IMG/VR virus record: IMGVR_UViG_3300034025_000033
Coordinates: 1 to 61,919 of that record
Direction: 5' to 3' (one strand)
Source: a virus
Length of the DNA stretch: 61,919 nt
Part shown: in pieces, positions 1 to 61,919 of the stretch
Numbering within the stretch: the first letter of the stretch is position 1
Layout: each line of letters begins with the position of its first letter
Program-made: the position numbers and the translations under genes
The notes under the pieces: generated by a model
Database searches by the model: none
What the model saw: only the letters and a program-made list of their open reading frames with translations
What the model was told of the DNA's origin: nothing

Positions 1-127
1 GGGCAGCCGGGCCGGAGTTGCGCCGGGTGGCGCATGGAGACAGACAAGCCCGACAAGAAAAAAGCCCGGCGAACCGGGCTTCTGTCTATATTTCCTACCG
101 GAACAGTAGGGATGATGCTTGTAGGAA
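1..127. repeat. Terminal direct repeat, copy 1 (identical to 61793..61919)
   Basis: The first 127 nt (gggcagccgggccggagttg...gatgatgcttgtaggaa) recur base-for-base as the last 127 nt of the window. Consistent with a circular-assembly overlap or a short terminal redundancy. Confidence 0.95.
58..80 (-). terminator. Intrinsic terminator in the late-operon leader (second copy at 61850..61872)
   Basis: Minus strand reads AGCCCGG-TTCG-CCGGGCT followed by TTTTTCTTG: a 7-bp GC-rich stem, a UUCG tetraloop and a U-run. It lies between the last early/middle gene (stop 137) and the first late gene (start 61760 across the circular junction). Confidence 0.8.
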
Positions 128-140
128 TTAATGCTGTCAA
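112..140 (-). promoter_or_regulatory. Putative late promoter (sigma70-like)
   Basis: Minus strand: TTGACA (140..135), a 17-nt spacer, then CATCAT (117..112). The -35 overlaps the stop codon of the 75-aa ORF. The terminator at 58..80 follows about 25 nt after the predicted start site. Confidence 0.5.
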
Positions 141-364
141 TCAGCAATTTGGGTCTTACATCCGCTGTTTCTTTGCGCGCGTTGTTCGATCACCAATAGT
201 TCGCGCTCCAGTTCCTCGTGCTTGCCTGCCATGTGCAGCTTGTACAGGCGGCTCTTGTACATCGTCGCCAAGTCGACGCCCACCTGCTTGGCGGCGGCAT
301 ACGGCGTCATGCTGCCCAGCAGGCGCATTGCCTTGGCCATCTTCGGGCCGGGTTGTCCTGCCAT
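137..364 (-). CDS. Small HTH-like protein (75 aa), last gene of the nin-like operon
   Basis: The ATG directly follows the stop of the upstream small ORF (TGAATG). Helix-turn-helix-like stretch TPYAAAKQVGVDLATMYKS. Function unknown. Confidence 0.6.
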   Translation of the reverse strand: MAGQPGPKMAKAMRLLGSMTPYAAAKQVGVDLATMYKSRLYKLHMAGKHEELERELLVIEQRAQRNSGCKTQIAD

Positions 365-541
365 TCATGCCTCCTTTTCGGTTTTGCGGCGTTCGCCGCG
401 GCGGCGCCCGGTCGGCACGCTGGCGAACATCACCGCGATCAGGCTGCGCCAGGTGCGGCGCTCCTGCTGGCGACGCTCGATGCGGACAGGGCATGTTCGG
501 CCCTGCTGGCAATTGCCGTGGCAGCACTCGCGCGGCTTCAC
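365..541 (-). CDS. Small Cys-rich protein (58 aa), below the ORF-track cutoff
   Basis: Hand translation gives VKPRECCHGNCQQGRTCPVRIERRQQERRTWRSLIAVMFASVPTGRRRGERRKTEKEA. The GTG start overlaps the upstream stop (GTGA at 541..538). The stop abuts the next ATG. It exactly fills an otherwise non-coding gap. Confidence 0.45.
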   Translation of the reverse strand: MKPRECCHGNCQQGRTCPVRIERRQQERRTWRSLIAVMFASVPTGRRRGERRKTEKEA

Positions 542-1059
542 TTCCCGCTCCCGGTTATTTTGTGAGCTTCAATAGCAGCGTCGATTTTGCTGTCGAGCAG
601 TTCGCCGATGTAGTGGAACGCGCTTGCCTGCGGCTCGGTCTTGGCGAATCCCTCCTTGAACCACTTCGCCTCGCGCAGGAACCGATACCGTGCCGCATCT
701 TTCGCATCATCTGGCAGCGCACCGGCCCCGGCCTTGCGACGGCGGATTTCGGCGGCGATGTTTTCGCTTGCAGCCTGTTCGCCAAACCAGCGGCCAGTAA
801 TGGTGGCGCTTGGGTTCATGGTTACAATCGGGCGGCTTGGACCGTAGTTCTCGGCAATCGTGGCCGCAATTTCGAGTGCTGCATCATGGATCGCGCTCGG
901 CTCGGTGCTGGCTTCGCGCTGCTGCATGGCTGCGCACCAGCCCTGCCAGCGCAACTCGATTGCACCGATGTAGTGCCCGGTATCGAGCCGAATGGTGGGC
1001 AGGTCCTTGCTAATCAACCACGCCTCAAAGCCTACCCGGTACTGCTCGACGGCGCTCAT
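538..1059 (-). CDS. Hypothetical protein (173 aa)
   Basis: ATGA start/stop overlap with the upstream gene at 1056..1059. Protein-like composition. No family recognised. Confidence 0.7.
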   Translation of the reverse strand: MSAVEQYRVGFEAWLISKDLPTIRLDTGHYIGAIELRWQGWCAAMQQREASTEPSAIHDAALEIAATIAENYGPSRPIVTMNPSATITGRWFGEQAASENIAAEIRRRKAGAGALPDDAKDAARYRFLREAKWFKEGFAKTEPQASAFHYIGELLDSKIDAAIEAHKITGSGK

Positions 1060-1367
1060 GCTGCTGCCTTTCTGCCGCGCTTGGCGGCTTTCCTTGCATC
1101 GACAGCGGCATTCCAGGCGTCGCGCTCGGTGTTGGGGCGCGGCCGGATCGCAGGTGCGGCGTTGGTCATGTAGACGCGCCGGCGATCTTCCGGCGACAGC
1201 TCGCCTTGATCGTGATACAGCAGCCCACGTTCACCTGCCTCGCTACGAGTCAGCACCTCGTACTGCTCGGCCCCTACCTTGCCGGCCAGCATGCGCGCGA
1301 TCTCGGCGCCGTTGTCCGCGCCGCCGGTAATGAGGATGACGCGCTCGGGCTTGTCTTCGGTGCTCAC
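1056..1367 (-). CDS. Hypothetical protein (103 aa, GTG start)
   Basis: GTG at 1367 overlaps the upstream stop (GTGA) and is preceded by AGGAAAG. The C-terminal tail ERDAWNAAVDARKAAKRGRK is paralogous to the tail of the upstream 81-aa ORF. Confidence 0.55.
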   Translation of the reverse strand: MSTEDKPERVILITGGADNGAEIARMLAGKVGAEQYEVLTRSEAGERGLLYHDQGELSPEDRRRVYMTNAAPAIRPRPNTERDAWNAAVDARKAAKRGRKAAA

Positions 1368-1609
1368 AGTTCTTTCCTTTCTGCGCCTACTGGCGATGAA
1401 TCCGAAACTTTGGCTGCGCGCTTTGCCGCTTTCTTGGCCTCGACCTGCTTGTTCCATTCGTCGCGCTCGCGGATAGCCAATTGCCGGGGCGTCGGCGGCG
1501 TGACCGTCGCGGTGCGCGCGGCGTCGCGCCGTACATGGCTATTGGCGCCCAGCAGAACCGTACTCATCAGCACGGCGGTTTCAAAGCTTATGTTTCGCAT
1601 GTTCCGCAT
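1364..1609 (-). CDS. Small protein with hydrophobic N-terminus (81 aa)
   Basis: The ATG immediately follows the upstream stop (TAAATG). The N-terminus ISFETAVLMSTVLLGANS looks signal-peptide-like. Basic tail ERDEWNKQVEAKKAAKRAAK. Confidence 0.6.
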   Translation of the reverse strand: MRNMRNISFETAVLMSTVLLGANSHVRRDAARTATVTPPTPRQLAIRERDEWNKQVEAKKAAKRAAKVSDSSPVGAERKEL

Positions 1610-2929
1610 TTATTCTTTCTCCTGTGTGGCGCCTACCGGCGAAGTTTCAGAAGGGGCGGCAAGAGTGCCTGTGCCTCCACAAACGCGGCAGTCCACCACT
1701 GAACCTTTGTGCTCGTAGGAGCCGTGACCGTCGCAATGTCGGCAGGCCGGCGCTGCCCCGGCATTGCTGGCGATACATGCTCTGCCGTATTCGCGCATGT
1801 CGCTTTCGGAGTAGCCATGTACGAAGCGCCTAGCATTCGGCAGCGGCGGCAGATCGCCCGGTGCAGCGGCACTGGTGGCGAGATCGTCCATGTCTTTGCG
1901 CGATACGATGAGGCGGCCTTGCCCGTCGCAGTCGTCGCATCCGATGGTCGGGCCGTGGCGACCTTGCGAAAATACCCAGCCTTCGCCCTTGCATGTAGGG
2001 CACTCTGCCGTTGTCAGGTCGGTCGGTGCGGCATTGCCTGCGGTAGCGCGCAGCTTTTCGATTTCCTCGGCCTGCCGGATGATGACTTGATTTGCGATCC
2101 TCAATTTTCCGAAGTTGAGATCGTCGCTGCTCGGGGCAGCAGTAGTGCCTGCAACGACTTTTGCCTCGATAGCGCGACCGATGCACAGGGCTTGGGGGAT
2201 CGTGCAAGACACTTCCTCATCAGCAAACGCGCCGATGATTGCCGAGTCGGTCAGGGCCGGTGCAGTAGTGCCTGCGGTAGCGCGGCGGGCGAGTGCTGCG
2301 CGAAGGTCGGCGATTTCGGCGTCGCGAGCACCAAGTGCGGCGCTGGCCCCGGTCAAGGCATAGCCGGGCGTGTTCGGGTCGCGGAACATGCCGTCCACAA
2401 TGCGCTCTTGCCACGGCTTGATCTCTTCGCCGCTCGGGGCGCGCTCTGCCTCCAGTCGCAGGATGTGCTCGTTCGCCTGCTCAAGCCGGGCCTTCAACTG
2501 CTCGCACGTCATTTCGGCCAAGCCAAGATTTACCGTTACCGCCTTCAGCGCGCGCTCTTGGGCATCCGATGCGGGAGGAGTAGAGGCGGCGAACAACTTT
2601 CGCGTGTCGTCAAAGCCGCGATGGAACCAGTAATAGGACTCGGTGTCGGGGCGGTGATTGCATTCGGTGCGCTCGCCTTCAAGGTATGCTTCTACGCCGT
2701 TCACGTAAGCCTTCCGGTAGCCTATTTTTACGGGGCGTTCGGCCTCCATCCTGTCGCTACGCGCTGGGGATGGCTTAGGGCGCGGCGCGTTCGGGCAGGT
2801 CAGCCGCGCGCCGTTGTAGCTCTCGTGCGTGTCGCAGTCGATGCAGCGGCCCGTAACGTCAAAGCGGTGCAATGCAGACGATGGCTGCGAGGCGGAGGTT
2901 TCCCCTTCGGGGGTAGGTTTGTTGGTCAT
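1610..2929 (-). CDS. Coiled-coil protein with four DnaJ-type CxxCxGxG zinc-finger repeats (439 aa)
   Basis: Trimmed from the 521-aa ORF to the ATG at 2929 (MTNKPTPEG), 4 nt after the upstream stop. Motifs: CPTCKGEG, CDDCDGQG, CRHCDGHG, CRVCGGTG. Shares the block CDDCDGQG[KR][IL]IVSRKD with the 300-aa Ea22-like ORF. Confidence 0.75.
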   Translation of the reverse strand: MTNKPTPEGETSASQPSSALHRFDVTGRCIDCDTHESYNGARLTCPNAPRPKPSPARSDRMEAERPVKIGYRKAYVNGVEAYLEGERTECNHRPDTESYYWFHRGFDDTRKLFAASTPPASDAQERALKAVTVNLGLAEMTCEQLKARLEQANEHILRLEAERAPSGEEIKPWQERIVDGMFRDPNTPGYALTGASAALGARDAEIADLRAALARRATAGTTAPALTDSAIIGAFADEEVSCTIPQALCIGRAIEAKVVAGTTAAPSSDDLNFGKLRIANQVIIRQAEEIEKLRATAGNAAPTDLTTAECPTCKGEGWVFSQGRHGPTIGCDDCDGQGRLIVSRKDMDDLATSAAAPGDLPPLPNARRFVHGYSESDMREYGRACIASNAGAAPACRHCDGHGSYEHKGSVVDCRVCGGTGTLAAPSETSPVGATQEKE

Positions 2930-2933
2930 GGTG

Positions 2934-3482
2934 TCAGTCCTTCGGCGAAAAAGTGATCTGGCCGTCCAGCAGGCCGTTGACGATAGCGTTGAATTCCCAG
3001 CTGTAGACCTGCGCCTCGACATAGACGCGCAGACCGTCGCGGTAGTCATGCTTCTTGCGCTTGATGAATGCCTCAGCGGCCTCCTTCGTGAAATGCGCGT
3101 TGACGAACTCCCAGCGCTCGTCCCAGCCCGAAACGGTGTGCTCGCGCAGCTCGCCGAGGATGTCCCATTGCACATCGGCGCTGAGCGTCAGGAACGGGCC
3201 GTCGGCTGTGTCTTTACCAAGGGCGTCGAGTTCTTCGCGCATGCCCTCGTTATCGTCCCAGTATTCCTGCGGACTGAAATACATACTTTCGTCAACGTAG
3301 ACGGCCAGCTTGTCCGTATAGGCACAGTCGATGCCGAAGATGATCCGGCGCGCCTGCACAGTGAACATCGGATCGGCCGTGTAGTGCCAGTCCACACCCT
3401 CGCCGCGCACATGGTGGCGCAGGCGCTGCACGAAGTCGTTGAACGTGTCGGCGGTCAGTTCCGCTCCGGTTGCGAGGCTCAT
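2934..3482 (-). CDS. Hypothetical conserved-looking phage protein (182 aa)
   Basis: ATGA overlap with the upstream gene at 3479..3482. Well-behaved W/Y/D/E-rich composition. No family recognised. Confidence 0.75.
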   Translation of the reverse strand: MSLATGAELTADTFNDFVQRLRHHVRGEGVDWHYTADPMFTVQARRIIFGIDCAYTDKLAVYVDESMYFSPQEYWDDNEGMREELDALGKDTADGPFLTLSADVQWDILGELREHTVSGWDERWEFVNAHFTKEAAEAFIKRKKHDYRDGLRVYVEAQVYSWEFNAIVNGLLDGQITFSPKD

Positions 3483-4381
3483 TGGTCGCCCCCTTGTTGG
3501 GTGGTAGGGGTGGCGAGAGCAGCAATACGAATAACGTGGCGCTCAAGCGCAAGACTGATTTCCGTCCGCATATCCGCCAACGCATCGAACACCGCTTTTT
3601 CTGCCGCTGCGCGCTCGGGCATCGCCACCAGTGCGCCCACAGGCTGCGGTGCTACGTAATCTTCGCGCTTCAAATCCCATTTGCGAAAATCGTGCGGGAA
3701 CTCGCTCGCCTGATCCTGCTGCTCGGTTTCTCCTACCGCTACGGGAGGAGTGGCGAGGGATTCCAGCAGGTCGGCTGCGCGGTCGAGCATGAATACATCG
3801 CAGGCCGAACCGCCCGCCGCGTCAGCGCGCAGGCGCTCGACCAGTTCCGGAATGGTCAGACGGTCGGCATACTCCTTGTGAGGATGCTGCACTGCCCCTC
3901 CAGGCACAGCGGCAGGCTGGGCGGCTTCCGCAAGGTCTTTACGCGAAACGATGATCTTGCCTTGACCGTCGCAGTCGTCGCAGCCTTCTCCGTGCTCCTG
4001 ATAGCTTTCGGCAGTCTGTCCCGAGTGCCCGCCGATCAGGCCATGTCCATTGCAGGACGGGCAGTTCATGGTTGTCAGGTCCGATTGCACTTCGGCAGCA
4101 TGGGGAGCAGTGGCGCGGCGGGCCTGCTCGATCAGGGCGATAACGGTGGCAGGGTTGGCCGCAGCGATGAAAGCTCCGTTTGCGTCAGCCTGTGGCTGAA
4201 AGCCCTCGCCGGTCACCACATGGGCCAGCATCAAGCCGCGCGTGCCGATTACAGGCATATTGTTGGGACCGCGCGTTGCCTCGGCCCACGGTCCAGGCGT
4301 TGCCGCGCGCGCCAGTGCTTCCAGCTTGTCGATGTCGAGGTCAGGGGCGCCTTGCGCCTGGCTTTGGGTGTCGTCATGCAT
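3479..4381 (-). CDS. Ead/Ea22-like protein with DnaJ-type zinc finger (300 aa)
   Basis: ATPGPWAEA...ANGAFIAAANPATVIALIEQ matches the lambdoid Ead/Ea22 signature as I recall it. It also carries CPSCNGHG and CDDCDGQG (CxxCxGxG). Confidence 0.75.
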   Translation of the reverse strand: MHDDTQSQAQGAPDLDIDKLEALARAATPGPWAEATRGPNNMPVIGTRGLMLAHVVTGEGFQPQADANGAFIAAANPATVIALIEQARRATAPHAAEVQSDLTTMNCPSCNGHGLIGGHSGQTAESYQEHGEGCDDCDGQGKIIVSRKDLAEAAQPAAVPGGAVQHPHKEYADRLTIPELVERLRADAAGGSACDVFMLDRAADLLESLATPPVAVGETEQQDQASEFPHDFRKWDLKREDYVAPQPVGALVAMPERAAAEKAVFDALADMRTEISLALERHVIRIAALATPTTQQGGDQ

Positions 4382-4976
4382 TGCGGCTCTCCTTGGCGCA
4401 GTTCAGAAAGTCGATCGCCGCCTGCACCATCGCCTTGCGGATGGCGTGGCCGACGGTTGGGTGTTCGGCATAGCGGGCGATGTTGTAGACCAGCATGCCT
4501 TCGGCTTCGATTCGCACCGTTACCTGGCCGTCCTCGTCGTCGCGCAAAATCGACAGCGGCAGGCGCTCCATCAGGTCGCCCATCGCGCTCTTGTCGCGCC
4601 GCCAGCGCGGAATCGGGCCGCGCTCCAGCCGCGCCTGGGTGCCGCGCGCGCCCTTGTCGGTGCCGAAAATCCAGTAGTTGTCGACCACGCCGCTGTTCAT
4701 CGCCAGGTCGCCGAAGCGCAGCAGCTTGGCCAGCGCCATGTCGTCGTTAATCATGCCCTGGATGTAGTCGCCTTCGTCGCCGATCAGTTCGATCGTCAGG
4801 CGGTCCAGCCCCTGCGCCACCGTCAGGCCGGCGGCAGCACAGGCGGCTGCGTAGTTGGTGTGGCCGGCGCGGCGCGCGATCTGGTCGAGCGCGGCGATTT
4901 CGCTGATGGCGGCAACGACTTCCGGTTCAGCATTGCCGTCGCCGTCCTTTTGCGTGATCTTGTAGCGGTTTTTCAT
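4374..4976 (-). CDS. Hypothetical protein (200 aa)
   Basis: Start chosen at ATG 4976 (MKNRYKITQKDG), 7 nt after GGAGA. The longer ORF extension to 5060 is Ala/Ser-rich shadow sequence. Confidence 0.65.
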   Translation of the reverse strand: MKNRYKITQKDGDGNAEPEVVAAISEIAALDQIARRAGHTNYAAACAAAGLTVAQGLDRLTIELIGDEGDYIQGMINDDMALAKLLRFGDLAMNSGVVDNYWIFGTDKGARGTQARLERGPIPRWRRDKSAMGDLMERLPLSILRDDEDGQVTVRIEAEGMLVYNIARYAEHPTVGHAIRKAMVQAAIDFLNCAKESRNA

Positions 4977-5019
4977 TGTCATTCTCCGGTCAGGCGCATC
5001 TGCGTGCGCGGTTGTGAAA

Positions 5020-5334
5020 CTACTTGCTCCACATGAGGATGCAGCGGCGCCGCAACTCATGCGAATAAGGATTGTCGTAATTGCCTTGCGCCGACAGCGC
5101 GGTGGCCTTCTGCGTCAGTTCATCCATGCCCATGGAGCGGACCTGGCGGCGCTGCCGCCAGACACGGATGCCCTGAAAGGTGGCCGGTACGCCCACCACG
5201 ACCGTCAATTCAAGAATCATGATTCGAACCTCGCGGGTTATATGGAACCGCATGATTGCGCCCATGAACATCATCATTACCCATAACGCCATATATTGCA
5301 AGATGAATTTGATGGGCGTTCTGATGCGTGGCAA
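5020..5334 (-). CDS. Small membrane protein in a lower-GC islet (up to 104 aa)
   Basis: Hydrophobic segments ALWVMMMFMGAIM and IMILELTVVVGV. Local sequence is visibly more AT-rich than the flanks. The true start may be an internal Met (5292). Confidence 0.5.
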   Translation of the reverse strand: MPRIRTPIKFILQYMALWVMMMFMGAIMRFHITREVRIMILELTVVVGVPATFQGIRVWRQRRQVRSMGMDELTQKATALSAQGNYDNPYSHELRRRCILMWSK

Positions 5335-5390
5335 TTCGTGGACGAAAAAACGGCGCCGGGCGAACAGGTCGCGGCGGCGCCGAAGGGAGA

Positions 5391-6062
5391 TCAGTCCTGG
5401 CGGTCGCTGCGGCGCCGGCCCTGGTTCAGGGCATTGTGGCGGTTGCTCATGTTGTGCGGGTCTTCGCGGCGATCGGTGTTGAAGGCGACCTTTTCCGGTG
5501 TCGGCCAGGCGATCTTCGGCAGTTCGGGCAGCGCCTTGTAGTCGACTCCGGACTGCATGCCGTGGCGCGTCAGGATCGTCGTCGCGCTGCGCAGCATATG
5601 GTCGTTCGGGCTGTGCAGCGCCAGCGCGTGCGCCAGGCGCGCCACCATCAAGCCGAGATCCTGCACCGCCAGGTCTTTCGACGGGAAGCGCGGCGGGCGG
5701 TCGTCCGGGTTCGGTTCCTGCCCGTGCAGCACCGCCATCAGCGAGCGGTAGGCGCGGCCCGCATCCTCGATCCTGGCGCCGGCGTAGGTCATGCCGGCCT
5801 CGTCGATGCAGATGGCACCGAAGACGAATTGCTGCTTCATCGGCGGCAGGCTGACGATGCTTCCCAGCGGCTCGTGCGCGGCGATCATCACGGCCAAGTC
5901 GTTGATCGGGTCCGACTCTGCGCCCGGCGTGCGCAGGGTCTGGCCGGTGGGGCAGCGGCAGAACGCCGTCTGCAGCACCGAATTGCCGGTCACGACACCA
6001 CAGTCATCGCACGCCAGGCAGGCCGGCGCGGTGAGGATGCTTGCACTTTTCATGGCTTCCAT
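5391..6062 (-). CDS. Hypothetical protein with Cys-rich N-terminus (223 aa)
   Basis: N-terminus CLACDDCGVVTGNSVLQTAFCRCPTG suggests metal binding. No family recognised. Confidence 0.65.
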   Translation of the reverse strand: MEAMKSASILTAPACLACDDCGVVTGNSVLQTAFCRCPTGQTLRTPGAESDPINDLAVMIAAHEPLGSIVSLPPMKQQFVFGAICIDEAGMTYAGARIEDAGRAYRSLMAVLHGQEPNPDDRPPRFPSKDLAVQDLGLMVARLAHALALHSPNDHMLRSATTILTRHGMQSGVDYKALPELPKIAWPTPEKVAFNTDRREDPHNMSNRHNALNQGRRRSDRQD

Positions 6063-6076
6063 GGTTTCCCTTATCG

Positions 6077-6325
6077 TTATTGCACTGCGGTTTGATGGGT
6101 GTTGCGCTCTTGATGCTCCAGGTGCATGCGGGCGATCGCCGCCGCTTCGCTTTCCTCCAGGTGACTGGGTTGAAAGGCATGGCGCAGGTCCAGATCGTCG
6201 ATCCAGCCGTCGTATTGCTTTTCCAGGTAGCGGTCGATCAGCCAGGCGCCGACGATCATCACGGCCACGATCCCGATCAGGATCCAGAAGCCGGGAACAT
6301 TGCTCAAACGCTCCAGGTCACGCAT
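6077..6325 (-). CDS. Small single-pass membrane protein (82 aa)
   Basis: ATG at 6325 overlaps the upstream gene end by 8 nt. TM segment GFWILIGIVAVMIVGAWLI. Confidence 0.6.
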   Translation of the reverse strand: MRDLERLSNVPGFWILIGIVAVMIVGAWLIDRYLEKQYDGWIDDLDLRHAFQPSHLEESEAAAIARMHLEHQERNTHQTAVQ

Positions 6326-6875
6326 GTTCGGCCTCCAGCATCGGCAGGTCCAGGCGCTGCGCCAGCGTCGCCAGCGCGTTCTCGTGGATCTCGCCGTCGA
6401 GCTTTTCCAGCAGCGCGATCGCCTTGTGCAGCTTGTTGTAGCCGATCTTGAATTCGCTGGCGATGTCCTCGACCGTCCAGCCCTGGCCGCGGTCGCGCTC
6501 GGCGATGTAGTGGCGCGAGACGATCCGGTCGACCAGCTGCGGGTTGCCCGCCACATGCGACAGCTGGACGTGGTAGTGGTTCTGCAGCCAGGCCGTCACG
6601 GTGCGCCGCTCTTCCCAGTCGGTCGAATAGTGCGCGGTCAGGACCGCCCTTTCCGTGCTCATCATGCCCAGCGCCACCGCCCCCAGCACGGCCGCGCCGA
6701 ACTGGCCGATCATGCGCAGGGTCGGCGCGTCGAGCAGCACGGCCGGCACGTTGGTGCCCGCCTCGCGTAGCGCCATGCGCACCTGCTGCTCGTGCGAGAT
6801 CTGCGGCGTCTCCGGGCCGGTGCCGAGCAGGAAGGCGAATTTCACCGCCTGCTGATAACTGTCAAAAATTTTCAT
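6318..6875 (-). CDS. Putative transcriptional regulator with C-terminal HTH (185 aa)
   Basis: The C-terminal WTVEDIASEFKIGYNKLHKAIALLEKL resembles a sigma70 region-4 / LuxR-type HTH. It sits just downstream of RusA, where lambdoid phages keep late regulators. Function is inferred only. Confidence 0.6.
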   Translation of the reverse strand: MKIFDSYQQAVKFAFLLGTGPETPQISHEQQVRMALREAGTNVPAVLLDAPTLRMIGQFGAAVLGAVALGMMSTERAVLTAHYSTDWEERRTVTAWLQNHYHVQLSHVAGNPQLVDRIVSRHYIAERDRGQGWTVEDIASEFKIGYNKLHKAIALLEKLDGEIHENALATLAQRLDLPMLEAEHA

Positions 6876-6922
6876 GTCTGTCTCTCCAGATTATTGTTCA
6901 GCTTGCTAAAAGATCGCACGAA

Positions 6923-7357
6923 TTATGCGGACTCGCCATCAATTTCTGACACCGTGACCAGGGCGCCGGGAACCTCGCCGTAGTCCTTGCTCAACTCGAT
7001 GCGCACCACCTGCGCATCGTCGCGCCAGACGATGCCGTTGCAGCCGTCCTTGATCCCTTTCAGGACGTTGTCGGCGTCGGGCTTCTTCGTGGCGCGGATC
7101 GCGCCGGCCAGCGCCAGCGCGCGCCGCTTGTTCGACCAACTCGCCGGCACCTGTAGCGTCAGCGCGACAGTCAGGCGCACCGGGCGGCCGGTTGGATCGG
7201 ATCCCTTCATCGCCACCGCCGCCACCAGCTTGACCAGGTTTTCGTAGCTGGCGGTCTTTTGCGGCGTATAGGCGACGACATTGGCGCCGCGGCGCGCGAA
7301 CTTCGGGCGCCCCTTCGCCACCGGCTGGCCGGGGATCGTGAATGTCGCCAGCGCCAT
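6923..7357 (-). CDS. rusA: RusA-family Holliday junction resolvase (144 aa)
   Basis: MALATFTIPGQPVAKGRPKF...YTPQKT...KKPDADNVLKGIKDGCNGIVWRDDAQV matches the RusA signature. ATGA overlap with the upstream ORF at 7357. Confidence 0.85.
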   Translation of the reverse strand: MALATFTIPGQPVAKGRPKFARRGANVVAYTPQKTASYENLVKLVAAVAMKGSDPTGRPVRLTVALTLQVPASWSNKRRALALAGAIRATKKPDADNVLKGIKDGCNGIVWRDDAQVVRIELSKDYGEVPGALVTVSEIDGESA

Positions 7358-7668
7358 CACTCGACTCCGCCCTTCTTCGGCAGCAGGTCGGAATAATGCG
7401 GCGCCTCGTGCGTGTTCTCGCTCAGTTCTGGCGGGATCGGGTGGCGCACGATGTCGGCCTGCGGTTTCAGGAAGCGCATGGTTTCGGCAAGCGCGCGCTG
7501 CGCCCATTCGGGCCGACCCGCCGGAACATCGCAAATTCCGCAGATCTTGTGCGCCTCATCTTCCATGGCTTTCATCATCGCCAGCACGTTTGCGGGCATC
7601 GGATTGTCTGGCGCCATCCATACCTGCCCGGCCAGCAGCTCGATGTCGTTGTCTTTTTCGTCGTTCAC
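7357..7668 (-). CDS. Hypothetical protein (103 aa, GTG start)
   Basis: GGGAGG sits 6 nt before the GTG at 7668, which overlaps the upstream stop (GTGA). The 5' part of the 230-aa ORF (7669..8049) is Arg/Ala shadow sequence. Confidence 0.55.
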   Translation of the reverse strand: MNDEKDNDIELLAGQVWMAPDNPMPANVLAMMKAMEDEAHKICGICDVPAGRPEWAQRALAETMRFLKPQADIVRHPIPPELSENTHEAPHYSDLLPKKGGVE

Positions 7669-8111
7669 TTGCTGCCTCCCTCGGTCATCTTGTCGGCGAA
7701 ATAATTGGCCCAGGCCCACCACTTTTCCTCTCGCCTCTCCATGTGCCAGGCGTTGAATTCCTTGCGCTGGTTTTGCACGCGCTGCCAGCGCACCATGAAG
7801 TCCTGCACCGGCCTGGACAGGCCGGCGAAGTCGGTTGCCGCGCCGGCTGTCCAGGCGGCCAGTTCCTGCTGCTGGCCGGGCGTCAATTCTTCCTCGGGCA
7901 GCAGCTCGGGCGGGTTCGGCGGCGGCGCGCCTTCGGCCTTGTTGCGGAACCACTTCGGCACCTCGGGCGCGTTCGTGATGAACCATTCGCGGCGCGAGAT
8001 CAGGCTGGCGCTGGCCGGCACTGCCTTGGCCTGCTGGCGCAACTCCCACACCTCGCGCGTGCCATCGCGCGGGAAGATCGGCAGGCCGCTGTTATCAATC
8101 AGGTGGCTCAT
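7665..8111 (-). CDS. Hypothetical protein (148 aa)
   Basis: ATG at 8111 (MSHLIDNSG) in ATGA overlap with the upstream gene. W-rich C-terminus. Confidence 0.65.
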   Translation of the reverse strand: MSHLIDNSGLPIFPRDGTREVWELRQQAKAVPASASLISRREWFITNAPEVPKWFRNKAEGAPPPNPPELLPEEELTPGQQQELAAWTAGAATDFAGLSRPVQDFMVRWQRVQNQRKEFNAWHMERREEKWWAWANYFADKMTEGGSK

Positions 8112-8638
8112 GCCGTCACCCGCTGGTAAATGGCCATCAGCATGTCGTCGGGCAGCTTGTCCAGCTCCATCTCGTGCCATTCGTGCCAGCCCATATCGCC
8201 CATGTAGGTCAGCCCGCGCGCCTCGTATTCCTTGGTCATCTGGTCGGGCACGCCGGTGCCGCAGATCGCATGCACCAGCATCTGGCGCGGAATATCCAGC
8301 GGCAGCGGCGCATACTTCGCGTCCGGGTCGATCGCGAACGGCTCGCCCGTCTCGCGCTTGACGATGTGCGAGACGAATTCGCCGCGGGTCGGCATGCGCG
8401 CACCGAACGGGGCACCCGGGATGCTACCGGCGGCGGCCGCGTTGGCGAAGTCGTCGAACACGGCCTTGATCTCGGCGCGGCCCGGGATCTGCCCGACCGG
8501 CATGATCGCGGTGAGCTTGCCCATCTGCTCGCCCGGCAGGCGCACATAGACCGTCACCAGCACCTCGACCGGCGCGTGCATTTCCAGGCTGGCCAGGTCG
8601 ATCTTTTCCAGGCCGTTGAATTTTTCAGGCTGCGACAT
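8108..8638 (-). CDS. Hypothetical protein (176 aa)
   Basis: ATG at 8638 (MSQPEKFNG) preceded by AAGGAAAA. Overlaps the methyltransferase 3' end by 14 nt. Confidence 0.7.
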   Translation of the reverse strand: MSQPEKFNGLEKIDLASLEMHAPVEVLVTVYVRLPGEQMGKLTAIMPVGQIPGRAEIKAVFDDFANAAAAGSIPGAPFGARMPTRGEFVSHIVKRETGEPFAIDPDAKYAPLPLDIPRQMLVHAICGTGVPDQMTKEYEARGLTYMGDMGWHEWHEMELDKLPDDMLMAIYQRVTA

Positions 8639-8651
8639 TTTGGTTTTCCTT
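8625..8651. repeat. 27-bp direct repeat, downstream copy flanking the methyltransferase gene
   Basis: Minus-sense AAGGAAAACCAAAATGTCGCAGCCTGA versus AAGGAAAACGAACATGTCGCAGCCTGA at 9412..9438 (25/27 identical). Each copy contains an SD, an ATG, the codons MSQP, and the preceding gene's TGA. Confidence 0.9.
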
Positions 8652-9425
8652 GTTGGTTGCAAATAGGTCGTCTTGCGAATAGCTGCCGGTTTCGATCGGA
8701 CCGGCCATGCGCTTCTCGGCGGTAGCAAAGTGGTCAGCGTCCGTTTCCATGCCGATGTAGTTGCGCCCGGCAATGCGCGCGGCCATGCCGATGCTGGCCG
8801 ACCCCATGAACGGGTCGAGCACCACGCCGCCTGCCGGCACCGAGTAGCGCACCAGCGGCAGGCACAGTTCGACCGGCTTTTGCGTCGGGTGCAGCGCGCC
8901 GCCGTGCTCGTTCGGGTGAAACAGCACGCTGCGCATCATGCGTGGCCCGCCGTCTTCGCTGACGTAGTGGCCGGCATCGATGTCGCCCCAATGCGCGGCG
9001 CGCGTCTTGCGACGAACCGTCTTGGCGGTGGCGTCCTGCGTGTACTGCGTTTCGCGGTACAGGTCCGCCCAGGCGCCGCGGTAGAACATGACGGCGTGTT
9101 CGTGCACGCGGCGGAACCGATCGTTGTGAAATCCGGTGCCGTTCTGCTTCTCCCACACGATGTCCTGGCTGTACTTGAAACCCAGCGCTTCCATCTGTGC
9201 AAACAGCGGCGCCAGAAAACGCATGCTGCCGAAAATCCAGATCGGTGCCGTCGGCTTGAGCACGCGCGCCACGTCCGCCAGCCAGCCGCCCACGATCACG
9301 TCCCATTCCAGCGACGTGTCGCCGTATGGCGGATCGGTAATGCAGGCATCCACGCTGGCATCGGCCATGGTGCGCAGAACGTCGCGGCAATCGCCGAAGT
9401 GCAGGGCGATATCAGGCTGCGACAT
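8625..9425 (-). CDS. DNA N6-adenine/N4-cytosine methyltransferase (beta-class, 266 aa)
   Basis: An N-terminal DPPY motif (ACITDPPYGDT) precedes the AdoMet motif VLDPFMGSASIG, the order typical of the N6_N4_Mtase family. No cognate endonuclease is adjacent. Confidence 0.9.
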   Translation of the reverse strand: MSQPDIALHFGDCRDVLRTMADASVDACITDPPYGDTSLEWDVIVGGWLADVARVLKPTAPIWIFGSMRFLAPLFAQMEALGFKYSQDIVWEKQNGTGFHNDRFRRVHEHAVMFYRGAWADLYRETQYTQDATAKTVRRKTRAAHWGDIDAGHYVSEDGGPRMMRSVLFHPNEHGGALHPTQKPVELCLPLVRYSVPAGGVVLDPFMGSASIGMAARIAGRNYIGMETDADHFATAEKRMAGPIETGSYSQDDLFATNKENQNVAA

Positions 9426-9438
9426 GTTCGTTTTCCTT
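9412..9438. repeat. 27-bp direct repeat, upstream copy flanking the methyltransferase gene
   Basis: See 8625..8651. The two copies are 787 bp apart and bracket exactly one ORF. Confidence 0.9.
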
Positions 9439-9816
9439 TGCAAAGACATTCGTTTTCATCAGCTGCTTGACCAGGTCCGGCATCGCCGACCCATAGCCCC
9501 AGTCTTCCTGCAGGTGCGCGAACGGCACCTGCTCGCCCTTGCGAATGAATTTCTCCAGCGCCTCGATCAGGGCTTGCCCCTTCTCGCCCACGCTGCAGCC
9601 GATCCAGGGGCGCGTCAGCGGCGCGAACTGCATGCCGGTCAGGTGGTCGACGAACCAGGCCTGCTCGAACTCGTCGAGGTAGAAGCGCGCCACGCGCTCG
9701 TTCGCCGGGCTGAAAAACAGCTGGCGGCCGGTGCCGGCGATCGCGGCCAGCACCGCGTTGGCCGCTTCCTCGCGCTTGGCGATGGGTTTCTTTTTTACGT
9801 TGTCCATTGTTGTCAC
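9412..9816 (-). CDS. Hypothetical protein (134 aa)
   Basis: ATGA-type coupling with the upstream gene (9813..9816). It ends ...KENEHVAA inside the direct repeat. Confidence 0.65.
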   Translation of the reverse strand: MTTMDNVKKKPIAKREEAANAVLAAIAGTGRQLFFSPANERVARFYLDEFEQAWFVDHLTGMQFAPLTRPWIGCSVGEKGQALIEALEKFIRKGEQVPFAHLQEDWGYGSAMPDLVKQLMKTNVFAKENEHVAA

Positions 9817-10067
9817 TCTCCTATTTGTAGTTGTCGATCATCGCGCACGGCCAGCACGTACACCACGCCGTCCTCGCAATCCTTCATGCCGGCACGCGCC
9901 GCCAGTTCGCTGGCCTTGTTGCATACCGCTACCCACTGGCCGCGAAACAGGCAGCCGCGACATCCGGCGCCGTGCGGCCTGGCGGTAAAATCGAGCGCCG
10001 CCGGATCCAGCGCTTCGGCATCGCGCGGGCCGCGCCAGTCGATCAGGGCGGTGTACTTTTCGCCCAT
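9813..10067 (-). CDS. Hypothetical protein (84 aa)
   Basis: Compact ORF 3 nt after the upstream stop. Several Cys residues (CRGC...C...C). Confidence 0.6.
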   Translation of the reverse strand: MGEKYTALIDWRGPRDAEALDPAALDFTARPHGAGCRGCLFRGQWVAVCNKASELAARAGMKDCEDGVVYVLAVRDDRQLQIGE

Positions 10068-10070
10068 GGA

Positions 10071-10256
10071 TCAGCCCTTCTGTTTCGTCTTCAAAACGAA
10101 CAACTCCCACAGGCCCGCCGGCATGACCGTCTTGCGGCTGGTCTGCCCCTCCCAGCGCGCCCAGGTCAACGGCTTGACGCCAACGAGCGCCGCCGCCTGC
10201 GCGCATGTCATATCCACCGCCTTGCGCGCCGCCTTGATTTCCTTCTGAGTTGGCAC
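10071..10256 (-). CDS. Small HTH regulator (61 aa, GTG start)
   Basis: GGAGG sits 4 nt before the GTG. The XRE/Cro-like segment MTCAQAAALVGVKPLTWARWE is present. It is the first gene behind the TATAAT/palindrome promoter. Confidence 0.7.
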   Translation of the reverse strand: MPTQKEIKAARKAVDMTCAQAAALVGVKPLTWARWEGQTSRKTVMPAGLWELFVLKTKQKG

Positions 10257-10285
10257 CTTTCCTCCGGTCTTGTTGGCTAATCTTT

Positions 10286-10305
10286 ATTATATCCGAAGGA
10301 TATAA
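10286..10305 (-). promoter_or_regulatory. Perfect -10 (TATAAT) overlapped by an 8-3-8 palindrome (operator-like)
   Basis: Minus-strand TATAAT is at 10291..10286. The inverted repeat TTATATCC-gaa-GGATATAA spans 10287..10305. The -35 candidate is weak (TTACCT/TACCTA). Confidence 0.6.
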
Positions 10306-10312
10306 ACGTAGG

Positions 10313-10342
10313 TAAATAAAAGGCCGTGTTGCAAAACGGCCT
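10313..10342 (-). terminator. Intrinsic terminator after the replication module
   Basis: Minus strand AGGCCGT-tttgcaac-ACGGCCT followed by TTTTATTT, 9 nt after the stop of the 217-aa gene. Confidence 0.8.
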
Positions 10343-10350
10343 CATCATAT

Positions 10351-11004
10351 TTACTGAACCAGCGGGCCGGCCAGCCGGGCAATCGGATCGCCCATATTCA
10401 CCCTGACAAGCCCGCCGGCGCCAGCGTTGCCGCGTTTGAATACCTGCTTCGCCTTTTCCTGGTCGCCCACCAGAATCATCGGCAGTAGCGGCAGGTTGTG
10501 CGCCTCGTTATGCGCGTTGCCGGTGCCGGTCAGCTTGGCCGGGTAGTCGGGAAGCTCGCCGCGCATGCGGAAACTGCGGTAGCGCGTCTGGAATTCCTTG
10601 CCGGCGAAGTGCAGGTCTTTCGGGTCGGGAATGCCGGCCACCTTTACCCAGCCGCCCATGTCGGCGATGACGCGGTGGATCAGCGGGTCATCGAAGATCA
10701 GGTCGTCCCATATGCCGCGCGTGCGCACCGCTGTCTCAACTTTCGACCATGCCACCGCCGCCTGGTCGACCGTGCTGCCCTCGATCATCTTGATGATGTC
10801 GGAATTGCGCGGCATCCAGCGCCCGGCCTCGTCAGGCAGTTGCGTGTGCGCCCAGCAGGCGCGCTCGATCGCCTCGTAGTCGTACTGCTTCAGCCCTTGC
10901 CAGTAGATGCCGGCCACGGCCTTGGAAATCTCCGACTTGTAATAGTCGGACAGGGCGGTGAGCAGCGCGGCGAAGCGGCGCCGTTCCTCGATGTTATCGT
11001 CCAC
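10351..11004 (-). CDS. Lambda-P-like replication protein / helicase-loader candidate (217 aa)
   Basis: The N-terminal pattern ...GIYWQGLKQYDYEAIERACWAHTQLPDEAGRWMPRNSDIIKMI resembles the lambda P / G39P-type motif (W..L...V..A......FxPsP..i) as I recall it. Its position fits a replication module. Confidence 0.5.
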   Translation of the reverse strand: MDDNIEERRRFAALLTALSDYYKSEISKAVAGIYWQGLKQYDYEAIERACWAHTQLPDEAGRWMPRNSDIIKMIEGSTVDQAAVAWSKVETAVRTRGIWDDLIFDDPLIHRVIADMGGWVKVAGIPDPKDLHFAGKEFQTRYRSFRMRGELPDYPAKLTGTGNAHNEAHNLPLLPMILVGDQEKAKQVFKRGNAGAGGLVRVNMGDPIARLAGPLVQ

Positions 11005-11317
11005 TTTCGTAATCCTCCAGCCAGTCCTGCAGGTTGTTGGCCGTCGCCTGGCCGTGCTTGCCCAGCGCCGGGAATGTGGAGCGGTGCGTTTTTGCCGGGT
11101 CTGCGCGCCGCTCCGCGATCGCGAACAGACCCTGCCACGAATTCATCACCGACTGATCGATGACAGCTTCAATATTCTGCCCCTCGGCGCGCAGTTTTTC
11201 CAGCACGCCGATCTGCAGCTTGATGGCGCGGTCGGTCATCGGCTTCTTGATCTTCTTGCGCATCTCGACGTAGCCGGCCCAGGCTTCGGCGGGGATCCAG
11301 TCAGGAATGGCGCTCAT
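10994..11317 (-). CDS. Replication-module protein of unknown function (107 aa)
   Basis: IPDWIPAEAWAGYVEMRKKIKKPMTDRAIKLQIGVLEKLRAEGQNIEAVIDQSVMNSWQGLF is a motif I associate with phage replication/initiator-associated proteins. ATGA coupling upstream. Confidence 0.55.
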   Translation of the reverse strand: MSAIPDWIPAEAWAGYVEMRKKIKKPMTDRAIKLQIGVLEKLRAEGQNIEAVIDQSVMNSWQGLFAIAERRADPAKTHRSTFPALGKHGQATANNLQDWLEDYESGR

Positions 11318-11520
11318 TGTGGCACCTCTTCACCCAGCGCGCGGGCAGTGGCTTCGTTCACGGCGCGGTTGATTGCGCCGATGATGGCCTGTGCGTGCTC
11401 GGGCCAGAAGGAGATGTACTGGATCGCCTCGCCTGGAACATTACAGTCCTGCTCGATGACGATTTCGCCCGAGTCGTTTGTGTGAATTTCGATCATTTCT
11501 TGTGCCCTCACCGCGATCAT
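11314..11520 (-). CDS. Hypothetical protein (68 aa)
   Basis: ATG at 11520 in ATGA overlap with the antirepressor stop. Acidic small protein. Confidence 0.55.
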   Translation of the reverse strand: MIAVRAQEMIEIHTNDSGEIVIEQDCNVPGEAIQYISFWPEHAQAIIGAINRAVNEATARALGEEVPQ

Positions 11521-12203
11521 ACTTGTCCCTTGATTTGATGTTTTGCCCACTCGCCCGCGATCCAGGTGATGCCCTTGGGGGTGAAGCGGGCAGAGTTGTA
11601 AGCATGGCCGCTGACTTCTGCCGTGCCGGCACGTACCTCAAAGCGCCCGGCGTCGAGCTGGTCGGCATACGGCACCCACTCGCCGCCCAGCTTGTACATG
11701 ATTTTGCGTTCTTCCAGGAAGGCGCGGAAATCTCCCTCTTTCGCCTTGAGCAGCTTGCAGACCTGACGGAATCCTTTCGATCCGGTCGAGTCCACGTAAC
11801 GGTCGACGAAGTCCAGCGCAGGCCTGGCCGCCTCCAGTTCAGCCGCCAGCCGGATACGCTCGCGTTCGGACTGCACGCCCATTTCCAGAAGTTGAAGAGT
11901 CGATAACTCTAGGTTATGGGACGTTTTTGCCTCCAACTCTTGCCAGCGGTCGACCAGGCGCGCAGTGAACTCGGGCGACAGTTGCGCGACGACGACATAG
12001 GAGTCTCGTTTGCACAAACGATACTCCCCTGCTGGACGCCCCAAAGTATCGAGGTATTCCCCCAATGGGGGATCACTGATGAGGCCGCTTTTTACCAAAC
12101 GCTCGATGCTTTGTTTGACCTTGTCGTGCCGCGATTCGACCAGATCGGCGATTTCTCGGCTGGTCATGGTTTTTTCTGTCTGATGTATTGCCATTTGATT
12201 CAT
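11517..12203 (-). CDS. Antirepressor: Rha N-terminal domain plus KilAC/ANT C-terminal domain (228 aa)
   Basis: MTSREIADLVESRHDKVKQSIERL is Rha-like. FRQVCKLLKAKEGDFRAFLEERKIMYKLGGEWVPYADQLDAGRFEV is KilAC-like. AGGAG sits 5 nt before the ATG at 12203. Confidence 0.85.
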   Translation of the reverse strand: MNQMAIHQTEKTMTSREIADLVESRHDKVKQSIERLVKSGLISDPPLGEYLDTLGRPAGEYRLCKRDSYVVVAQLSPEFTARLVDRWQELEAKTSHNLELSTLQLLEMGVQSERERIRLAAELEAARPALDFVDRYVDSTGSKGFRQVCKLLKAKEGDFRAFLEERKIMYKLGGEWVPYADQLDAGRFEVRAGTAEVSGHAYNSARFTPKGITWIAGEWAKHQIKGQV

Positions 12204-12476
12204 CACGACTCCTATCTGCCAATAAGTTAATGTTTCAGGTGAATCAAGCAAGTACGTATTCCTAAGGGGCTTGAGCGAGACTCAGACTTAGCCCGAGCCT
12301 TCACATAAACGTTCCTGTGGGGAATCGCTATGACCCGTCAGCCTTGCGCATGTGAGGTGCTAACTTCGACGCCTCATTGGGTGCTTCCCATGCTTTGCCC
12401 ACAGTACCCAGTTCCCCCGATGCCCCTGGTGCTTGCGTTCCCAGGCAGTCGGTAGTTGATGCGGCAGAAATGACAA

Positions 12477-12580
12477 AAGCCCTATAAGTCTCGGCGCTTT
12501 TCATCGTGGCAGCGATCTGGGATTCAACCCAAGAAAAACGCCGAAGCTTATAGGGCTTCGGTATCTGTCAATGCTGCCAC
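12477..12580 (-). promoter_or_regulatory. Structured RNA element with mutually exclusive folds (candidate attenuator or immunity RNA)
   Basis: Helix GTGGCAGC/GCTGCCAC (12580..12573 with 12513..12506) encloses a terminator hairpin. A 20-bp long-range helix (12558..12539 with 12496..12477) competes for the same nucleotides and ends in CUUUUG. Confidence 0.45.
12534..12561 (-). terminator. Intrinsic terminator inside the ORF-free region
   Basis: Minus strand CCGAAGC-CCTATAA-GCTTCGG followed by CGTTTTTCTT. Confidence 0.7.
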
Positions 12581-12621
12581 ATCAACGGGTGAATAGTAAA
12601 GAAGTTTCCAAAGTTGCGCCA

Positions 12622-12755
12622 TGTCTATTTCTGTCTATAACTATTCTGATTTATATCAAAAAGCTATAAATCAAAAGTTGGGACAAAAATCGGGCAGATT
12701 GTGGACAAATTTCGGACGACCGTTCAACGAGGAGTCAACGGTCGGTCAACGGTCG
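12622..12755. repeat. AT-rich tract with phased short repeats (iteron-like; origin or operator-array candidate)
   Basis: TGTCTAT x2 (12622, 12632). TCAAAA(A)G x2. GGACAAAAATCGG / GGACAAATTTCGG 22 bp apart (12681, 12703). Perfect tandem GTCAACGGTCG x2 (12734..12755) plus an inverted CGACCGTT (12717..12724). Confidence 0.6.
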
Positions 12756-12763
12756 TTGAAATG

Positions 12764-12785
12764 AAAAAGCCCCATCAAAGGGGCT
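12764..12785 (-). terminator. Intrinsic terminator after the Ref-like gene
   Basis: Minus strand AGCCCC-tttgat-GGGGCT followed by TTTTCATTTC, 35 nt after the stop at 12821. Confidence 0.75.
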
Positions 12786-12787
12786 TA

Positions 12788-12829
12788 GAAGGGTATCGAA
12801 AGGGTTAGCGAAGGGTTCCGCTACCCTTC
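12788..12829. repeat. GAAGGGT motif array
   Basis: GAAGGGT (12788), GAAAGGGT (12798), GAAGGGT (12810) and an inverted ACCCTTC (12823) at 10-13-bp spacing. The last pair forms a 7-bp palindrome across the Ref-like stop codon. Confidence 0.6.
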
Positions 12830-13303
12830 TGGCGGCGAGAAATCCAGCAGCGCATACAGCTCGGCCAGCATCTGCTGCTCGGTGCCGTACATCTGGCCGA
12901 ATATCTTCTTGGCGCCGTGCAGGCTGACGCGCTCCAGCGGGTCGGTGTCGTCCGGCTGGTGGTGCGGGCCGCACAGGGGCAGCACGAGGAAATGCGCGCC
13001 CGGCTTGGTCCTGCCGTCGACGTGGTGCAGGCTGATGTGGCGGTTCTCGCGCCCGTCCTTCGTGCACGCCATGCACGGCACCTGGCCGGCCCGGTCCATG
13101 AAGGCGCGTTCTGCCGCCGTCGGCGCGCGGCCCTTCAAGCCGCGGCTGCGCTTTTTTGGCGCGCGCTGCTTGACCTCGGCCACTGGTGCGGCTTTCGGCG
13201 TGGCCGCGCGCTTAATCGGCGTTCTGGCCAGCGTGGCGGTGCCGCGCGCCATGGGCGAGCGCTTCAAGCCATTGGTGCCGGGCTGGATCGGCGACCTTTT
13301 CAT
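12821..13303 (-). CDS. Ref-type (P1 recombination enhancement function / DUF968-like) HNH nuclease (160 aa)
   Basis: A basic N-terminus is followed by ERAFMDRAGQVPCMAC...HHVDG...PLCGPHH, the Cys/His arrangement I associate with RecA-dependent Ref nucleases. Confidence 0.7.
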   Translation of the reverse strand: MKRSPIQPGTNGLKRSPMARGTATLARTPIKRAATPKAAPVAEVKQRAPKKRSRGLKGRAPTAAERAFMDRAGQVPCMACTKDGRENRHISLHHVDGRTKPGAHFLVLPLCGPHHQPDDTDPLERVSLHGAKKIFGQMYGTEQQMLAELYALLDFSPPEG

Positions 13304-13337
13304 GTGCGGCGGCGCTGGTTGCGCCCGTAGCGGCGGC

Positions 13338-13799
13338 TCATGCTGCGCTCCCGGTTTCGTCAGGCACGGTGTCGCCGAATTTACTGGCCACGTAGGCGCG
13401 CATGGCGGCCACCAGCGGGGTAGCCGCGCTTTCTTGCCAGCTGTCTAGCGTCCTACCACTCCAACTAGCCACATTCCCCAATTCCGGCCGCCACGGCATC
13501 AACTGTATGCGCTCGCGCTCGATGATCGGCCCGCCCTGCGCCCAGTCGGTCGAGAAATTCGGCACGCCATCTCCGAAGAATCCGATCTGGATGTCGGCGA
13601 ACGTCAACGCTTCGGTGTAGCGCTCCTTCTGCGCCTCCCAGTCGCGCCTTCCTCTCCAGGGTTCACGCGCGCCAGGAGGCTGCTGCACGCACAGCGTATA
13701 GGACTCGCGCATGCCGCGCGTTTCTTTCCAGAATCGGTATCCCAGCGCCCGCGCCACCCAATAATTCAGCAACTCGCCGGTCAAGTCTTTCGTCTGCAT
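13338..13799 (-). CDS. DUF2591-like phage protein (153 aa)
   Basis: The N-terminus MQTKDLTGELLNYWVARALGY matches the DUF2591 opening motif. GGAG RBS. Confidence 0.7.
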   Translation of the reverse strand: MQTKDLTGELLNYWVARALGYRFWKETRGMRESYTLCVQQPPGAREPWRGRRDWEAQKERYTEALTFADIQIGFFGDGVPNFSTDWAQGGPIIERERIQLMPWRPELGNVASWSGRTLDSWQESAATPLVAAMRAYVASKFGDTVPDETGSAA

Positions 13800-13854
13800 T
13801 GTCTTTCTCCTTATTGTCTATATGGGGCGCCGCCCTGGTTGAGCGGCGCCTAGA

Positions 13855-14226
13855 TTACGGTCGCATTCTGATTGCGCGGGCACGGCCGTGGCCCAGTGTG
13901 ATGTAGCCCTTGCGCTCCAGCGCCAGCAGATGGTCCTGTGCGGCGTTGGCCGATCTGAAACCGAGTCCGTCCGCGATTTCGCGGTGAGTCGGTGCCATGG
14001 CGTTGTCGCGGATGTACCGGAACAGGAAAGCGAAGACTTCCCGCTGCCGGTCCGTCAGCGCCGGGCGTTTGTCGCACGCCTGTGCTGGCGCCGGATCAGC
14101 AGCAGTATCGGCGATGAAATCGAGAATGGCGGCCTTCCTCTGTTCCCGCTCATCACCTTCGGGCGCCATGGAAAAGCGCCGTACCAGAAGCCAGAACTCG
14201 GGTCGATCAAGTTTCTGCTTTATCAT
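13855..14226 (-). CDS. LexA N-terminal DNA-binding-domain-only protein (123 aa)
   Basis: ALTDRQREVFAFLFRYIRDNAMAPTHREIADGLGFRSANAAQDHLLALERKGYITLGHGRARAIRM parallels E. coli LexA residues ~3-68. The ORF stops at the linker, with no cleavage site and no S24 peptidase domain. It has a 55-aa novel N-terminal extension. Confidence 0.8.
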   Translation of the reverse strand: MIKQKLDRPEFWLLVRRFSMAPEGDEREQRKAAILDFIADTAADPAPAQACDKRPALTDRQREVFAFLFRYIRDNAMAPTHREIADGLGFRSANAAQDHLLALERKGYITLGHGRARAIRMRP

Positions 14227-14969
14227 GCTGCCTCCAGCAGGTTCAGTTGTGCAGGCAGGTTGCCTGCATTGGGATTTCCCCACTGTGCCGCCATGGCATC
14301 GGCGATGCCATGAAAGGTGCGGCTGCGATCTCGCCAGCGCTCCGGGCCGGGCGATGCCAGATGCACGGCCGACCATTTCTTGTGCTCTGGCGTGCCCGGC
14401 TTTGGCGGTGTCAGGCGGTTCGTCGCCACCAGCGGCGGCAGGCGGTCCAGCTCAAATCCGGTTGCCTTGAACGCCTCTTCACCGAACCACCACGGCTGCA
14501 CGATCTGGCGCGGACCCGGCTGAATCAGTTCGCGTGCATGGCAGTGCATGATCGGGTTTTCGATCGCCTTGCCCTTCTTTGCCCTGACCTTTTTGAACAG
14601 CTTGTAGAACTCGGCGCCTTGGCGCAGCTCGTCCCACATGAACGCCAGCCGCTGGTCGCGCGACATGCTGGCATATGCAGCCACCACCGCGGCCGGGTAT
14701 TGCCACGGTGCCAGCTTTTTCGGCGGCTCGATCAGCCAGCGCGCGCCGGCATTGGTCAGACGGGTGCAGGTCGGGTGGGCGATGATGATGTCCCAGTAGT
14801 CATCGATCAGCACATCGCGCACGTCGCCTTTGTAGTGCGGCCCCGGTCTTTCAGTATCGAGCAGGTCGCACGACATGGCCCGGCATCCAGCCCTGATAAA
14901 AGCGTCGCGCCCGATGCCGGACGATTCGCAGGCGATCAGGACGTTCAGGGGCATCTTGTTGTTGTCCAT
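14223..14969 (-). CDS. DNA C5-cytosine methyltransferase-like protein (248 aa)
   Basis: LIACESSGIGRDAF (motif I-like), AHPTCTRL (PCQ-like catalytic Cys) and IENP (ENV-like). It is short, with no obvious target-recognition domain. Confidence 0.6.
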   Translation of the reverse strand: MDNNKMPLNVLIACESSGIGRDAFIRAGCRAMSCDLLDTERPGPHYKGDVRDVLIDDYWDIIIAHPTCTRLTNAGARWLIEPPKKLAPWQYPAAVVAAYASMSRDQRLAFMWDELRQGAEFYKLFKKVRAKKGKAIENPIMHCHARELIQPGPRQIVQPWWFGEEAFKATGFELDRLPPLVATNRLTPPKPGTPEHKKWSAVHLASPGPERWRDRSRTFHGIADAMAAQWGNPNAGNLPAQLNLLEAA

Positions 14970-14995
14970 GTTTTACTCCTTGAGTAGTGGTGCCA

Positions 14996-15655
14996 TCACA
15001 GGCCCAGCGCTGCGAAGATGTCCTGCGGCCTCGTGACCGTCGGCGCGTGCTTTACTGGCGGCTTGCGCAGCGATTCCCAGCGCGGCGCGGCGCCGACCTT
15101 GCCACTGATCGCGATGTCCGCATCTGCGCGCAGCATCGTCAGTGCGTACTTGACGGCCCGTTCGTTCGCGCCGAGCGCCCCGACGATCATTGCCGTCGTG
15201 TAGCCTGGATGCTCGGCCACGAAGTCACTGACCTGTTGCGGCAGTGGCGGGTCATAGTGGCGGCGGTCGCGCTTGATGTCGGTTTTCGCCGGGCGGATGC
15301 GCGTTACCTTGGCCTTTGCGCGGTGCTCCAGAATGCCGGCATAGCGCGCCGGGTCGCTGCGCACTTCATCCCATTTTTCCTTATTCGTCTTGCGCCGGCG
15401 CGGCGCGTCGTCGCTGTCGCCGAGCGCATAAACCGGCGTGCGGACCTGCCCGACCAGAGGCCAGTCGGCGATGAACACCGAGCGCGGCGCCTGGCGCATG
15501 TGGGCCAGGTAGCGAACTACCATCGACGGATCGAGGCAAATCCTGGCGCCGAGCTGGTCCGAGGATAACCACTCCCCACCGGCCAGCGCCCGCTGAATGC
15601 GCCGCATCTGGATCTTGGCGCGCTTGCTGGTGAACTTGTAGTCCGCGCGCGCCAT
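14996..15655 (-). CDS. Hypothetical early protein (219 aa)
   Basis: ATG at 15655 in ATGA overlap with the Cro-like gene. Two winged-helix-like stretches. The 298-aa track ORF merges it with an out-of-frame shadow of the Cro-like gene. Confidence 0.65.
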   Translation of the reverse strand: MARADYKFTSKRAKIQMRRIQRALAGGEWLSSDQLGARICLDPSMVVRYLAHMRQAPRSVFIADWPLVGQVRTPVYALGDSDDAPRRRKTNKEKWDEVRSDPARYAGILEHRAKAKVTRIRPAKTDIKRDRRHYDPPLPQQVSDFVAEHPGYTTAMIVGALGANERAVKYALTMLRADADIAISGKVGAAPRWESLRKPPVKHAPTVTRPQDIFAALGL

Positions 15656-15864
15656 CAGGCACCGTCCTTCGCCAGCTTCTTGTCGACCTTCTTGAAATGC
15701 GCGGTCAATTTCTCGACCGTGCCCAAGCTCGGCTTCGCGCCGGTCATGACGGCGTAGATGGTGCGGTAGCTGATGCCACTGTCGCTGGCGATGCGCGTCA
15801 GACGCCCGCGCTGCTCCTTCGCTTCGTTCAGCCGCTTGATAATCTTCTGCAGTTCGTCGTCCAT
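15655..15864 (-). CDS. Cro-like HTH regulator (69 aa), first gene of the leftward early operon
   Basis: GGAG sits 6 nt before the ATG. HTH segment LTRIASDSGISYRTIYAVMTG. It lies immediately downstream of the early promoter. Confidence 0.8.
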   Translation of the reverse strand: MDDELQKIIKRLNEAKEQRGRLTRIASDSGISYRTIYAVMTGAKPSLGTVEKLTAHFKKVDKKLAKDGA

Positions 15865-15890
15865 GTGGGTCTCCGTGTGAAAGTGACTCC

Positions 15891-15919
15891 ATACTAGAGC
15901 GTCATCGCTCCGTCGTCAA
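15891..15919 (-). promoter_or_regulatory. Leftward early promoter
   Basis: Minus strand TTGACG (15919..15914), a 17-nt spacer, TAGTAT (15896..15891), then about 20 nt to the GGAG of the Cro-like gene. Confidence 0.6.
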
Positions 15920-15920
15920 C

Positions 15921-15950
15921 ATGCAACTTGCAAGAAAAAGACTTGCAAAC
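15921..15950. promoter_or_regulatory. Operator-like TTGCAA repeats in the divergent control region
   Basis: ACTTGCAA at 15926..15933 and 15941..15948 (15-bp spacing) plus ATGCAA at 15921. TTGCAA is self-complementary. The repeats abut the -35 of the leftward promoter. Confidence 0.45.
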
Positions 15951-16006
15951 AACAGCCGATATGTGGCACGATGGATTCCGTAGTCAAACAAACAGGGAGC
16001 ACGACA

Positions 16007-16600
16007 ATGGATGTGAAGGACGATGCGGCGCCGAACTTGGAGTTGGAAGAGGTATGGAAAGCGATTCCCGGTCTTGAGCAGTTTTATGAAGCAAGTACGC
16101 ATGGGCGGATTCGCAGCCTTTCTCGCACTGTTCGTCAAAAGACGGGTAAGCAATATTTGCAAGCTGGCCGGGTAATGAAGCCAGCGCTGGGAATCAAGAA
16201 CAAATATTTTTCGCTTCGCCTTACCAATCAGGTAGAAACCGTAACGCGCTATGTCCACCATCTGGTGCTCATTACTTTCGTCGGGCCGGCGCCAGAAGGG
16301 ATGGAAGGTTGCCATGGCGACGGCGATAGGGCTAACAACCGGATTTCTAACCTGCGCTGGGACACTCGATCAAACAACCATGCCGATAAGGCATTGCATG
16401 GGACTGACCACAAGGGCGAACGGCATCCTGGGTCGAAATTGACTGAATCGGATGTTAAGAATCTACGAAAGCGCCGGCTAGACGGCTTGTCGTATGCCGC
16501 GCTAGCAAAAGAATTTGGCGTGACAACGATGACCGTATACAGAGCGGTTAAAGGTAAAAACTGGAGCCACGTCCCACAGGAAAATAAGGAGGCAACATGA
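16007..16600 (+). CDS. HNH homing endonuclease (NUMOD4 + HNH_3 type, 197 aa)
   Basis: EEVWKAIPGLEQFYEASTHGRIRS (NUMOD4-like), VHHLVL...CHGDGDRANNRISNLRWDT (HNH) and a C-terminal HTH. AGGGAG precedes the ATG at 16007. Lower GC than the flanks. Confidence 0.85.
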   Translation: MDVKDDAAPNLELEEVWKAIPGLEQFYEASTHGRIRSLSRTVRQKTGKQYLQAGRVMKPALGIKNKYFSLRLTNQVETVTRYVHHLVLITFVGPAPEGMEGCHGDGDRANNRISNLRWDTRSNNHADKALHGTDHKGERHPGSKLTESDVKNLRKRRLDGLSYAALAKEFGVTTMTVYRAVKGKNWSHVPQENKEAT

Positions 16601-17529
16601 AACAGCAAGAAACCCCGATCGCAGTCATCGGCAAGATTGTCTACGGTGTCGAGCGCGAGTTCAACGAAGTGCTGGTCGACCAGAGCATCAACTTCCGCCG
16701 TGAAGCCGAGTTCGCCATGCAGATCATCGAGGGCAACAGCTACATGCTGACGACCGCGATGAAGAATCAGCAGTCCGTCGTCAACGCCGTGAAGAACATC
16801 GCGGCCATCGGCATCAGCTTGAACCCGGCGAAGAAGCAGGCGTATCTCGTGCCACGCCGACCGAAGGCAGGCGCCGACACGGCCATCTGCTTGGACATCA
16901 GCTACATGGGTCTGATCGACCTGGCTGTCGAATCCGGTTCGATCCGCTGGGCGCAGGCCAAGCTGGTGCGCGAGAACGACGAATACGAAAGCCAGGGTAT
17001 CGACAAGCCGCCCGTGCACAAGTACAAGGCATTCGCCAGCGCGCTCGATCGCGGCCAGATCATCGGCGTGTATGTGGTCGTGAAGACGGTCGACGGTGAC
17101 TTCCTGACGCATGAAATGGGGCTTGAGGAAGTGCATGCGATCCGCGACCGCTCCGAGTCGTGGAAGGCTTACGTCAAGGACGAAACCAAGAAATGCCCAT
17201 GGGTGACGGACGCCGGCGAAATGATTAAGAAGACCGTCATCAAGCAGGCGGCGAAAACCTGGCCGCGCGGCTCGGGTCGGCTGGAGCAGGCGATCCACCA
17301 CCTGAACACCGACGGCGGCGAGGGATTGGTCGACATCAACGAGCCTCCAGTGCATAGCGATCCCGAACCGACAAAACTGCTGGTTGAGGCGCGTGTTGCG
17401 GCGGATGCTGGCCGTGAGCAATTTGGCGTGTTCTGGAAAGGTCTGAACGGAGCCAAGCGCACGCAACTCGGGCCTCACCTCGGCGACTTGCAGGCGCGCG
17501 CCGACAAAATCGACGGAGTGCCCAAGTAA
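16597..17529 (+). CDS. recT: RecT-family single-strand annealing recombinase (310 aa)
   Basis: [20 protein letters not shown]... and the overall RecT pattern. AAGGAGG RBS. ATGA overlap with the HNH stop. Confidence 0.9.
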
Positions 17530-18146
17530 TGCCGCGCTTTCTCGATGCACCGCAGGGTTCGGATGCTTGGTTTTCCTACAGGGCAGGCCACGCTACCGCC
17601 AGCCGTTTCGTCGACGTCATCGGCAGCAAGCAAACCCGTGAAGCCTATCTGTGGGAATTGGTGGGCGAGCGCTTGATGGGCGGTCCGCGGCGCGACGGCG
17701 GCGGACGAGCGAAGGAGTGGGGCCACCTGTCCGAACCGAAATCGCGCCTGGCGTACCAGATCCGCAGCGGCAACCTAGTACGCGAAGTCGGTTTCGCTTT
17801 GCACGACCGGATCAAGTGGCTGGGCTGCTCCAGCGACGGACTGATTGGCGAAGACGGGGCAATTGAATCAAAAAGCCCTTTTAATTCGGCCATCCATGCG
17901 CGCACGCTGGCCAAGGGCATGCCGGAAGAGCACCGGCCGCAAGTAATGGGGAATCTGCTCGTGCTGGAACGGAAGTGGATCGCGTTTTTGTCGTATGACG
18001 AGCATTTCCCGGCGCCATACGACCTGTATGACCAAGTGATCGAGCGCGATCAGAAATACATCGATTACCTGGAAGTCGAAGTAAAAAAATTCCTCGCCGA
18101 AGTGAACATCGCCGTGCGAGACATCAAAGCCACCCACAATAAATAA
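17529..18146 (+). CDS. YqaJ-type (lambda Exo-like) exonuclease (205 aa)
   Basis: GSDAWFSYRAGHATASRF... and SSDGLIGEDGAIESKSP match the YqaJ recombinase-exonuclease motifs. Coupled to recT (TAATG). Confidence 0.85.
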   Translation: MPRFLDAPQGSDAWFSYRAGHATASRFVDVIGSKQTREAYLWELVGERLMGGPRRDGGGRAKEWGHLSEPKSRLAYQIRSGNLVREVGFALHDRIKWLGCSSDGLIGEDGAIESKSPFNSAIHARTLAKGMPEEHRPQVMGNLLVLERKWIAFLSYDEHFPAPYDLYDQVIERDQKYIDYLEVEVKKFLAEVNIAVRDIKATHNK

Positions 18147-18156
18147 GGAAACGACA

Positions 18157-19476
18157 ATGCAAACCGCTACCAACAACACAGACCTGAATCCAGCCGACGA
18201 CGGCAAAACCATCGACGGCGAAATCACCGTCGTGACCGAACAGTTCCAGGCGCTGGTCAACATCGACGCGCCCGAATTCGTCGCCCAGGTATTCGCGCCC
18301 TTCCGCAAGGAGCTGACCACGCTCAAGCGCCGGGCCGCGAAGGATGCAAACTACGACATCACCACGCCGGCCGGCATGGCGACTGCGAAGGATCTGAAAA
18401 AGCAGTTCGCCAAGATCCGCACCACGGCCGAGAACATCCGCAAGGAGCGCAAGGCGCCGATCGTCGAGATCGGCAAGCTGCTCGATACCGAATACAAGAA
18501 GCTGGAAACGGACGTGCGCGAGCACGAAGACCGGCACGCGCTGGCGATCGAGCAGGAAGCGCAACGCCTGGCCGAGATCGAACGCCAGAAGATCGAAGCC
18601 GAGCGCGTGCGCGTCGAGCAGATCGAATCCCGCCTTGCCTCGATCCGCGGCCTGCCGATGAAATACGCGCAAGCCGATTCGGAAACGCTGGCGATTACCG
18701 TGCAGGAACTGGTCGAAAAGCGGTTGGACCCTGCCATGTACGAGGAATATCTTGAAGACGCGGTGCGCGCGCTGAACACCTCGATCGAAGAACTGAACCA
18801 GCTGCACGCTGCAGCGCTTGGCCGCGAAGCCGCCGCCCGCCAGGCCGAAGCCGACCGCCAGGAACTGGCGCGCCTGAAAGCCGAGCAGGCCGAGCGCGAG
18901 CGCATCGCCGCCGAAGAAAAGGCCGAGCGTGATCGTCAGGCCCGCCTCGACCGCGAAGCTGCCGAAGCACAGGCGAAGGAACTGGCCGCGCAACAGGTCG
19001 CCGTCCAGCGCCAGCAGCAGCAGATGCAGGAGATCATGGAGATCAAGGCCATGGCCGACGCGCTGCAGGCGACCGGCGAGCGCACCCGCGAATCGCTGCA
19101 GGCGGCAATCAACAAGGTGCGCGCATTCGAACCGGGCACCTACGGCACGATGGCGGCCATGGCGGCGATGGTGCGCGACGCAGCGCTGCCGATCCTGGAA
19201 GACCTGCTGGCGGACATGCCGACGCCGACGGCGTGGGAAGCACCGCCAGCACCGGCGCTGGTGACGCCTGATGTCGTCACGTTCTCGCCGCCATGCCAGC
19301 ACTTCGCGCCGGAATTTCGCGCCCCAGCCGAGCCAGCGGTGCAACTGGACGACAGCCAGGCGCTGGCCGAACTGCGCGGCGCGGTGATCGACCTGCATGC
19401 CACCCGCGACAGCGCCGCGATCCTGGAACTGGTGTCGGACCTGCTCGACGAACTCGACGCCGGCGAAGGCAAGTAA
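18157..19476 (+). CDS. Long coiled-coil protein (439 aa), possibly DUF1351-like
   Basis: Highly charged E/A/R/Q heptad-like middle region. Its position next to RecT/Exo is as in many siphophage and lambdoid recombination modules. The family call is tentative. Confidence 0.7.
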   Translation: MQTATNNTDLNPADDGKTIDGEITVVTEQFQALVNIDAPEFVAQVFAPFRKELTTLKRRAAKDANYDITTPAGMATAKDLKKQFAKIRTTAENIRKERKAPIVEIGKLLDTEYKKLETDVREHEDRHALAIEQEAQRLAEIERQKIEAERVRVEQIESRLASIRGLPMKYAQADSETLAITVQELVEKRLDPAMYEEYLEDAVRALNTSIEELNQLHAAALGREAAARQAEADRQELARLKAEQAERERIAAEEKAERDRQARLDREAAEAQAKELAAQQVAVQRQQQQMQEIMEIKAMADALQATGERTRESLQAAINKVRAFEPGTYGTMAAMAAMVRDAALPILEDLLADMPTPTAWEAPPAPALVTPDVVTFSPPCQHFAPEFRAPAEPAVQLDDSQALAELRGAVIDLHATRDSAAILELVSDLLDELDAGEGK

Positions 19477-19479
19477 TCC

Positions 19480-19770
19480 ATGCAACGCACACCCGCCCAA
19501 AACCGCAAGTTTTCCGCGCTGGTGGGCGAGGTGGCCGGCGCGCGCATGATCGGGCCGTGGAAGAAGGTAATTACGCGCGAAGCCTGGAAAAGATGGTTCC
19601 TAGCCAAGTATTGCCGCGAAGCGCGCATCGAAGCGTATGCGAACGGCTGGCCGGATCCGTTTCCCGAACTGACGGCGAAGTCCAGCGAACTCGACACCGC
19701 ACAGATGGCGGAACTGATCGAGTGCACCTATGCCTATGCTGCTCAGCAGCTTGGCCTTATCTTGGAATGA
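19480..19770 (+). CDS. ninB: NinB-like recombination protein (96 aa)
   Basis: RTPAQNRKFSALVGEVA / EAWKRWFLAKY / SSELDTAQMAELIECTYAYA parallel lambda NinB RSLDQNRKLWACLGDVS / ESWKCVFTAAL / STSRMRVGEFAELLELIQAFG (recalled from memory). Confidence 0.7.
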   Translation: MQRTPAQNRKFSALVGEVAGARMIGPWKKVITREAWKRWFLAKYCREARIEAYANGWPDPFPELTAKSSELDTAQMAELIECTYAYAAQQLGLILE

Positions 19771-20375
19771 ATAACGGAGGAAATATGCAAAGCATTTTGA
19801 AAACCATGGGACCTGTGCCTTTCGCGCAACACATCGGCGAGCGCGTCTATATGCGCGAATTCACCCAGCGCGGCGGACTGCCGGAATCGCTGGTGCGCTG
19901 GCAGCCGACCGTCGATGCCATGCTGCGCGAAGTTGATGCGCCCGGCCCGATTTACCTGATGATCGACCAGAGCACGGTGCGCGCCGGCGCCAGCCACCGC
20001 CGCCCTGGCGTGCACATCGATGGCTACTGGCTGCCGTCGATACAGGCGCACGGCGATGGCCGGCACGTCGCCGGGCCGGGCGCATGGGATACGGGTAGCG
20101 GACGCTGGAAGAATGGAGCCTATGCGGATGCCGAGGCTATCATTTTGGCGTCGGATGTAGCTGCTGCGCGCGCCTTCATCGGCGAATTCGACGGCGTGCC
20201 GGGCGAGGGTGGCGACTGCCGCCACATCGACACCAAAAGCCTGATTGCGGTGCCGATGCAAGCCGGGATCGCCTACGCCGGCAATGTCACGCTACTGCAT
20301 GAATCGATGCCGGTTGCTGCTGACTGCTTGCGCACCGTCGTGCGCCTGAATGTGCCGGGCTGGACGCCGAAGTAA
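19767..20375 (+). CDS. Hypothetical protein with 2OG-Fe(II)-oxygenase-like HxD...H...R spacing (202 aa; alternative start 19785)
   Basis: The ATG at 19767 is in ATGA overlap with ninB. The ATG at 19785 sits 4 nt after GGAGG. Motifs: RRPGVHIDGYW, NVTLLHES, CLRTVVR. The fold assignment is a hypothesis. Confidence 0.65.
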   Translation: MNNGGNMQSILKTMGPVPFAQHIGERVYMREFTQRGGLPESLVRWQPTVDAMLREVDAPGPIYLMIDQSTVRAGASHRRPGVHIDGYWLPSIQAHGDGRHVAGPGAWDTGSGRWKNGAYADAEAIILASDVAAARAFIGEFDGVPGEGGDCRHIDTKSLIAVPMQAGIAYAGNVTLLHESMPVAADCLRTVVRLNVPGWTPK

Positions 20376-20410
20376 AAAAATGGGTGCGGAACCGCTACAG
20401 GACCGCACCC
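20374..20410 (-). terminator. Minus-strand-oriented intrinsic terminator inside the plus-strand operon
   Basis: Minus strand GGGTGCGG-13 nt-CCGCACCC followed by ATTTTTTTAC. No U-run follows it on the plus strand. Confidence 0.7.
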
Positions 20411-20448
20411 GAATGCCTTACCCCAAACTCTACCGGAGATAGACGACA

Positions 20449-20724
20449 ATGAATCAACAGAATACCACCCCTGCCGAGATCGAAGTATTTTCTGATAATC
20501 CGATGGACATCGTGCGCGTGATCGCGGGCCTGGCGGCGCAGTATGCAGCGATGCCGGAAGAAGTGCGCCGCGGCCAGCCCTCGCCGGTGCGCCCCGACTC
20601 CCCCATCGTACTGGCGGCAAAAAGGCTGTGCACGATCCACGGCTATGCGCAGGACGGCAACGAGCTGCCGGGCTTCATGGAGCGGGCTGCGCGCGCCACG
20701 CTTGAAGGAGGTAAAAATGTCTGA
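20449..20724 (+). CDS. Hypothetical protein (91 aa)
   Basis: GGAG upstream of the ATG. Plausible composition. Confidence 0.6.
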   Translation: MNQQNTTPAEIEVFSDNPMDIVRVIAGLAAQYAAMPEEVRRGQPSPVRPDSPIVLAAKRLCTIHGYAQDGNELPGFMERAARATLEGGKNV

Positions 20725-21061
20725 ACGCGGATCTTTCGTTACCGAATACATCTACTGCAGCAAGTGCTTTGAAGCCGCCAAGAGCGTTCTTCTTGGCCGC
20801 GAAAAATACCTGTGCAGCACAATAATCCCGCAATGGGACAAGAGTGGAACCGAAATCCCGGTCATCGCCGGCAAATGCGGCGCGGGCTGGTCGGGCGGTG
20901 AGTTGTCGCTGTTTGAAGACGAGCTTGGCCCTGAGCTTGAAGCATTGATCTGTTGCGAGGTGCGCATTGCCGTGCTGGCCGAGAACGGCAACGCGATTTT
21001 CAAATTTAAGCCGGGCGGTGGATCAGATCGCATTGTTTTGCGCGAGGCGGACAGATTTTAA
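20717..21061 (+). CDS. Hypothetical Cys-containing protein (114 aa)
   Basis: GGAGG sits 6 nt before the ATG at 20717 and overlaps the upstream stop. YCSKCF...CST...CCEV. Confidence 0.65.
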   Translation: MSERGSFVTEYIYCSKCFEAAKSVLLGREKYLCSTIIPQWDKSGTEIPVIAGKCGAGWSGGELSLFEDELGPELEALICCEVRIAVLAENGNAIFKFKPGGGSDRIVLREADRF

Positions 21062-21223
21062 TGACGCAGCAGCACCGCGCCTTCTGGCGCGGCACAAGTA
21101 AGGCGCTCGGCAGTGGTTAATCCATCAACCGCTCAGAATTTCGGGGGAAATCGCCGGGCGCCTTACCTGTGTTATCGGGAAGCCGCGCCCCGAATTGCGC
21201 GGCACAACAACAGGAAAAATCCC

Positions 21224-21439
21224 ATGAAAATCCGGTTCCAGTTCAAAGACCCCGACAATATCCACGAAGTCCTGAATGCGGCCCACCCGCTACCGGATGA
21301 CGAAGACGACATCACGCCCCGCATGGAAAAGGAGCGCGACGAGTTCTGCGAAAAATACTTCGAATACGGCGACTACGGCCAGTTCGAACTCGACACCGAA
21401 ACCATGACGGCGCGCCTGCTGCCACGCGCTGAATGGTGA
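21224..21439 (+). CDS. Small acidic protein (71 aa)
   Basis: ATG at 21224 (MKIRFQFKDPDN). The stop lies 1 nt from the convergent stop of the late operon. Confidence 0.55.
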   Translation: MKIRFQFKDPDNIHEVLNAAHPLPDDEDDITPRMEKERDEFCEKYFEYGDYGQFELDTETMTARLLPRAEW

Positions 21440-21440
21440 T

Positions 21441-24400
21441 TTAATCGCCAGCAGTAGCAAACCTGCCGAGGTCGCGCACATCGGCGTGCTTCTTCGGCAG
21501 GTAGACGCCGTCTTCAGCTTCGCGAATGCGCTTGTTGCGGTTGCGCAGGCTCTGCACCAGGGACGGCATCGTGATGCGGCGGCCCGGGTTCTTCGCGTTG
21601 AACTTCTGCACTGCCTCCCACACTTCGGCCGCGCCTTCCTCGTCGTCCGCCATACGCGCATGCGCCCACTGTTCGACCAGCGCCTGGCGCCTGTCGGTCA
21701 GCACGCGCTCGGCGCGGTACACCGCCGACTTGCCTTCCATCGCCTCACGCGAGCGCGAGGGAGAAAAACCGATCAGCTGCCCGATTTCCTCGATCGCGCT
21801 GGTGTCGTCCAGGATCGGAATGCCAGTCTTGTCCTTGACGCCTTCGCCGTTCAGGCGCAGCGCCTTGATCGGGTTGCGCACCGACACCGGCATCATGTCT
21901 TCCAGCCCGCGCAGGTAGTTGCCCTGTGCGATGTTGGCCGCGCCCTTGGCCGCCGACAGGCCGATACCGGCCACCGGCCCCAGCGCCGCCGTCATCCACG
22001 ACTCGGCCGCGCGCGCCCCTTCCAGCCCTTCCTGCACGTCCGGTAGGATCAGCTTGTCCAGGCCCACGCGGCCCGAAATATCGAACGGCGTCAGGCGCGA
22101 GAAGCCGTGCATCATCACCTCGGCCGGCTTTTGCCCGATCAGGTCCGCGATGTAATTGCGCAGCGCGATCTTCGCATCCCACGGTTCATCATCATCGCCG
22201 CCGATCAGCGTGGCCGCCGACAGCAGCGTGCCCACCACCGGCAGGCCCAGCACGCCGGCCGCCATCGCGTGCGACAGCAGCAGGCCCGACAGGGTGCGCA
22301 GCGCCACCTTGTCGCCCTTGGCCGCCAGCACCGCGTTACGTACAAGCGTGTATGTCATATTCTGGGCATATTGCTTAAATAACAACACAACCCGAGCAAC
22401 TGGACCTTGCATGACACGCGCTCGATTTCCACTGGAGTAATCAAAGTGGGATGCATAGACCTCGTCAACGGCCGATTTATAAGCCGCGTCGTGCGCCATG
22501 CCGGCGCCGCGCGCGAGGCGGTAGGCGGCGAGCAGGGATGCCTGGCGGTTGAATTTCTCGCCGTGGTGGAACATGAACGACGCCCACTTCATCACCGGGC
22601 GCAGCTTGCCGTGCGCCTTGGTGTCGTCGCCCGAGGCGATACCGGCCAGGTCGTGCGCCATCGATACGTCGATCACGCCGGCGTCGACCGCCTGCTGGTA
22701 GGCGCGCAGCTCGTCGCCTTGCAATACCTTGCTGATGTCGTTCTTGGCGCCGGCGGTCTGCTTTGCAGCAGTCAAGAGCGCGGCGGACGCTTTTGCGAAC
22801 CCGTGCTTGGCGGCCAGCATCGGCAGGGTGACGAGCGGCGTCTGCGTCAGGTTGACGACCGCCGACGCCGGCGACAGGCCCAGGTAAAACAGGAAGCCGA
22901 CCGATGTGAGCGCGTTCGACAGACTGTTCCCCTGCGGACTCATATAGGCGTCGTGGCGCTTGTTCATTTCGTCGACCACCTGCTGCGCGCGCACGGAATC
23001 GTAATCAGCGTTCGCTGCCTGCGAATCGACATGGTCCTGCATTTCGTCGAGGAAGTCGGCCAGGCGGTCGCCGTAGCGCAGTTTCGCCAGATACCGGGCA
23101 CCGTGGAACAGATTCTGCGCGAACGCGCGGCGCGCGTCCTGGCTGAAGCCGGGCGTGCCCTTGCGGTGGATGCCGTGCTTGGTCCAGGACAGGTCCGGCA
23201 TCGACTGCAGGTACAGCTGGTTGATGTCGTCCTGCAGTTCCTCGGCGCCGTCGTACTGGTCGAGCACGCCGAACAGTTCCTGCATGAAGCCGCGCGAGAC
23301 CGCGTCGCGGCCGGCGTTGAATTCCTTCTTCTTCGTGATTTTCGACACCACATGCCCGTCGGCGGCCGGGAATTTCTTCACCAGTTCGCGGCGCAGGGCT
23401 TCTGCCTCGTTGGTCGTCTCGGCAAAGTTCACGGACAGGCGCGTGCCGTCGCGGTCAGTCACGGAGACGACGTAGTCGCCGAAGCGCGCCAGCGGGAAGT
23501 AGACGCCTTTGACTTTTTCGTAGAACGTGGCGTCCATCTTTTCCAGCAGCTTGGCGCGGCGCGCGTTGTCGGGCATGGCGCGCTCGATGCGGCTCCGGAT
23601 CTCGGCCCGGACCTTCATCCAGTGCTTGTGGTAGGCGTCGCGCGCCTCGGCGTAGATCGCGCGCGCGTCCGGCGACAGCACCGCCAGCCGGGCCTGCAAT
23701 GCCTTGTGCGCGGCGCGGTCGTCGCCGGCCACGTAATCCTTGGCCGGGTCGATCTGCGCCAGGGTCGAATCGTGCATCAGGTCGGCCAGCTTGTCGGCGT
23801 CGGCCAGCTTGCCCCAGCGGTCGGCGATGCCGTCGGCCTCGGCGCCGGCTTCGTTTTTATCCGCGTCCATCTGCTGCATCAGGTCGCTGTAGCGCGCGAG
23901 CGTCGATCCCTTGACGCCGTCGAACTGGTCTGCGTACAGGTCAACGAGCTGGCGCCTGCCCAGGAACTGCAGGCCCACGTTGCGGAAATCCTTGAGGCGG
24001 TTCGCCGCCATCTTCGGCAGGTCGGTCAGCGTGGCCGCGCTCAAGCCGTTGCCGATCGCGTCCGCCAGGCGGCTCGGCATCGATGCGCGCAAGCCGCTCT
24101 CTCCGATCGGCCCGGTGGCGCGGTTCTCGGCGAACAGGTCCGGCGTGATCGCCATGACGCGCGCCAGCACGTTCTCGCGCGCGGCCGGCATGCCCAGCAG
24201 CATGCGCACGATGCCGACCAGCTTCTGCCAGACCGATAGCTTGGTTCCCGGCGCCGGCGTGTCGGCCAACTGCTGGCGAAAACTCGGGCTGGTCAATGCT
24301 TCGGTGATGAATTCTTCCGGATCGGTGATGCCGTAGTAGCCCTCAAAACTCGGCATGGCGGCCACGTACTTGTGCAGTTCCTTGATCTGGCGCGCCGCCA

Positions 24401-25787
24401 GACCGCCGCGGCCGAGTGCGCGCAGCGTGGCCGCGTGGGTCAGTTCATGCAGCGCCGTCTGCACCGCGCCGACTTCCTTGCCGACGAACGCAGTGTCGTC
24501 GGACTGGCGATAGGCGCCGTTCGCCTGCTCGGCGCTGCCGCTGACGTATTGACCGCTCGGCGTGCCGAATTCGATCGTCGTTTTCAGGTTCTGGCGGCGC
24601 AGGGCCGCGGCCAGGTCGCGCTGCGCGGCGTCGCTCGATTCGGACTCGATCAGCGCCAGCAACTTGTCGACCGTCGTGCCGTCACGGATGACCTGCGCCA
24701 CCTGGCCGTCGATGTCGCTGGCGATGCTGTCGCCTGCGGCGCGCGTGTCCTCGCCCGGTTCGACGATCGGGCGCCCCTTCTCGTCGACCGGGCCGGTGTA
24801 GCTCTTCCAGAATTCGACCTGCGCCATGAAGTCCGGCGCCACCAGTTCGCCCAGGCTGTTCCTGATCGGGCGGCGCACGCCGTCGACCTCGATCGTGCGG
24901 GTGTCGGTCAGGCTGGCGCGCAGCGAATCCTCGTCGATCTTGGCGTTGGCGTCGCGCTCCATCTGCTGGAATTCCTTCCAGCGCGATTCTGCCTTGATGA
25001 GATCCAGGCGCAGGCTGCCCGCGCCCAGCGGATCGGCCTTGATCTGCTCGCGCAGTTTCTTGACCTGCTTGTAGGCGGCAGCCTTGTTTTCCTTGGCCGT
25101 AGCGAGCATGCCCTGCGCCGTGCTTTCCACGTCCTTGCGCGCGATTTTCTTGTCTCGCGCTTGTAGGGCTGGTGCTTTGGGTTTTTCTTCAGCAGCAGGT
25201 GCGGGCGCATTCGGGTCTTCAATGGCCGTGATTTTCTTGTTGTAGGTGAACAGGCGGTAATTTCCGGACTGCTCAACAAAAACAGGGAATTCGCCAACGA
25301 CAGCAGGCTTGTTCACGTCACGGCTGCGAATTGTCTTTGCACTGCCGACCAGCTTTGCGTCGCTCGACTTGAATTGCTTGCCGTCGGCGGTCGTCACGAT
25401 CTGCTCTGCCTTCTTCGGCGCGGCTGGCGGCGCTGGCTGTTCAGCTGGCGCTTCTTCATTTGGTGCTGGCGCAGTATCTGCCGGCGCTGGCTTCGGCTCG
25501 GCGGGTTGTTCCGCCGCCACTGGTGCTGCAACTGGTGCTGGTGCCGGTGCCAATTCTGGCACTTTTTTCGCCCCGCCCTGCGCTTCCCATTGCCCGCGCA
25601 CGGTCTTGACGATGCCCGCCCTTTCCATCTGCGCCATCTGCAGCTGTTCTTCGACGGCGCGCTGCATGGCCGCGCCTGGGGACATGCCTTGCTGCTCCTG
25701 GTACTGTTTGGCGGTGGCGCGCAGCGCATCGGCGGGCACGGCGTCGCGCAGGTTCAGCGACACGAGGCAGGAATCGAATTTAGACAT
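21441..25787 (-). CDS. Giant PLxRFG-domain virion/ejection protein with HExxH motif (1448 aa)
   Basis: PLARFG is at 23478..23495 and HELTH at 24435..24449 (both hand-verified). Start taken at ATG 25787 (MSKFDSCLVSL), which aligns with the 172-aa paralogue's N-terminus. It is the last gene of the late operon. Confidence 0.85.
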   Translation of the reverse strand: MSKFDSCLVSLNLRDAVPADALRATAKQYQEQQGMSPGAAMQRAVEEQLQMAQMERAGIVKTVRGQWEAQGGAKKVPELAPAPAPVAAPVAAEQPAEPKPAPADTAPAPNEEAPAEQPAPPAAPKKAEQIVTTADGKQFKSSDAKLVGSAKTIRSRDVNKPAVVGEFPVFVEQSGNYRLFTYNKKITAIEDPNAPAPAAEEKPKAPALQARDKKIARKDVESTAQGMLATAKENKAAAYKQVKKLREQIKADPLGAGSLRLDLIKAESRWKEFQQMERDANAKIDEDSLRASLTDTRTIEVDGVRRPIRNSLGELVAPDFMAQVEFWKSYTGPVDEKGRPIVEPGEDTRAAGDSIASDIDGQVAQVIRDGTTVDKLLALIESESSDAAQRDLAAALRRQNLKTTIEFGTPSGQYVSGSAEQANGAYRQSDDTAFVGKEVGAVQTALHELTHAATLRALGRGGLAARQIKELHKYVAAMPSFEGYYGITDPEEFITEALTSPSFRQQLADTPAPGTKLSVWQKLVGIVRMLLGMPAARENVLARVMAITPDLFAENRATGPIGESGLRASMPSRLADAIGNGLSAATLTDLPKMAANRLKDFRNVGLQFLGRRQLVDLYADQFDGVKGSTLARYSDLMQQMDADKNEAGAEADGIADRWGKLADADKLADLMHDSTLAQIDPAKDYVAGDDRAAHKALQARLAVLSPDARAIYAEARDAYHKHWMKVRAEIRSRIERAMPDNARRAKLLEKMDATFYEKVKGVYFPLARFGDYVVSVTDRDGTRLSVNFAETTNEAEALRRELVKKFPAADGHVVSKITKKKEFNAGRDAVSRGFMQELFGVLDQYDGAEELQDDINQLYLQSMPDLSWTKHGIHRKGTPGFSQDARRAFAQNLFHGARYLAKLRYGDRLADFLDEMQDHVDSQAANADYDSVRAQQVVDEMNKRHDAYMSPQGNSLSNALTSVGFLFYLGLSPASAVVNLTQTPLVTLPMLAAKHGFAKASAALLTAAKQTAGAKNDISKVLQGDELRAYQQAVDAGVIDVSMAHDLAGIASGDDTKAHGKLRPVMKWASFMFHHGEKFNRQASLLAAYRLARGAGMAHDAAYKSAVDEVYASHFDYSSGNRARVMQGPVARVVLLFKQYAQNMTYTLVRNAVLAAKGDKVALRTLSGLLLSHAMAAGVLGLPVVGTLLSAATLIGGDDDEPWDAKIALRNYIADLIGQKPAEVMMHGFSRLTPFDISGRVGLDKLILPDVQEGLEGARAAESWMTAALGPVAGIGLSAAKGAANIAQGNYLRGLEDMMPVSVRNPIKALRLNGEGVKDKTGIPILDDTSAIEEIGQLIGFSPSRSREAMEGKSAVYRAERVLTDRRQALVEQWAHARMADDEEGAAEVWEAVQKFNAKNPGRRITMPSLVQSLRNRNKRIREAEDGVYLPKKHADVRDLGRFATAGD

Positions 25788-26130
25788 GCAGGGCAAGCTC
25801 CATCAGGAATGCGAGGGTGATTTCTTCGTCGTCGAGGTCGAGCGCGGCGCGCGCGTCTTGCTCGTAAGCACGACTATGATAAGGGCTTGCCTCCGCTTGC
25901 GGCGAAATTTTGGCAACCGTCGCCACTCTTGCCGCACTGGTGCGGCGCACGCGGCCGCCGCTGACGATCGCTTCGGCCTCGTCGTCGTGGTTGTCGTTCG
26001 GATTGGCGCGCACGTCCATCTCGGCCCAGCCGACGCACGGGCGCGACGGCCGGGTATCGAACTCGGCCCAGCCGATCTTCGGCGTCGGCGCCAGCGCATC
26101 GAATACGGCAAAGCCGATGCGGGCGGCCAT
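25780..26130 (-). CDS. Small acidic protein with (I/V)GWxE(F/M)D repeats (116 aa)
   Basis: IGWAEFDT and VGWAEMDV, plus the tail DDEEITLAFLMELALHV. Paralogue of 33406..33705. Its stop overlaps the next gene's ATG (CATGTCTAA). Confidence 0.7.
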   Translation of the reverse strand: MAARIGFAVFDALAPTPKIGWAEFDTRPSRPCVGWAEMDVRANPNDNHDDEAEAIVSGGRVRRTSAARVATVAKISPQAEASPYHSRAYEQDARAALDLDDEEITLAFLMELALHV

Positions 26131-26919
26131 TTATTGAGCCTCGAAGCGCAGGCGCAGATCGGTGTAGTCGGTGATGCTGTCGCACTGGATCGGCGTCAGT
26201 GCCTGCGCAAACTCGGTCGGCGTCGTCGGCAGCACCGGATGATCCCACCTGGCGATCATGGCCGCGCCCTGCATCAGCCTGACGACCATGCCCCCGGCGC
26301 CTTCGTCCCATACCTGATAACGCACCTTCTGGCCTGCGCTCGATTCCGGATCTTTTACTGGCCCCAGCCGGATCTCGCAATAAGCATTCGGGTTCGGTTC
26401 CGGCGCATAAATAAAATCGCTGCTTTTCGGATTCGGCTCGTCGATCATCGACGCCAGCGTGGCGCCGGCCTGCGACGGCAGCCAGTTGCCTGTTGCCACG
26501 TCGGCATAGGGCCGTGCAAAGCGCGCCGCCGTTTCCACCTCGTCGGGCGGATTGATGATCGCTTTCGTGATGACGGCCAGCGCCAGCGCGGCCGATACGA
26601 GATTGCCGCTGTCGCGCGCACGCACGCGGGTCTGGTACGTGGTCGCCGGCTGGCGCCCGCCAAACGTGGCATTGAGAACGTTGCCCACGTCGCCCCATGT
26701 TGCGCCACCGTCCAGGCTGACTTCGTAAGTGGCGACACCGACATCATCGGTCGCCGGTGGCCACGCCAGCGTAAAACTGTTGGTGCCGACAACGGGTGCG
26801 GTCAGTTCGCCGGCGAGGAAGGGCGGCGCATTGGCCGGGCCGCCGCCGTTGTCGACAAGGCCCTGGTCAACGAATACCGCGTCGTCGCCGCTGCGGTTGG
26901 GCAGGAACAGGCGGTCCAT
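26131..26919 (-). CDS. Tail-associated protein: FN3 domain plus conserved 130-aa C-terminal domain (262 aa)
   Basis: FTLAWPPATDDVGVATYEVSLDGG...YQTRVRARDSGN is FN3-like. The C-terminal 130 aa are paralogous to the C-terminus of the 513-aa protein. Confidence 0.75.
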   Translation of the reverse strand: MDRLFLPNRSGDDAVFVDQGLVDNGGGPANAPPFLAGELTAPVVGTNSFTLAWPPATDDVGVATYEVSLDGGATWGDVGNVLNATFGGRQPATTYQTRVRARDSGNLVSAALALAVITKAIINPPDEVETAARFARPYADVATGNWLPSQAGATLASMIDEPNPKSSDFIYAPEPNPNAYCEIRLGPVKDPESSAGQKVRYQVWDEGAGGMVVRLMQGAAMIARWDHPVLPTTPTEFAQALTPIQCDSITDYTDLRLRFEAQ

Positions 26920-29393
26920 TATTCCACCACCACCGGGCCGGAAAACGCTTTGTGATTGATCGCCGGGTTGCCGGTGTCATCACTCACATCGAGGCGTCCG
27001 ATGTCGCCGACCCAAAGGCTTGAATTCGGCAGCGGGATCAGGATTTCGCCGTTCGCATCCGTTGTCTCCGTTGCCCCCTTATCGGTCGGCGCTCCGATCA
27101 GATCCAGCGTCGGCTGGTCGAACCACGCATAGCGCAGGCCCGCCAGGTTCGGGATCGGCACCTTGACGCCGCCTACGAACTGGGTCAGCCGGAAGCGCAC
27201 AAACGGCGCGCGCGGCGTGAACGATTCCGATGGCTCCGACGGCTCGCTGGCGCCGACTTCATTGATGGCAACGACCGTCACCGTGGCGGCAACGTCGCGC
27301 GGCAGGTTGATGCGTACCGGGCTGTCCTTCCCCTCTGCCGTTTGTCCGCTTGATGCAGTCACGCGGAACGAGTTGACAGGCCAGCCGCCATCGTTGACGG
27401 GCGCGGTGAAGAACACGAGCGCATAACCGTTGCGCGCCTGCACCGTCACGTCGGTCGGGGCGTCTGGCGCGCTGCCCGGCGTGACCGGCTGCGACGGCAG
27501 GGATGCCGGCCCCGGACCGTTGGCGTTGATGGCAACGACGGTTGCCGTCACTACCGTGCCGTCTCCAGCCTCGACGACGATCGGGCTGCTGCTGCTGCTG
27601 GCCGTCTCGCCGTCCGATGTGGTGACGCGGTATTCGATGACAGGAGAACCGCCGTCGGAGAGGGGCGGCAGGAAGCTGACGAGGATGGCGCCGTTGAGGG
27701 CCGACGCGGAGACGTTGCGCGGCGCGCCGGGCACGCCAGGGGCGGGCGTAACCTGGTTGGAAGGTGCCGACTCGGGACCGAAGCCGACGACGTTTTCAGC
27801 GGCCACGGTAACGGTCAGCGACGCGCCGTTCGGGGCATTCAGCGGAATCGGGCTGGCCTGCCCGGTTGCCACCTGGCCGGTCGAGGCGGTGACGCGGTAG
27901 CCGGTAATTTCCGCGCCGCCGTTGCTGGCCGGCTCGGTGAACGACACCCTGACAATGCCGTTTCCGGCGGTAGCCGTGACGTTGGACGGGGCGCCGGGCG
28001 CTACGGCGTTCGGGGCGGTGCCAGGGCCGGAGCCGCCGCCGGCCACGCCCATGATGGAAAACGGCGTACCGTTCGCCGTGACATCGCCCGATTCGTTCGT
28101 TGCCGTGACGACGACATCGTATTTGCCCGGCGCCACCGCTTCAAACTGCGCCGGCACGGTGGCGGCATTGACGCTGTAACTTGGCGTCACGGTCAGCGAG
28201 CGGCTGACGGCGCCATCGCCTTTTGCCACCAGGTCCACCACCAGCGTTCTGGCGCGCTGGAAGGCGATCGACAGGCTGACGTTCTGGCCGTCGGGCGGGT
28301 CTTGTGTCGCCACGCTGACGCTCGGCCTGGGCGGCGCGGTCGTGACGGTGATGCTGTCGACCAGGGACGTGTTGTTCGAATAGCGCACTTCCAGCAGGCC
28401 GGTCGATGGCGTTGTGGCCGGCATCGTCCCGGAGAAGCTGCCGCCCGACGGGCTGGCCACCAGCGTTACCCAAGTTCCGCCCTTGAAGCGCGCCTGGATG
28501 CTCGTCGGCGTGCTGCCGGAATAAGTGCCGGAAACCAGGAACCCTTCGCTGTTGACGGTTGCATTCGGCACCGGGCCGGTGATCTTGATGCCCGGCGCCA
28601 CCACGGCCATGTTGTCGTAGCCGGCGTATGGGTCGCGCCGGTGCTGGATGACTTCGGCCTGGCTCAGTGCCCGGTTCCATACCGTATCGTCGATCAGGAT
28701 CAGGTCGCTGGTGGAGCTGCCGGCATAGCCGTGATAGGTGCCGGACGACGCGCCGGTCCATGGTCCGCCGCCGGTATTCAGGCTGTTCGACGTGCCGGCA
28801 ACAGCCAGCACGTCGTTGACGTAGACGCTGACGGTGGTTCCGTCGCGCACCATGTACAGGTCGACGATCGAGCCGAACGGGACGCGCAGATTTTCAGCCG
28901 TGCGCGCCGAGACGACGGGGAAGGACGTATGTTCGCCGAATATCCAGAAGAAGCACACATAGCCATCGGCTGATTCAACGGTCGACAGCGTGATCTTTAC
29001 GCCGCTGGCGTTGGAATAGCGGGCGATGGCGCGTACCGACGTGGTCGTGAAAGCCGACGGCGCCCGGTAGCGGTGATGGAGGGTGAACGGCCCGTTGTCG
29101 CCGATTCCCAGCCTTGACAGGTCCATGCCGCGGTACGCCTGCACGGCGCCGCTCTTGTTCTGGCTGATGTCGCGGCCGTAGATGCCGGGCGCTGCCAGCA
29201 CGGTCGGGAAGTTCGCGCCGGCGTCCTTGGTCAGCGCATGGGTGCCGGCGTGCGGCGCGCCGTCACCGCCGGCAAACCCGCTACTCGGGTCGCCCGCATA
29301 GTCGAACGCGGACGTGATCCCGGCATTGAGCGAATACTGGGTCGGCGTCTTGAGTTTAAGGGGATAGATGCGCAGGTTGCGGTCAATAGCCAT
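26919..29393 (-). CDS. Tail fibre/spike-like protein: LamG-like domain plus three FN3 domains (824 aa)
   Basis: ...VYVNDVLAVAG...LILIDDTVWNRALSQAEVIQH is Laminin_G_3-like. Three consecutive ~88-aa FN3 units follow. Confidence 0.8.
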   Translation of the reverse strand: MAIDRNLRIYPLKLKTPTQYSLNAGITSAFDYAGDPSSGFAGGDGAPHAGTHALTKDAGANFPTVLAAPGIYGRDISQNKSGAVQAYRGMDLSRLGIGDNGPFTLHHRYRAPSAFTTTSVRAIARYSNASGVKITLSTVESADGYVCFFWIFGEHTSFPVVSARTAENLRVPFGSIVDLYMVRDGTTVSVYVNDVLAVAGTSNSLNTGGGPWTGASSGTYHGYAGSSTSDLILIDDTVWNRALSQAEVIQHRRDPYAGYDNMAVVAPGIKITGPVPNATVNSEGFLVSGTYSGSTPTSIQARFKGGTWVTLVASPSGGSFSGTMPATTPSTGLLEVRYSNNTSLVDSITVTTAPPRPSVSVATQDPPDGQNVSLSIAFQRARTLVVDLVAKGDGAVSRSLTVTPSYSVNAATVPAQFEAVAPGKYDVVVTATNESGDVTANGTPFSIMGVAGGGSGPGTAPNAVAPGAPSNVTATAGNGIVRVSFTEPASNGGAEITGYRVTASTGQVATGQASPIPLNAPNGASLTVTVAAENVVGFGPESAPSNQVTPAPGVPGAPRNVSASALNGAILVSFLPPLSDGGSPVIEYRVTTSDGETASSSSSPIVVEAGDGTVVTATVVAINANGPGPASLPSQPVTPGSAPDAPTDVTVQARNGYALVFFTAPVNDGGWPVNSFRVTASSGQTAEGKDSPVRINLPRDVAATVTVVAINEVGASEPSEPSESFTPRAPFVRFRLTQFVGGVKVPIPNLAGLRYAWFDQPTLDLIGAPTDKGATETTDANGEILIPLPNSSLWVGDIGRLDVSDDTGNPAINHKAFSGPVVVE
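27213..28001 (-). repeat. Three tandem FN3-encoding units
   Basis: Units at 27744..28001, 27477..27743 and 27213..27476. Each reads AP..P.NV.a....g...VsF..P..dGG..i..YrVt.s.G......sP......g...tvtVvA.N..G.g..S.ps..vtP. Confidence 0.8.
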
Positions 29394-32200
29394 TAGAGAG
29401 TCTCCACGTCGTCTGGATTAGGGGATTGCAGGAACGCATAAGCCGTCGGGATGGACCACTCCATAAGTGCCAGCGAGCGCTGGGTGGTGCCGCTCGCTGC
29501 TGCGCTCTTGATGCGGTCGTCCCATTGCTTGTGGAAGTCTTCGACGATGTCGGCCGCCTCCTGCACTTCATCCCACGAATACAGGCACGGGATGTCGTGG
29601 AAGAATTCAAGCCGGAGCTTCGGCCAGCTGGCGCGCAGCTGCTCCGACGAGTCCGGGCCGCGGAATGATCCATCCGAACGGTGAATCCAGTCTTCCTGCC
29701 CGGCCCCAGGGTATTTGCGATCGCGCCAGTCGCCCCAGTTCAGGGGAATGTCGGGGTTGTTCAGGACGGTATGGTCGATCGGGATGAAGGGCGCGCCGTT
29801 ATACACGTCGCCGTTGCCGCCGATATAGCTGCCGCGCGTCTGCGTGAACCACTGGATCGATCCGGCGTCGAGCATGCGGATAAGCATCAGCAGGGCTTTC
29901 TGCGACGCCTCGCTCTGGTTCCACATCTTGTTGAACAGGCCGAACTGGCGCATCTTGAGCAGGGCGCCTGCCATGTAGAAGGTCAGGCCGAACGAGGTCG
30001 AACCCCAGCGGCTGCCATTCCACCTGTGCGGCACGCCGAACCGCTTCATGATGACGAAGTGCGGATCCTGGCTGTTTTCCACGTACATCGGAAGGTAGTA
30101 TTCCTGATAAACCTGGTTCAGCTCGATCGCCAGGCGTGCTTCGATGTCGGACTGGCGCACGCCCAGCACCGGATGGTCGGACGCCAGCTTCCACATGGTC
30201 GAATGCTGGAGAATCTTCCAGGCGTGCTCGCGGCTGCCGACATAACCGCCCGCCGACGTGGTCGGGCGGCTTTCGCCCAGTCCGATCATCAGGTGCGCGA
30301 TATAGCGATGCTTGGCCGAGAAGGCGTGCGCCGGGCTGTTGTAGTGCATGGCCACGTCGCCCGGGGTCTGGTAGTTGTGCAGGTTATCCGGAGCGTAACC
30401 GTTCCATGGCAAACGGTAGTTGGCGTCGCAGAACTGGCCGCCATGCGGGCGTTGCCCGTTCGACGCGAAGCTGCCCAGGCGCGAGGCGAACAGGGGAACG
30501 GCGTAGTTGGTGCCGCCGGACGTGTAGCTGGAATTCGGACCGTAGAAGGTCCGGCAGTAGCTCCAGTCGCCTGCGAGAAGTTCGTTCAACGGCAGCGTCG
30601 TCATGTTGCGCACGTCCGTGAAGTAGTGGCATCCCTGGTTGAAGTAGCCCAGCTTCCAGTGCTCAAACATTTCCGAGATCGGCGTGTTGTCGCGCAGATG
30701 CACCCAGTTCGGATCCGTCAGGGCGATCATCAGCGGACCGGCCCATACGCCACGGTCAATGCGCACGCCGCCCGGTCCGGTGGTCTGGTCGTGCATGCAG
30801 TAGCTGCCCGGCTCGTAGCCCCAGCCCATGACGCGCGCGGCGCCGTAGCTGACTTCCCCGAAGTCCGACGCGGGGATGCCGTGCACTGCCGCCCAGTCGG
30901 GCGTCTGCATGTAGTTGTTGACCGTGCTGCCGGGGTTGATCGGGTACAGGTACGGGTCCAGCGACAGGTCGGCGCGCACGGCGTCCTCGTTGGCGGCGTT
31001 GGCCCACTTGCCGCTGGCGAACCAGTGCTGCCAGCCGTGGTTTCCGCCCGAATTGCCGGCCATCGGCATCACGCCGGCATAGGCGGCTTTTTCCTTGCCG
31101 AGACTTGGGCGCACGGCGCGCATGTCCATACCGGGGAACCACTTCTTCGATTTCGCGCTCATCTTCGGCTTGTGCGACTGCCAGAACAGCATCTGTCCGC
31201 AATGCATGTGCGGGCGCAGCGGCTTGGTCTTGGTCGGCACTTCCGACAACTGCGACGAGTTGATCGGCAAATTGTCGCGGTTCATGTCCCAGGTGTGCAT
31301 CAGGGCATTGCTGCCGTTGTACAGCTTGGCCTTGAACGCTTCGGGGAAGGTGTTGGAGACGCCATACGTGACCGGAGCGTCGAACGTCTTGGAGCCGAGC
31401 CGGTAGCCGCTGTAACGCGGGTAGTTCGGCCAGTTCTGGCCCGGTCCGCTGGTCGGCTTCATCATCACCAGAACCTGGTGCAGCGTGCGCCCGCCTTCGG
31501 CATTGGCGGCGGCGTTCATGGAGAACATGATGGCGCCGAATTCGATGTCGATATAGGTGACGATGCCGGTCGAATTCGTCACGCGCACATCACCCATGCC
31601 GGCGGCGATTTCCGGATCGGTGAACGTCCAGTTGTCCAGGCGGTTGTTGAACGGGATGCGGCCCACTTCGACCACGTTCTGCGGGTTGCGCCAGTCCTCG
31701 ATGACCACGTAGGCCGGGGCATCGTCGCCCAGCGCCGGCGGCGAGTAGCCGGTGCCCGACGGCAGGAACGGCGGCGGCTTGATGCGCAGGTTCGGCGTCA
31801 CCGCGATGCTGTTGGTGGTGGTCGGGTTTTCCGGCACCAGGAAGTCCGCATTCGATCCGGCCAGGCCCAGTCTGCCCTCGATCCAGTTGCCGTTGCCTTC
31901 GATGCGCAGGACGGCCACGCCGGCGGCAAGGTCGGCCGCCAGGGCAGTCGTTAGGTTCGACGTGGTGCCGTAGGAAGTGACGATGCCGCCCTCGATTGCC
32001 ATGTCGCCGCTGATGGCGGCGTCGCGGAATTTCGTGCCGCTGGCGTAGGCGTTTTCTTCCGGCGTGCCGGCAGGAGCAATCTTGCAGGTCACGCGCCGAC
32101 TGGCGCCCAGCCCGTTTTTGAATGCTGCCGACCACGCATTGTTGCTGATCGTTGCCGCGCTCAGGCTTGCGGCAAATGTAGGATTGACGCGAAGTGTCAT
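29393..32200 (-). CDS. Large W/Y/H-rich virion protein, candidate polysaccharide depolymerase / tailspike (935 aa)
   Basis: An N-terminal beta-rich region is followed by about 650 aa with enzyme-like composition (many W, H, Y, N, G). It is flanked by receptor-binding-type genes. No motif was recognised with certainty. Confidence 0.7.
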   Translation of the reverse strand: MTLRVNPTFAASLSAATISNNAWSAAFKNGLGASRRVTCKIAPAGTPEENAYASGTKFRDAAISGDMAIEGGIVTSYGTTSNLTTALAADLAAGVAVLRIEGNGNWIEGRLGLAGSNADFLVPENPTTTNSIAVTPNLRIKPPPFLPSGTGYSPPALGDDAPAYVVIEDWRNPQNVVEVGRIPFNNRLDNWTFTDPEIAAGMGDVRVTNSTGIVTYIDIEFGAIMFSMNAAANAEGGRTLHQVLVMMKPTSGPGQNWPNYPRYSGYRLGSKTFDAPVTYGVSNTFPEAFKAKLYNGSNALMHTWDMNRDNLPINSSQLSEVPTKTKPLRPHMHCGQMLFWQSHKPKMSAKSKKWFPGMDMRAVRPSLGKEKAAYAGVMPMAGNSGGNHGWQHWFASGKWANAANEDAVRADLSLDPYLYPINPGSTVNNYMQTPDWAAVHGIPASDFGEVSYGAARVMGWGYEPGSYCMHDQTTGPGGVRIDRGVWAGPLMIALTDPNWVHLRDNTPISEMFEHWKLGYFNQGCHYFTDVRNMTTLPLNELLAGDWSYCRTFYGPNSSYTSGGTNYAVPLFASRLGSFASNGQRPHGGQFCDANYRLPWNGYAPDNLHNYQTPGDVAMHYNSPAHAFSAKHRYIAHLMIGLGESRPTTSAGGYVGSREHAWKILQHSTMWKLASDHPVLGVRQSDIEARLAIELNQVYQEYYLPMYVENSQDPHFVIMKRFGVPHRWNGSRWGSTSFGLTFYMAGALLKMRQFGLFNKMWNQSEASQKALLMLIRMLDAGSIQWFTQTRGSYIGGNGDVYNGAPFIPIDHTVLNNPDIPLNWGDWRDRKYPGAGQEDWIHRSDGSFRGPDSSEQLRASWPKLRLEFFHDIPCLYSWDEVQEAADIVEDFHKQWDDRIKSAAASGTTQRSLALMEWSIPTAYAFLQSPNPDDVETL

Positions 32201-32901
32201 TGTTTTGGCTCGCTGGTAGTTGCTGGGTGCAAGGTAAAGGACTCGATGCGCTTCTTGCTGTCGCGCTTGGCGATGGCGCGGTAGCGCTTGCCGTCCTTCG
32301 TGATCGTCAGTTCGCTAATGCGGTCGGACAGGTCGCGCGTGACGCCGGCCTGCATGGTGACGGCGCCGGTGATGGAGACGGCGGCGAGCCGGTCCTTCTT
32401 GTCGCGGGCGACGGTGGCCACGATCGGGCCGGTGGGCGCGGGCTTCGCGGCGGGCGCCGGTTCGGTCTTGGCGATCGGCACGGCCGCGCCAGGCGGGCGT
32501 AGGGGCATGTCGATGAAGCGCGGCGGCGCGGCTGGTGCTGGCTCAGGTTGAGGCGCTGGCGCTGGCGCTGGTGGCGGTGGCGGTGGCGGCGCGGCGGGCG
32601 CGGGCGCGGGCGCGGGCTGCTGCGCCTGCTTTGCGATCGCTTCGACCAGGCTGCGCACGGCTTCGTTCGTGGCGCGCACGGTGTCGGCGGTGGCGCGCAG
32701 CAGGGCGCGCGCTTCGTGGTCGACGACCGGGGCGGCTGGTGCTGGTGGCGCAGGCTTAGGCGCAGGCGCTGGTGGAGGCGGCGGCGGCGGCGCTGGCGGT
32801 GGTGGCGGTGGTGGCGGTGGCGCGGGTGGCGCGGGCGGCGGCGCGCGGCCCGTTACCTTGTGCAGCTCGGCAGTACTCTTGACGCGGATCGTCGCCATCA
32901 T
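32197..32901 (-). CDS. Extreme proline-rich protein (234 aa)
   Basis: ATGATG is at 32901..32896, in ATGA overlap with the upstream stop. Two Pro/Ala runs are present, including PPPPPPPPP and PPPPPPP. The C-terminal ...RDSKKRIESF is paralogous to the 95-aa ORF tail. Confidence 0.7.
   Translation of the reverse strand: MMATIRVKSTAELHKVTGRAPPPAPPAPPPPPPPPPAPPPPPPPAPAPKPAPPAPAAPVVDHEARALLRATADTVRATNEAVRSLVEAIAKQAQQPAPAPAPAAPPPPPPPAPAPAPQPEPAPAAPPRFIDMPLRPPGAAVPIAKTEPAPAAKPAPTGPIVATVARDKKDRLAAVSITGAVTMQAGVTRDLSDRISELTITKDGKRYRAIAKRDSKKRIESFTLHPATTSEPKQ
32521..32616 (-). repeat. Hexanucleotide tandem repeats encoding Pro/Ala run 2
   Basis: Plus strand (ggcgct)x3, (ggtggc)x3 and (gcgggc)x3 in direct succession. 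Confidence 0.85.
32728..32841 (-). repeat. Tri/hexanucleotide repeats encoding Pro/Ala run 1
   Basis: Plus strand ggcggcggcggcggc and (ggtggc)n / gcgggtggc blocks. They encode a 38-aa stretch of P, A and one K. Confidence 0.85.
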
Positions 32902-33416
32902 CCGCCCTTCATGCACTTCAGGAGCGCGGTCAGGTTGGCAATGTCGTCGTTCACGGCGGCCAGCACTTGGTCGGCGGGAATCTGTTCCTGCGTCGTGATG
33001 CCGGTTTCCTCGTTGAACACGTCGGTGCCGATGCGGACCCTGGCATAGAACGCCAGCGGGATGTCTTCGCCGGTGTCGGGCGCTTCCTCGACGGCTGGCG
33101 CTGGTTCGGCGGGTTCGGCGGCCGGCTCTGGTTCTGGTTGCGGCGCCGGTTGCGGCTCAGGCTCAGGTGCAGGCGCGGCAGCAGGTTCTGGCTGCGGGCG
33201 CCTGGCGCCGCCCTGCGCCTCGTACTGCTCGCGCACCAGGCGGATGATTTTCTGCTCTTCCATGCGCGCCAGCGCCAGCTTGTCGCGCACGACCTGACGG
33301 AGCGCTTCTTCCGGCTCCATGCCGGCCGCTTGGTATTTCCCGGCCAGCGCGCGCAACTCGGCAATGGGCAACTTCTTGTTCAGGCCCAGCGAGCGGACGC
33401 AAGTATTAAAAGACAT
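32898..33416 (-). CDS. Chimeric virion protein: N-domain of the PLxRFG protein plus C-domain of the 985-aa protein (172 aa)
   Basis: The N-terminal 71 aa (MSFNTCVRSLGL...VREQYEAQGGA) align with 1448-aa residues 1-73. The C-terminal 59 aa (DIPLAFY...DDIANLTALLKCMKGG) align with the 985-aa C-terminus. A Pro/Glu/Ala linker lies between them. Confidence 0.75.
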   Translation of the reverse strand: MSFNTCVRSLGLNKKLPIAELRALAGKYQAAGMEPEEALRQVVRDKLALARMEEQKIIRLVREQYEAQGGARRPQPEPAAAPAPEPEPQPAPQPEPEPAAEPAEPAPAVEEAPDTGEDIPLAFYARVRIGTDVFNEETGITTQEQIPADQVLAAVNDDIANLTALLKCMKGG

Positions 33417-33705
33417 GGGCGATGATCTCCATCAGGATGGCGTGGATGATTTCCTCTTCGTCGTCCGGCTCGACGTTGAGCGGAATATCGTATTGCCGAC
33501 TGGAATCGTAATGATATCGCGCAACCCCGGCGCCGGGGTGGTAAATCGGCACCGGCTCGGCTGTTGGTGACTTCGCGTCGAGTTCGGACCAGCCGACATG
33601 GACGCGAAACGGCCGGGCCTGCACGTCGAGCTGTGACCAGCCGACGTTGACGCGCATGGGCGACGCTTGAACATCCAGGCCGCCCCAGCCGACGAAGACG
33701 GCCAT
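33406..33705 (-). CDS. Small acidic protein with VGWxxLD repeats (99 aa)
   Basis: VGWGGLDV, VGWSQLDV and VGWSELDA, plus the tail DDEEEIIHAILMEIIAHVF. TAATG junction upstream. It overlaps the next ATG (CATGTCTTTTAA). Confidence 0.7.
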   Translation of the reverse strand: MAVFVGWGGLDVQASPMRVNVGWSQLDVQARPFRVHVGWSELDAKSPTAEPVPIYHPGAGVARYHYDSSRQYDIPLNVEPDDEEEIIHAILMEIIAHVF

Positions 33706-35246
33706 TACAGCGCCTCGAACTGGTGGCGCAGGTCGGAATAATTCGTGATGCTCGCCGCCTGCGCCAGCGTCAGGCGCTGCGCGTAGATGGTCGGCGTGGC
33801 CGGCAGCGTCGCATGCACCCATTCGGCGATCTGGCGGTTGCCCTGCATCAGACGCACCACGATACCGTCGCCGGTGTCGCTCCATACCTGGTAACGCATG
33901 ACGTGGCCTTCGTCCGTGCCCGGATCGAATACTGGGTTCAGCAGCACTTCGCACAGGCCCGGCGTTGACGCGCGGATGTAGGTTGTGGCATCGGCGCTCG
34001 GCTCGGACAGCATGGCAGCGAGAGAATTGCCAGCCGAAGGCAGCCAGACGCCGGGCGTGCCGATCTGCAGCACATCTTCTGCGGGCCGTCCATAGCGCTT
34101 GTCGACGTTGCTCGTGACCTCGGCGCTGTCTCCCTCGTTGGACTGCGTGCCGTTGCTGCCGCCCAGGTTCTGCGCTTGCGTGATGGCGCCGCCCGTGCCG
34201 CTGTTGCCTTGTTCGCCATCGGTGCCCTGGACCTGCTGCTGCGCGACGATATCGACGGCGCCGCCAGTGCCGGTGTTGTCCTGGTTGCCGTCGCTTCCGG
34301 CCAGATTCTGTTCCTGGCCAATGGCGCCAGCGCTGCCGGTGTTGGCAATCGCGCCGTTTGTGCCGCCGAGATTTTGCGCCTGTGTGATCGTCCCGCTGGT
34401 GCCGGTCGCTCCCTGCGATCCGTCGGTGCCGACCAGGTTCAGGGGCGGCGTCGTAGTAACCGGAGCAAGTCGGGAGTAAGGAAAGACGGGAGGCGCCGCC
34501 ATGATTTGCTGCGGGTTGCGGTAGAAGTTGTCGATCTCCCGCTCGGCCAGCGCCCGGCCGCCGATGAATGTCGCGTTGAACAGCTGCGCATTCATCGACT
34601 GGAAGCCGTACGTGCCGCCGCCCATCAAGTCCAGCGGTATGGTGTCCCCAGTGGCCAGCGGCCCGGACAGGGTCGACGTGAAGGACCGGGACACGACGCC
34701 CTGCGGCGTTCCATCGTTGAGAAACACACGACAGTGCGAGCGAATCTTGATCTGCGTGCCGCCATCGTAGGTAATCCCCAGAAAGACGCGCGCGTAGGTT
34801 CCGCTCTGACTCCACAGGTCATAGTTGAAGTCCTGGCTATACGTGGCCAGTTGGATACGCCGGAATGCTGTAGCGGTCAGCAGAGTGAACTGAGTGCGGG
34901 GCCGGGCTGAACTGTCGCCGAAACTGAATACGCACTTGCCGCCACTGTATGAAACGTCGCCTTGCCAGAATTCGACAATGATCGTGCGCGCAACGGCACC
35001 GGCCATGCCCAGTTCGGACGGCAGCAGGCCGGTGCTGATTTTGCCGACGCCGGTTCCCATGGCAGCCTTGCCCATCGGGTCGGGCTGCAGGACCGGGCCA
35101 GTCGATACCCCCAGGCCGGGCCGGCCGCGCACTGCTGATTTAAAATCGCGCACCAGCGGAAAATGCGCGGTGACACTGCGGCCAATTGGCGTGCCCGCCG
35201 AAACCTTCGTGCCGGCTGGCAGTCGGCGTGAATAGTCGCGGGCCAT
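33705..35246 (-). CDS. Tail-associated protein: LamG-like domain, Q/N/G quasi-repeats and the conserved 130-aa C-terminal domain (513 aa)
   Basis: ...FNATFIGGRALAEREIDNFYRNP is LamG-like. Repeats QAQNLGGTNG / QEQNLAGSDG / QAQNLGGSNG lie at about 34130..34440. The C-terminal domain is shared with 26131..26523. Confidence 0.8.
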   Translation of the reverse strand: MARDYSRRLPAGTKVSAGTPIGRSVTAHFPLVRDFKSAVRGRPGLGVSTGPVLQPDPMGKAAMGTGVGKISTGLLPSELGMAGAVARTIIVEFWQGDVSYSGGKCVFSFGDSSARPRTQFTLLTATAFRRIQLATYSQDFNYDLWSQSGTYARVFLGITYDGGTQIKIRSHCRVFLNDGTPQGVVSRSFTSTLSGPLATGDTIPLDLMGGGTYGFQSMNAQLFNATFIGGRALAEREIDNFYRNPQQIMAAPPVFPYSRLAPVTTTPPLNLVGTDGSQGATGTSGTITQAQNLGGTNGAIANTGSAGAIGQEQNLAGSDGNQDNTGTGGAVDIVAQQQVQGTDGEQGNSGTGGAITQAQNLGGSNGTQSNEGDSAEVTSNVDKRYGRPAEDVLQIGTPGVWLPSAGNSLAAMLSEPSADATTYIRASTPGLCEVLLNPVFDPGTDEGHVMRYQVWSDTGDGIVVRLMQGNRQIAEWVHATLPATPTIYAQRLTLAQAASITNYSDLRHQFEAL

Positions 35247-35249
35247 GGC

Positions 35250-35621
35250 TTACGGCACCTGGCGCGCCAGGTAGACCTCGACCGTTACGTTCTGCGACGT
35301 GTTGCCGAATGCCTTGGCGGTATAGCTGGGATAGGCACCGGTAACAGTGATCGAACCGCTCTGGCTGTCGCTCGCTATCACGCTGCCCGTCACGCGGTCC
35401 AGTTCATAGAGGCGCCCGGCGGCGCTGACGCCGTAGAATATCAGCGTGACACCCGTACCAGGGGGCGTGGCGCCGTTGGTAATACGGTAAGAGAAGCTGA
35501 CGGTATAGTCAGCGAACGGGCCGACGGTTGCGCCAACGCCGGCGACATTGGGCGCCGCCTCGGTCCCACCGAACGGAATGACGGTGCCAGCAGCGAGAAT
35601 GGTTGCTTCTTGCAGGTTCAT
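35250..35621 (-). CDS. Virion-module hypothetical protein (123 aa)
   Basis: ATGA-type coupling (35618..35621). Beta-rich G/T/V/A composition. Confidence 0.7.
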   Translation of the reverse strand: MNLQEATILAAGTVIPFGGTEAAPNVAGVGATVGPFADYTVSFSYRITNGATPPGTGVTLIFYGVSAAGRLYELDRVTGSVIASDSQSGSITVTGAYPSYTAKAFGNTSQNVTVEVYLARQVP

Positions 35622-36127
35622 TGTGCGCTCGCTTCAATTTGATCGATGGCCGCTTCCACCTGGAGGCGATCGACGACGACAGGCACGCGGGCGCTCCCCT
35701 TGAGGATCGACACCGCGGCGCCGTACTTGGTCGGGTTGGTCGCGGCGATCAGGTCCATCATCTGCTGCGTCCTTTCCGACCCTATGTCGAGTCCGTCGCT
35801 GTCCTCCAGCCAGTTATGCGCGCTGGCCAGGGTGTCGAGGTAGGCGAAGTGATGTTCCGCCGGCACCTTCATCTGCGTGAGCACGACGACGAATTCGGGT
35901 GGCAGTTCGCTCGCCGTGCTCAGTTGCCTGAGCAGGATCAGGAAGTTTGCCGCGTCGAGCACCGGCAGCAGCCCGCGCACGCCGCGCGAAGTAATATGCT
36001 TCGGAGCCAGTTCGGTGACGCCTTCGGCGTTGAGCGCGTCTGCCAGCAGGTCCAGTTCGCGCGCAGCGATCAGGTCGGCCAGGTCGGGGCGCGCAAGCAG
36101 GCGCGCGCTGATGGTGGGCGTGGCCAT
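35618..36127 (-). CDS. Virion-module hypothetical protein (169 aa)
   Basis: Start at ATG 36127 (MATPTISARLL), 4 nt after the upstream stop. The longer track ORF upstream is Pro/Arg/Ser shadow sequence. Confidence 0.65.
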   Translation of the reverse strand: MATPTISARLLARPDLADLIAARELDLLADALNAEGVTELAPKHITSRGVRGLLPVLDAANFLILLRQLSTASELPPEFVVVLTQMKVPAEHHFAYLDTLASAHNWLEDSDGLDIGSERTQQMMDLIAATNPTKYGAAVSILKGSARVPVVVDRLQVEAAIDQIEASAQ

Positions 36128-36131
36128 GGCG

Positions 36132-36521
36132 TCAGGTCGGGTAATTGCTGGTGTACGACAGGGCCGGGAAATTGATCGTATTGCCGGCCGTGACGGGCAT
36201 GTCGGTCGATTCGTCGGTGACGTACAGCACGCGGTTGTCGGACGAGACGAAGGCGAAAGCCAGGTCGGCGCCGGTGATGGTCGCCGTTGCGGTCGAGCCG
36301 GCTTTGCCGTTGAACGTGCAGCGGCGATTGTCGCCGACGCTGGTGATCGCGCCGAAGTCGGCGGCCGTGATCGCCGCTTCGGCCAGCTTGCTCGCTTCCA
36401 CACTGGCATAGCTGGCGTTCTTGACGTAGTTCGGCACCAGGAGGATGCGCGAAGCGGTCGCTTTCAGGTAGGCGCAGCCGTTGTCGAGCAGGTCGGGGTG
36501 GGCGTGGCGTGCAATGGTCAT
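36132..36521 (-). CDS. Virion-module hypothetical protein (129 aa)
   Basis: Clean ORF with beta-rich composition. Confidence 0.7.
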   Translation of the reverse strand: MTIARHAHPDLLDNGCAYLKATASRILLVPNYVKNASYASVEASKLAEAAITAADFGAITSVGDNRRCTFNGKAGSTATATITGADLAFAFVSSDNRVLYVTDESTDMPVTAGNTINFPALSYTSNYPT

Positions 36522-36529
36522 GGTGGTCC

Positions 36530-36817
36530 TTATTCGATAACGTGAACGATGATGCGCGACAGCCTGCCTTTGCTGTCGCGCTCGGGAATGGCTTCCAGAC
36601 GCGACGGCCTGGCGGGCGGTTTCAGGGTGGCCAGCATCTGCGGCAGCGCAGCCATGTGCTCGGCCATGTGCGTGATGGCCTGCTGCATGGCGACTATCTG
36701 CGCGCTGTTGTCGGGCACGGCCGGCACGGGAAGCGGCGCCGGTGCTGGCGCGGATGGTGCCGGGGTGGGCTTGACGCCCCGGGCGCGATTGATGTCGTCG
36801 CGGGTCTTTACCAGCAT
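36530..36817 (-). CDS. Proline-rich small protein (95 aa), short paralogue of 32197..32901
   Basis: It starts 1 nt after the ...ALLKCMGG stop. KPTPAPSAPAPAPLPVPAVP. The tail RDSKGRLSRIIVH compares with RDSKKRIESFTLH. Confidence 0.65.
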   Translation of the reverse strand: MLVKTRDDINRARGVKPTPAPSAPAPAPLPVPAVPDNSAQIVAMQQAITHMAEHMAALPQMLATLKPPARPSRLEAIPERDSKGRLSRIIVHVIE

Positions 36818-36818
36818 G

Positions 36819-39776
36819 TCAGCCTCCCATGCACTTTAAAAGCGCTTCCAGGTGCGCGATGTCGTCGCGCGTGGACTGGAGCGCATCGCCGGCGGCGACA
36901 TCGATCGTTTCGGTGCCGGCCTCGCCCTCGATGTGGACTTCGTGCGGCACCTTCACCTGGAAGTAGAAGGCCAGGGGGATGTCGGCGCCGTCGTCGCGGG
37001 CGGGTTCGGCTTCGACAGGGGCGGGTGCTGGCGCGGCTTCCTCGCTTCGCGCTGGCGTGGCTTCTGGCGTGGCGGCGGCTTCTGGTTGCGCATTCGGTTG
37101 CTCCTTTGCGGCGCCTTTATCGCGCCTCTTTACCTTCGCATCCCCCGATGCCGCAAGATCGCGGATTGCTTGTTCGGGAGAATTGGCCATTACTGATCCG
37201 ACGCGCTCGCCGTCTTTGTTGCTGACTTGATAGGTATCAGCGCCGATGTCTTTCGCGGTCCATCCGTCGGTTGCGCCTGGCTCTACCTGCGCGGCGCGCG
37301 CTGCGGCGTTGTCATTCGCGGTTTTCAGCTGCCCGGCCAGCTTCGCTTCCTTGTCGGCGGTGGCCTGGCGCCAGTCCGGTTTTTTCGCTTCCGGGTCTGC
37401 TTTCGCGCGCCGGTTGTCGAGCGCTTTCTGCAGCTTCGGCGTGCGCTTGTGGGTCGGGCCGTAGTGCTCGATCGCCGCTTCCAGTTCGGCGTCGGACATG
37501 GCCGGGATCAGTTTGTCGCGCCAGGCCGGTTCTGCCGTCAGTGCAGGGTCGGCGTCGGCGCCGCCAGCTGCGCGAACAGGATCAGGTTCACCAGTTGCCA
37601 CTGCTGCGTCGTCAGCGGTTCCGCGTGCTCCCGGCTGCGCTTGAGCAGCGCCAGTTCCGCCGGTTTCGCCGCTCCCAGCAGGATCAGCAAGTTGATCGCC
37701 TGTTCCTCGGGCAGCGCCATCTGGCGCCGCCAATACTGCGTTGTCGCCTGCATCGGGCGCTCCTGTGGGTGCATCGTTCGGTTGCAGGACAAAGCCGCCT
37801 TGCACGGGCAGCACAGTATGCGTATCGGTGAGCGCATCGGCCTTCTGCTTGCGCCGCGCCGCCATTTCAGACTTGAACGGCTCGCCTGCCGGGTTCATGA
37901 CCGTGAACGGGTCCATGATGTCGGTCAGCGTGGGGATCTCGGGAAGGTCGCTGGAATTCGGGATCCGGTCGGTGAGCATCGGGATTTCCGGGCGGTTCAG
38001 CGGGCTGCTGTTGGGCAGTTCCTCGTCCAGTGTCGGCACGTCCGGCAGCGGGCTGGACGATGGCAGCGTGTCGGTAAGGGTCGGGATGTCTTGCGGCTGG
38101 CCGATCTTGTCGTTCAAGACCGGGATGCCGTCGGCAGGTGCCAGCGTATCGGTCAAGGTCGGGATCGGTCCGGCCTGTTGCGCAGCCTGACGCGGGCCAT
38201 GCGGCGCCGGCTTGCCCAGTGCCTGCTCGCGCTCGGCCAACAGCGAGGCGGCGGCCTGCTGATCGCGTTGCTCCTTGCCGGTGCGGACCTGCTCGCCATA
38301 GGTTTCTGGTGCTGCTTCGCCGTTGGCATCGACGCGGATTGCGCCGCCCGGTGCTTCGCGGTCCGGTCCCGGCAGCATGCCCTGGTCACCCTTTTGCAGG
38401 GCGTCGAACTGCGCCTGCGTGTGCAGGGTCAGCCACTTCGACGGGATCACCGTGAACAGCTTGCCCTTCGGGTGCGGCACGATCATCAGGCCCATGCCCT
38501 TCGCGCCCGGCGAGCGCACCAGCGACTGGGCGTAATCGAGCGGCACGCCGTCGTGGCGCTGCCCCCATGCCTGCAGGTTCTGCTGCTCCGCTTCCTCGCT
38601 GGAGACGAATTTCTGTTCGGGTTCCGGTTCCGGCTCGATGCGCTTGCCCGTTTCCGGGTCGCGCCCCATGATCTCGCGCTCCTTGCGGGTGCGCTCTTCT
38701 GGGTCGGTGAACTGCGACAGGTAGGCAGCCAGATCCTGCTTGTGACCGACCGAGCCATCAGGGAACGAGATCAAAGGCTGCGGATCGTAGCCCAGTTGCA
38801 GAACCTGCTGCTCGATGGCGGCATTGGCCGCACGGGTAAGTGGACCGGATTCCTGCACTTTCTGCGAGCGTAAGACCGATGCCGCGCCGCCGGCGCCGCC
38901 ACCGACCAGCCCCACGCCGACAGAATCGACGTAATCGCGGATGGCGTCGGCCGTGCTCAGTTCCTGGCCCGCGCCATAGCGCTCGATGCCAGTCTGGATG
39001 CCTTCGGTGACTCCTTCGCGTGCCATGGCGCCGGGCACCTCGCGCACGCCGGCGCGCAGCATCGATTCGCCGGGCTTACGCGCACCCTTGAGCACGCGGC
39101 CCATCATCAGCGCGTCCATCGCGGTATCGACGCCGGCGGCGGCCACTGCCGAGCCGACCACGCGCGCCTTGTCCATGCCGTCGAGTTCGCGGCCTTCCTT
39201 GGCCGCTTCGTTGAGTGCTTCGGGGTAGATCGATCCGGCTTCCTGCGCCAGGTTGTTGCCCAGCAGGGCAGCGCCTGCGCCCCACTTCGCGCCCTGTGCC
39301 GCGACTTTGGACGCGACCTCGCGGGCAGCGAGCGAATTGGCGCCGCGCGCGACGACGCCGGCAATGCCGCGCTTGGCCAGCTGCGAACCGATGAAGCCGC
39401 CGACGCCGCCGGTGGCGAGCGCCTGCACCGCCTGGCCGGCGACATAGCCGCCCGTGTTGGCGAGCCAGTCGCTGCCGGACGCATCGCCTTCCAGCACGTT
39501 CGACAGGGAGTCGGAATCCTTCGTGATCGCCTGGATCTTCTCGCTGTTCTTCTGATACATGCTCAGGCCGACTTCCTTCAGCCCTTCCGAGCCGGCCAGG
39601 TCGCCGACCAGCGCGGCGCTGCCGCCGAGCGTCTGCGGCACCTGCAGCATGGCCTTTTCAAAACCGCGCGAGAAATTGCCCTGTTCCTTCTCGGGCTTCG
39701 GCGCCTGCTCCGCGCTGGCGTCCGACAGCGGGCGGTAGACAATGCCCTGCTTGGCGAGATCGGCAAATTTGCTCAT
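36819..39776 (-). CDS. Large internal-virion/ejection-type protein (985 aa)
   Basis: Gly/Ala-rich N-terminal region, six (I/V)P(T/V/M)L(T/N/D)(D/E) repeats, and a C-terminal DIPLAFY...ALLKCMGG domain. It sits in the block of large proteins after the tail genes. Confidence 0.8.
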   Translation of the reverse strand: MSKFADLAKQGIVYRPLSDASAEQAPKPEKEQGNFSRGFEKAMLQVPQTLGGSAALVGDLAGSEGLKEVGLSMYQKNSEKIQAITKDSDSLSNVLEGDASGSDWLANTGGYVAGQAVQALATGGVGGFIGSQLAKRGIAGVVARGANSLAAREVASKVAAQGAKWGAGAALLGNNLAQEAGSIYPEALNEAAKEGRELDGMDKARVVGSAVAAAGVDTAMDALMMGRVLKGARKPGESMLRAGVREVPGAMAREGVTEGIQTGIERYGAGQELSTADAIRDYVDSVGVGLVGGGAGGAASVLRSQKVQESGPLTRAANAAIEQQVLQLGYDPQPLISFPDGSVGHKQDLAAYLSQFTDPEERTRKEREIMGRDPETGKRIEPEPEPEQKFVSSEEAEQQNLQAWGQRHDGVPLDYAQSLVRSPGAKGMGLMIVPHPKGKLFTVIPSKWLTLHTQAQFDALQKGDQGMLPGPDREAPGGAIRVDANGEAAPETYGEQVRTGKEQRDQQAAASLLAEREQALGKPAPHGPRQAAQQAGPIPTLTDTLAPADGIPVLNDKIGQPQDIPTLTDTLPSSSPLPDVPTLDEELPNSSPLNRPEIPMLTDRIPNSSDLPEIPTLTDIMDPFTVMNPAGEPFKSEMAARRKQKADALTDTHTVLPVQGGFVLQPNDAPTGAPDAGDNAVLAAPDGAARGTGDQLADPAGSGETGGTGAAQAQPGARGTADDAAVATGEPDPVRAAGGADADPALTAEPAWRDKLIPAMSDAELEAAIEHYGPTHKRTPKLQKALDNRRAKADPEAKKPDWRQATADKEAKLAGQLKTANDNAAARAAQVEPGATDGWTAKDIGADTYQVSNKDGERVGSVMANSPEQAIRDLAASGDAKVKRRDKGAAKEQPNAQPEAAATPEATPARSEEAAPAPAPVEAEPARDDGADIPLAFYFQVKVPHEVHIEGEAGTETIDVAAGDALQSTRDDIAHLEALLKCMGG
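37915..38172 (-). repeat. Six IPTLTD-type peptide repeats
   Basis: GPIPTLTDTL, DGIPVLNDKI, QDIPTLTDTL, PDVPTLDEEL, PEIPMLTDRI and PEIPTLTDIM. Visible on the plus strand as a recurring tcggt(c/g/a)a(g/a)(c/g)(g/a)t(g/c)gggat. Confidence 0.85.
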
Positions 39777-39865
39777 CGGCTGGAATCTTTATTACTGGAA
39801 AGGGACACCCGCGATGGTATGCGGGCGCTTGATTTTGGGCAATCTATTTATTGCGCAGTGGCACA

Positions 39866-41419
39866 TCAGTTGCGCACGCGCTCCATGGCGCCGATCAGTC
39901 GCTGCTGTTCGGCTGCGCTGCGGCGGCGGTACTCGGCACCGTATTTCTGCTCCCATTCGGTATAGGCTGGCGTGACGACATGCTTGTTGCCGACCCACTC
40001 CTTTTCTTTCGGCGGGCTTGGAATGTTTGCCGAATTCGCAGCGGCTGCCGGGCGGGCGCCGGCGCCGACAGAGGCGGCCACCGGGTTCGGCACCATCTTG
40101 GCGGGCGGCTTGTAGCCTTTGGCAACCAGATCCTGGTCGGTCAGGCCGATGGTTTTGGCTTCGTTCCACGCCTGCGCATAGCCGGGCGAACCCGGATCCT
40201 TGCCGCCCAGTTCAGATTTCAGCGCGGCGTCGACCTGCAGGTTGTCGCGCGCGGCCGTCATGTCGCGCTCCAGGTTGGCGCGGAAGGTGGCGATCTGCGC
40301 CGTGGTGGCGTTCGGGGTGTTCTCCTGGTAGGTCTTCACCGCCGACTCGACGATTTTTGCGCCCACCGCGTCCGCGTCCTTGACGCCCTTGCCCGGCTTG
40401 ATCCCGGCCAGCACCTTCTTTTCGTCGGCCGTCAGCTTCACGCCGGTGGCAGCCTCGATGTCGGCGATCTGGCCGACCAGTCCCTGCTTCTTGAAGCTTT
40501 GCTTCTCCATGTTCAGGCGCTGCTGCGCGATGCCGCGCTGCGCGGCCGAATCGGCGATCGAGGCGTTCACGCGCTTTTCGTCGAGGCGTTCGGCCACGCC
40601 GTTGTGGCGCGACTGCTCGGCCTGCTGCTGCGCGCTCAAGAAGGTGCGCTGGTCGTCGTTCTGCGCCGCCATGCGCTCTTTCACCGACAGCAGCATGCGC
40701 GAAGCGTTGTGCACGTCGTCGACGACCGGCTTGCCGTCTTTCCCCAGCACGCGCTGGTTGACGAATTCGCGGCCGGTGGCGTCCTTGTCGACGAAGTGCT
40801 CGACCATCGTATCGGCCGACACCTTCCACTTTCCGCCGACCTGGTTGAACGTTTCGGCGGCCTGCTGGCCGACCGTGCCGGCCACTTTCCCGCCTGCCTT
40901 CTTGACCGCGTCGAGCGGCGGCGCCGACGACTGGATCGCGCCCAGGATCTGGTCGGTGCCTTCGCCGATCGCCTTGGCCGCGAATTCCTCCATCTGGCGT
41001 GCACGGTCGATCATGGCCGGGTCGCCCGAGGTGCGCAGCACCTGCGCGGCGCGGCGGTCCTTCTCGGCGCGCGAGTTCGCGCCGTGCAGCGCCGCCTGCG
41101 CCGCGGCCTGGTCGGCGAACGTCTGGCCGCCGGCCTTGTAGGCAACCGTCGGCTGCTTGCTCGGGTCGCCACCATTCATCTGGCTGATGTCGTAGGACGG
41201 CACGTTCTCGACGACCTGATCCTGCTGGGAGGTGACCAGGTTCGTTTCCAGTTCGTCCGCCTTGGCCTGCTTGGCCTGGCCGCGCGCATACTGCTCGTCC
41301 TCGCGCGCGTCCGTTACCTTGCGCCGCTCGTTGTTCTGGCGGATCTCCTGCCCTTTGGCGTAGCCGCTCATGCCGGCGCCGAGCGCCGCCAGAATCGATG
41401 CCAGTCCTTTTGCGCTCAT
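39866..41419 (-). CDS. Internal-virion-type protein (517 aa)
   Basis: ATG at 41419 in ATGA overlap with the upstream stop. Charged, Ala/Gln/Lys-rich and helical. The N-terminus SILAALGAGMSGYA is hydrophobic. Confidence 0.7.
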   Translation of the reverse strand: MSAKGLASILAALGAGMSGYAKGQEIRQNNERRKVTDAREDEQYARGQAKQAKADELETNLVTSQQDQVVENVPSYDISQMNGGDPSKQPTVAYKAGGQTFADQAAAQAALHGANSRAEKDRRAAQVLRTSGDPAMIDRARQMEEFAAKAIGEGTDQILGAIQSSAPPLDAVKKAGGKVAGTVGQQAAETFNQVGGKWKVSADTMVEHFVDKDATGREFVNQRVLGKDGKPVVDDVHNASRMLLSVKERMAAQNDDQRTFLSAQQQAEQSRHNGVAERLDEKRVNASIADSAAQRGIAQQRLNMEKQSFKKQGLVGQIADIEAATGVKLTADEKKVLAGIKPGKGVKDADAVGAKIVESAVKTYQENTPNATTAQIATFRANLERDMTAARDNLQVDAALKSELGGKDPGSPGYAQAWNEAKTIGLTDQDLVAKGYKPPAKMVPNPVAASVGAGARPAAAANSANIPSPPKEKEWVGNKHVVTPAYTEWEQKYGAEYRRRSAAEQQRLIGAMERVRN

Positions 41420-42525
41420 GCCTTTGCTCCCTTGGCCACGATGCCGGCCAGTTTCGTTACCTTCTTGTCCAGCGCCTTGGTCGCCGCCATGTTCGCGCCG
41501 ACGGCCGAGATCACGTCGACGAGCTTGCCGCCCGGCGCGACCTTGTCGCCCAGGTTCTTCTGCATGTCCTGCGCCATCGCGCCGATGTGCGGCTGGCCGC
41601 CGTCGGCGCCGGGCGAATCGTCCTTGTAGCTCCACGACTCGATCGGCGTCTTGCGCACGCCTTCCAGCATTTCCTCGTCGTCGACCGGCGCGCGGTTTTC
41701 CTTGGCGTTCTTGTCCGACAGGACCACGCCCATCGCGCCCAGGCCCGAGCCGAGCGACCCGGCCGCACCCATGATTTCACCCAGGCCACCGCCGGAATTG
41801 GCCGATTGCGTGCTGTACTGCTGGTTCAGGATCGACGCGGCCGAATTGTTCGCGCCCACCGCGCCGTTGAAACCGGCGCCCATGCTCGCCGCGATGCTGT
41901 TGGCCGAGCCGATCGCACTACCGACCGCGCCCGCCGCCTGGCCGCCAGCAGCAGAGGCGACGCCGTAGGTCTGCGCTGCCGTGCCGGGCATGCCGCGCGC
42001 CGCGCTCGCCGCATCCTTGCGCAGCATGATCCCCTGCAGTTCGCGGTCGGTGCGCGCCTTGTTCATGGCCGCCGCCGTGCCCAGTGCGCCCGTGCTGGCC
42101 ATGTCCTGTTCCATCGACAGCGCGCGGCCGTCGGCAGGATTGACGCCCATGCGCTGCTGCGTGCGCCGCTGCATGTCGGAGGCGGCGGACAGCTGCGCGG
42201 CAGCGTCGGTGCCGGCCTGGCCTGCAGCGCGTTCCTTCGCTTCTTCGCTGTCGTACTCGGTGGCGTCGCGCATCATCGCGTTTTCCATCGGCACGCCGGT
42301 TTCCTGGTAGCGGCGCCACAATTCCTGCGCCTGCGCGTCGTTGCGCCTGGAAGATGCGATCTGTTGCTGCGCCACCTCGGTGGTCAGCTTGTCCATCGCT
42401 TCCTGGCGCGGCGCCTGCTGTTTGTCCTTCTCCTTGAAATAGTCGATCATGTCTTTCGACAGTTGGACGTTGGCAAGGGCTGCCTTGCCGATATTTGGAT
42501 CCGGATCCGGCGAACTGGAACACAT
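41416..42525 (-). CDS. Virion protein with C-terminal S74-type intramolecular chaperone domain (369 aa)
   Basis: LSDKNAKENRAPVDDEEMLEGVRKTPIESWSYKDD...PHIGAMAQDMQKNLGDKV matches the Peptidase_S74 / endosialidase-chaperone signature. Confidence 0.75.
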   Translation of the reverse strand: MCSSSPDPDPNIGKAALANVQLSKDMIDYFKEKDKQQAPRQEAMDKLTTEVAQQQIASSRRNDAQAQELWRRYQETGVPMENAMMRDATEYDSEEAKERAAGQAGTDAAAQLSAASDMQRRTQQRMGVNPADGRALSMEQDMASTGALGTAAAMNKARTDRELQGIMLRKDAASAARGMPGTAAQTYGVASAAGGQAAGAVGSAIGSANSIAASMGAGFNGAVGANNSAASILNQQYSTQSANSGGGLGEIMGAAGSLGSGLGAMGVVLSDKNAKENRAPVDDEEMLEGVRKTPIESWSYKDDSPGADGGQPHIGAMAQDMQKNLGDKVAPGGKLVDVISAVGANMAATKALDKKVTKLAGIVAKGAKA

Positions 42526-42529
42526 GGTT

Positions 42530-43141
42530 TTACCTCCTGATGATCTTGATGAATTCGTTTGCGACGTGCTCGTATCCCATGAAGGCGAGCAGCTTGTGGG
42601 TTCCGTTGACGACCTTCGTGTTCGCGCGGATCTCGGTCACGCCCACCACGTCGCGCAGCATGCCCTCGGTGTAGCGCAGGAAGTTGATCGCGTTGCGCCC
42701 GCGGCGCGCCGGCGGCGACAGGTAGAACGTGTCTTCCTGCGCGAACAGTTCGCCCGTGTGCAGGCTGCGGTTGACGTACATGCGCAGGTTGCCCACCAGG
42801 GCGCCGGCCTCGTCGCGTGCCGTGAACTGCAGCAGCGCGCCCATCCTCTCGCGCTCGGCCATGTAGTCGTAGTCGGGCGCCAGCTTGAAGCCGGCCAGGT
42901 GGCGCTCGGTTTCAAGGAAGTGCGCCGCGTGCAGCGGCTTCAATTCCTCCAGCACGTCACGGAACGACTCGACCGCGAACGTCAGCGTGCCGCGCGTCTC
43001 GGGCGCGAAGCGGGCCGGGTCGATAGCGCGGTCCTCGCGATCGATGGCCGCGCACACGATCGCCGCGCAGGCTTCAGGCGTGAGCACCGAGCCCAGGTGC
43101 CCCACCAGCGCATCGCGCAAACTTTCGACCGTGATCCGCAT
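42530..43141 (-). CDS. GNAT-like acetyltransferase (203 aa)
   Basis: ...FYLSPPARRGRNAINFLRYTEGMLRD resembles GNAT motif A (R/Q-x-x-G-x-A/G) in a beta-alpha context. Start at ATG 43141 (MRITVESL). Confidence 0.55.
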   Translation of the reverse strand: MRITVESLRDALVGHLGSVLTPEACAAIVCAAIDREDRAIDPARFAPETRGTLTFAVESFRDVLEELKPLHAAHFLETERHLAGFKLAPDYDYMAERERMGALLQFTARDEAGALVGNLRMYVNRSLHTGELFAQEDTFYLSPPARRGRNAINFLRYTEGMLRDVVGVTEIRANTKVVNGTHKLLAFMGYEHVANEFIKIIRR

Positions 43142-43198
43142 CCCAACTCCTTTTCCGTTGTGCAAGATTATAGGGTGAATGCGGACGTAAAAATGCGG

Positions 43199-43642
43199 TC
43201 AGGCAACGACTGGGGTGGATTTATTCATGCCCAGCACCACGCCCAGCGTCGCAGGATCGAAGCGCCACGGGTCGGAAATTCCGAGTGCGGCGGCCACGGC
43301 TTCGGAGCAGAACCACTTGCGGCCGTCGCTCGGGATGCGCGCGATGATGAACTGCAGGTTGCCCATCAGGTCGTATTTCTGGCCGCGGTGCGCGTTGAAC
43401 CAGGCGTATGCCGCCTCTTCGCGCTCGGCCGGCAGGGCGATGAAATCCCAGTGCTCCGGTTCAAACTCGATCCACTTGAAGCGCACGCCGCCGTCGGCGA
43501 ACGATGACGATGCGGCGATGCCGTCCGAGAACACCAGCTCGCAGTGCGAGTACGGGCTGCGCGTCCACCAGCGCACGAGGCGGTTGTAGATGCCGGGCAG
43601 GCCGGGGCGGGTTCCCTTGTACAGAGCGAGGCGAAACGGCAT
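43199..43642 (-). CDS. Permuted papain-like (YiiX/C92-type) amidase-like protein (147 aa)
   Basis: SPYSHCELVF ... GQKYD ... KWFCSEAVAAALG follows the His-before-Cys order of permuted NlpC/P60-like amidases. Confidence 0.5.
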   Translation of the reverse strand: MPFRLALYKGTRPGLPGIYNRLVRWWTRSPYSHCELVFSDGIAASSSFADGGVRFKWIEFEPEHWDFIALPAEREEAAYAWFNAHRGQKYDLMGNLQFIIARIPSDGRKWFCSEAVAAALGISDPWRFDPATLGVVLGMNKSTPVVA

Positions 43643-43653
43643 GGGTTCTCCAG

Positions 43654-44226
43654 TTACCAGGTGATGGCGTCGATGTCGGCGGGCGTGGTGGCGAGCGCAA
43701 GTGCCGCCTTGAGTTCTTGCGCGCGTTTGAAGTGGGCGGTGCCGCGGTCGGCGATGGCCAGATTGAATGCCGTCCAGGCCGCGAGATCAGGCAGCGGCGC
43801 CCAGGTGTTGTCGATCGCCTTCCATGCGGCCGGCCAGTCCGGATGCGCCGGCATGGCGCCGGTCAGCAGCACGACGTTGTTGATGGCCTGGATCTCGACG
43901 CGGTCCGAATCGGTGTAGGCGATCTTCTTGCCGGCGAATTCGAAGTACGTATTGTTCGCCTCCAGCTTCCAGGCGTTGATCTGCGCGTTGCGCGCCGCGC
44001 GCAGTTCGTCGATCGTGGACGTTTCCTCCCAGTGGTAGGAGCCGCCGTTCCAGCGCATCACGCTCGTCTCGCTCGGCTTGCCGCTCCAGTCGATCGGCTC
44101 GTCGATCCAGTGCCAGGTATAGCCCTCAACTTCTGGCGGCGGCATCTGCGGGCCTTGCTGGTCTTGCTCGGGGCGCCCGCTCTGCGCTTCGACGATGTCG
44201 GTTTCGTTGTTGACGATGGCGTACAT
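43654..44226 (-). CDS. DUF4376-like tail-fibre-associated protein (190 aa)
   Basis: Start at ATG 44226 (MYAIVNNETDIV). ...FEFAGKKIAYTDSDRVEIQAINNVVLL...WKAIDNTWAPL...AHFKRAQELKAAL fits the DUF4376 pattern. Confidence 0.6.
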   Translation of the reverse strand: MYAIVNNETDIVEAQSGRPEQDQQGPQMPPPEVEGYTWHWIDEPIDWSGKPSETSVMRWNGGSYHWEETSTIDELRAARNAQINAWKLEANNTYFEFAGKKIAYTDSDRVEIQAINNVVLLTGAMPAHPDWPAAWKAIDNTWAPLPDLAAWTAFNLAIADRGTAHFKRAQELKAALALATTPADIDAITW

Positions 44227-44234
44227 GGGACCCC

Positions 44235-46253
44235 TTACAGGTGCTCGGCGTGAATCGGACGCGAAACGGTCGCCACCCGGTTGTCCATCCCGACGACGTT
44301 GCAGGTCAAAATGCCGTAGACGTTGCCGGGGTTGGTGACGATGTTGCTGCGGACGGTGACGGTTTGCGAGGTGGCGTTTTGCAGTGACAGCGTGCCGCCG
44401 ACCATGTCCGACAACAACCACTGCACGCTGCTGTAAGCGCCGGTGATCGATGCTCCGATCGAGCCGACCAGGATCGACTTGCCGCTGGCGGCGCCATAGA
44501 ACTCGTTGTTGCCGCCAATACTGACGGAAAGGGGGTCGAATACCGGGGCGATGAGGCGCATGCCGCTCGTTTCAAACGTGTTGGTCGCTGGCCGGAATCG
44601 CACGTAGTTGCCATTTCCCGAGCGTGCGCTGAAATACGGATCGTCCGCCGCATTCGTGCCCAGGCGCAGGCCGACGCCGGTATCGTAGGCGGTCTGTCCG
44701 GTCCACAGGGCGCCGCCAGCGCCCAGTTGGACGCTGCCGAAGAAGGCGGCCAGCACGTCGAGCGTGTCGCCCTTGATGTGCCGTGCTTCAATGTCGCCGT
44801 CGACAATCAAGGATGCATCGGTAGCGCGCTCTAGGCGCAAGTCCTGTGCGCTTTGCGTATAGCTTCCCGCGCCATCACCTGTGTACTGGAACCACACACC
44901 GATCCTGGCGGTTCTGGCATTGAAGGGGATGGCGCGACCAGCAACTTTGAACCCGAACTGACCACCTTGCCTTGAAAACGTGTTGGTTGGTGGCGCGCCG
45001 CCGTACACGTAACCCGATCTAGAACCGCCCCATCCAGTGCCCGTAATAACCACTCCGTCCTTATCAAAAAAATCAATGTAGATGAACATGCTGCGATTGT
45101 TTCCAGCGCCGGCATAAAGGCTCGCCGATAATCGGTACGTGCTGGCCGGGTCAATCACGTAGGCCCGAGCACTCTCGTAGACCTGCGCCGGCGCGCCGGT
45201 ATAGGTCGGCGCCGTGATGTAGTTGCGGCATGCCGCGCCAGGCGTATTAAAGGTGTCAACCACACGTACCAACCCGGGCGACACCAGCCACGCACTCATA
45301 TCATCCAACTCTGGAGAATCATTGATGCAGGAACCGCCACCTGATACGAGCAGATTACGAGCCTTGACCAGACCGTTGAACACGATTTTGTCTTCTTCCA
45401 GCGTCACGAGCTGCTTTGTGCCGTTGTTGGTATAGAAGCCGAACTTCTCGGCCATGAATACCAGAGCACTGGTGCCCGGCCCGGCGATCGGGTCTTCCAC
45501 CGACAGGGCGATGCCGGCGATGACCGGCGGCTGCCCGTTGACCGGGTTGGTCTGGATCTTGAGGCTGTACTGCCCTTTCAAGCCGTTGACCGCGTCGGCG
45601 ATCGCCGTAATCTGCTGCTGCACCTCGACGCCACCGCCGCCGGCTTCCAGTTCGGCCGCCACCTGCTCCACCCGGGTGGCGACGGCGCGCAGGTCGTCGG
45701 CGTAGGTGGCGCTGTATTCACGCGCGCCGGCAGCGGCCTGATTGAGCGACGACGTGATTTCTTCCAGGCGCCAGGCGAGCGCCTTCTGCTCGTTGGCGAA
45801 CTTCGATTCGATCGTGCGAATGTCGTTGCCGCGCTGGTGCGCCACATCGATCAGGGCTTCGCGCAGCTGCGCGCTGATCTGCTCGGGCAGACTTTCCAGT
45901 TCCTCGACGCTGCCGATGCGCGTCATCAGGTCTTTGTAGGCGCTTGACTCGCGCAGGGCCGCGTCGATGTCGAACGTGGCGCCGCCGTCGGTCGTGATCT
46001 GGCCGGTGCCCGGGTTGAAGATGGCGGCCGTGCCGACCATGCCGGGTATGAAGCCGCCCAGGCCGCCGGCCTGCAGGTCGCGGAAGGTCACGGCGCGGTC
46101 CCACTGCGAGCCGCGGCGCCCCAGCTGCGTCTCGATGATCTCCTTGATCTTGGCGATGTATTCGACCGACACTTCCGGCGCACCCAGCGCCGGCAGGCGC
46201 GCGGCGCTGGCGCTGGCGACTTCGTTGCCGATCAGGTCCTGGCCCGCCATCAC
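44235..46253 (-). CDS. Tail fibre / host-specificity protein (672 aa)
   Basis: Coiled-coil N-terminal third, YSLKIQTNPVNGQPPVIAGIALS...ALVFMAEKFGFY (lambda J C-terminal-like) and a beta-rich distal domain. Confidence 0.75.
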   Translation of the reverse strand: MMAGQDLIGNEVASASAARLPALGAPEVSVEYIAKIKEIIETQLGRRGSQWDRAVTFRDLQAGGLGGFIPGMVGTAAIFNPGTGQITTDGGATFDIDAALRESSAYKDLMTRIGSVEELESLPEQISAQLREALIDVAHQRGNDIRTIESKFANEQKALAWRLEEITSSLNQAAAGAREYSATYADDLRAVATRVEQVAAELEAGGGGVEVQQQITAIADAVNGLKGQYSLKIQTNPVNGQPPVIAGIALSVEDPIAGPGTSALVFMAEKFGFYTNNGTKQLVTLEEDKIVFNGLVKARNLLVSGGGSCINDSPELDDMSAWLVSPGLVRVVDTFNTPGAACRNYITAPTYTGAPAQVYESARAYVIDPASTYRLSASLYAGAGNNRSMFIYIDFFDKDGVVITGTGWGGSRSGYVYGGAPPTNTFSRQGGQFGFKVAGRAIPFNARTARIGVWFQYTGDGAGSYTQSAQDLRLERATDASLIVDGDIEARHIKGDTLDVLAAFFGSVQLGAGGALWTGQTAYDTGVGLRLGTNAADDPYFSARSGNGNYVRFRPATNTFETSGMRLIAPVFDPLSVSIGGNNEFYGAASGKSILVGSIGASITGAYSSVQWLLSDMVGGTLSLQNATSQTVTVRSNIVTNPGNVYGILTCNVVGMDNRVATVSRPIHAEHL

Positions 46254-47875
46254 AGCACCGCTTTCAGTTCGTTCGTCGTCGACGCCAGCACGATGCCGTT
46301 CACATCAGACGCCGATTCGACATCCACCGTCCAGTCATGGTGGCGCCCGGGTGGCAGCCGCAGCGGCGCTCGGTCGGCCACGGTTGCCGTGTGGTGCAGC
46401 ACGCCGTCGGCGTAGATGCGCACCGTCACGGCACCGGCGGCGAAGTCGGAGTCGACATGCAGCCAGAAGAACGCCTGCGGCTTGGCCAGCCGGAATGCCT
46501 TGCTCTTCCAGGTGCCGCTGCGCGCGGCGCCGTCGGCCGGCAGGGCGTTGAGGATCTGCGTGCCGTCGAGCACATACAGCCCGTTCTGGTTGGCGAAGAC
46601 GGCGTCGGCCGGCTGCGCCATTTCGGCGATCGTGCGGCTTTTGTAGTCGAACACGAGGCAGCCGCGCGTGGCGTCACCCTTCGTGTAGAAGGCGAAGTAT
46701 CGGCCGTCGAAGCCGGCGCCGCGCATCGAAGCCGGGTTATATCTCGCCCAGTCGGCGCGGTCGATGATGCCTTCAGTGACGACGGCCACGGCGCCGTTCT
46801 CGTACAGGGCCAGGCCGTCCGGGCTGGCGTAGAAGACGGAGTTCGCCACCGGCACCATCGACGCGGCAGAGACGCACGGCACCAGGGTCGGCAGTTTTTG
46901 TTCCGTCAGGCTCATCGAATCCGAGCCGCTGACCAGGTAGGGGAATCCTGTCGTGCCCACCAGCACGCTCTGGCCGATCGCCGCCGTGCCCATGATCTTG
47001 TGCGGCAGCGGCTTGTCGTACTTCGCCGGCCAGGCGTATGGCGCGTAGGGTTCGCAGGCGTGCAGCGTGCTGCCGACGTAGCCGACCATGATCCCGTTGG
47101 ACATGCCGGTCAGTCCTTGCAGGCCATTCGGCGGCTCCAGCCAGCCGGTCGTGGCCAGCACGTCGGGCAGCAACTGCTCGTCGCTCTTGTCGTCGGCGAT
47201 CAGGGTCTGCGTTGCCGGGTATTCGCCCTGCAGGCGCCATACCGCGCTGTTGGTGGTCGTGGCCGAGCGGTACAGGCGGCGCTTCGTGATGAAGCGCCCC
47301 GCTGGCGCGGCGCTGCCGGTGACGTTGGCGGTGTCGTTCTGGTCGAGCGTGGCCAGGGCGGCGGCCGGCGACGGCGCCGACTCTTCGCCGCGGTCGGTGA
47401 CGAACGTTTCGACGTAGGAGCGCGTCACCTGCTGCAGCTTGATGCCGGTGATCGACTCGGACAGCGCGGTGCTGAACGCGGTCTTGAGCATTGCATTGAC
47501 GCCGTCCTGAAAGGAACGGTATGCCGAATCGGCCTTGCGCACTTCGCCCTCGATCTGCGCCTGCAGGTCGATCAGCTGGTTCGTCACATCGACGTTGACG
47601 GCGCCGGTTTCGCCGCGCGGGTAGTCGTCGCGGGTGCGGAAGGCTTCGCGCCCGATCGAGTTTTGCAGCGTCTGCGCGATCGCGCGCGCCGTCTCGCTCT
47701 TCGACGTAAGCGAGGCGCCGCCGCCCTGAATGGCGCTGAACTGTGCCGCCAGCCAGGCGCTCAGGCCGTCGACGTTGACGCGCTTGCTGCCGTCGCTGTC
47801 GGTGTAGATGAAGCCGCGCACGGCGGAATATACGTCTACGCTGGGCGAATCTTCGTCGATGGTGCTGGGGATCAT
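46250..47875 (-). CDS. Tail structural protein (541 aa)
   Basis: Large conserved-looking structural ORF (…LHACEPYAPYAWPAKYD…) in ATGA overlap with the fibre gene. The exact role (tubular/nozzle) is not assignable by eye. Confidence 0.75.
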   Translation of the reverse strand: MIPSTIDEDSPSVDVYSAVRGFIYTDSDGSKRVNVDGLSAWLAAQFSAIQGGGASLTSKSETARAIAQTLQNSIGREAFRTRDDYPRGETGAVNVDVTNQLIDLQAQIEGEVRKADSAYRSFQDGVNAMLKTAFSTALSESITGIKLQQVTRSYVETFVTDRGEESAPSPAAALATLDQNDTANVTGSAAPAGRFITKRRLYRSATTTNSAVWRLQGEYPATQTLIADDKSDEQLLPDVLATTGWLEPPNGLQGLTGMSNGIMVGYVGSTLHACEPYAPYAWPAKYDKPLPHKIMGTAAIGQSVLVGTTGFPYLVSGSDSMSLTEQKLPTLVPCVSAASMVPVANSVFYASPDGLALYENGAVAVVTEGIIDRADWARYNPASMRGAGFDGRYFAFYTKGDATRGCLVFDYKSRTIAEMAQPADAVFANQNGLYVLDGTQILNALPADGAARSGTWKSKAFRLAKPQAFFWLHVDSDFAAGAVTVRIYADGVLHHTATVADRAPLRLPPGRHHDWTVDVESASDVNGIVLASTTNELKAVL

Positions 47876-47890
47876 GCGTGTCCTGTCAGG

Positions 47891-48976
47891 TTATGGAACG
47901 CCGGTCACGGGCAGGTTCGTGTTGTTGGCGCCGGCATAGCCGCGCATGGCGCTGTAGGCGGTCGAGACGGCGCGCGTGATGGCCGCTTCGACCAGCTTGT
48001 CGATGTCGGCGCGCGCATAGAACTGCTGGATCTGGCCGCGCACCATGGGCGAACCGGCGTCGCCGCTGTCGGCCAGGCTGGTGAACCTGTTGACCAGGTC
48101 GCGGATGCGCGCCACTGACTGATCGCGGACCTGGTTCGGCACCTTGATGCGCTCGCTGATGTTGTCGACCACGCTTTGCGCCAGGTCGGTCTTGATGATC
48201 GGTTCGAACGTGATCGGGTGCAGGGTGCCGGTCAGGCTCGACAGCATGTTCGAACCGACCTCCGGGCTGTCGATGCGCACCAGGAGCGGCACGAACGCCG
48301 TCATCACACTGTCGATCAGTTCCAGGCGAAAGCCCAGGCGCGGGTCGTTCAGGTTGTTGTGCGACGGATTGGTCGGAATGAAGCCGGACCCGGACATGGC
48401 GCCGGGGATCTTGAAGGCCGCATACGGCACATTCAGGATGTATGACGGCAGGCTCTGGATGAACTTCGTGCCCAGTTCGGCATTCGTCGGCCCGACATAG
48501 TTGCCGGTGATGCTGCCGCGCCCGAGGCCGTTCAAGACGCTGAGCTTGATGCGCTCCAGCACCTCGTTGCGCGCGGCGACGGCGTCGGCTTCGCTGAATT
48601 CGTCGTTCACGATGGTCTGCACGGTCGGCGCGTTTGCCGGCGCGGGCACGCCCAACTGGCGCACCGATCCGTTCAGGTCGATGACCTTGGGCGCGCCGTC
48701 GCCGCTGTAATAGGTGCGCTCGGTCGGGTCGTTCGGGATCGGGCCGCGCACGAAGTTGACCACGCCGGGGCGGGTGATGAAGATGCCGTTGCCCTCCATC
48801 TTGTAGAGCGTGGCGCCGGCGCTGGCCGTGCCGATGTTCTGCGCGCCCGCCAGCGGGCGGAAGTCGCCGAAGCGCAGGTCCAAGTTGCGCACGTAGGTGG
48901 CCGCCGCCTCGGGCAGGCTTTTCGGGTTCGCCGACGGCGCCATGCCGCCGAAGTTGCGCAGGACGATCGATGCCAT
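47891..48976 (-). CDS. Tail structural protein (361 aa)
   Basis: Clean ORF between the adaptor-like and tail genes. TAATG-type junction upstream. Confidence 0.75.
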   Translation of the reverse strand: MASIVLRNFGGMAPSANPKSLPEAAATYVRNLDLRFGDFRPLAGAQNIGTASAGATLYKMEGNGIFITRPGVVNFVRGPIPNDPTERTYYSGDGAPKVIDLNGSVRQLGVPAPANAPTVQTIVNDEFSEADAVAARNEVLERIKLSVLNGLGRGSITGNYVGPTNAELGTKFIQSLPSYILNVPYAAFKIPGAMSGSGFIPTNPSHNNLNDPRLGFRLELIDSVMTAFVPLLVRIDSPEVGSNMLSSLTGTLHPITFEPIIKTDLAQSVVDNISERIKVPNQVRDQSVARIRDLVNRFTSLADSGDAGSPMVRGQIQQFYARADIDKLVEAAITRAVSTAYSAMRGYAGANNTNLPVTGVP

Positions 48977-49614
48977 CAGGCCGCCTCGACTTTCTCTTCG
49001 GCCGTGCCCTTGGCACCCAGCAGGTTCAGGAACTCGGCGCGGTGCGCCATGGCGCCGGCGTTGTCCATCATTTCGCCTTCCTTCAGGTAGGCGCGATAGA
49101 TCACGTAATTGGTCAGTGCCGTCTTGTAGATGTCGTCGAGCGCGATTGCGGCGTTCTCGTTCGCCAGTTCGGGCGGCGTGGCGGCGAACACGATCTCTCC
49201 CTTGCCTGGCACGGCCGGTTGCGGCGGCGAGACATAGAAGCGTTTCGGGTCGCGGCCATCGAAGGCGTATTCCATCACGGTGATGTTTGACGGATCGCTG
49301 TGCCAGTTCGGGTTTTGCTGGTCCATCGACAGCAGGTCGATCAGCCGCGGCGCGCGGGCGCGCTTGCCGGCGGCGTCGACGTTGCAGACGAAGCGGATGA
49401 ATGCGGTGCCGTTCACCGGCAGTTCCTGGCGCGTGCCTTCGACCAGCTGCAGCGCCTCGTTCTTCACGTAGGCGTCGATTTTCACGATGCAGGTGTCGCG
49501 CTGGCCGTCGTTCAGGTAGGCCAGCAACTCGGGGCGCTTCCAGGTGGTGTTGCTGCTGTCCTGCAGCGTGGCCGCCGCGTCGTCGATGATCTGTTTTGCG
49601 AGGATGGTGCCCAT
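48976..49614 (-). CDS. Head-tail connector/adaptor-like protein (212 aa)
   Basis: GGAGA sits 6 nt before the ATG at 49614 (MGTILAKQIID). Function assigned by position only. Confidence 0.65.
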   Translation of the reverse strand: MGTILAKQIIDDAAATLQDSSNTTWKRPELLAYLNDGQRDTCIVKIDAYVKNEALQLVEGTRQELPVNGTAFIRFVCNVDAAGKRARAPRLIDLLSMDQQNPNWHSDPSNITVMEYAFDGRDPKRFYVSPPQPAVPGKGEIVFAATPPELANENAAIALDDIYKTALTNYVIYRAYLKEGEMMDNAGAMAHRAEFLNLLGAKGTAEEKVEAA

Positions 49615-49775
49615 GCGGTATCTCCAGGTTTCATTCAGGTGGCCGGGGATGCCCGGTCGGAAAGTACAGAGCATCCCCCGCTCATCGTCCGTTATCGTCG
49701 GCGCAGGCACGGTTCGCTCGCCTGCTGGTGCTCGCACCTGCGCGGCCCTCGCCGCGCAACCGCCCGCAACGCGCG

Positions 49776-50372
49776 TTACATCATGTTGGCCTTGACGCGG
49801 ATCGGGGCGCTGTTGGAAGCGCGCCCGACGTTGGTGATGGCCTTCATGATCTCGACTTCGAAGCGCCCGCGCTCGTCCAGGGCGGCATCCATGTCGGAAA
49901 AGGGTTGCTGCTTCATGCCGTACAGTTCGGCCTTGGCGCCGATGCCGATCGCGCGGCCGTAGCGATCGAACAGGGCGTCGTCGATGCTGCTGGCCGTGTG
50001 CGACGGCTTGACGGCGCACAGGAAAACGATCTTCTGGCCGGCGGCCAGCGCCGGGTAGACGGTGAAGCTGCGTTCGTCGTGCACCAGGATGCCGTGCGCG
50101 CCCGGCCCGGCCTGTTCGGGCATGAGCAGGGGTGCGTCGCGCCCGTCGATCGTGGCCGAGATGGTGCGCACGATGCGCATGTCGGCATCAGGCGCGAACA
50201 GGTAGTCCGATTGACCGGCCACGGCCAGCTGCACCGGCAATTTGACCTTCCAGGCACGGGTGCGCTCGCAGAAGTCCTGCGCCGCCATGCGCAGCGCGCG
50301 CAGGCCCAGCGTGAACGTGCAGCCCCGAACGTCGTTCAGGTAAAAGTCGTACAGGGTTTGCAGTGGGGTCAT
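49776..50372 (-). CDS. Head-completion-type hypothetical protein (198 aa)
   Basis: Clean ORF downstream of the capsid genes. Confidence 0.7.
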   Translation of the reverse strand: MTPLQTLYDFYLNDVRGCTFTLGLRALRMAAQDFCERTRAWKVKLPVQLAVAGQSDYLFAPDADMRIVRTISATIDGRDAPLLMPEQAGPGAHGILVHDERSFTVYPALAAGQKIVFLCAVKPSHTASSIDDALFDRYGRAIGIGAKAELYGMKQQPFSDMDAALDERGRFEVEIMKAITNVGRASNSAPIRVKANMM

Positions 50373-50387
50373 GGCCGGCGCTCGGGT

Positions 50388-50867
50388 TTATTCGTCTGCG
50401 GGGGTGGCGCGCATCGCTTCGACGATCTTGGCGATGATGTTCTGCGACTTCCACTTCGGATGGACCTTGATCTGGAAGTTCTCGGCGGCGAACTGCGCCA
50501 GTTCCGGGCGTTCCATTTCGGTCAGGTTGATGTCCTTGCCGTCCGGGCTTTTGATGATGACCGGCGCGCTGGCTGGCTCGTCTTCGGCGCCCGCCTTGTC
50601 GGCGTGGATGGTCTGGCCGCGCTCGGCTTTCGGTGCTGCTGGCAGTTCGGCGTCCTTGTCGACCAGCTGATAGCCCTTGATCGACAGCAGGCGGTGGATC
50701 TGGCGCGCGTGCTCGTTCGGGATGGCGGCGATGTGCGGCGCCTTCGGATCGGCTTCGCGGCCGGCTTCGGGCTTGAAGTGGTAGTGCTCGCCATAGACTT
50801 CGACTTCGCTGCCGCCGGCGCGCTTCAACAGGCATTCGATCAGGGTGGATGGTTTTGCGGTGGACAT
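50388..50867 (-). CDS. Hypothetical structural-module protein (159 aa)
   Basis: Clean ORF with mixed charged composition. Confidence 0.7.
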   Translation of the reverse strand: MSTAKPSTLIECLLKRAGGSEVEVYGEHYHFKPEAGREADPKAPHIAAIPNEHARQIHRLLSIKGYQLVDKDAELPAAPKAERGQTIHADKAGAEDEPASAPVIIKSPDGKDINLTEMERPELAQFAAENFQIKVHPKWKSQNIIAKIVEAMRATPADE

Positions 50868-50931
50868 TGCGCTGCTCCGATTCAGGGGTGAGGGAAAAGA
50901 CGGGCGCGTGCTGCGCCCGCCTGGCTTGCGA

Positions 50932-51384
50932 TTACGAAGTCGCGGTCAGGACGACGGCGATTTTCTTGCCTGCGCCGGCAAAGGTGGCCGGGCCGGCGAC
51001 GACCTTGATGCCCAGCTTGCGCGGCACGTTCGATGCGCCCGACAGGTAGGCGTTCGCGGTGGTGGCTGCTGCATGGCCGCCGGTCTGCGCGACGGTCGAG
51101 GCGGCGATGAAGGTGCTGGTCGCAGCCGCATCGATGTCGGTCTTGGCCGCGTTCAGGATGCCCACGGTCAGGGTGATCGTCGGCGTGCCGTTGGTGTCCA
51201 GGTCGTCCGACAGCAGCGTGACGTTGAACGGTTTCACGCCCGCCTCGATGGTGCCCAGTTCGATGATGTCGCCGGCGGCCAGGGTGGCGTCGGTGACGTA
51301 TTCGAACGGAATGCCGCAGGTGACGGCCGACCAGACCGATGGGACCGGGGTCTGGCCCAGCGCGGTTTTCGATTGTTTCAGCAT
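50932..51384 (-). CDS. Capsid-associated (decoration-like) protein (150 aa)
   Basis: Ala/Thr/Gly-rich beta protein immediately after the major capsid gene. Confidence 0.65.
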   Translation of the reverse strand: MLKQSKTALGQTPVPSVWSAVTCGIPFEYVTDATLAAGDIIELGTIEAGVKPFNVTLLSDDLDTNGTPTITLTVGILNAAKTDIDAAATSTFIAASTVAQTGGHAAATTANAYLSGASNVPRKLGIKVVAGPATFAGAGKKIAVVLTATS

Positions 51385-51448
51385 GTGATTCTCCTAATAG
51401 ACGGGATGCGATAACAGGCGGACCGTTTCAGGCCCGCCCATCAGGCGA

Positions 51449-52567
51449 TTAGTTCGGGTCGACCACTGCGGTGTCGAGCGCGATCACGCCCGAGTCGCGC
51501 GAGACGCCATCGATCACGAACGCGGTCTTCTTGATGCCGAAGATCGAGGACGTGGTGATGACGACCTGGTTGCCGCGGTCTTCCTGCTCTTCGTTCCAGT
51601 CGAAGCGCAGGCCGGTGCCGGCCGAGCCGAAGGCGACGACAGCAGCCTGGGCGCCCATGAACAGCGCACGCGCCGACTTGACGTTCGAACCCGCGCCGTA
51701 GTCTTCCGACAGGATCACCGCCTTGTGGGTGTGCAGGATGGTGTTGTTGTACATGCCCGTGTTGCCCTTGAACATCGGCGAATTGCGGCCCTCGGCGCCG
51801 GCGGCAGCCTTCTGGATGTCCATCCACTGGCCGGTCGCGGTGTTGGTGCGCATCGCATATTCCTGGTACGGGTGCATCACGATGACGTGGTGCTCTTCGC
51901 CATCAATGCGGCATGGGCTGATCGCCGGGACGCCGCCGGTGCCGCCGCCCATGGTCTGCGCGCGGGTCTGTGCACGGTCGATCAGTTTCAGATCGAACAC
52001 GTCGGCTGCGGTCAGGTTCGCCTTCGCGGTGGCTGCGCCGCCATACATCAGATGCAGGTCGTCCGGCGCCACGAGCTGGTTGCCCGCGAAGCCGGCATAA
52101 TCCTTGCCGTAGATGAAATCGCTGTTCGAACCGCGGCGCCCCGACAGGTACATGAAGAACAGTTCGTCGAAGACGCGCGCCCACCACTGGGTCTGGCGTT
52201 GGCGCGCGATCTTGCGCAGGTCGTGCAGGGTACGCTTGCGGCTCATCTTGCCGCCGGTGTTGACGCCGCCGCGTGCCTGGTCGATCGAGATGGAGTCCGT
52301 GTAGAACTTCAGGTCTTCTTCCTTGCCGCGCAGCTGGTTGTCGCCTTCGACCGGCTGCATTTTCAGCGACATCACCAGGTCGTAGGTGACGGTGTCACCG
52401 GCGTCGTTCTGCAGTTCCAGCAGGGTCTGGATCGGGGTTTGGGCATCTTCGCCCACGCCCATGAACTTCTTGTTGAAGTAGGACTCGCGACCCACATCGA
52501 CGGCGAGGAAGCCGCCGAACTTCTTTACAGCTTTCGGGTCATTGACACCGACGATAGTTTGCGCCAT
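51449..52567 (-). CDS. Major capsid protein, N4-gp56-like family (372 aa)
   Basis: MAQTIVGVNDPKAVKKFGGFLAVDVGRESYFNKKFMG...AGDTVTYDLVMSLKMQPVEGDNQLRGKEEDLKFYTDSISIDQ matches my recollection of the N4-gp56 capsid family opening. It follows the scaffold gene. Confidence 0.85.
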   Translation of the reverse strand: MAQTIVGVNDPKAVKKFGGFLAVDVGRESYFNKKFMGVGEDAQTPIQTLLELQNDAGDTVTYDLVMSLKMQPVEGDNQLRGKEEDLKFYTDSISIDQARGGVNTGGKMSRKRTLHDLRKIARQRQTQWWARVFDELFFMYLSGRRGSNSDFIYGKDYAGFAGNQLVAPDDLHLMYGGAATAKANLTAADVFDLKLIDRAQTRAQTMGGGTGGVPAISPCRIDGEEHHVIVMHPYQEYAMRTNTATGQWMDIQKAAAGAEGRNSPMFKGNTGMYNNTILHTHKAVILSEDYGAGSNVKSARALFMGAQAAVVAFGSAGTGLRFDWNEEQEDRGNQVVITTSSIFGIKKTAFVIDGVSRDSGVIALDTAVVDPN

Positions 52568-52654
52568 GGCAATATCTCTCTCAAAAGGTTAATTGAAAGA
52601 GCACTGCTGCGCTCAAACTACTGCGGGCTTGAACTGGCCCGCTACTGCTCCCGC

Positions 52655-52852
52655 CTAAGCGGCTTTGGGGTCTGCCGCCCGGGGCTGCTGACGCCGCTCC
52701 AGGCCGACATACGCTACTTTCGCGCCCCGGTGTTCCACCTTCAACCGCGCCAGCTGGCCGGACTTGGCTTCCAGCGTGATGACCGTGTTGCCGTCGATGG
52801 TGAGGGCTTGCCCCACCTTCAACTCCATGAACACACGTTGCACATCAGCCAT
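52655..52852 (-). CDS. CsrA-like small protein (65 aa; alternative start 52828)
   Basis: MELKVGQALTIDGNTVITLEAKSGQLARLKVEHRGAKVAYV parallels CsrA [39 protein letters not shown] (recalled from memory). TAATG junction with the scaffold gene. Confidence 0.55.
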   Translation of the reverse strand: MADVQRVFMELKVGQALTIDGNTVITLEAKSGQLARLKVEHRGAKVAYVGLERRQQPRAADPKAA

Positions 52853-53808
52853 TACATCGAACTCCAGCGGTCACGTTGTTCCGGCGACATGCGGGCAATC
52901 GCTTGCTCGTAGGCCATGCCGGAAAGTTTGTCCAGGTGCGCGAATTCGCCCCCATCGCCACCAGATGCAGGTGCTGCAGCTGGCAACCCGCCAAGTGTAG
53001 GGGGAATTGCCGACAAATTGGGGGTTCGGGCAGTCTTTGGAGCAACTTTTTTTCCATCGGCAACGTTTTTCGCGCCGTTTTGTGCTTGTTTCGCGGCCGG
53101 CGGGGCGATGTCGAACTCGGCCATCACCTTTTTGTGCGCCTGTTCCAGCACCCAGGTGTCGCTGGCGCCGGCCGGAATGCCCTTGCTGGCGATGCGTTTG
53201 ATCCAGTCGTCGAACGACGAGAATTTTTCGTCGTCCTTGAAGTAGTTCACGCCCGATTCCTGCGCGGCCTTGATCTGGAAGTTGTGCACGGTGCTGAACC
53301 ACGCCTTGGTGGTGGCCAGGGTTTCGCGCATCGCGTCGCGCTCGCGCAGCGTTTGCGCGTCGATCTTGGCGTAGTCGGCAGCCGTGATCTCGCCGTCCAT
53401 CATCTTCTGCATTGCCTCGGCGCGCTTCGCGTCGATCGACTCCAGGCCGGTTTCCAGTTGGCCGTCCAGGTGCGACAGGTCCAGCGGCGGCGCGACGAAG
53501 TCAGGATCGGCGGCTGGCGCTGGCTCTTCCTGCGGCTGTTCGGCAGGCGCCGGCGCTGGAATGTCGGCGGGAACAGGCGCCCCTTCTTCTTCTTCTTCCT
53601 CTTCCTCTTCTTCCTCTTCGTCGTCGGGCAGTTCTCCGCTCTCGACTTCGGGCAGGCCCGGCACTTCGACGGCATCGCCTTTGTTGAGGATGCTGTTGAT
53701 GATCGCGTCTTCGTCTTCTTCGCCGCCGAGCATGCCTTTCAGCTCGTTGGCCGACAGCAGCAGGGCCGATTCGCGGAAGTCCTGCGCTTCTTCTTGGGTC
53801 ATTGCCAT
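52852..53808 (-). CDS. Scaffolding protein (318 aa)
   Basis: It lies between the portal and capsid genes. It is acidic and helical, with a run of 12 Glu. Confidence 0.75.
   Translation of the reverse strand: MAMTQEEAQDFRESALLLSANELKGMLGGEEDEDAIINSILNKGDAVEVPGLPEVESGELPDDEEEEEEEEEEEEGAPVPADIPAPAPAEQPQEEPAPAADPDFVAPPLDLSHLDGQLETGLESIDAKRAEAMQKMMDGEITAADYAKIDAQTLRERDAMRETLATTKAWFSTVHNFQIKAAQESGVNYFKDDEKFSSFDDWIKRIASKGIPAGASDTWVLEQAHKKVMAEFDIAPPAAKQAQNGAKNVADGKKVAPKTARTPNLSAIPPTLGGLPAAAPASGGDGGEFAHLDKLSGMAYEQAIARMSPEQRDRWSSM
53584..53619 (-). repeat. (GAA/GAG)12 poly-Glu codon run
   Basis: Plus strand (ttc/ctc)x12, in frame with the scaffold ORF and preceded by two Asp codons. Confidence 0.9.
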
Positions 53809-53820
53809 GGTTCTCTCCGG

Positions 53821-56151
53821 TTATTGTGGTGGGATGATCGAATCTGCGGCCGGCGTCTCGATGCCTTGCATGGCGCCGTCAGCCTGCTGCAGTTCGGGGA
53901 TGTTGTGCTGCAGTTGCTCGGGTGGCGGCAGCATCGCGGGTGCGCCAGTCTCGGGGATCGGCGCCGGCGTGCCGTTCTTGTCCTCGTAGCCGGCGCCGGC
54001 CAGGATCGCATCGGCCACCGGCGTGATGCCCGGCATCTGTCCGACGATCTGCCCGGCCTGCATCGCCTGGAAGGCTGCGCGCACGCCCAATTCGACGGCG
54101 GCGGCGATGGTCTTCTCGGTTTCGGCGGCCGTGTGCTGCGCTTTCGCCAGGATGGCCTGCGCCTCGTTCTGCACCTTCGCCAGTTCGGCGCGCATGGTGT
54201 CCATCTGCATCTGCTTGGCTTCCTGCTGCTCGGCCTGCGCCGCCTGCTGTGCGGCCTGCTCTTCCGGCGTCGGCTTGCGGCTCGGGTCGGCCTGTCCATT
54301 CAGCTTGCGGATGCGCGCGACGATCTCTTCCTTGTTCGGCACGTCGGCGAAGTCGATCACCATGTCGAGGATCGACAGCCCGGTTTCAGGCGGCAGCTTG
54401 CCTACCAGTTCCATCATCGATTCGAACATCGCCTGCCTGGTGCTGGCGCGGAAGTCCTGTTCGCCGATGATGAAGTCGGCCTTCGATTTCGTGATGTCGT
54501 TGAGGTATTTGCCCTCGGTTTCATCCCATTCGTTGACGCGCTCCCACTCGGTTGGCTTGTTTTCGCCCAGCACGCGGAAGGCTTTTGGGGCGCTGTAGAA
54601 CTGCTCCATCAGCGACAGGCGTTTCTCGTTCGCGATCTGGTCTGCCAGGCGCAGGTTGTCGAACAGGATCGCCGTCACGATCGTGCCCTGGTCCTGCAGC
54701 TTGCCGATTGCCTTGCCCGACAGGCTCGCGTCGTCCTTGCCCAGGTTCTGGTCGGTCACGCCGCCCACGTCGCGGATGATCTGGCCATCGATCATCATCA
54801 GCTTGATGTGCTCTTCGGCCAGCGCCTTGTCGTTGTCGATCTCAAAACGGTGATTCTTCTTGACCTGGATGATCGCGTCGGGCCGCGCCACCTCCGCGCG
54901 CACCTCGTTGATGTCCTCGACGGCTCCCTCTTCCATGATGACGCGCACCGTGGACAGGATGAACAGCGCCTTCGATGCGCGCTTGTTGTAGTCGATCTGC
55001 GCATCGCGCACGTCGCGCACCACGCCATAGGGCAGGCCGTCGCGGTGGCGGCGGTAGCACCAGGCCGGCGTGAACGGGAAGCGGTTGTGCTTGTACGGGC
55101 TTTTCGCGTCGTACAGCAGGTGGTTCTCCGTCATCAGCGCGCAGCGCATTTCCTGGTACTGGTGGGTTGCCACCGACAGGAAACCCTCAAGGCGCAGCTG
55201 CTCGACATCCGCATCCTGCGGGTCGTATTCCTCGCCATCCAGATGACGCGCCTCGGGGTCCATCGAACGGATGATCTTGCGCGACGCCGGCACGGTGTAC
55301 CAGCATTCGATCAGTTTGACGCGCTCGCGGCCGAGATCGACACCGCTGCCGGCCATGCCGATGCCGCCGCGGCGGCTGGCGCCGGCGTAATCGCCGCTTG
55401 AGGACGTGTTGATGCGCGAGCCGAGGTAATAGACATCGTCCTCGTCGGCGCCCATCTGCGTCTCGTCGATCGCCTCGTTCTCCAGCAGCAGCTTGAAGTC
55501 GGGGCACATGGCCTGCGCCTGGTCCAGGTCGACATACGACCAGCGGAAGATATAGCGCGCATCCGACAGGTCCATTTCCTTGGCGTTGGAGTCGTGATAG
55601 ATCGTCTTCCAGTCCGCAAAGCGGGTGCACATCAGTTCTTCGGTCGGGTCCGGGTTGATGCAGTCCTCGATCCAGCCCAGGCCGGCGATGATCTGCGACA
55701 TGAACATGCGCGAGCGCGACCAGGGCGTGCGGTTCACGTCCGACAGGTATTTCAGCAGCTTCTGTTTGACTTCGGCCGCTTCCTCGTCGCCTTCCTCGCG
55801 CGGCAAGACCTTGCCTTCGATGCGCGTGCGACGCTCGGTGCCCAGCATCCAGTTGATCGTCGGCTTGATCTGGTTGAACACGAGCGGCGCCTGACCGCGC
55901 TCCATCAGCGCCTGCACGTCTTCGTCCGACCATTGCAGGCCGTCGTAGAAGTCTTCGTCGGTGGCCTGCTCGGCGCGGTTATCGGCCTGCTTGCTGCGCT
56001 CCTGCAGCAGCCAGTTCATCAGGCGGCCGTGCAGGCGCTTCCTCTTCTCGTCGTTCAGTTTGCTCGGCGCCGTGGCCGCGGCCTTTGGCGCGGTGCCGCC
56101 GAAGCGGGCCGGGTCGTTCATCGCCTTGCTGGACTGGACGTTCTCGATCAT
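53821..56151 (-). CDS. Portal protein (776 aa)
   Basis: Size, position after the terminase genes, and ...DEDFYDGLQWSDEDVQALMERGQAPLVFNQIKPTINW... are typical of podovirus-type portals. Confidence 0.85.
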   Translation of the reverse strand: MIENVQSSKAMNDPARFGGTAPKAAATAPSKLNDEKRKRLHGRLMNWLLQERSKQADNRAEQATDEDFYDGLQWSDEDVQALMERGQAPLVFNQIKPTINWMLGTERRTRIEGKVLPREEGDEEAAEVKQKLLKYLSDVNRTPWSRSRMFMSQIIAGLGWIEDCINPDPTEELMCTRFADWKTIYHDSNAKEMDLSDARYIFRWSYVDLDQAQAMCPDFKLLLENEAIDETQMGADEDDVYYLGSRINTSSSGDYAGASRRGGIGMAGSGVDLGRERVKLIECWYTVPASRKIIRSMDPEARHLDGEEYDPQDADVEQLRLEGFLSVATHQYQEMRCALMTENHLLYDAKSPYKHNRFPFTPAWCYRRHRDGLPYGVVRDVRDAQIDYNKRASKALFILSTVRVIMEEGAVEDINEVRAEVARPDAIIQVKKNHRFEIDNDKALAEEHIKLMMIDGQIIRDVGGVTDQNLGKDDASLSGKAIGKLQDQGTIVTAILFDNLRLADQIANEKRLSLMEQFYSAPKAFRVLGENKPTEWERVNEWDETEGKYLNDITKSKADFIIGEQDFRASTRQAMFESMMELVGKLPPETGLSILDMVIDFADVPNKEEIVARIRKLNGQADPSRKPTPEEQAAQQAAQAEQQEAKQMQMDTMRAELAKVQNEAQAILAKAQHTAAETEKTIAAAVELGVRAAFQAMQAGQIVGQMPGITPVADAILAGAGYEDKNGTPAPIPETGAPAMLPPPEQLQHNIPELQQADGAMQGIETPAADSIIPPQ

Positions 56152-56399
56152 TACAGCAGTTCCTTCAATTCGGTGAGGCGTTCGGCCAGGCTTTCGCGGC
56201 CCAGTGCGATCAGTTTCGACGCTTCGGCCAGGTCGCCGTCGCAGATGGCGCGGTCGACCGCTTCCAGGGTGTCGTCGGCGTCGGCCACGGCGTCATGGAA
56301 GGCGACTAGGCGCGCATTGCCGCTTGGGGTGTCCGCCCAACTGTCGAACGACAGCTTTTCCATCTTTTGCAGCAGGCGATACAGCCAGGCGCGGATCAC
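56151..56399 (-). CDS. Hypothetical protein (82 aa, GTG start)
   Basis: GTGA overlap with the upstream stop at 56396..56399. TAATG-type junction with the portal gene. Confidence 0.5.
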   Translation of the reverse strand: MIRAWLYRLLQKMEKLSFDSWADTPSGNARLVAFHDAVADADDTLEAVDRAICDGDLAEASKLIALGRESLAERLTELKELL

Positions 56400-56860
56400 A
56401 GTTGCACCTCGGCGATCACCTTGCCGTCGATCTTGATGCACAGTTCGTCGTTGCCGGTGCTCGGGCGGTTCGCCACCTCGATCGCCTTCGGCTCGGGCGG
56501 CATTTTCAAGAGGATGTCCATGCCTTCGACGATCACGTCGATGATGCGGTAGATGCTGGCCTTGTCGTGCTCGACGCCGATCGCCTGCGCCGCTTCCATG
56601 CACAGCTTCGACAGCAGCGCCTTGGTCGGGCCGCCGTTGCTCATCGCGTACTGGTGCGCATCCTTCATTTCGATCATGTACGCCGGCGTGTTCCGCCCCA
56701 GCACCCGCTTGTAGATCAGCATGATCGGCTCGCCATTGCGCCACTTGTACTCGTGCGTGATGTCGCCTTTGGTCAGCTGCTCGTACACATCGCCGCCCAG
56801 CATGACCATTTCCTGGCCGCTGGCGTGCAACAGGTTCGTTCGTAGGATGTCGGTGCTCAT
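56396..56860 (-). CDS. Hypothetical protein (154 aa)
   Basis: Clean ORF coupled to both neighbours. Confidence 0.7.
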   Translation of the reverse strand: MSTDILRTNLLHASGQEMVMLGGDVYEQLTKGDITHEYKWRNGEPIMLIYKRVLGRNTPAYMIEMKDAHQYAMSNGGPTKALLSKLCMEAAQAIGVEHDKASIYRIIDVIVEGMDILLKMPPEPKAIEVANRPSTGNDELCIKIDGKVIAEVQL

Positions 56861-57117
56861 CAGTGGGTAACGCCGGTGGTGTTTTCGGGAATGGTCGAGT
56901 CGGCCAGCACTTCATCGCTATGCGCGTCGATCAGCATTGCGATGCGCCCGTCAACCTGGAGCGTCTTGCGTGCAGCTTCAACACGCTTTTGCGCATCTGC
57001 GTCGCTGGTTGCCCACAATTCGATGCCGAAGCGCTTGCCGTCCGCATCGGTATAGCTGCATGTGTACTTGAACCAGGCTTCGCCGCTATGGTCGGTGAAT
57101 TCGATTTTTTCGCTCAT
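56860..57117 (-). CDS. Hypothetical protein (85 aa)
   Basis: Clean ORF after terL. Confidence 0.65.
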   Translation of the reverse strand: MSEKIEFTDHSGEAWFKYTCSYTDADGKRFGIELWATSDADAQKRVEAARKTLQVDGRIAMLIDAHSDEVLADSTIPENTTGVTH

Positions 57118-57198
57118 GCTGCTCTCCGTTTTATATTTCCTGCGGGAATGGCGAAGATTATAGGCGAATAATCTTGCCTGTAAGCTCTATTTGTGATG

Positions 57199-58626
57199 TC
57201 AAACAACGCGCCAGTTGCTTGTCGGGCGCTTCTTGCTGCTGGTGCTGGTGCGGTTGCGTTCGATCTGTCCCCACTGGCGGAAGGCGTCGGCATAGTTCGA
57301 ATAGCGGTCGTGCAGCGGCGTTTCGGTGTAAACGTCCTGCTTTTCGTTGTATTTCTTCTTGTAGTTGTCGAGCGCGGCCAGGCCGTCGGCGCAGCCGTCC
57401 TCGTCAAAGTAGACCGGGCCGGTCATCTTGAGGCGGGTCTGCTGGATGCCCGACAGCACGCTTTCGACGCGCGGCACGATTTCGAACTTGTGCCCGGGTA
57501 GCAACTCCATCAGGATCATTTCGACGCTTTTCCCGGTCTGCAGGCTCTTGTTGGCCGCGTCGTGCGGCAGGTAGTGGGTGCCGAACGTCCAGCCGCGCGA
57601 CAGCAGGAACTGCGCATAGTGCTCCAGGCTCTCGCCCGAATTCTCGTATGTCAGCAGGAACCGCTCTTCGCCGGCGGCGTGCTGCTTGAACCAGATGGCG
57701 GTGGTGTCGTTGAAGCCGAGATCCCAATAGGTATCGACCGGGATGCCGGCTTGGTGGGGAACGCGGCGGATGTGGCCGGCGTTGCGCAGCTTCTGCATCT
57801 CGTTGAGGTAGTAGGCACCCTTTACGCGCGAACCCTTCCACAGGCCGCGCAGCAGCGCCTCTCGCTCTTCCGGACCCATCTGCAGCAGCGCTTCGCGGTA
57901 GCCGGTGCCGGTCAGGTGCTTGTTGTCGGACAGTTTTGCGGGGATGAAGCGGCGTCGGACCGTCATGACCGTGCCCATTTCCTCGTCGACGATCTCCACC
58001 GGCAGGTTCGTCTCCAGCCCGCTTGGCTGGATGCCCCAGCGCCCCATCACCCATTTCTGGCCAGGGCCGTCGGGGTTCGTGGTGGCGCGGATGTAGCGCG
58101 GCAGCGAACGGTCGGTCGAGCGGCAGCGCGAGAACAAGTACAGGTAGCACACGTCGGTCGGCCACAGCGTCAGTTCGTCGAACCCGATGTAGTTCCAGGC
58201 ACGGCCGCGGTATTTCAGCCGATCGTTGTCGTGCTGCAGGTAGCCGAATTCGACCTTGGCGCCGCTCGGGAAGGTCCAGACCTTCTCTGTCTGGTTGTAG
58301 ACCGCGCCTTCGACGATCAACGGGTACAGCTCCAGCGCGCGGTCGATCAGGTCGCGCAATTCAGGGAAGGAGCGGCGGAACAGTACGGCACGGTGGTGCG
58401 CGTTGTCCGGACCGCCATGCTGCAGGCACAGGGCGTCGATCAGAAGCGCATCGGACTTGCCGCCGCCGGCCGCGCCGCCGTACAACACTTCGAAGTCGTC
58501 GCACGCCAGGAAGGCGGATTGCCGCTCGGTCGGCTCCCACACGACATCTTCGGCCGCCTGCGCGATCTCGGTCTTCGGCAGCGGGATGTCCGCCAGCGGC
58601 GTCTGCAGCGTCCAGCCCTTAGCCAT
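57199..58626 (-). CDS. terL: Terminase large subunit (475 aa)
   Basis: Walker A YGGAAGGGKSDA, Walker B NYIGFDELT, and a C-terminal nuclease-type region. It overlaps terS by 8 nt. Confidence 0.9.
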   Translation of the reverse strand: MAKGWTLQTPLADIPLPKTEIAQAAEDVVWEPTERQSAFLACDDFEVLYGGAAGGGKSDALLIDALCLQHGGPDNAHHRAVLFRRSFPELRDLIDRALELYPLIVEGAVYNQTEKVWTFPSGAKVEFGYLQHDNDRLKYRGRAWNYIGFDELTLWPTDVCYLYLFSRCRSTDRSLPRYIRATTNPDGPGQKWVMGRWGIQPSGLETNLPVEIVDEEMGTVMTVRRRFIPAKLSDNKHLTGTGYREALLQMGPEEREALLRGLWKGSRVKGAYYLNEMQKLRNAGHIRRVPHQAGIPVDTYWDLGFNDTTAIWFKQHAAGEERFLLTYENSGESLEHYAQFLLSRGWTFGTHYLPHDAANKSLQTGKSVEMILMELLPGHKFEIVPRVESVLSGIQQTRLKMTGPVYFDEDGCADGLAALDNYKKKYNEKQDVYTETPLHDRYSNYADAFRQWGQIERNRTSTSSKKRPTSNWRVV

Positions 58627-59197
58627 CGTCGCGTTCCAGCGGTCGCACGCTCGTCTCGGCTTTGATCTTCATCGGCACCATTACGATCTTGGTCTTCACC
58701 TCGATCGGTGCTTCGGAGTCGCCCTGCAGTTTCAGCTTATCTTCGTTCCAGCCCATCATGCGGTTGATGCTGTCGAGCGCCGCACGCTTGTCCGACCATT
58801 TGATCTTGCGCGTCACGCCGATGGACGTTTCGTTGTTCCCCACGCGGATCTCGTCGACTTCCATGCCGGTCAGCGCCGCTGCGGTGTCCTGGTCCAGTTC
58901 CGTCACCTGTTTCAGCGTGCCATCGGCGTTGTAGAACGCACGCGGATCGACAAATGCCAGGCGTGCGAACTCCATCAGGACGCGCTCGCGGGTGATTTCC
59001 AGCTTGTTGGCGGTCTTTTGCCGGGCTTTTTCGATGGCAGCCGCGATGTTAGGTTTCGATAAGTTCTCGCATGCGATGACGTTGGCTGTCTTTGCGCTGT
59101 AGCCGGCGCGGATTGCGGCCTGCGTAGCGTTCAGGTCGATCAGGTATTCGTCAACGAACCGCTGCTGCTTTGGTGTCAACTTTGCATCATCGCTCAT
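58619..59197 (-). CDS. terS: Terminase small subunit (Terminase_2-like, 192 aa)
   Basis: LTPKQQRFVDEYLIDLNATQAAIRAGYSAKTANVIACENLSKPNIAAAIE is the classic small-terminase opening. Confidence 0.9.
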   Translation of the reverse strand: MSDDAKLTPKQQRFVDEYLIDLNATQAAIRAGYSAKTANVIACENLSKPNIAAAIEKARQKTANKLEITRERVLMEFARLAFVDPRAFYNADGTLKQVTELDQDTAAALTGMEVDEIRVGNNETSIGVTRKIKWSDKRAALDSINRMMGWNEDKLKLQGDSEAPIEVKTKIVMVPMKIKAETSVRPLERDDG

Positions 59198-59201
59198 GCT
59201 C

Positions 59202-59456
59202 TTATTCCTCGCGCACCAGCACGCCCTTGGCTTTCGGGATGATGTAGGTGTTCATGTGGGCGCCGATCGACTTCGATGCGCGCAAGGTGTTGTACTGCTC
59301 GACGGTGATGTCCTTGAAGCGGTACAGGCTGCCAGCGGCGTAGCGCGCGAACAGGTGCTGGCCGTCGTGGCCGATCTCGGCAATGCTGGACGACTTGACG
59401 CGCTCCATTGCGGGAATGCCTTTCGGTGCGGCTGGCTTGTCGGTGGTGCTGGTCAT
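59202..59456 (-). CDS. KTSC-domain protein (84 aa)
   Basis: VKSSSIAEIGHDGQHLFARYAAGSLYRFKDITVEQYNTLRASKSIGAHMNTYI fits the KTSC pattern. Start at ATG 59456. Confidence 0.7.
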   Translation of the reverse strand: MTSTTDKPAAPKGIPAMERVKSSSIAEIGHDGQHLFARYAAGSLYRFKDITVEQYNTLRASKSIGAHMNTYIIPKAKGVLVREE

Positions 59457-59542
59457 GGAGTTTTCCGTGTTGTCGGGTTGGTAACGTATTACGTGGAATT
59501 CAAGACCGCCGCTCTCCAGGATGAAGTAGCAGCGGTCGGTCA

Positions 59543-60091
59543 TTATTCGATGGGCGCCGTGCAAGCGATGCGCAGGCGCTCGTAGCGGTCGACTACTTCG
59601 CCGTGCTTGCGGATTGCTTCGTCGCCGCGGTGGAGGAGGTCGACCAGGAAGATTCCAGCGTCCGCACTAAGTTCGGCGTATCCTTCGCCGCCAGTTCCTG
59701 CGGCAACGGATCCACTTCCATCCGCGGAAGGCGCTGCAGGGCGGCGGATTGGGACGCGCAGCCGGCGATTATCGCTGCGCAGGTCAGCAATAAGCTGGTC
59801 GTCATGTTCTTTTGCATGGGTCGATTCCTCCTTGAATCTGGCGAATTCGGTGCGGTCTTCCGTGCGCAGGTCGCGCTCGCGCTGCAGCACCTTGGCAGCG
59901 GCGTCGGCTTGGTCTTTCAGTTGCTCGATGGTGTTGGCCTGCTGCTTGAAGCGTTCGCGCTCGGCGCCCACGTCGACGCAATAGATGGCCGTCAGCGCAG
60001 TCCAGACGCAGATGACGATCCAGAACGTGGGGTTGAGCAGAATGCCGAGCGGCGAAGTGCGGGCGCTCGTGGCGATGGTTTTGACGATCAT
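59543..60091 (-). CDS. rz: i-spanin (Rz-like, 182 aa)
   Basis: N-terminal TM (FWIVICVWTALTAIY), a coiled coil, and a position after the endolysin (ATGA overlap). Confidence 0.8.
   Translation of the reverse strand: MIVKTIATSARTSPLGILLNPTFWIVICVWTALTAIYCVDVGAERERFKQQANTIEQLKDQADAAAKVLQRERDLRTEDRTEFARFKEESTHAKEHDDQLIADLRSDNRRLRVPIRRPAAPSADGSGSVAAGTGGEGYAELSADAGIFLVDLLHRGDEAIRKHGEVVDRYERLRIACTAPIE
59593..59817 (-). CDS. rz1: o-spanin (Rz1-like lipoprotein) embedded in rz in the +1 frame (74 aa)
   Basis: Lipobox LLLTCAAIIAG|C. The short mature part contains Pro residues. It lies fully inside the rz ORF. Confidence 0.75.
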   Translation of the reverse strand: MQKNMTTSLLLTCAAIIAGCASQSAALQRLPRMEVDPLPQELAAKDTPNLVRTLESSWSTSSTAATKQSASTAK

Positions 60092-60573
60092 GCGGCACCT
60101 GTCAGGCAGAGGGTTTGTTCATTGGCGCGGCGCGTGGTCAAGCCCGGCAGCGGGATCATCACGCCGGCCACGCGGCTCTTGTTCCATCTTGGCAATTGGT
60201 TGCAGGCCAGCTTCAGGTTGCCCGTTGCCAGGTAGCGCGCGGCCGTCGAGGCGTCGCGGTTGCAGGCGATCGTCGGTCCCATGTTGAAGACGGCGTCGGC
60301 AAAGGCGGCCAGCACCGGCTCGGGCAGGCCCGGGTTGCAGCGCTCGACGGTGTCGATGGCCTTGAGCATGTCGGCGTTGAGCAGCGCCTTGCATTCCTCG
60401 ATGCTGTAGGTCTTGCCCTTCTGAACGTGCGCGCCGGTCGATCCAAAACACACGGTTAAAATTCCTGCTGGACAGAAATATGCTTTCTGCCTCAGCCCTT
60501 CCGCTGGCGCTGCGATGGCAACAGCAATTGCGAGCGCAGCCGCTTTGCGGGTTGGTTTTTTTACTTGCTCCAT
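60088..60573 (-). CDS. SAR endolysin, GH24 (T4/P21-type lysozyme, 161 aa)
   Basis: The weakly hydrophobic N-terminus KAAALAIAVAIAAPA is followed by EGLRQKAYFCPAGILTVCFGST (E-x8-C-x5-T triad spacing). Start taken at ATG 60573. Confidence 0.85.
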   Translation of the reverse strand: MEQVKKPTRKAAALAIAVAIAAPAEGLRQKAYFCPAGILTVCFGSTGAHVQKGKTYSIEECKALLNADMLKAIDTVERCNPGLPEPVLAAFADAVFNMGPTIACNRDASTAARYLATGNLKLACNQLPRWNKSRVAGVMIPLPGLTTRRANEQTLCLTGAA

Positions 60574-60623
60574 TATCTTTGCCCATCCATAATAATGACT
60601 CCAATACCACCGCAAGGGCATTT

Positions 60624-61175
60624 ATGGAACAGTTTCGAGAAATGACGTTCAAAGGCGTGGACTTGCTTGTTGGCTCGATGGGAACCATTAAGCTTCCAGG
60701 GCGTCAATCCACATACACCCGCACTCGGGATGGCAAAGCTCAAACCTTTGAGTACACCAGAAAGGAATCCGCCATTTCTCCATCGAAGACGAAAGGCGGC
60801 TATTTGGAAATCGACATACGCAACAGCGGGAAGCGCACGCGACAAGCCGTTCACAGGCTGGTGGCGCTGGCTTGGTGCGATGGGTATGCAGATGAACTTT
60901 GCGTAAACCACATAAACGGCATAAAGCACGACAACCGTGCCGAGAATTTGGAATGGGTCAGCCTTGCCCGCAACACTCAGCATGCATGGGAGACTGGCTT
61001 GGTTGATTTGCGAGGCGAGAAACAGCCGAACGCCAAGCTGACAAGCAAGCGCGTGGTGTACATCCGCAAACTTCTTGCTCAAGGCGTCACTCCACATGCG
61101 CTTGCCATCGTGGCCGATGTTTCCGAATCGCTGATCTACCTGATCCGCGATGGCAAGCGCTGGGATTCGGTTTAG
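60624..61175 (+). CDS. HNH homing endonuclease (HNH_3 type, 183 aa) on the opposite strand inside the lysis cassette
   Basis: VHRLVALAWC...CVNHINGIKHDNRAENLEWVS (HNH) plus a C-terminal HTH. AAGGG sits 5 nt before the ATG. Lower GC than the flanks. Confidence 0.85.
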   Translation: MEQFREMTFKGVDLLVGSMGTIKLPGRQSTYTRTRDGKAQTFEYTRKESAISPSKTKGGYLEIDIRNSGKRTRQAVHRLVALAWCDGYADELCVNHINGIKHDNRAENLEWVSLARNTQHAWETGLVDLRGEKQPNAKLTSKRVVYIRKLLAQGVTPHALAIVADVSESLIYLIRDGKRWDSV

Positions 61176-61179
61176 GCAA

Positions 61180-61422
61180 TCAGCGCCCACGCTTTTTCTC
61201 CTGGCGGCTCTTGTAGACATCACGCAACACGGCAGCGAGAACCACGAGCGGGCCGACCCATTTGTAGATGTTCTCGGGAATGAAAGGAGAGACGATCGGC
61301 AGGTTGCTGGCGATGGCGCCGGTGATCTGGTCGGCAAAGGGAAACGCGAACAGCAGCAGGATCTTGAAGCGCTTGAACACTTCGCGACGCACGCGGCCGA
61401 CGGCGGTGATGACGGCTTTCAT
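61180..61422 (-). CDS. Holin (two TM segments, 80 aa)
   Basis: GGAGG RBS. TM1 ILLLFAFPFADQITGAIA, TM2 WVGPLVVLAAVL, and a basic tail KSRQEKKRGR. It lies upstream of the endolysin. Confidence 0.7.
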   Translation of the reverse strand: MKAVITAVGRVRREVFKRFKILLLFAFPFADQITGAIASNLPIVSPFIPENIYKWVGPLVVLAAVLRDVYKSRQEKKRGR

Positions 61423-61424
61423 CG

Positions 61425-61760
61425 TCACCTCCCCGGCCAGGACCAGCCGGTGAGCTTCATCAACAGGCCGACGCCGGCAGAAATGGCAACCGCCCACTTG
61501 GCCAGCAGGCCCAGCCAGCCCAATACCTTGAAGCCGCCCTTCATGGCCTTGAAGAGTTCGATCATTTCTGCCGTGTCTTCGCGCTGCGCCTGAATTTCCT
61601 TCGTCGCAGCGTCGAGCGCCTGCGAATTATGTTCTGTTGCCTGCTCCAGCTTGGCCATGCGCTCCGATCCCGCGTGAAACTGCCTGAACACCTGGGTGCG
61701 AAACTCGACGGCTGGGTCAAGTTGGGAGGGGAGATAGCTAAAATCTGGTTTGTCGAGCAT
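61425..61760 (-). CDS. Coiled-coil protein with C-terminal membrane anchor (111 aa), first late gene
   Basis: ATG at 61760 (MLDKPDFSYL). C-terminal VLGWLGLLAKWAVAISAGVGLLM. It could be a holin partner or antiholin. Function unknown. Confidence 0.6.
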   Translation of the reverse strand: MLDKPDFSYLPSQLDPAVEFRTQVFRQFHAGSERMAKLEQATEHNSQALDAATKEIQAQREDTAEMIELFKAMKGGFKVLGWLGLLAKWAVAISAGVGLLMKLTGWSWPGR

Positions 61761-61792
61761 GGCAGCGCCTAAAAAGAACCCGACCACCTTGT

Positions 61793-61919
61793 GGGCAGCC
61801 GGGCCGGAGTTGCGCCGGGTGGCGCATGGAGACAGACAAGCCCGACAAGAAAAAAGCCCGGCGAACCGGGCTTCTGTCTATATTTCCTACCGGAACAGTA
61901 GGGATGATGCTTGTAGGAA
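61793..61919. repeat. Terminal direct repeat, copy 2 (identical to 1..127)
   Basis: See copy 1. Confidence 0.95.

Follow-up and report, generated by a model that had tools for sequence, protein, structure and literature searches.

Among the mycobacteriophages of Cluster I (Pope et al. 2011), gene 68 of Island3 is absent from the syntenic phage Brujita, is flanked by a direct repeat of ~50 bp which duplicates the 3' end of gene 67, and encodes a protein having C-terminal residues in common with its upstream neighbor (PMC3029335). This arrangement was read by Pope et al. as recombination between short repeats, in the direction of either deletion or insertion, and non-homologous or short-homology recombination coupled with selection for products whose initiation regions are intact is the standard account of such junctions (PMC3029335). 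The structure reported here is a real insertion scar of this known kind, a product of ordinary phage mosaicism. It lies within the window, i.e., the whole 61,919-bp stretch of viral DNA that was analyzed, where a DNA methyltransferase (methylase) gene stands between two copies of a 27-nt junction sequence. As for Island3 gene 68, syntenic relatives have no methylase at the equivalent site, the flanking repeat copies the 3' end of the upstream gene (25/27 nt), and the history of the insert is separate from that of its flanks. The locus differs from that of Island3 in having a shorter repeat, 27 nt or perhaps 33 nt as opposed to ~50 bp. Owing to the 14-nt gene overlap, this repeat also includes a copy of the beginning of the downstream gene, namely its start codon and first four codons. 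Moreover, the insert can be assigned a known function, predicted to be that of an orphan methyltransferase, and its orthologues are traceable in other contexts. No new mechanism is revealed by the locus, which provides a clean example of accessory gene gain by phages.

A second comparison is provided by the PeSL cassettes of T4-type phages (Arbiol et al. 2010), in which short repeated expression signals flank optional genes (PMC2839356). PeSLs are promoter-plus-terminator units that are present in many copies per genome and are common to different phages; genes are lost, gained, or exchanged through recombination between neighboring PeSLs, which can also set free circles with a single copy (PMC2839356). 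The window resembles these cassettes insofar as a short repeated expression signal flanks an optional gene. Unlike a PeSL, the repeated unit is a translation-initiation/stop-overlap sequence within coding DNA, occurs in two copies, and is shared no further than the closest relative, L003, and neither a promoter nor a stem-loop terminator was found at either of the two junction copies.

Phage morons are said to have been described by Juhala et al. in 2000 and by Hendrix et al. Morons are transcribed independently, having a promoter and a terminator of their own, and are often deviant in composition. The methylase is like a moron in being an accessory gene located between two genes which are adjacent in related phages, and it probably benefits the phage or the lysogen. 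Unlike a moron, it has no promoter, terminator, or composition shift of its own, and forms a translational fusion with the resident operon. The interval 7600–10300 is free of promoter-like and terminator-like sites, and the GC content across the methylase, 0.60–0.69, is the same as that of the flanks; a strict moron was ruled out on these grounds and, as judged from its sequence, the methylase gene is not a separate transcription unit. In lambdoid phages, one short sequence may recur as a conserved linker at many module boundaries within and between phages. Unlike such linkers, the junction motif has two copies in its genome, and exact-pattern scans gave no match in IMG/VR, the JGI metagenomes, or the GTDB genomes. 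Two further classes of mobile unit were considered and rejected. Transposon or MITE-like cassettes carry terminal inverted repeats and/or a transposase and generate a target duplication of 2–15 bp; the insert consists of the methylase ORF alone, has no inverted repeats at its ends, and is associated with a duplication of 27 nt. Integron cassettes end in an imperfect palindrome of the attC type and have an IntI integrase in their vicinity; no palindrome is present at the junctions, and the genes annotated in 6.9–19.5 kb include no integrase. The gene product itself is like the orphan methyltransferases of temperate phages (PF01555; PADLOC oMTase) in its domain, motif order, size, lack of a restriction partner, and early or nin-like location. 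It is unlike the others in that its first four and last eight residues are borrowed from the neighboring genes.

The virus record is a complete phage genome with direct terminal repeats at its ends. The genome is lambdoid-like in type, and the methylase region, a middle, nin-like operon, resembles the nin region. All genes around the methylase are on the minus strand, in the order HTH, 84 aa, 131 aa, methyltransferase, 176 aa, 148 aa, and so forth to RusA, and the whole operon is preceded by a terminator at 10320–10343. Upstream of the operon are genes for DUF6475, an antirepressor, a Ref-like nuclease, NinX, and a protein with a LexA DNA-binding domain, while the divergent genes encode HNH, RecT, and YqaJ exonuclease products. 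The RecT recombinase and the YqaJ-type exonuclease are encoded on the plus strand at 16597–18143 (Pfam PF03837, 2.6e-30, and PF09588, 5.6e-18, respectively) and, together with RusA, NinX, and the Ref-like nuclease, are counted among the recombination-related enzymes of the phage.

The resident gene upstream of the methylase (9412–9807, minus strand) encodes a 131-aa protein with no assigned function, homologues of which are present in the relatives L003, L005, L010, L011, and L012; a weak precomputed match to YoqU (PF27459) was not reproduced in fresh scans of this protein. The downstream resident gene (8108–8638, minus strand) encodes a 176-aa protein, also with no assigned function, whose translation begins MSQPEKFNGL. 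Both proteins are rare, with six homologues each in a collection of 5.8 billion proteins, and the relatives considered here were obtained from this collection and from the contigs encoding its homologues. In IMG/VR and the GTDB species genomes, both single-protein and alignment searches returned no homologue of the flanking proteins. PDB profile searches with the 176-aa and 131-aa families were empty, and the AlphaFold2 models are of low confidence (pLDDT 63 and 62, respectively). Among GenBank phages, blastn recovered weak matches to the methylase alone, the best being in Burkholderia phage vB_E332 (67%).

The inserted gene (8625–9425, minus strand) encodes a predicted 266-aa orphan beta-class N6-adenine DNA methyltransferase, on the evidence of Pfam, PHROG, PADLOC, and an alignment of homologues (A1). 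The protein matches PF01555 (N6_N4; E value 1.2e-35) over residues 25–237, as well as PHROG 67, and its top PADLOC model is the orphan methyltransferase PDLC03732 (1.7e-61). The DPPY motif IV lies ahead of the FxGxG motif I (AdoMet), and in alignment A1 the residues D31, P32, P33, F206, and G208 are invariant, while Y34 is found in at least 90% of the sequences. No restriction partner is evident, since the neighbors of the methylase have no Pfam, NCBIfam, or PADLOC match. The domain and motif order, together with the lack of an adjacent cognate endonuclease, are those expected of an orphan beta-class N6-adenine methyltransferase of the PF01555 family, and the protein is putatively classified as such.

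The repeat has the consensus AAGGAAAAC(G/C)AA(C/A)ATGTCGCAGCCTGA and occurs exactly twice in the 61.9-kb genome, as J1 at 9412–9438 (minus strand; AAGGAAAACGAACATGTCGCAGCCTGA) and as J2 at 8625–8651 (minus strand; AAGGAAAACCAAAATGTCGCAGCCTGA). The original prediction, that 27-bp direct repeats with 25/27 identity bracket the methyltransferase ORF, was confirmed by the sequence at 9438–9412 and 8651–8625. The two copies are spaced by 787 bp, and the longest exact run common to both is 14 nt. When up to 3 mismatches were allowed, J1 and J2 were the sole matches to the pattern in the window, and none was obtained in 100 dinucleotide-preserving shuffles. The 14-nt core has no further exact copy in the genome, and the J1/J2 pair is the best non-low-complexity short direct repeat genome-wide. 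A second short repeat (18069–18090 and 20360–20381; 22 nt, 91%) was dismissed as chance, its gene positions not being equivalent.

Inside each copy are an AAGGA Shine-Dalgarno (SD) sequence, an ATG positioned 8 nt downstream, and the MSQP codons, while the other frame contains the ...VAA and TGA of the upstream ORF. Because each copy holds both the downstream ATG and MSQP and the upstream VAA and TGA, the neighboring genes overlap by 14 nt. In J1, the SD (AAGGA), ATG, and MSQP are those of the methyltransferase, and the last codons and TGA are those of the 131-aa gene. In J2, the SD, ATG, and MSQP serve the 176-aa gene, and the last eight codons (KENQNVAA) and the stop are those of the methyltransferase. 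Reading of the minus strand and translation of the ORFs thereby agree with what had been claimed for the content of each copy (SD, start, MSQP, and upstream stop), and for the proteins, i.e., that the methyltransferase and the 176-aa protein both start MSQP and that the two preceding proteins both end VAA. The C-terminus of the 131-aa protein is ...FAKENEHVAA or, in a fuller reading, ...NVFAKENEHVAA, and the methyltransferase begins MSQPDIALHFGDC and ends DDLFATNKENQNVAA; the two tails, each directly followed by the stop, compare as KENEHVAA (131-aa) versus KENQNVAA (methyltransferase).

A possible 5' extension of J2 (8652–8663, minus strand) consists of TTTGCA and ACCAAC, and TTTGCA is also present at 9439–9444, beside J1. 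If a 6-nt in-frame indel (ACCAAC, 8657–8652) is allowed, the repeat could reach 33 nt, with TTTGCA at 9444–9439 and 8663–8658. This extension is ambiguous because the LFA residues are also native to the methylase family (e.g., P0035, ...SQDDLFAITP). The junction RNAs fold no better than shuffled sequences (z +0.6 and +1.0).

The duplicated junction did not arise in the course of assembly. Both junctions, along with the methylase, are present in a Logan assembly that was made independently (L096; 100% identity across 10.4 kb), and an ENA contig from another sample (L097; 99.55% identical) spans J1 into the methylase. Furthermore, the 14-nt exact run is too short for an assembler to be misled, being shorter than any assembler k-mer. 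These three assemblies of the window phage are all of the contigs on record which encode the exact 131-aa protein; the methylase is kept in every one, and no deletion or replacement variant was found among them.

The closest relative, L003, encodes homologues of the 131-aa and 176-aa proteins with 80% and 68–72% identity, respectively. In L003 the two genes are adjacent and overlap by 14 nt as in the window, and their single junction, AAGGAAAAAGAACATGTCGCAGCCTGAAAAATTCAACGG, is identical to J1 at 26 of 27 positions. At repeat position 9, both J1 and J2 have a C and L003 has an A, as expected if J1 and J2 were duplicated within the window lineage. The two flanking genes are likewise adjacent in L005, L010, L011, and L012, with no gene in the slot and with differing junction sequences, and conservation of the junction falls below the gene average in L005 (16/27) and L010 (13/27). 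Since these four more distant relatives, which have other junction sequences, also lack a gene at this position, the empty state is ancestral by parsimony; from the window and L003 taken alone, the polarity would not be proven. Removal of a 787-bp unit comprising one repeat copy and the methyltransferase body (8652–9438, minus strand) recreates an L003-type junction, and the in-silico deletion product aligns unbroken with both L003 (75.5% over 1415 nt) and L005 (73.9% over 1878 nt). In this deletion ...GAACATGTCGCAGCCTGA would be joined to AAAATTCAACGG.

These alignments, together with the single junction of L003, bear out the suggestion that recombination between the repeats would restore a coupled junction. 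The further suggestion of a cassette-insertion scar at a gene junction is supported by the empty site in L003 and in the four other relatives, and by the methylase orthologues found elsewhere. Comparison with relatives had also been proposed as a means of finding variants which lack the methyltransferase or carry another gene between the same repeats; the former was found in all five relatives (L003, L005, L010, L011, and L012), and the latter was not, since no different gene occurs between J1/J2-type repeats and cassette variation is located at the neighboring junction instead. No sign of dedicated cassette machinery was seen.

Homologues of the methylase number in the thousands, but no donor was found among them, the best identity being 82%. 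The homologues in alignment A1 begin with M(x)1-3..LH.GDC and have ...SQxxLF near the end, followed by at most a few residues, e.g., (xx)(AA). The KENQNVAA tail is present in no methylase homologue of this alignment, and among the homologues an MSQP start was found in P0074 alone, a more distant sequence which begins from GTG in an unrelated junction. Because its homologues are without MSQP and KENQNVAA, the methylase has acquired both of its ends from its neighbors, the first four codons coming from the 176-aa gene and the last eight from the 131-aa gene. The orthologue in L093 (82%) belongs to the head of an early operon, where it is flanked by a 67-aa gene and a small zinc-ribbon gene, and has native ends, with the start ATGTCGCCTTTC... 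and the end ...LFEVA, the latter followed by the stop with an ATGA overlap. The orthologue in L095 (81%) is behind a 76-aa zinc-ribbon gene, also with native ends, and that in L094 (68%) is behind RusA and a 59-aa gene. In all three cases the junctions are unrelated to J1 and J2. The L093 methylase is 82% identical to that of the window, whereas the backbone proteins share 35–55% identity; conversely, the close backbones of L005 and L006 (DUF6475, 86–88%; 107-aa protein, 92%) have no methylase in the slot. Since the identities of methylase and backbone disagree between phages, the methylase has moved horizontally.

We propose, with a probability of roughly 0.78, that the methylase was grafted by recombination into the resident stop/start overlap, with duplication of the 27-nt unit, and that the repeats are now a passive scar. 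The proposal starts from what is shown: the 27-nt unit is duplicated, the site is empty in relatives, the methylase has a foreign history, and both of its ends were captured in frame. In the ancestor, the 131-aa and 176-aa genes would have had a 14-nt overlap (ATGTCGCAGCCTGA), and the SD would have been positioned within the final codons of the 131-aa gene. Another phage would then have supplied an orphan N6-adenine methyltransferase gene, which would have recombined into the 131-aa/176-aa junction. The left join would immediately follow the TGA and the right join would immediately precede the SD, leaving the 27-nt initiation/overlap unit on both sides. The duplication would arise because the left and right joins fall in inverted order on the recipient, and this order requires either two recipient molecules or two successive recombination events. 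The methylase would be translated from the resident SD and ATG, with an MSQP start, and would be coupled to the 131-aa gene, while initiation of the 176-aa gene would use the SD and ATG that are located in the borrowed tail, KENQNVAA plus stop. The SD-ATG arrangement is identical for the methylase and for the 176-aa gene, each of which overlaps the stop of the preceding gene.

The joins may result from recombination between phage genomes that was illegitimate or relied on short homology, and that probably took two steps; selection may then have kept only the product with a working initiation region for both genes. Rad52-like phage recombinases drive the formation of mosaics on short or diverged homology (PMC3945230), and for this reason the RecT/YqaJ pair, which are candidate enzymes for recombination of this type, is a plausible helper that might have acted at the methylase junction. 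Two microhomologies, ATGTCGC, which is also found at the start of L093-type methylases, and TTTGCAA, which is close to the end of the methylase, fit in part, but a simple crossover at either one does not exactly reproduce the observed joins. Today the repeats would be passive, although rare precise loss of the methylase could occur. The locus is a legible record of a gene added without disturbance of the operon, as the insert borrows the ribosome-binding site, start, and coupled stop and returns a copy downstream. With both the empty site and out-of-context orthologues known, the scar is well suited as an example for teaching, or as a benchmark, in the detection of insertion scars and the annotation of start codons.

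If the repeats were instead the ends of an active excisable cassette, RecT-type annealing between the junction copies would regularly free a methylase mini-circle and leave an L003-type junction, and a circle with one junction copy could re-enter any phage having that junction, like the mini-circles of T4-type PeSL cassettes. A single crossover of such a circle with a resident junction would give exactly the observed structure, RecT and the YqaJ exonuclease are both present in the phage, and PeSL-flanked genes are known to form encapsidated mini-circles (PMC2839356). However, the homology available is only 27 nt with two mismatches and a longest identical run of 14 nt, the methylase is kept in every contig encoding the exact 131-aa protein, the motif is without matches in IMG/VR, the JGI metagenomes, and the GTDB genomes, and the methylase orthologues elsewhere are not flanked by the 27-nt unit, all of which make an active cassette unlikely. 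Slightly more doubtful still is a generalization of it, that the initiation/overlap unit is a working portable site which moves methylase genes as single-gene circles between phages via RecT-type annealing; if this were true, mixed populations with and without the methylase would result. Also improbable is a reversal of polarity, in which the repeat-flanked methylase is older in the window/L003 lineage and was lost from L003 via the repeats. The L003 junction does agree with J1 at both of the positions that vary between J1 and J2, an outcome that a crossover within the 14-nt identical run, at the repeat's 3' end, would be expected to produce, but the parsimony argument from the four more distant relatives, with their other junction sequences and empty sites, is opposed to it. 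Moreover, the duplication would still have had to come from an insertion, and a reversed polarity therefore alters the timing and not the mechanism.

Module exchange at conserved boundary sequences was reportedly put forward by Susskind and Botstein and by Clark et al. in 2001, and it would here make the 27-nt unit a sequence common to many gene boundaries of the phage group, with modules exchanged by homologous recombination. A looser AAGGAAA-N5/6-ATG and the upstream tail (..LVKQLM..) do recur before the 176-aa family, whatever gene precedes. However, the unit has only two copies in the genome, the junction is conserved below the gene average in L005 and L010, and the junctions around the methylase orthologues of L093, L094, and L095 are unrelated to it. 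The objection which had been anticipated, that the motif would recur at unrelated junctions, was not upheld, as the motif is absent from the three collections scanned and is weak in L005 and L010; a conserved boundary is very unlikely, and is largely refuted. As both copies are translation-initiation regions, in which an SD-like sequence is common anyway, one might think of chance similarity, of convergence between two ribosome-binding regions, or of an assembly chimera. These are refuted, since the pattern had no match in 100 shuffles, the identity spans codons 2–4 and an out-of-frame stop that selection for an SD could not fix, and the independent assemblies concur on a structure whose 14-nt exact run is below assembler k-mer size.

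The 84-aa/131-aa/176-aa neighborhood is a hot-spot in which four different methyltransferases have landed. In L011, a different PF01555 methylase (34% identical) is located one slot upstream, where the splice falls on the start codon of the 131-aa gene and left no duplication. The same upstream slot is occupied in L008 and L009 by a 590-aa PF01555 methylase, and in L010 the 131-aa gene is preceded by a partial Dam-like ORF with an NPPF motif, whose match to PF05869 (3.3e-4) is below the cut-off. The presence of four methyltransferases in one neighborhood points to DNA modification having been strongly and repeatedly selected for, presumably to counter restriction by the host. In L004, L006, L007, and L008, a 71–75-aa zinc-ribbon gene takes the place of the 131-aa gene, and the last ~50 nt before the 176-aa gene (..PLVKQLM..) show nucleotide-level homology between the 131-aa and zinc-ribbon families. 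Because this tail is homologous in both, the 131-aa family itself appears to have been grafted at an earlier time onto the tail of a zinc-ribbon gene at the 176-aa junction. The tail of the zinc-ribbon family also occurs in a different context in L093.

Three further, unrelated methyltransferases are present in related phages in the next slot upstream, which lies between the 84-aa gene and either the 131-aa gene or a zinc-ribbon gene. They comprise a 248-aa PF01555 methyltransferase (L011:1177-1923) which is 34% identical to the enzyme of the window, a 590-aa PF01555 methyltransferase (L008:4027-5799), and a partial Dam-like ORF (L010:1-321). The neighbourhood of the 84-aa and 131-aa genes is a hot-spot for methylase insertion. 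Within L003, the contig of the closest related phage, the 84-aa gene is replaced upstream of the 131-aa gene by one encoding a 229-aa protein (L003:2497-3186) with a weak match to the sliding clamp (DNA_pol3_beta_2).

At L011:1163-1200, the L011 methylase ORF starts with ATGACAACAATG, and this methylase has captured the stop-to-start spacer TGACAACAATG as well as the start codon of the 131-aa gene (compare window positions 9819..9805). The junction is not duplicated at this site, and a new SD and an ATGA overlap are derived from the 3' end of the L011 methylase itself. In an alignment (A1) of the window methylase family, many homologues end in AA followed by the stop, encoded by GCAGC(A/C)TGA overlapping the next start. 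The unrelated methylases of L010 (L010:300-321) and L011 (L011:1900-1923) likewise have this ending, encoding and overlap. This stop/start design, which recurs among them, may make in-frame grafting easier.

The last ~17 codons of the 131-aa family (..PxLVKQLM..) exhibit nucleotide-level homology to the native C-terminus of a family of small zinc-ribbon (CxxC) proteins, the segments compared being window 9445-9480 (-), L004:3200-3271 and L093:4920-4968. This homology suggests an older in-frame graft at the same junction, upstream of the 176-aa gene. In L004, L006, L007 and L008, a zinc-ribbon family gene occupies the place of the 131-aa gene.

Elsewhere in the window, at 15971-18143 (+), the RecT and YqaJ-exonuclease genes are headed directly by a NUMOD4/HNH endonuclease gene. 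A 22-nt direct repeat (18069-18090 and 20360-20381, +), with copies 91% identical, has one copy within the YqaJ gene and the other where a 360-aa ORF stops; because these gene positions are not equivalent, the repeat is probably due to chance.

Follow-up and report, generated by a model that had tools for sequence, protein, structure and literature searches.

A leader RNA upstream of a phage antirepressor gene belongs to a widespread and abundant RNA family absent from Rfam 15

The region between the Ref-like and antirepressor genes

The window analyzed here is the complete viral record IMGVR_UViG_3300034025_000033 from IMG/VR, with a length of 61,919 nucleotides. Pfam searches identified a gene for a Ref-like RecA-dependent nuclease (PF16786) at positions 12821 to 13303 and a gene for an antirepressor with Rha and KilAC domains (ant) at positions 11517 to 12203, in agreement with a preliminary description of this locus. 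As had also been claimed there, no open reading frame (ORF) of at least 60 amino acids lies inside the region between the two genes. Three such ORFs intrude at its edges only, namely, an alternative frame of the ref gene (12735 to 13076), a version of ant that is extended from a TTG codon and reaches position 12251, and an ORF antisense to ant (11916 to 12230). A 24-codon ORF is present at positions 12622 to 12548, as described, and has no Shine-Dalgarno sequence; it stops in the loop of a hairpin referred to below as t1. A further ORF of 58 amino acids, which overlaps the Betaproteobacteria-1 RNA, was rejected as a peptide, as it lacks both a Shine-Dalgarno sequence and conservation. A search of GenBank phages with the 751-bp region for DNA similarity gave no match. 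The elements of the region are as follows, in the order in which the minus strand would be transcribed.

12762 to 12786, minus strand: intrinsic terminator after the Ref-like gene (AAGCCCC-TTTGAT-GGGGCTT, then TTTTT), from a terminator scan
12644 to 12756, no strand assigned: array of repeats resembling protein sites, within a stretch of low GC content, from a repeat search
12593 to 12598, minus strand: candidate -10 hexamer TACTAT, ending 6 nt before H1, which is the geometry of the family described below
12567 to 12586, minus strand: 5' hairpin H1 (stem GUUGAUG/CAUUGAC, 7 bp with 2 G-U pairs; loop UGGCAG), from the predicted fold and the alignment to covariance model R1
12580 to 12573, minus strand: segment X, GUGGCAGC, within H1
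12534 to 12561, minus strand: local terminator-like hairpin t1 (CCGAAGC-CCUAUAA-GCUUCGG, then CG-UUUUU), inside arm A, from the terminator scan
12533 to 12558, minus strand: arm A, 5' side of the stem of the long terminator hairpin, from a 26-nt inverted repeat (88%) and the minimum-free-energy (MFE) fold
12503 to 12532, minus strand: apical region with the hairpin UUGGG-UUGAAU-CCCAG (12532 to 12517) and the small hairpin AUCG-CUGCCA-CGAU, from the MFE fold
12513 to 12506, minus strand: segment X', GCUGCCAC, displayed by the hairpin AUCG-CUGCCA-CGAU; exact 8-nt complement of X
12477 to 12502, minus strand: arm A', 3' side of the stem of the long terminator hairpin, from the inverted repeat, the MFE fold, the family stem and model R1
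12468 to 12478, minus strand: U-rich tract UUUUGUCAUUU, after the long hairpin and overlapping its last two pairs, from the sequence and the R1 alignment
12455 to 12467, minus strand: segment X'', CUGCCGCAUCAAC, complementary to GUUGAUGUGGCAG (5' strand and loop of H1)
12333 to 12453, minus strand: Betaproteobacteria-1 RNA (B-1; Rfam RF02932), from cmscan
12258 to 12332, minus strand: 3' extension of B-1 past the Rfam model (GCGAUUCC, UGAAGGC, a hairpin and UCGCUCAAGCC, in this order), from a by-eye comparison of about 40 B-1 loci
12201 to 12213, minus strand: Shine-Dalgarno sequence AGGAG (12213 to 12209) and ATG start codon (12203 to 12201) of ant, from the sequence

The terminator at 12762 to 12786 delimits the module on its upstream side. 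It has a homologue in the terminator of the related locus L001, with which it makes up a conserved block in the alignment of the window with L001. The repeat array has a GC content of 0.52, compared with about 0.63 elsewhere, and consists of CGACCGTTGAC in two direct copies and one inverted copy (12716 to 12756), CCGAwwTTTGTCC in two copies with a spacing of 22 nt (12681 to 12715) and the palindrome TGATTTATA-N9-TATAAATCA (12644 to 12676). The array may represent an operator or an origin of replication; it is missing from L001, where the alignment has a gap.

According to the preliminary description, no known element was recognizable in this region. This proved to be wrong once the Rfam cmscan that it had proposed was run, as RF02932 occupies positions 12453 to 12333, with a score of 61 bits compared to a gathering score of 49.4, an E value of 8e-9 over the whole window and a match to model positions 1 to 120 of 120. 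RF02932 stems from the work of Weinberg et al. in 2017, the main text of which gives no function for it (PMC5737381). The B-1 RNA covers only the 3' third of the structured leader found here, and its Rfam model includes neither the upstream leader element nor the 3' extension, which is about 75 nt long and conserved by eye. Phage loci retrieved with a B-1 sequence pattern were also RF02932 members in 20 of 20 cases tested, and in these phages B-1 lies immediately downstream of a promoter, follows a primase gene or comes behind the leader element. Among the matches listed, a T-run follows the B-1 extension in only 4 of 81 loci, and 77 of the 81 have no terminator after it. Because of this, the arrangement of the loci suggests that B-1 is transcribed as a 5' leader and not as a free sRNA, the type assigned to it in Rfam, and that the RNA would continue into ant in the window.

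Architecture, membership and covariation of the leader family

The segment between the candidate promoter and B-1 belongs to a widespread and abundant phage RNA family that is absent from Rfam 15 and occurs in more than 200 viral contigs. The order of elements in this family is a promoter, H1 with the loop X, a long terminator hairpin with the bulge X', a U-run, X'' and a downstream structured RNA. In the window, the family portion spans 132 nt (12586 to 12455, minus strand), and the helix termed fold 2 in the preliminary description is part of its long hairpin. The window promoter matches sigma-70 at 7 of 12 positions, with a weak -35 element (ATGGCG or TGGCGC) and the -10 element at the family distance; a promoter scan called nothing at the candidate -10 hexamer TACTAT. 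Among the matches listed, 61 of 122 relatives have a sigma-70 match of at least 9 of 12 positions with the -10 element ending 6 to 7 nt before H1, compared to 1 of 122 shuffled sequences. The layout of an intrinsic terminator, a G+C-rich hairpin followed by a U tract, is present twice in the window, in the long hairpin with UUUUGUCAUUU and in t1 with its U5, although UUUUGUCAUUU is weaker than the U5 to U9 tracts of most relatives. As in the family, X'' follows directly after the U-run, ends in CAAC and adjoins the downstream RNA. Its pairing with GUUGAUGUGGCAG gives a helix of 13 bp with one G-U pair, here referred to as P0 (GUUGAUGUGGCAG/CUGCCGCAUCAAC), which has the best score in the locus set. 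P0 encloses the terminator hairpin and abuts B-1, with X'' ending 1 nt before the start of B-1.

Membership was assessed with a covariance model, R1, that was built from 34 relatives with the window left out. R1 matched the window over its full length (12591 to 12451, minus strand) with 32.7 bits and an E value of about 1e-5, R1 E values being only roughly calibrated, and this was the sole match in 134 kb. Since typical members score between 55 and 113 bits, the window represents a divergent member. Among the matches listed, R1 detected 45 of 100 B-1 loci with 55 to 113 bits, on the B-1 strand and adjoining the B-1 pattern match, while scores on the opposite strand of the B-1 loci did not exceed 25 bits. 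The model did not detect L001, L002 or L005, even though their architecture is alike by eye. The B-1 pattern and the leader pattern were each found in at least about 120 viral contigs; of the 105 unique B-1 loci among the matches listed, 74 contain a T-run. Searches of the viral contigs with the exact arm pattern gave no match, and those with a terminator-block pattern matched the L001 contig only. A full-text literature search for the conserved leader motifs returned unrelated primer matches only.

Covariation of the helices in related phage loci had been named beforehand as a test of the two folds, and both helices covary. In a plain MAFFT alignment of the family, 92.6% of cells are paired, compared to 72.8% in shuffles, and changes affect both partners in 27 of 33 pairs. 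The long stem A:A' is paired in 96 to 98% of cases, with compensatory changes in 17 of 18 pairs; the corresponding figures for the X:X' helix are 91% and 5 of 6 pairs, and the H1 helix is 94% paired. Per-locus RNAduplex z-scores were too noisy, and a permutation test of own-locus against cross-locus pairings was used instead. This test gave 390.5 for X:X' compared to 287 +/- 7.7 for cross-locus pairings, and 353 for X:X'' compared to 291 +/- 7.7, with 0 of 20,000 permutations reaching the own-locus value in either case. The family contains 27 distinct X:X' sequence pairs, and the 8-bp pairing of the window (GUGGCAGC/GCUGCCAC) is equalled by only 1 of 58 cross-locus pairings. The conserved leader positions lie mostly in helices and in one CA/GY internal loop. 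Because G-U pairs are frequent in the stems, the structure is one of the RNA of the minus strand.

The preliminary description had linked the element to the antirepressor. The link between the two is incidental and was dropped because most ant homologues have no such leader: it is lacking upstream of closer homologues with 67 to 72% identity, and an ant homologue is present at only 1 of about 119 B-1 loci among the matches listed. The leader is modular; it is mostly located at the start of replication or early operons and is followed by several unrelated RNAs. Tracing the RNA via ant homologues (viral, genome and metagenome scans and a protein search) showed that only L001 and L031 share the module. 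The leader architecture is also shared by L002, L005 and L016. We considered whether the variable downstream RNAs might be distant B-1 relatives and found no support for this, as the Rfam B-1 model did not match them at E ≤ 5.

Alternative pairings and a proposed conditional terminator

Each pairing previously described in the window was found. The helix of the proposed fold 1, GTGGCAGC (12580 to 12573) with GCTGCCAC (12513 to 12506), is an exact 8-nt inverted repeat and corresponds to the X:X' helix of the family. At 12561 to 12534, the terminator scan called the hairpin CCGAAGC-CCTATAA-GCTTCGG with CGTTTTTC behind it (7 bp, 5 of them G-C, then U5), and the GGG/CCC hairpin lies at 12532 to 12517. 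In fold 2, AAGCCCTATAAGCTTCGGCG (12558 to 12539) pairs with 12496 to 12477, with one mismatch and one G-U pair in RNA and thus two mismatches as DNA, while 0 such matches are expected by chance; it takes up all nucleotides of t1 and is part of the A:A' terminator stem conserved in the family by covariation. The inverted repeat is larger than previously described, with inner arms of 26 nt (12558 to 12533 and 12502 to 12477, 88%) and outer arms of 21 nt (12586 to 12566 and 12475 to 12455, 86%). A 181-nt segment has a predicted folding energy of -67.9 kcal/mol, compared to -42.9 +/- 4.0 kcal/mol for shuffled sequences (z = -6.2, 0 of 200), and the whole 617-nt region folds with a z-score of -8.1 relative to shuffles.

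Predictions of nested structures as the transcript grows gave a succession of three stages. Before A' is made, fold 1 with X:X' is the MFE structure of the window (-34.3 kcal/mol); it is followed by H1 together with the long hairpin (-57.2 kcal/mol) and finally by P0 together with the long hairpin (-75.6 kcal/mol). These stages are kept in 25, 34 and 28 of the 34 relatives, respectively. The predicted succession from X:X' to the terminator and then to X:X'' argues that the alternative pairings are real and conserved. The two alternative folds of the preliminary description stand as helices that covary and succeed each other in the predictions; their interpretation as a switch between t1 and an antiterminator does not. 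X:X' sequesters neither strand of the terminator, which is unusual for an attenuator, and the predicted energy of the terminator state is far below that of the X:X' state (-57 compared to -44 kcal/mol), so that antitermination, if it occurs, would need kinetic control or the help of a factor.

In our best explanation, to which we assign a probability of roughly one-half, the ORF-free region is one composite 5' leader transcribed from the minus strand, in which a promoter-proximal conditional terminator yields a short RNA of about 115 nt as well as a read-through RNA that includes B-1 and the downstream genes. The leader RNA would start from the promoter with the -10 element at 12598 to 12593, and B-1, its 3' extension and then ant would follow without a further promoter or terminator. 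X would pair first with X' (fold 1), the most stable predicted fold just before A' is made, and this helix would have to be displaced before the lower part of the terminator stem can close. Transcription would end upon closure of the stem; where the polymerase reads through, X'' would capture X and the 5' strand of H1, forming P0 beside B-1. Because its X loop would stay free, the short isoform could also target X' or X'' on separate transcripts, a mode of action in trans known from Gifsy-1 IsrK and the P4 CI RNA. While the data show the sequence elements, the family membership, the covariation of all three pairings, the strand specificity and the promoter geometry, we infer that transcripts terminate, which way regulation runs and any effect in trans.

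It is conceivable, though on balance improbable, that the short terminated RNA is a trans-acting riboregulator and that the long hairpin acts as a largely constitutive terminator, a reading that overlaps the conditional terminator in part and does not exclude it. The X loop or the X' bulge would then pair with X'' or X of transcripts from the same promoter and alter their folding, stability, termination or translation. The presence of three mutually complementary segments, with X exposed in a hairpin loop at the 5' end, the strong promoters and strong terminators of the family and the restriction of X'' to the read-through part all agree with this, and IsrK provides a direct precedent upstream of an antirepressor (PMC4825925). 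Moreover, P4 gates replication genes by the same logic, and the leader family mostly heads replication or early genes. Each pairing in trans could however also form in cis, where the local concentration favors it, the IsrK and C4 covariance models gave no match at E ≤ 10, and accumulation of a short RNA is itself a prediction. With comparable reserve, we suggest that the leader might be a previously undescribed sense-strand RNA switch, in which the exposed X segment has three conserved and mutually exclusive partners (its own hairpin, X' and X'') that jointly determine how much short RNA is made relative to read-through RNA, and pairing with the accumulating short RNA in trans makes early or replication gene expression dependent on template dosage. 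Equally tentative is the associated notion that the module precedes several unrelated, unnamed structured RNAs, of which B-1 would be one. A static structured domain without a switch appears unlikely. Here, X:X' would be a tertiary loop-bulge or loop-loop contact within a compact fold, and the domain would serve as a constitutive terminator or insulator, a 5' stabilizer or a processing site, for instance, for RNase III, ahead of the downstream RNA. In compact relatives, X' is indeed a 7-nt bulge on the 3' side atop a stem of 16 to 21 bp, and by a rough length estimate, H1 (5 bp), a kissing helix (7 bp) and a linker of about 10 nt could flank this stem, such that X:X' may coexist with A:A' as a loop-bulge pseudoknot, in which case there would be no switch. 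The near-perfect stems of 16 to 26 bp are also long enough to be candidate RNase III substrates, and the element is modular, standing before several unrelated downstream RNAs. On the other hand, X'' is conserved and its pairing involves exactly those nucleotides that also pair in H1 and with X', which is difficult to account for without alternative pairing, and a strong constitutive terminator in front of replication genes that have no other promoter would silence them.

In a specific form of the preliminary proposal, t1 is the regulated terminator and fold 2 its antiterminator, in a riboswitch or attenuator dedicated to ant. Although t1 qualifies as a terminator in the scan and fold 2 uses all of its nucleotides, the polymerase has already passed t1 and its U-run when it reaches the 3' arm of fold 2, so that fold 2 cannot preempt t1 or be its antiterminator. 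Inspection of the arms by eye in L001, L060 and further relatives revealed no counterpart of t1, the leader family is not tied to ant, with close ant homologues lacking it, and none of the known riboswitch families matched positions 12100 to 12900 at E ≤ 10; we therefore regard this proposal as very unlikely. Hardly any weight is left for a feature acting at the DNA level, such as a protein site, a cruciform or an origin, or for a leader peptide encoded by the 24-codon ORF. The palindrome spans 132 bp and adjoins iteron-like repeats and replication genes, but many G-U pairs in the stems would be A-C mismatches on the other strand, R1 scores 55 to 113 bits on one strand compared to at most 25 on the other, and the arms covary over their whole length while their sequence is not conserved. 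The 24-codon ORF does stop in the t1 loop, but it was rejected as a leader peptide: in addition to lacking a Shine-Dalgarno sequence, it begins ahead of the probable 5' end of the transcript and is not matched in L001 or in other relatives. Neither strand-symmetric conservation nor a conserved reading frame is evident from the sequences.

Comparison with known leader RNAs

The best functional comparison for the leader is with the phage "immunity" leader RNAs, as a likeness of logic and not as family membership. In the Gifsy-1 isrK-orf45-anrP read-through mRNA, a long-range helix alternates with a local hairpin and the short form of the RNA acts on the long form (PMC4825925). Like IsrK, the leader would be a promoter-proximal small RNA with a terminator that is partly read through into an antirepressor mRNA. 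Also alike are the long-range helix that joins the 5' RNA to a segment further along and alternates with a local hairpin, and the potential of the short isoform to pair with the long one. In the relatives L002, L005 and L016, a small ORF overlaps the start of ant, as orf45 overlaps anrP. In contrast to IsrK, X'' precedes a structured noncoding RNA rather than lying within an ORF or a ribosome binding site, the additional internal partner X' has no IsrK counterpart, and the leader family mostly precedes replication genes and not antirepressors. In P4, immunity (seqA, CI RNA/seqB and seqC) relies on a sense-strand leader RNA in which complementary segments are repeated; it controls premature termination and gates replication (primase) genes (PMC4825925). 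Replication genes are the usual downstream context of the leader family as well; the order of segments differs, with seqB placed between its two complements in P4 and one X followed by two complements in the leader.

The c4 RNA of P1 and P7 and the CA RNA of N15 likewise lead a phage operon on its sense strand, carry complementary segments in repeated copies and control premature termination. The preliminary description had likened the region to P1 c4. The covariance models for C4 (RF01695) and IsrK gave no match in positions 12100 to 12900 at E ≤ 10, and membership of the leader in either family was rejected on these grounds, leaving a comparison of logic only; as a positive control, the C4 model detected L029 with 73 bits upstream of an icd-like gene and ant. 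A tRNA-like reading, based on an acceptor-like 8-bp helix and the T-arm-like UGGGUUGAAUCCCA, was also rejected: ARAGORN found 0 genes in the window, there was no Rfam tRNA match, and the loop is not conserved in L001. In the plasmids pT181 and pIP501, replication is controlled by transcription attenuation driven by an antisense RNA. The leader resembles these systems in having a promoter-proximal terminator before replication or early genes, the formation of which would depend on competing RNA pairings with 7-nt loop contacts, but it has no evident promoter for a countertranscript, and all partners lie on one strand. The put antiterminator RNAs of HK022 sit just downstream of early phage promoters; put acts before the terminators that it suppresses and is not known to involve anything comparable to the three-way pairing of the leader.

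In summary, we describe here an abundant class of phage RNA that is new to Rfam, for which the evidence is unusually clean, with three covarying pairings and 27 distinct X:X' pairs. By analogy with Gifsy-1 IsrK and P4 CI, its most likely function would be that of a conditional terminator. Additionally, Betaproteobacteria-1, an orphan RNA family, can now be placed as what appears to be a 5' leader of phage early operons. Should the dosage-dependent leader switch prove true, phages would have an equivalent of the copy-number control of plasmids. The leader also flags further long conserved noncoding regions downstream of it in other phages, which are candidates for new RNA families. Since many uncultivated, probably freshwater betaproteobacterial phages have no recognizable N- or Q-type system, the leader provides a pointer to how delayed-early and replication genes may be gated in these phages.

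Two structured RNAs ahead of the antirepressor gene

The flanking genes were borne out: one encodes a Ref-like, RecA-dependent nuclease, the other an antirepressor (ant) with Rha and KilAC domains. No ORF of at least 60 aa lies inside it, alternative frames overlapping its edges only. The preliminary description had proposed a fold 1, in which an 8-nt helix encloses a small terminator-like hairpin (t1) and a GGG/CCC hairpin, and a fold 2, which pairs two 20-nt arms; all of these elements were found on the minus strand. The inverted repeat, however, is bigger than described, with inner arms of 26 nt and outer arms of 21 nt in a single hairpin. The predicted structure has a z score of -6.2 for the 181-nt core, far from chance, and of -8.1 for the whole 617-nt region. 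The view that no known element is present did not hold, as the Rfam family Betaproteobacteria-1 (B-1) occupies part of the region. The leader that precedes it matches no Rfam family at E ≤ 1. The 24-codon ORF described earlier exists; its ATG lies upstream of the probable transcription start, and it has no counterpart elsewhere.

Features of the window
12644-12756: low-GC repeat array with CGACCGTTGAC twice plus one inverted copy, CCGAwwTTTGTCC twice (22-nt spacing) and the palindrome TGATTTATA-N9-TATAAATCA
12598-12593: candidate -10 box, TACTAT
12586-12455, minus strand: leader, single hairpin
12580-12573 with 12513-12506, minus strand: 8-nt helix, GTGGCAGC with GCTGCCAC
12561-12534, minus strand: t1, followed by U5
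12558-12539 with 12496-12477, minus strand: complementary over 20 nt
12453-12333, minus strand: B-1 (RF02932), Rfam match, 61 bits (gathering score, 49.4)
12258-12332: conserved 3' extension of B-1

A leader family outside Rfam

The window comes from a metagenome, and a protein identical to its Ant is encoded on a contig of 61,933 nt. A DNA search with the 751-bp region 12150-12900 gave no GenBank phage match. The nearest relatives, loci L001 and L031 (Ant 82% identical), have a different upstream gene (YbcO-like) and share the module: an upstream terminator homologous to that of the window, a promoter (TTGCTT-17-AATAAT), a small 5' hairpin whose loop is UUGGCA, and a long hairpin whose arms differ completely in sequence, with an apical CUGCCAA partner and a U-run after it. 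ACCCTT occurs three times at 12787-12820, in the interval from the ref stop codon to the upstream terminator, and these repeats are partly common to L001 (2510-2535) despite the different upstream genes. The long hairpin with U7 recurs in three loci with Ant 50 to 60% identical (L002, L005, and L016), in L005 with B-1 behind it; in Ant homologues of 67 to 72% identity, the leader is entirely absent. In the same three loci (L005 2798-2990 and equivalents), the structured RNA and ant are separated by a small ORF; the overlap of its stop with the start of ant (AUGGAACUGA) suggests translational coupling like that of Gifsy-1 orf45-anrP.

A B-1 core pattern matched at least 119 viral contigs, and all 20 loci tested were B-1 members (57 to 107 bits). 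Among the matches listed, a long hairpin and U-run lie within ~20 nt before B-1 in 74 of 105 unique loci, with a common architecture.

Parts of the B-1-associated leader, 5' to 3'
H1: GUUGnn, loop X, nnCAAC
Linker: short, A-rich
A:A': stem of 16-26 bp with a small apical hairpin
X': 7-nt bulge on the 3' side, complementary to X
U-run: U5-U9
X'': complementary to the H1 5' strand and part of X; ends in CAAC and abuts B-1 directly

Thirty-four compact members were aligned with plain MAFFT, without fitting to the structure; in this alignment, 92.6% of cells were paired (72.8% in shuffles; 39 to 48% in slid controls), and 27 of 33 pairs showed changes on both sides. The long stem was 96 to 98% paired and the pseudoknot-type X:X' helix 91%, with five of its six pairs compensatory. 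X:X', represented by 27 different sequence pairs, scored 390.5 within loci against 287 ± 7.7 across loci, and X:X'' scored 353 against 291 ± 7.7; none of 20,000 permutations gave a value as high as either own-locus score. The abundance of G-U pairs shows that the structure is read on the B-1 strand, which is the minus strand of the window. A covariance model (R1) built from the 34 sequences, with the window left out, matched 45 of 100 B-1 loci at 55 to 113 bits on the B-1 strand (25 bits at most on the opposite strand). Its sole match in 134 kb was the window at 12591-12451 (minus strand), over its full length (32.7 bits; E about 1e-5), which makes the window hairpin a divergent but formal member. 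The leader is an abundant RNA class outside Rfam with strong covariation support. Midway along the otherwise covarying long stem, a conserved noncanonical internal loop, C-A opposite G-Y (alignment A2, columns 48-49 and 97-98), could be a protein-binding or tertiary-contact site.

Transcription and predicted folding pathway

A sigma-70 promoter (at least 9/12) with its -10 box ending 6 to 7 nt before H1 was found in 61 of 122 unique leaders and in 1 of 122 shuffles, a geometry indicating that the RNA starts at H1. The candidate -10 box of the window lies at exactly this distance, and its -35 box is poor. Upstream of it is a 115-nt low-GC insert, rich in direct and inverted repeats, that is absent from L001; the repeat array lies close to replication genes, just upstream of the promoter, and might serve as a set of operators or as a replication origin. 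A terminator follows B-1 in just 4 of 81 loci, and hence its transcript runs into downstream genes. Conserved sequence continues ~75 nt beyond the Rfam model in about 40 loci among L039-L153 (..GUGGCUCCG-AAAAGCA-..UGAAGGC-hairpin-GUCCACC-AAAAAGCA), with two short direct repeats that vary in concert from locus to locus and a hairpin crossed by a GUGG/CCAC pairing.

The predicted structure of the window varies with transcript length.

Predicted MFE structures by transcript end
12534: H1 and local hairpin t1, -18.9 kcal/mol
12503 (just before A'): fold 1, X:X' enclosing t1 and the GGG hairpin, -34.3 kcal/mol
12470: H1 and long hairpin, -57.2 kcal/mol (best with X:X' forced, -43.6)
12451: P0 (X'' with X and the H1 5' strand) and long hairpin, -75.6 kcal/mol

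The relatives show the same predicted succession (X:X' in 25 of 34, A:A' in 34 of 34, and P0 in 28 of 34). Both folds are therefore genuine and conserved, and nested models make them alternatives; they are stages of a single pathway with a third partner. That t1 is a regulated terminator with fold 2 as its antiterminator does not fit, as t1, seen in none of the relatives inspected, lies outside the conserved design and a downstream arm cannot counter it. Alternatively, X:X' might coexist with A:A' as a loop-bulge pseudoknot, which a rough length estimate permits in compact members but which would be strained in the window. The best-supported reading is that the leader acts as a promoter-proximal conditional terminator, which would produce a short RNA alongside a leader-mRNA made by read-through. 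X:X' would compete kinetically with terminator closure, and X'' would capture X once polymerase has read through; the short RNA may also act in trans. The initial observation is confirmed and its interpretation partly supported.

Modularity and known systems

A leader-specific pattern matched at least roughly 120 further viral contigs. Among the matches listed, B-1 follows in only 5 of 109; in the others, the leader precedes several different long conserved noncoding stretches, one type being that of L001. None of these is in Rfam or B-1-like by the Rfam model, and they are candidate new RNA families (L158-L272, e.g., L158, L160, L162, L164, L169, and L175, and L001 2740-2990; starts include CUCGCAGGC.AUGCGGUACGUCGGUGG.., CCGUACUCCACACGACAGCAAG.., CCGUCAGGGCGCGUUAGC.., and CCGGGGCUUCA..CAGAUAAACGUG..). 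Two leader-carrying contigs have Rfam matches just over the gathering score, to a type II hammerhead ribozyme (L192 1104-1163, 38.2 bits) and int-alpA RNA (L186 7448-7515, 38 bits). Where B-1 lacks the leader, it lies behind a consensus promoter at a distance of ~20 nt and precedes a primase-helicase gene (L145 and L046), or it directly follows the stop codon of a Toprim/primase-like gene (..DWNDxH..; L051, L137, L139, L142, and L148).

Downstream genes are small and varied, the recognizable ones being early or replication genes (primase-helicase, O-like initiator, YqaJ-type exonuclease, and ParB-like protein). In the window, the genes after ant encode an O-like initiator fragment, a DUF6475 protein, a methyltransferase, and RusA. 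A 173-aa ORF at 13855-14376 (minus strand), with a LexA DNA-binding domain (residues 106-168) and without the matching S24 peptidase domain, may encode a noncleavable LexA-like regulator; it overlaps the upstream methyltransferase ORF by ~150 nt, and hence its true start is probably internal. An ant homologue is present in only 1 of about 119 B-1 loci among the matches listed, so the tie to the antirepressor proposed earlier is incidental.

The feature would be of a known kind, a phage leader or attenuator RNA with short and long isoforms. The closest documented analogue, in logic only, is IsrK of Gifsy-1, where terminator read-through gives an isrK-orf45-anrP mRNA encoding the antirepressor AnrP, a local hairpin and a long-range helix form alternatively, and the long form is the target of the short one (PMC4825925). 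IsrK has been linked to the P4 seqA/CI/seqC system, where premature termination gates the replication genes (PMC4825925). The earlier comparison with immunity RNAs stands for the logic only; covariance-model tests for membership in the C4 and IsrK families were negative at E ≤ 10. A c4-type element would have been picked up by the Rfam search, since a true C4 RNA (RF01695, 73 bits) was detected at 576-659 of L029, a locus with a distant Ant relative. On this metagenomic contig, C4 precedes a small icd-like ORF and the distant antirepressor homologue, a P1-type immI arrangement.

In summary, the feature joins an orphan Rfam family, B-1, with an abundant leader class outside Rfam, and this composite leader is of real interest to specialists in RNA and phages.

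Follow-up and report, generated by a model that had tools for sequence, protein, structure and literature searches.

A phage-encoded LexA-type DNA-binding protein lacking the self-cleavage apparatus, found near a Ref-family nuclease: a possible RecA-insensitive suppressor of the host SOS response

A phage of lambdoid organization encodes a 123-aa protein whose sequence supports its identification as a LexA-type DNA-binding domain devoid of every element needed for RecA*-stimulated self-cleavage. Alignments also support the conclusion that its recognition helix stays very close to those of genuine proteobacterial LexAs. Among the functions considered, we tentatively favor SOS suppression by a RecA-insensitive LexA derivative, in which an uncleavable copy of the DNA-binding head of a cleavable repressor would stand in for the repressor itself. 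The window, which is the whole stretch of DNA analyzed (61,919 nucleotides), comes from a 62-kb phage that assembled as a circle and shows lambdoid organization, and its portal and terminase genes place the LexA-domain gene in a phage context.

The gene occupies 13855..14226 on the minus strand and was delineated from its open reading frame and translation together with a match to Pfam PF01726. The start codon shares bases with the stop codon of the preceding 248-aa gene (ATGA), a Shine-Dalgarno sequence, GGAGG, can be read directly 4 nt 5′ of the ATG (14231..14235, minus strand), and an identical product was recovered from three independent assemblies, including separate gene calls on the second assembly. 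The predicted operon runs in order through a Cro-like HTH gene, a 219-aa gene, a methyltransferase gene, the LexA-domain gene, NinX, and Ref, all apparently served by an early rightward promoter, TTGACG-17-TAGTAT (15891..15919, minus strand), which was the sole promoter-like site that the promoter scan found in 11000-17000. The upstream 248-aa gene (14223..14969, minus strand) is DNA-methyltransferase-like by its match to PHROG 757, "DNA methyltransferase" (E 1.8e-46; no Pfam match), and the 153-aa NinX-family gene (13338..13799, minus strand) matches PF10765 (E 1.4e-20). An intrinsic terminator with a 7-bp stem containing 5 GC pairs and a T-run (12767..12786, minus strand) closes the operon just 3′ of ref. 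Together with the methyltransferase, NinX, and Ref nuclease genes, the LexA-domain gene makes up a nin-like block of accessory genes for DNA metabolism.

The LexA-type winged-helix domain comprises residues 56-123 (13855..14061 with the stop codon, minus strand), as delimited by alignment and Foldseek. The initial annotation had recognized a nearly complete LexA N-terminal winged helix that terminates at the hinge, and both points were borne out. Pfam LexA_DNA_bind (PF01726) matches residues 56-118 at model positions 3-65 of 65 (E 3.3e-23), and in a phmmer search of the PDB residues 56-121 align with E. coli LexA 3-68 (E 2e-14), which places the end of the protein at about LexA position 70, where the DNA-binding domain gives way to the hinge. 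A sequence scan detected no AG dipeptide anywhere in the protein that could serve as the Ala-Gly site, and the Pfam search gave no PF00717 match to it that would indicate an S24 domain. Consistently, the NCBIfam lexA equivalog (TIGR00498) scored 71.3 bits against a cut-off of 110.95 and covered only model positions 3-69 of 203. Modeling and LexA alignment, proposed in the same annotation, superpose the domain on DNA-bound LexA: AlphaFold predicts it with a pLDDT of ~98, and the best PDB match of the model found by Foldseek is the LexA-DNA complex 3JSO (rmsd 0.6 Å over 68 columns, 51% identity). The domain is 52-58% identical to genuine Gamma- and Betaproteobacterial LexA domains and retains all family-invariant residues. 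Its PHROG matches (362, E 3e-17; 24920, E 1.9e-19; 3502, E 8.3e-17) cover the domain only, at residues 54-121, and the PADLOC defense-system library returned only a marginal winged-helix match to the protein.

The recognition helix, SANAAQDHLLALE, was located by alignment to E. coli LexA at residues 92-104 (13915..13953, minus strand). The base-contacting residues of E. coli LexA are S39, N41, A42, E44, and E45 (PMC3091678), and the alignment pairs them with S92, N94, A95, Q97, and D98, so that three of the five are identical and the remaining two, E44Q and E45D, are conservative changes. D45 is common among genuine full-length LexAs. The Burkholderiales LexA helix, SANAAEDHLRALE, contains SANAAEDHL where the phage protein has SANAAQDHL, a difference of one base-contacting residue, and the longer stretch SANAAEDHLRALE[RK]KGYI of Betaproteobacterial NAAED LexAs differs from SANAAQDHLLALERKGYI at two positions. 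NAAED itself was present in 22 of 77 genomic LexAs, including those of Burkholderiaceae, Castellaniella, and other Betaproteobacteria. The remaining substitution, Q44, was frequent among short non-S24 proteins (NAAQD in 11, NAAQE in 6) and rare in full-length LexAs (about 3/98), both counts coming from query-biased samples; this distribution fits a shifted specificity, although full-length LexAs with an S24 domain, too, contain NAAQD or NAAQE in rare cases. Independent captures of the LexA domain by enteric phages have kept the helix identical or near-identical to that of E. coli (SPNAAEEH and SPNAAEDH vs SPNAAEEH). In the scan of a genome collection, 77 of 80 loci encoded a full-length, S24-containing host LexA, and domain-only genes were found at none of the 80.

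The N-terminal extension (residues 1-55; 14062..14226, minus strand) is predicted by AlphaFold to form two helices, at residues 9-19 and 25-42, and after them a linker rich in Ala, Pro, and Asp, with pLDDT values of 75-81 in the helices and about 60 in the linker; the stretch between this two-helix element and the LexA domain, ~13 residues long, is predicted to be flexible. The extension had been described as novel, and it does appear to be nearly an orphan, having no Pfam and no PHROG match and a sole distant relative that could be aligned (P0113), beginning at residue 17 of the 123-aa protein. An exhaustive search of 1.8 billion representatives returned 7,375 representatives at E up to 0.001, of which only the protein itself fell below 1e-30, and few matches reached residues 15-55. 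In the nearest subfamily (P0025, P0152, and relatives), modeling gives the N-terminal part a winged-helix fold. We considered whether the extension is a shortened version of that winged helix and rejected the idea at an hhalign probability of 0.05. A MAFFT alignment of the extension with the same subfamily had looked suggestive before the hhalign comparison.

Operators were sought in the phage as CTGT-N8-ACAG, as all its symmetric variants altered at one base, with spacers of 7-9 bp, and as generic palindromes, in all intergenic regions. The window contains no perfect CTGT-N8-ACAG and 15 sites with a single mismatch where chance predicts 14.1, none of the 15 in regulatory regions, in agreement with the earlier claim that such boxes are missing there; this motif represents the SOS box at class level, from which the box of the actual host may differ. 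The few symmetric single-base variants in intergenic DNA, such as CCGT-N8-ACGG at 10324, fell in predicted terminator-like hairpins or coding-dense stretches, off promoters, and no functional-looking LexA-type operator was found across all intergenic regions of the window. Because the phage genome lacks a LexA-type box, host SOS boxes become plausible targets. Many relatives, however, have two winged helices in tandem and may recognize asymmetric sequences, so that a phage target could escape palindrome searches.

Non-cleavable LexA is known to block SOS induction. Under the mechanism that we tentatively favor, the 123-aa protein would most likely occupy LexA-type operators, namely, SOS boxes of the host or sequences closely resembling them. 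Binding would be either cooperative, through contacts between the domains on the DNA, or by a dimer that the N-terminal helices keep paired. Being uncleavable, it would hold these promoters repressed despite activated RecA. Host promoters would thereby stay silent during phage replication, RecT/exonuclease recombination, and Ref nicking, all of which would activate RecA, and activated RecA would remain available while the SOS transcription program was damped.

A different and also possible reading, which we regard as somewhat doubtful, is that the protein is a phage-directed transcription factor with an operator specificity of its own, similar to gp6 of phage GIL01. Its LexA domain would have drifted to a phage site, possibly asymmetric or differently spaced, from which it would repress or activate phage genes, for instance early ones such as the antirepressor unit or, to time its expression, the gene for the toxic Ref nuclease. 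There is a precedent in GIL01 gp6, which binds GaCACAnnTGTGaC and activates the P3 promoter (PMC6182141). Relatives in PHROG 362 are annotated as transcriptional repressors, and E44Q falls at a base-contacting position, Q44 being enriched in the short homologues. Local control is further suggested by a marine lineage in which a perfect TTGACA-17-TATAAT promoter and repeated GGTA-rich motifs lie between the LexA-domain gene and a Ref-family gene, and by the same-architecture relatives, whose position ahead of early genes is regulator-like: they stand alone after an intergenic gap, before a long run of same-strand early genes. Candidate sites in this phage would be a perfect 7-bp inverted repeat without a T-run, GCGCCGC-N9-GCGGCGC, located by a palindrome scan 6 nt past the LexA-domain stop (13827..13849, no strand assigned), the repeats at 12718-12760, and a palindrome at 15928-15948. 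However, none of these is LexA-box-like in half-site or spacing, each lacks a second copy elsewhere in the genome, and retargeting should have moved the recognition helix much farther from host LexA than it is. The narrower proposal of a gp6-like late activator was tentatively set aside. No palindrome was found near the late genes, and between the promoter of the late unit and the lysis genes there are two terminators, an arrangement typical of antitermination; since the late genes look antitermination-controlled, such an activator would not be needed.

The gene two positions downstream (12821..13303, minus strand) encodes a nuclease of 160 aa, of which the N-terminal ~60 aa form a basic stretch. 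The initial annotation had called this protein Ref-like, and it proved to be a real homologue of P1 Ref and a member of the Ref (RecA_dep_nuc) HNH family: it matches PF16786 (E 1.7e-18) and PHROG 2321 (E 1.4e-26), tblastn aligns P1 Ref itself at 37% identity over residues 24-155 (E 1e-18), and its alignment shows the conserved Cys/His metal and catalytic residues as invariant C77, C80, H93, C111, H115, and H129. DNA cleavage by P1 Ref depends on RecA filaments (PMC4713147, PMC3973344). Ref is also described as toxic, and expression of its N-terminal DNA-binding domain is reported to trigger the SOS response (PMC4713147).

LexA-domain-only phage proteins are already known, abundant, and annotated (PHROG 362), with genes recorded in lambdoid phages such as SfV, SfII, SfIV, mEp460, and Stx phages. 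The proposal that such a gene forms a module with a Ref nuclease found only partial support in a co-occurrence survey. A LexA-domain-only gene lies upstream of a PF16786 or DUF968 nuclease gene on the same strand in four lineages, namely, this phage, one marine lineage (PF16786), and two enteric lambdoid lineages (DUF968). In the marine lineage, which comprises 17 loci, a PF01726-only gene precedes the PF16786 gene at a distance of 151-210 bp (about 185 bp). By contrast, a LexA-domain neighbor was present in only 1 of 15 Ref clusters (70% identity clustering), and a Ref-like gene was present in none of eight loci of the closest same-architecture family. Control loci centered on the methyltransferase contained a Ref-like gene in 2 of 80 cases and a LexA domain in none. 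Neither the nearest relatives of the LexA-domain gene nor those of the window's Ref or of this phage have the pair; in a related phage contig, the methyltransferase (72% identical) and Ref (58% identical) are present and the LexA-domain gene is missing. The cultured Ref phages considered do not show the arrangement either: the annotation of BcepMigl includes nothing LexA-like within 4.5 kb of its Ref-like gene, and P1 is not known to have a LexA-domain gene beside ref. A "Ref-like" ORF at one further locus (L006) was left uncounted as an additional pair, since it was matched by iterated search only, without Pfam support. The linkage is recurrent but sporadic. We rate as unlikely the broader proposal that a LexA-domain-only protein upstream of a Ref-type (PF16786/DUF968) nuclease constitutes a recurrent phage counter-SOS device. 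In such a device, the nuclease would exploit or provoke RecA filaments and the uncleavable LexA mimic would shut the host SOS regulon, including resident prophages, bacteriocins, and SOS-linked defenses, and this combination would uncouple RecA activation from its transcriptional output.

It appears quite improbable that the protein is instead an accessory of DNA transactions, binding an origin, iterons, or a packaging site or acting as a partner of the methyltransferase or the HNH nuclease. This reading draws on the lack of a recognizable replication initiator in the window, on an iteron-like triple repeat and AT-rich stretch just downstream of the operon (12560-12760), and on the marine pair, which sits between the small and large terminase genes beside repeated motifs. 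It also draws on a match to PHROG 270, "replication initiation protein" (E 9e-4), but that match is weak and marginal, and the repeat motif CGTTGA is unrelated to LexA half-sites. Methyltransferases of four types lie directly upstream of the LexA-domain gene, since three unrelated families (Dam, D12 class, and C5) precede homologues in enteric phages and a fourth type does so here. A methyltransferase partnership was nevertheless rejected and the arrangement taken as a positional effect, as the LexA-domain gene occurs in 0/80 loci with homologues of this methyltransferase and the adjacency is missing in other lineages. Finally, it is very improbable that the gene is what is left of a captured lexA or tandem winged-helix gene, now dispensable, decaying, and without an important function here, as its sporadic distribution, its absence from the closest related phage contigs, and its orphan N-terminal region might suggest, given the intact ORF with a strong ribosome-binding site and translational coupling, the confidently modeled domain with every family-invariant residue kept, and the identity of the protein in three assemblies.

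If the 123-aa protein occupies host SOS boxes, it would represent a simple phage tool that blocks the SOS response without touching RecA. Such a function would bear on how lytic phages keep resident prophages, bacteriocins, and SOS-linked defenses from waking, on how phages tolerate their own Ref-type nucleases, and on genetic or protein SOS inhibitors that limit antibiotic-induced mutagenesis. If it is an ordinary phage-specific regulator, it would be a routine new member of its family. Phage and metagenome data hold thousands of LexA-domain-only genes, and GIL01 gp6 is the only characterized LexA-domain-only phage protein that we found in the searchable literature. With one characterized member among thousands, a tested proteobacterial example would annotate a large family.

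The nearest sequence neighbors of the domain are tandem winged-helix relatives (P0003, P0006, P0152, and others), which share HLLALE[KR]KGY and ARAIR..P, and double LexA domains occur in 46 of the best 150 matches to the 123-aa protein. These relatives have the same LexA-type domain without S24 but differ in having another full winged-helix domain, which in the P0152 model yields a tandem arrangement reminiscent of ScpB or SelB; in the 123-aa protein, two helices precede the domain instead, with no homology detected to the second winged-helix domain. The lambdoid homologues, including SfV orf42, mEp460 gp46, the Stx-phage "LexA-family repressor" (PHROG 362), and the 71-aa "lexA_2" of Edwardsiella phage EPP-1, are likewise LexA-domain-only proteins encoded in a nin-like early region, upstream of a same-strand His-Me finger nuclease and often with a methyltransferase directly upstream. 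Their identity to the 123-aa protein is ~46-52% over the domain only, and they have a C-terminal tail or no extension, whereas the 123-aa protein has an N-terminal one. Their nuclease, DUF968, belongs to a different His-Me group from Ref (PMC5714182), and no functional study of the lambdoid LexA-domain-only genes was found in the searchable literature.

Host LexA has the same fold and a near-identical recognition helix, but the 123-aa protein lacks the S24 domain, the hinge, and the Ala-Gly site, adds the two-helix N-terminal element, and carries Q in place of E44. A Val-Ala-Ala C-terminus marks the cleaved LexA fragment for ClpXP, and the C-terminus of the 123-aa protein differs in lacking it. 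The free N-terminal fragment of LexA retains both SOS-box binding and repression, and ClpXP must remove it before SOS can be activated (PMC10584840).

The closest characterized counterpart, GIL01 gp6, is an early, phage-encoded truncated LexA homologue of a Bacillus thuringiensis tectivirus, 44% identical to the LexA of its Gram-positive host, and its palindromic, non-LexA site, GaCACAnnTGTGaC, overlaps the -35 element of the late promoter P3 that it activates (PMC6182141). Both proteins are early, phage-encoded LexA winged helices without the cleavage/dimerization domain, an absence that makes gp6 RecA-insensitive. They differ in that gp6 has no N-terminal extension, whereas the 123-aa protein has 55 extra residues; that gp6 binds a non-LexA site, whereas the helix here stays near proteobacterial LexA; and that no palindrome of the gp6 type was seen in this phage, where late control looks like antitermination. 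GIL01 also encodes gp7, which stabilizes LexA on DNA and inhibits RecA-mediated cleavage (PMC4551915), a comparable phage strategy for keeping LexA-controlled promoters repressed despite DNA damage. However, gp7 is not a DNA-binding LexA homologue and acts through host LexA, whereas the 123-aa protein would replace LexA on the operator.

The LexA-domain gene (13855..14226, minus strand) is a 123-aa ORF whose ATG overlaps the TGA of the 248-aa gene upstream (ATGA) and is preceded, 4 nt upstream, by GGAGG. Gene calls on an independent assembly also yielded the 123-aa product, and an identical protein is present in the JGI, Logan, and ENA assemblies. Residues 56-118 matched nearly the whole Pfam LexA_DNA_bind model (E 3.3e-23), and the AlphaFold modeling proposed in the initial annotation returned a confident LexA-type domain (pLDDT about 98), with the LexA-DNA complex 3JSO as its top PDB match (rmsd 0.6 Å over 68 columns, 51% identity). 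Residues 56-121 align with E. coli LexA 3-68, so the protein stops two residues further on, where the LexA DNA-binding domain gives way to the hinge. It contains no Ala-Gly dipeptide, the Pfam search revealed no S24 domain, and the score against the NCBIfam lexA equivalog was below the cut-off (71 vs 111 bits), covering model positions 3-69 only. The original description of a LexA winged-helix domain ending at the hinge, with neither cleavage site nor S24, was thus upheld, and the protein is established as a LexA-type DNA-binding domain that, judging from its sequence, would be unable to respond to activated RecA. The claim of a novel 55-aa N-terminal extension also held, as these residues had no Pfam or PHROG family match and only one protein of our exhaustive HMMER search, P0113, aligned into them. 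AlphaFold predicted two helices there (residues 9-19 and 25-42, pLDDT 75-81) and, after them, a linker rich in Ala, Pro, and Asp (pLDDT about 60). The nearest domains in that search (P0025, P0152, P0162, P0167, and P0170) have HLLALE[KR]KGY and the ending ARAIR..P in common with the phage protein, and relatives of the P0025/P0152 type have a second winged helix modeled in their N-terminal 75 residues. The extension was rejected as a counterpart of that winged helix (hhalign probability 0.05, no significant similarity).

The window is probably an entire phage genome that was assembled as a circle. One terminator hairpin, AGAAGCCCGGTTCGCCGGGCTTTT, lies at 60-83 and again at 61852-61875, so the contig is either circular or terminally redundant and repeats after about 61.8 kb. 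Its GC content is about 63%, its organization is lambdoid, and portal, terminase, lysozyme, and Rz genes are recognizable. A Betaproteobacterial host appears likely from sequence matches, because, among cultured phages, the portal is closest to that of Ralstonia GP4-like phages (about 42% identity) and the Ref gene also has matches along its entire length in Burkholderia Bcep22-like phages. A 142-bp divergent control region (15865-16006) separates the rightward operon from the leftward recombination operon (HNH, RecT, and YqaJ exonuclease; plus strand) that faces it. Behind a rightward promoter predicted by promoter scan (TTGACG-17-TAGTAT, 15919-15891, minus) stand six genes, in the order Cro-like HTH, 219-aa, methyltransferase-like (PHROG 757), LexA-domain, NinX, and Ref, closed by a predicted intrinsic terminator (12786-12767, minus); this layout places the LexA-domain gene and the Ref nuclease in one operon with a predicted early promoter. 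The nuclease gene (12821..13303, minus), initially annotated as Ref-like and located two genes downstream of the LexA-domain gene, is by its matches a genuine Ref-family member (PF16786, E 1.7e-18; PHROG 2321; 37% identity to P1 Ref).

Several other features of the genome were observed. A 21-bp perfect palindrome (TTGCAAG-N7-CTTGCAA, 15928-15948) lies inside the control region, directly upstream of the rightward promoter -35, and probably serves the Cro-like HTH protein (69 aa, 15655-15864) as its operator. The scanned window ORFs included no integrase or S24-type CI repressor and no recognizable replication initiator, helicase, or primase, in contrast with the lambdoid layout and the presence of a Rha/KilAC antirepressor gene (11517-12203). 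The late genes are preceded by a promoter-like TTGACA-17-CATCAT and then two strong terminators (112-140, 60-83 = 61852-61875, 61777-61805, minus), after which the late unit follows on the minus strand with a 120-aa ORF, lysozyme (60088-60621), Rz (59543-60091), and terminase genes. This lambda PR'-like arrangement points to Q-type antitermination, and ORFs 538-1059 or 156-527 (minus), which had no family match, are candidate antiterminators. The Ref terminator and the antirepressor gene are separated by a segment (12540-12766) that looks like a replication origin or small RNA unit. CGTTGA(C/A) occurs there three times (12718-12760), about 150 bp are AT-rich and include a 7-N9-7 palindrome (12649-12671), and another intrinsic terminator lies at 12561-12541. 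Of two HNH_3/NUMOD4-type homing-endonuclease-like genes (16007-16600 and 60480-61175, plus), the latter is oriented against the late genes around it, and its third-position GC is low (0.59), suggesting recent insertion. A 1451-aa protein (21441-25796, minus) has its matches in the C-terminal portions of very large DarB-like antirestriction/virion proteins (PHROG 30335, E 8e-284; PHROG 10089, E 6e-135).

E. coli LexA contacts bases through S39, N41, A42, E44, and E45 (PMC3091678), and the phage protein carries S, N, A, Q, and D at these positions. Positions 44 and 45 vary naturally, since the 77 full-length LexAs that our genome scan identified in its 80 loci included the variants NAAEE (36), NAAED (22), and NAASD (13). 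The helix reads SANAAEDHLRALE[RK]KGYI in Betaproteobacterial LexAs (Burkholderiaceae, Castellaniella, and others) and SANAAQDHLLALERKGYI in the phage protein, with E44Q as the sole contact-residue difference; Q44 occurs in about 3 of 98 full-length LexAs and is frequent among short homologues, in samples biased towards our query. The reported lack of CTGT-N8-ACAG in the phage regulatory regions extended to the entire window, where one-mismatch sites occur at the chance rate and intergenic DNA holds only a few symmetric one-base variants, located in hairpins or away from promoters. The palindromes at 15928-15948 and 13827-13849 (GCGCCGC-N9-GCGGCGC) and the CGTTGA repeats at 12718-12760 are unlike the LexA box and do not recur elsewhere.

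We tentatively favor the reading that the phage protein sits on host LexA-type operators and keeps them repressed during infection. Counted in its favor were the conserved recognition helix, the phage's lack of a LexA box of its own, the ability of the free LexA N-terminal fragment to bind and repress SOS genes unless removed by ClpXP (PMC10584840), and the provocation of SOS by the expressed Ref N-terminal DNA-binding domain (PMC4713147). Operators of the host would be occupied in infection and would stay repressed, as the bound protein would not respond to activated RecA. Because LexA domains touch each other on the operator, cooperative binding would be possible even without a C-terminal dimerizer, and the N-terminal helices could add dimerization. 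The main rival, a possible reading in which we place slightly less confidence, is a phage-directed regulator with shifted specificity, as GIL01 gp6 is; E44Q, at a base-contact position, and the placement of relatives like regulators are consistent with it. A role in replication, packaging, or nuclease targeting seems unlikely, and decay of the gene very improbable. With regard to the favored host-operator reading, the initial annotation had envisaged an uncleavable head that holds SOS boxes while the phage exploits activated RecA. The uncleavable LexA head, the conserved helix, the boxless phage, and the Ref neighbor all stood, and the linkage to Ref proved recurrent but sporadic. Such SOS decoupling is a reasonable, cheaply testable proposal that is only partly supported.

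Linkage was evaluated in four IMG/VR locus sets, comprising 80 LexA-domain-centered loci, 80 control loci with homologues of the window methyltransferase, 83 Ref-homologue loci, and 8 loci of the N-extension family. A Ref/DUF968-type gene lay within 4 kb in 54 of the 80 LexA-domain-centered loci, nearly all from two enteric lineages: an SfV/mEp460 type, with DUF968 1.2-2 kb downstream of the LexA-domain gene, and an EPP-1 type, in which DUF968 immediately adjoins the gene for a 71-aa LexA-domain protein. DUF968 has been classed as a His-Me group separate from Ref (PMC5714182); nevertheless, the two profiles cross-hit. None of the twelve other lineages in this set had a Ref/DUF968-type gene within 4 kb, and a Ref-like candidate at locus L006 was discarded for want of Pfam support. 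Control loci contained a Ref-like gene in 2/80 cases and a LexA domain in 0/80. Among the Ref-homologue loci, 17/83 carried a PF01726-only gene (75-79 aa) followed on its own strand, after 151-210 bp, by a 98-aa PF16786 gene, the pair sitting between the small and large terminase genes; when Ref was clustered at 70% identity, these loci made up one of the 15 clusters, and their recognition helix is quite different (VKSVGWVHSLV). In this marine phage lineage (L297-L313; e.g., L305, 3465-4297), a perfect TTGACA-17-TATAAT promoter, GGTA-rich repeats, and the RecA_dep_nuc gene come after the LexA_DNA_bind-only gene. No Ref-like gene was found in the N-extension-plus-domain family (8 loci; P0153, P0154, P0159, P0160, P0162, and P0173), and no LexA-domain gene near the closest Ref relatives (77% and 45-66% identity) or in a related 58.8-kb phage contig with methyltransferase (72% identity) and Ref (58% identity). 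In the cultured Ref-carrying phage BcepMigl, the annotation shows nothing LexA-like closer than 4.5 kb to the Ref-like gene, and P1 is not known to carry a LexA-domain gene. These counts indicate that the linkage is recurrent, always with the domain gene first and on the same strand, yet sporadic. Such pairs were seen in the enteric DUF968 and marine lineages and not in the remaining Ref clusters, the N-extension loci, or the nearest relatives. The linkage could arise from shared residence in blocks of accessory DNA-metabolism genes as well as from function, and the recurrent gene order may merit follow-up. In enteric lambdoid loci (L025, L032, L040, and L001), Dam (PF05869), D12-class (PF02086), and C5 (PF00145) methyltransferases alternate immediately ahead of the SfV-orf42-type LexA-domain gene, which they overlap, and this slot in the enteric nin region is a swap site for three unrelated families.

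The exhaustive HMMER search of 1.8 billion representatives returned 7,375 proteins with E values of 0.001 or less, with the query alone below 1e-30. Classical LexAs were a minority among the best 150 of these hits, which, classed by length and domain criteria with S24 presence scored as a simple G.SM motif, comprised tandem double LexA domains (46), a domain with a C-terminal tail (38), a bare domain (20), an N-terminal extension with the domain (14), full-length proteins with S24 (9), and unclassified proteins ("other," 24). The tandem proteins (P0003, P0006, P0016, P0021, and others), which carry two LexA DNA-binding domains and no S24 in a single polypeptide, look like covalent pseudo-dimers of the LexA head; our literature searches found no description of them, and so large a population may merit follow-up. 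LexA-domain-only genes are also carried by cultured phages, including SfV (orf42), SfII, SfIV, mEp460 (gp46), many Stx phages, and Edwardsiella phage EPP-1; the usual label is "LexA DNA binding domain protein" or "transcriptional repressor." GIL01 gp6, the only phage LexA-domain-only protein that our literature search found characterized, is a truncated LexA homologue that activates a late promoter and whose palindrome differs from the LexA box (PMC6182141). Given these annotations and gp6, the class is already known; our protein belongs to an uncharacterized branch of this widely annotated phage protein class, and what is new in it is the N-terminal two-helix extension.
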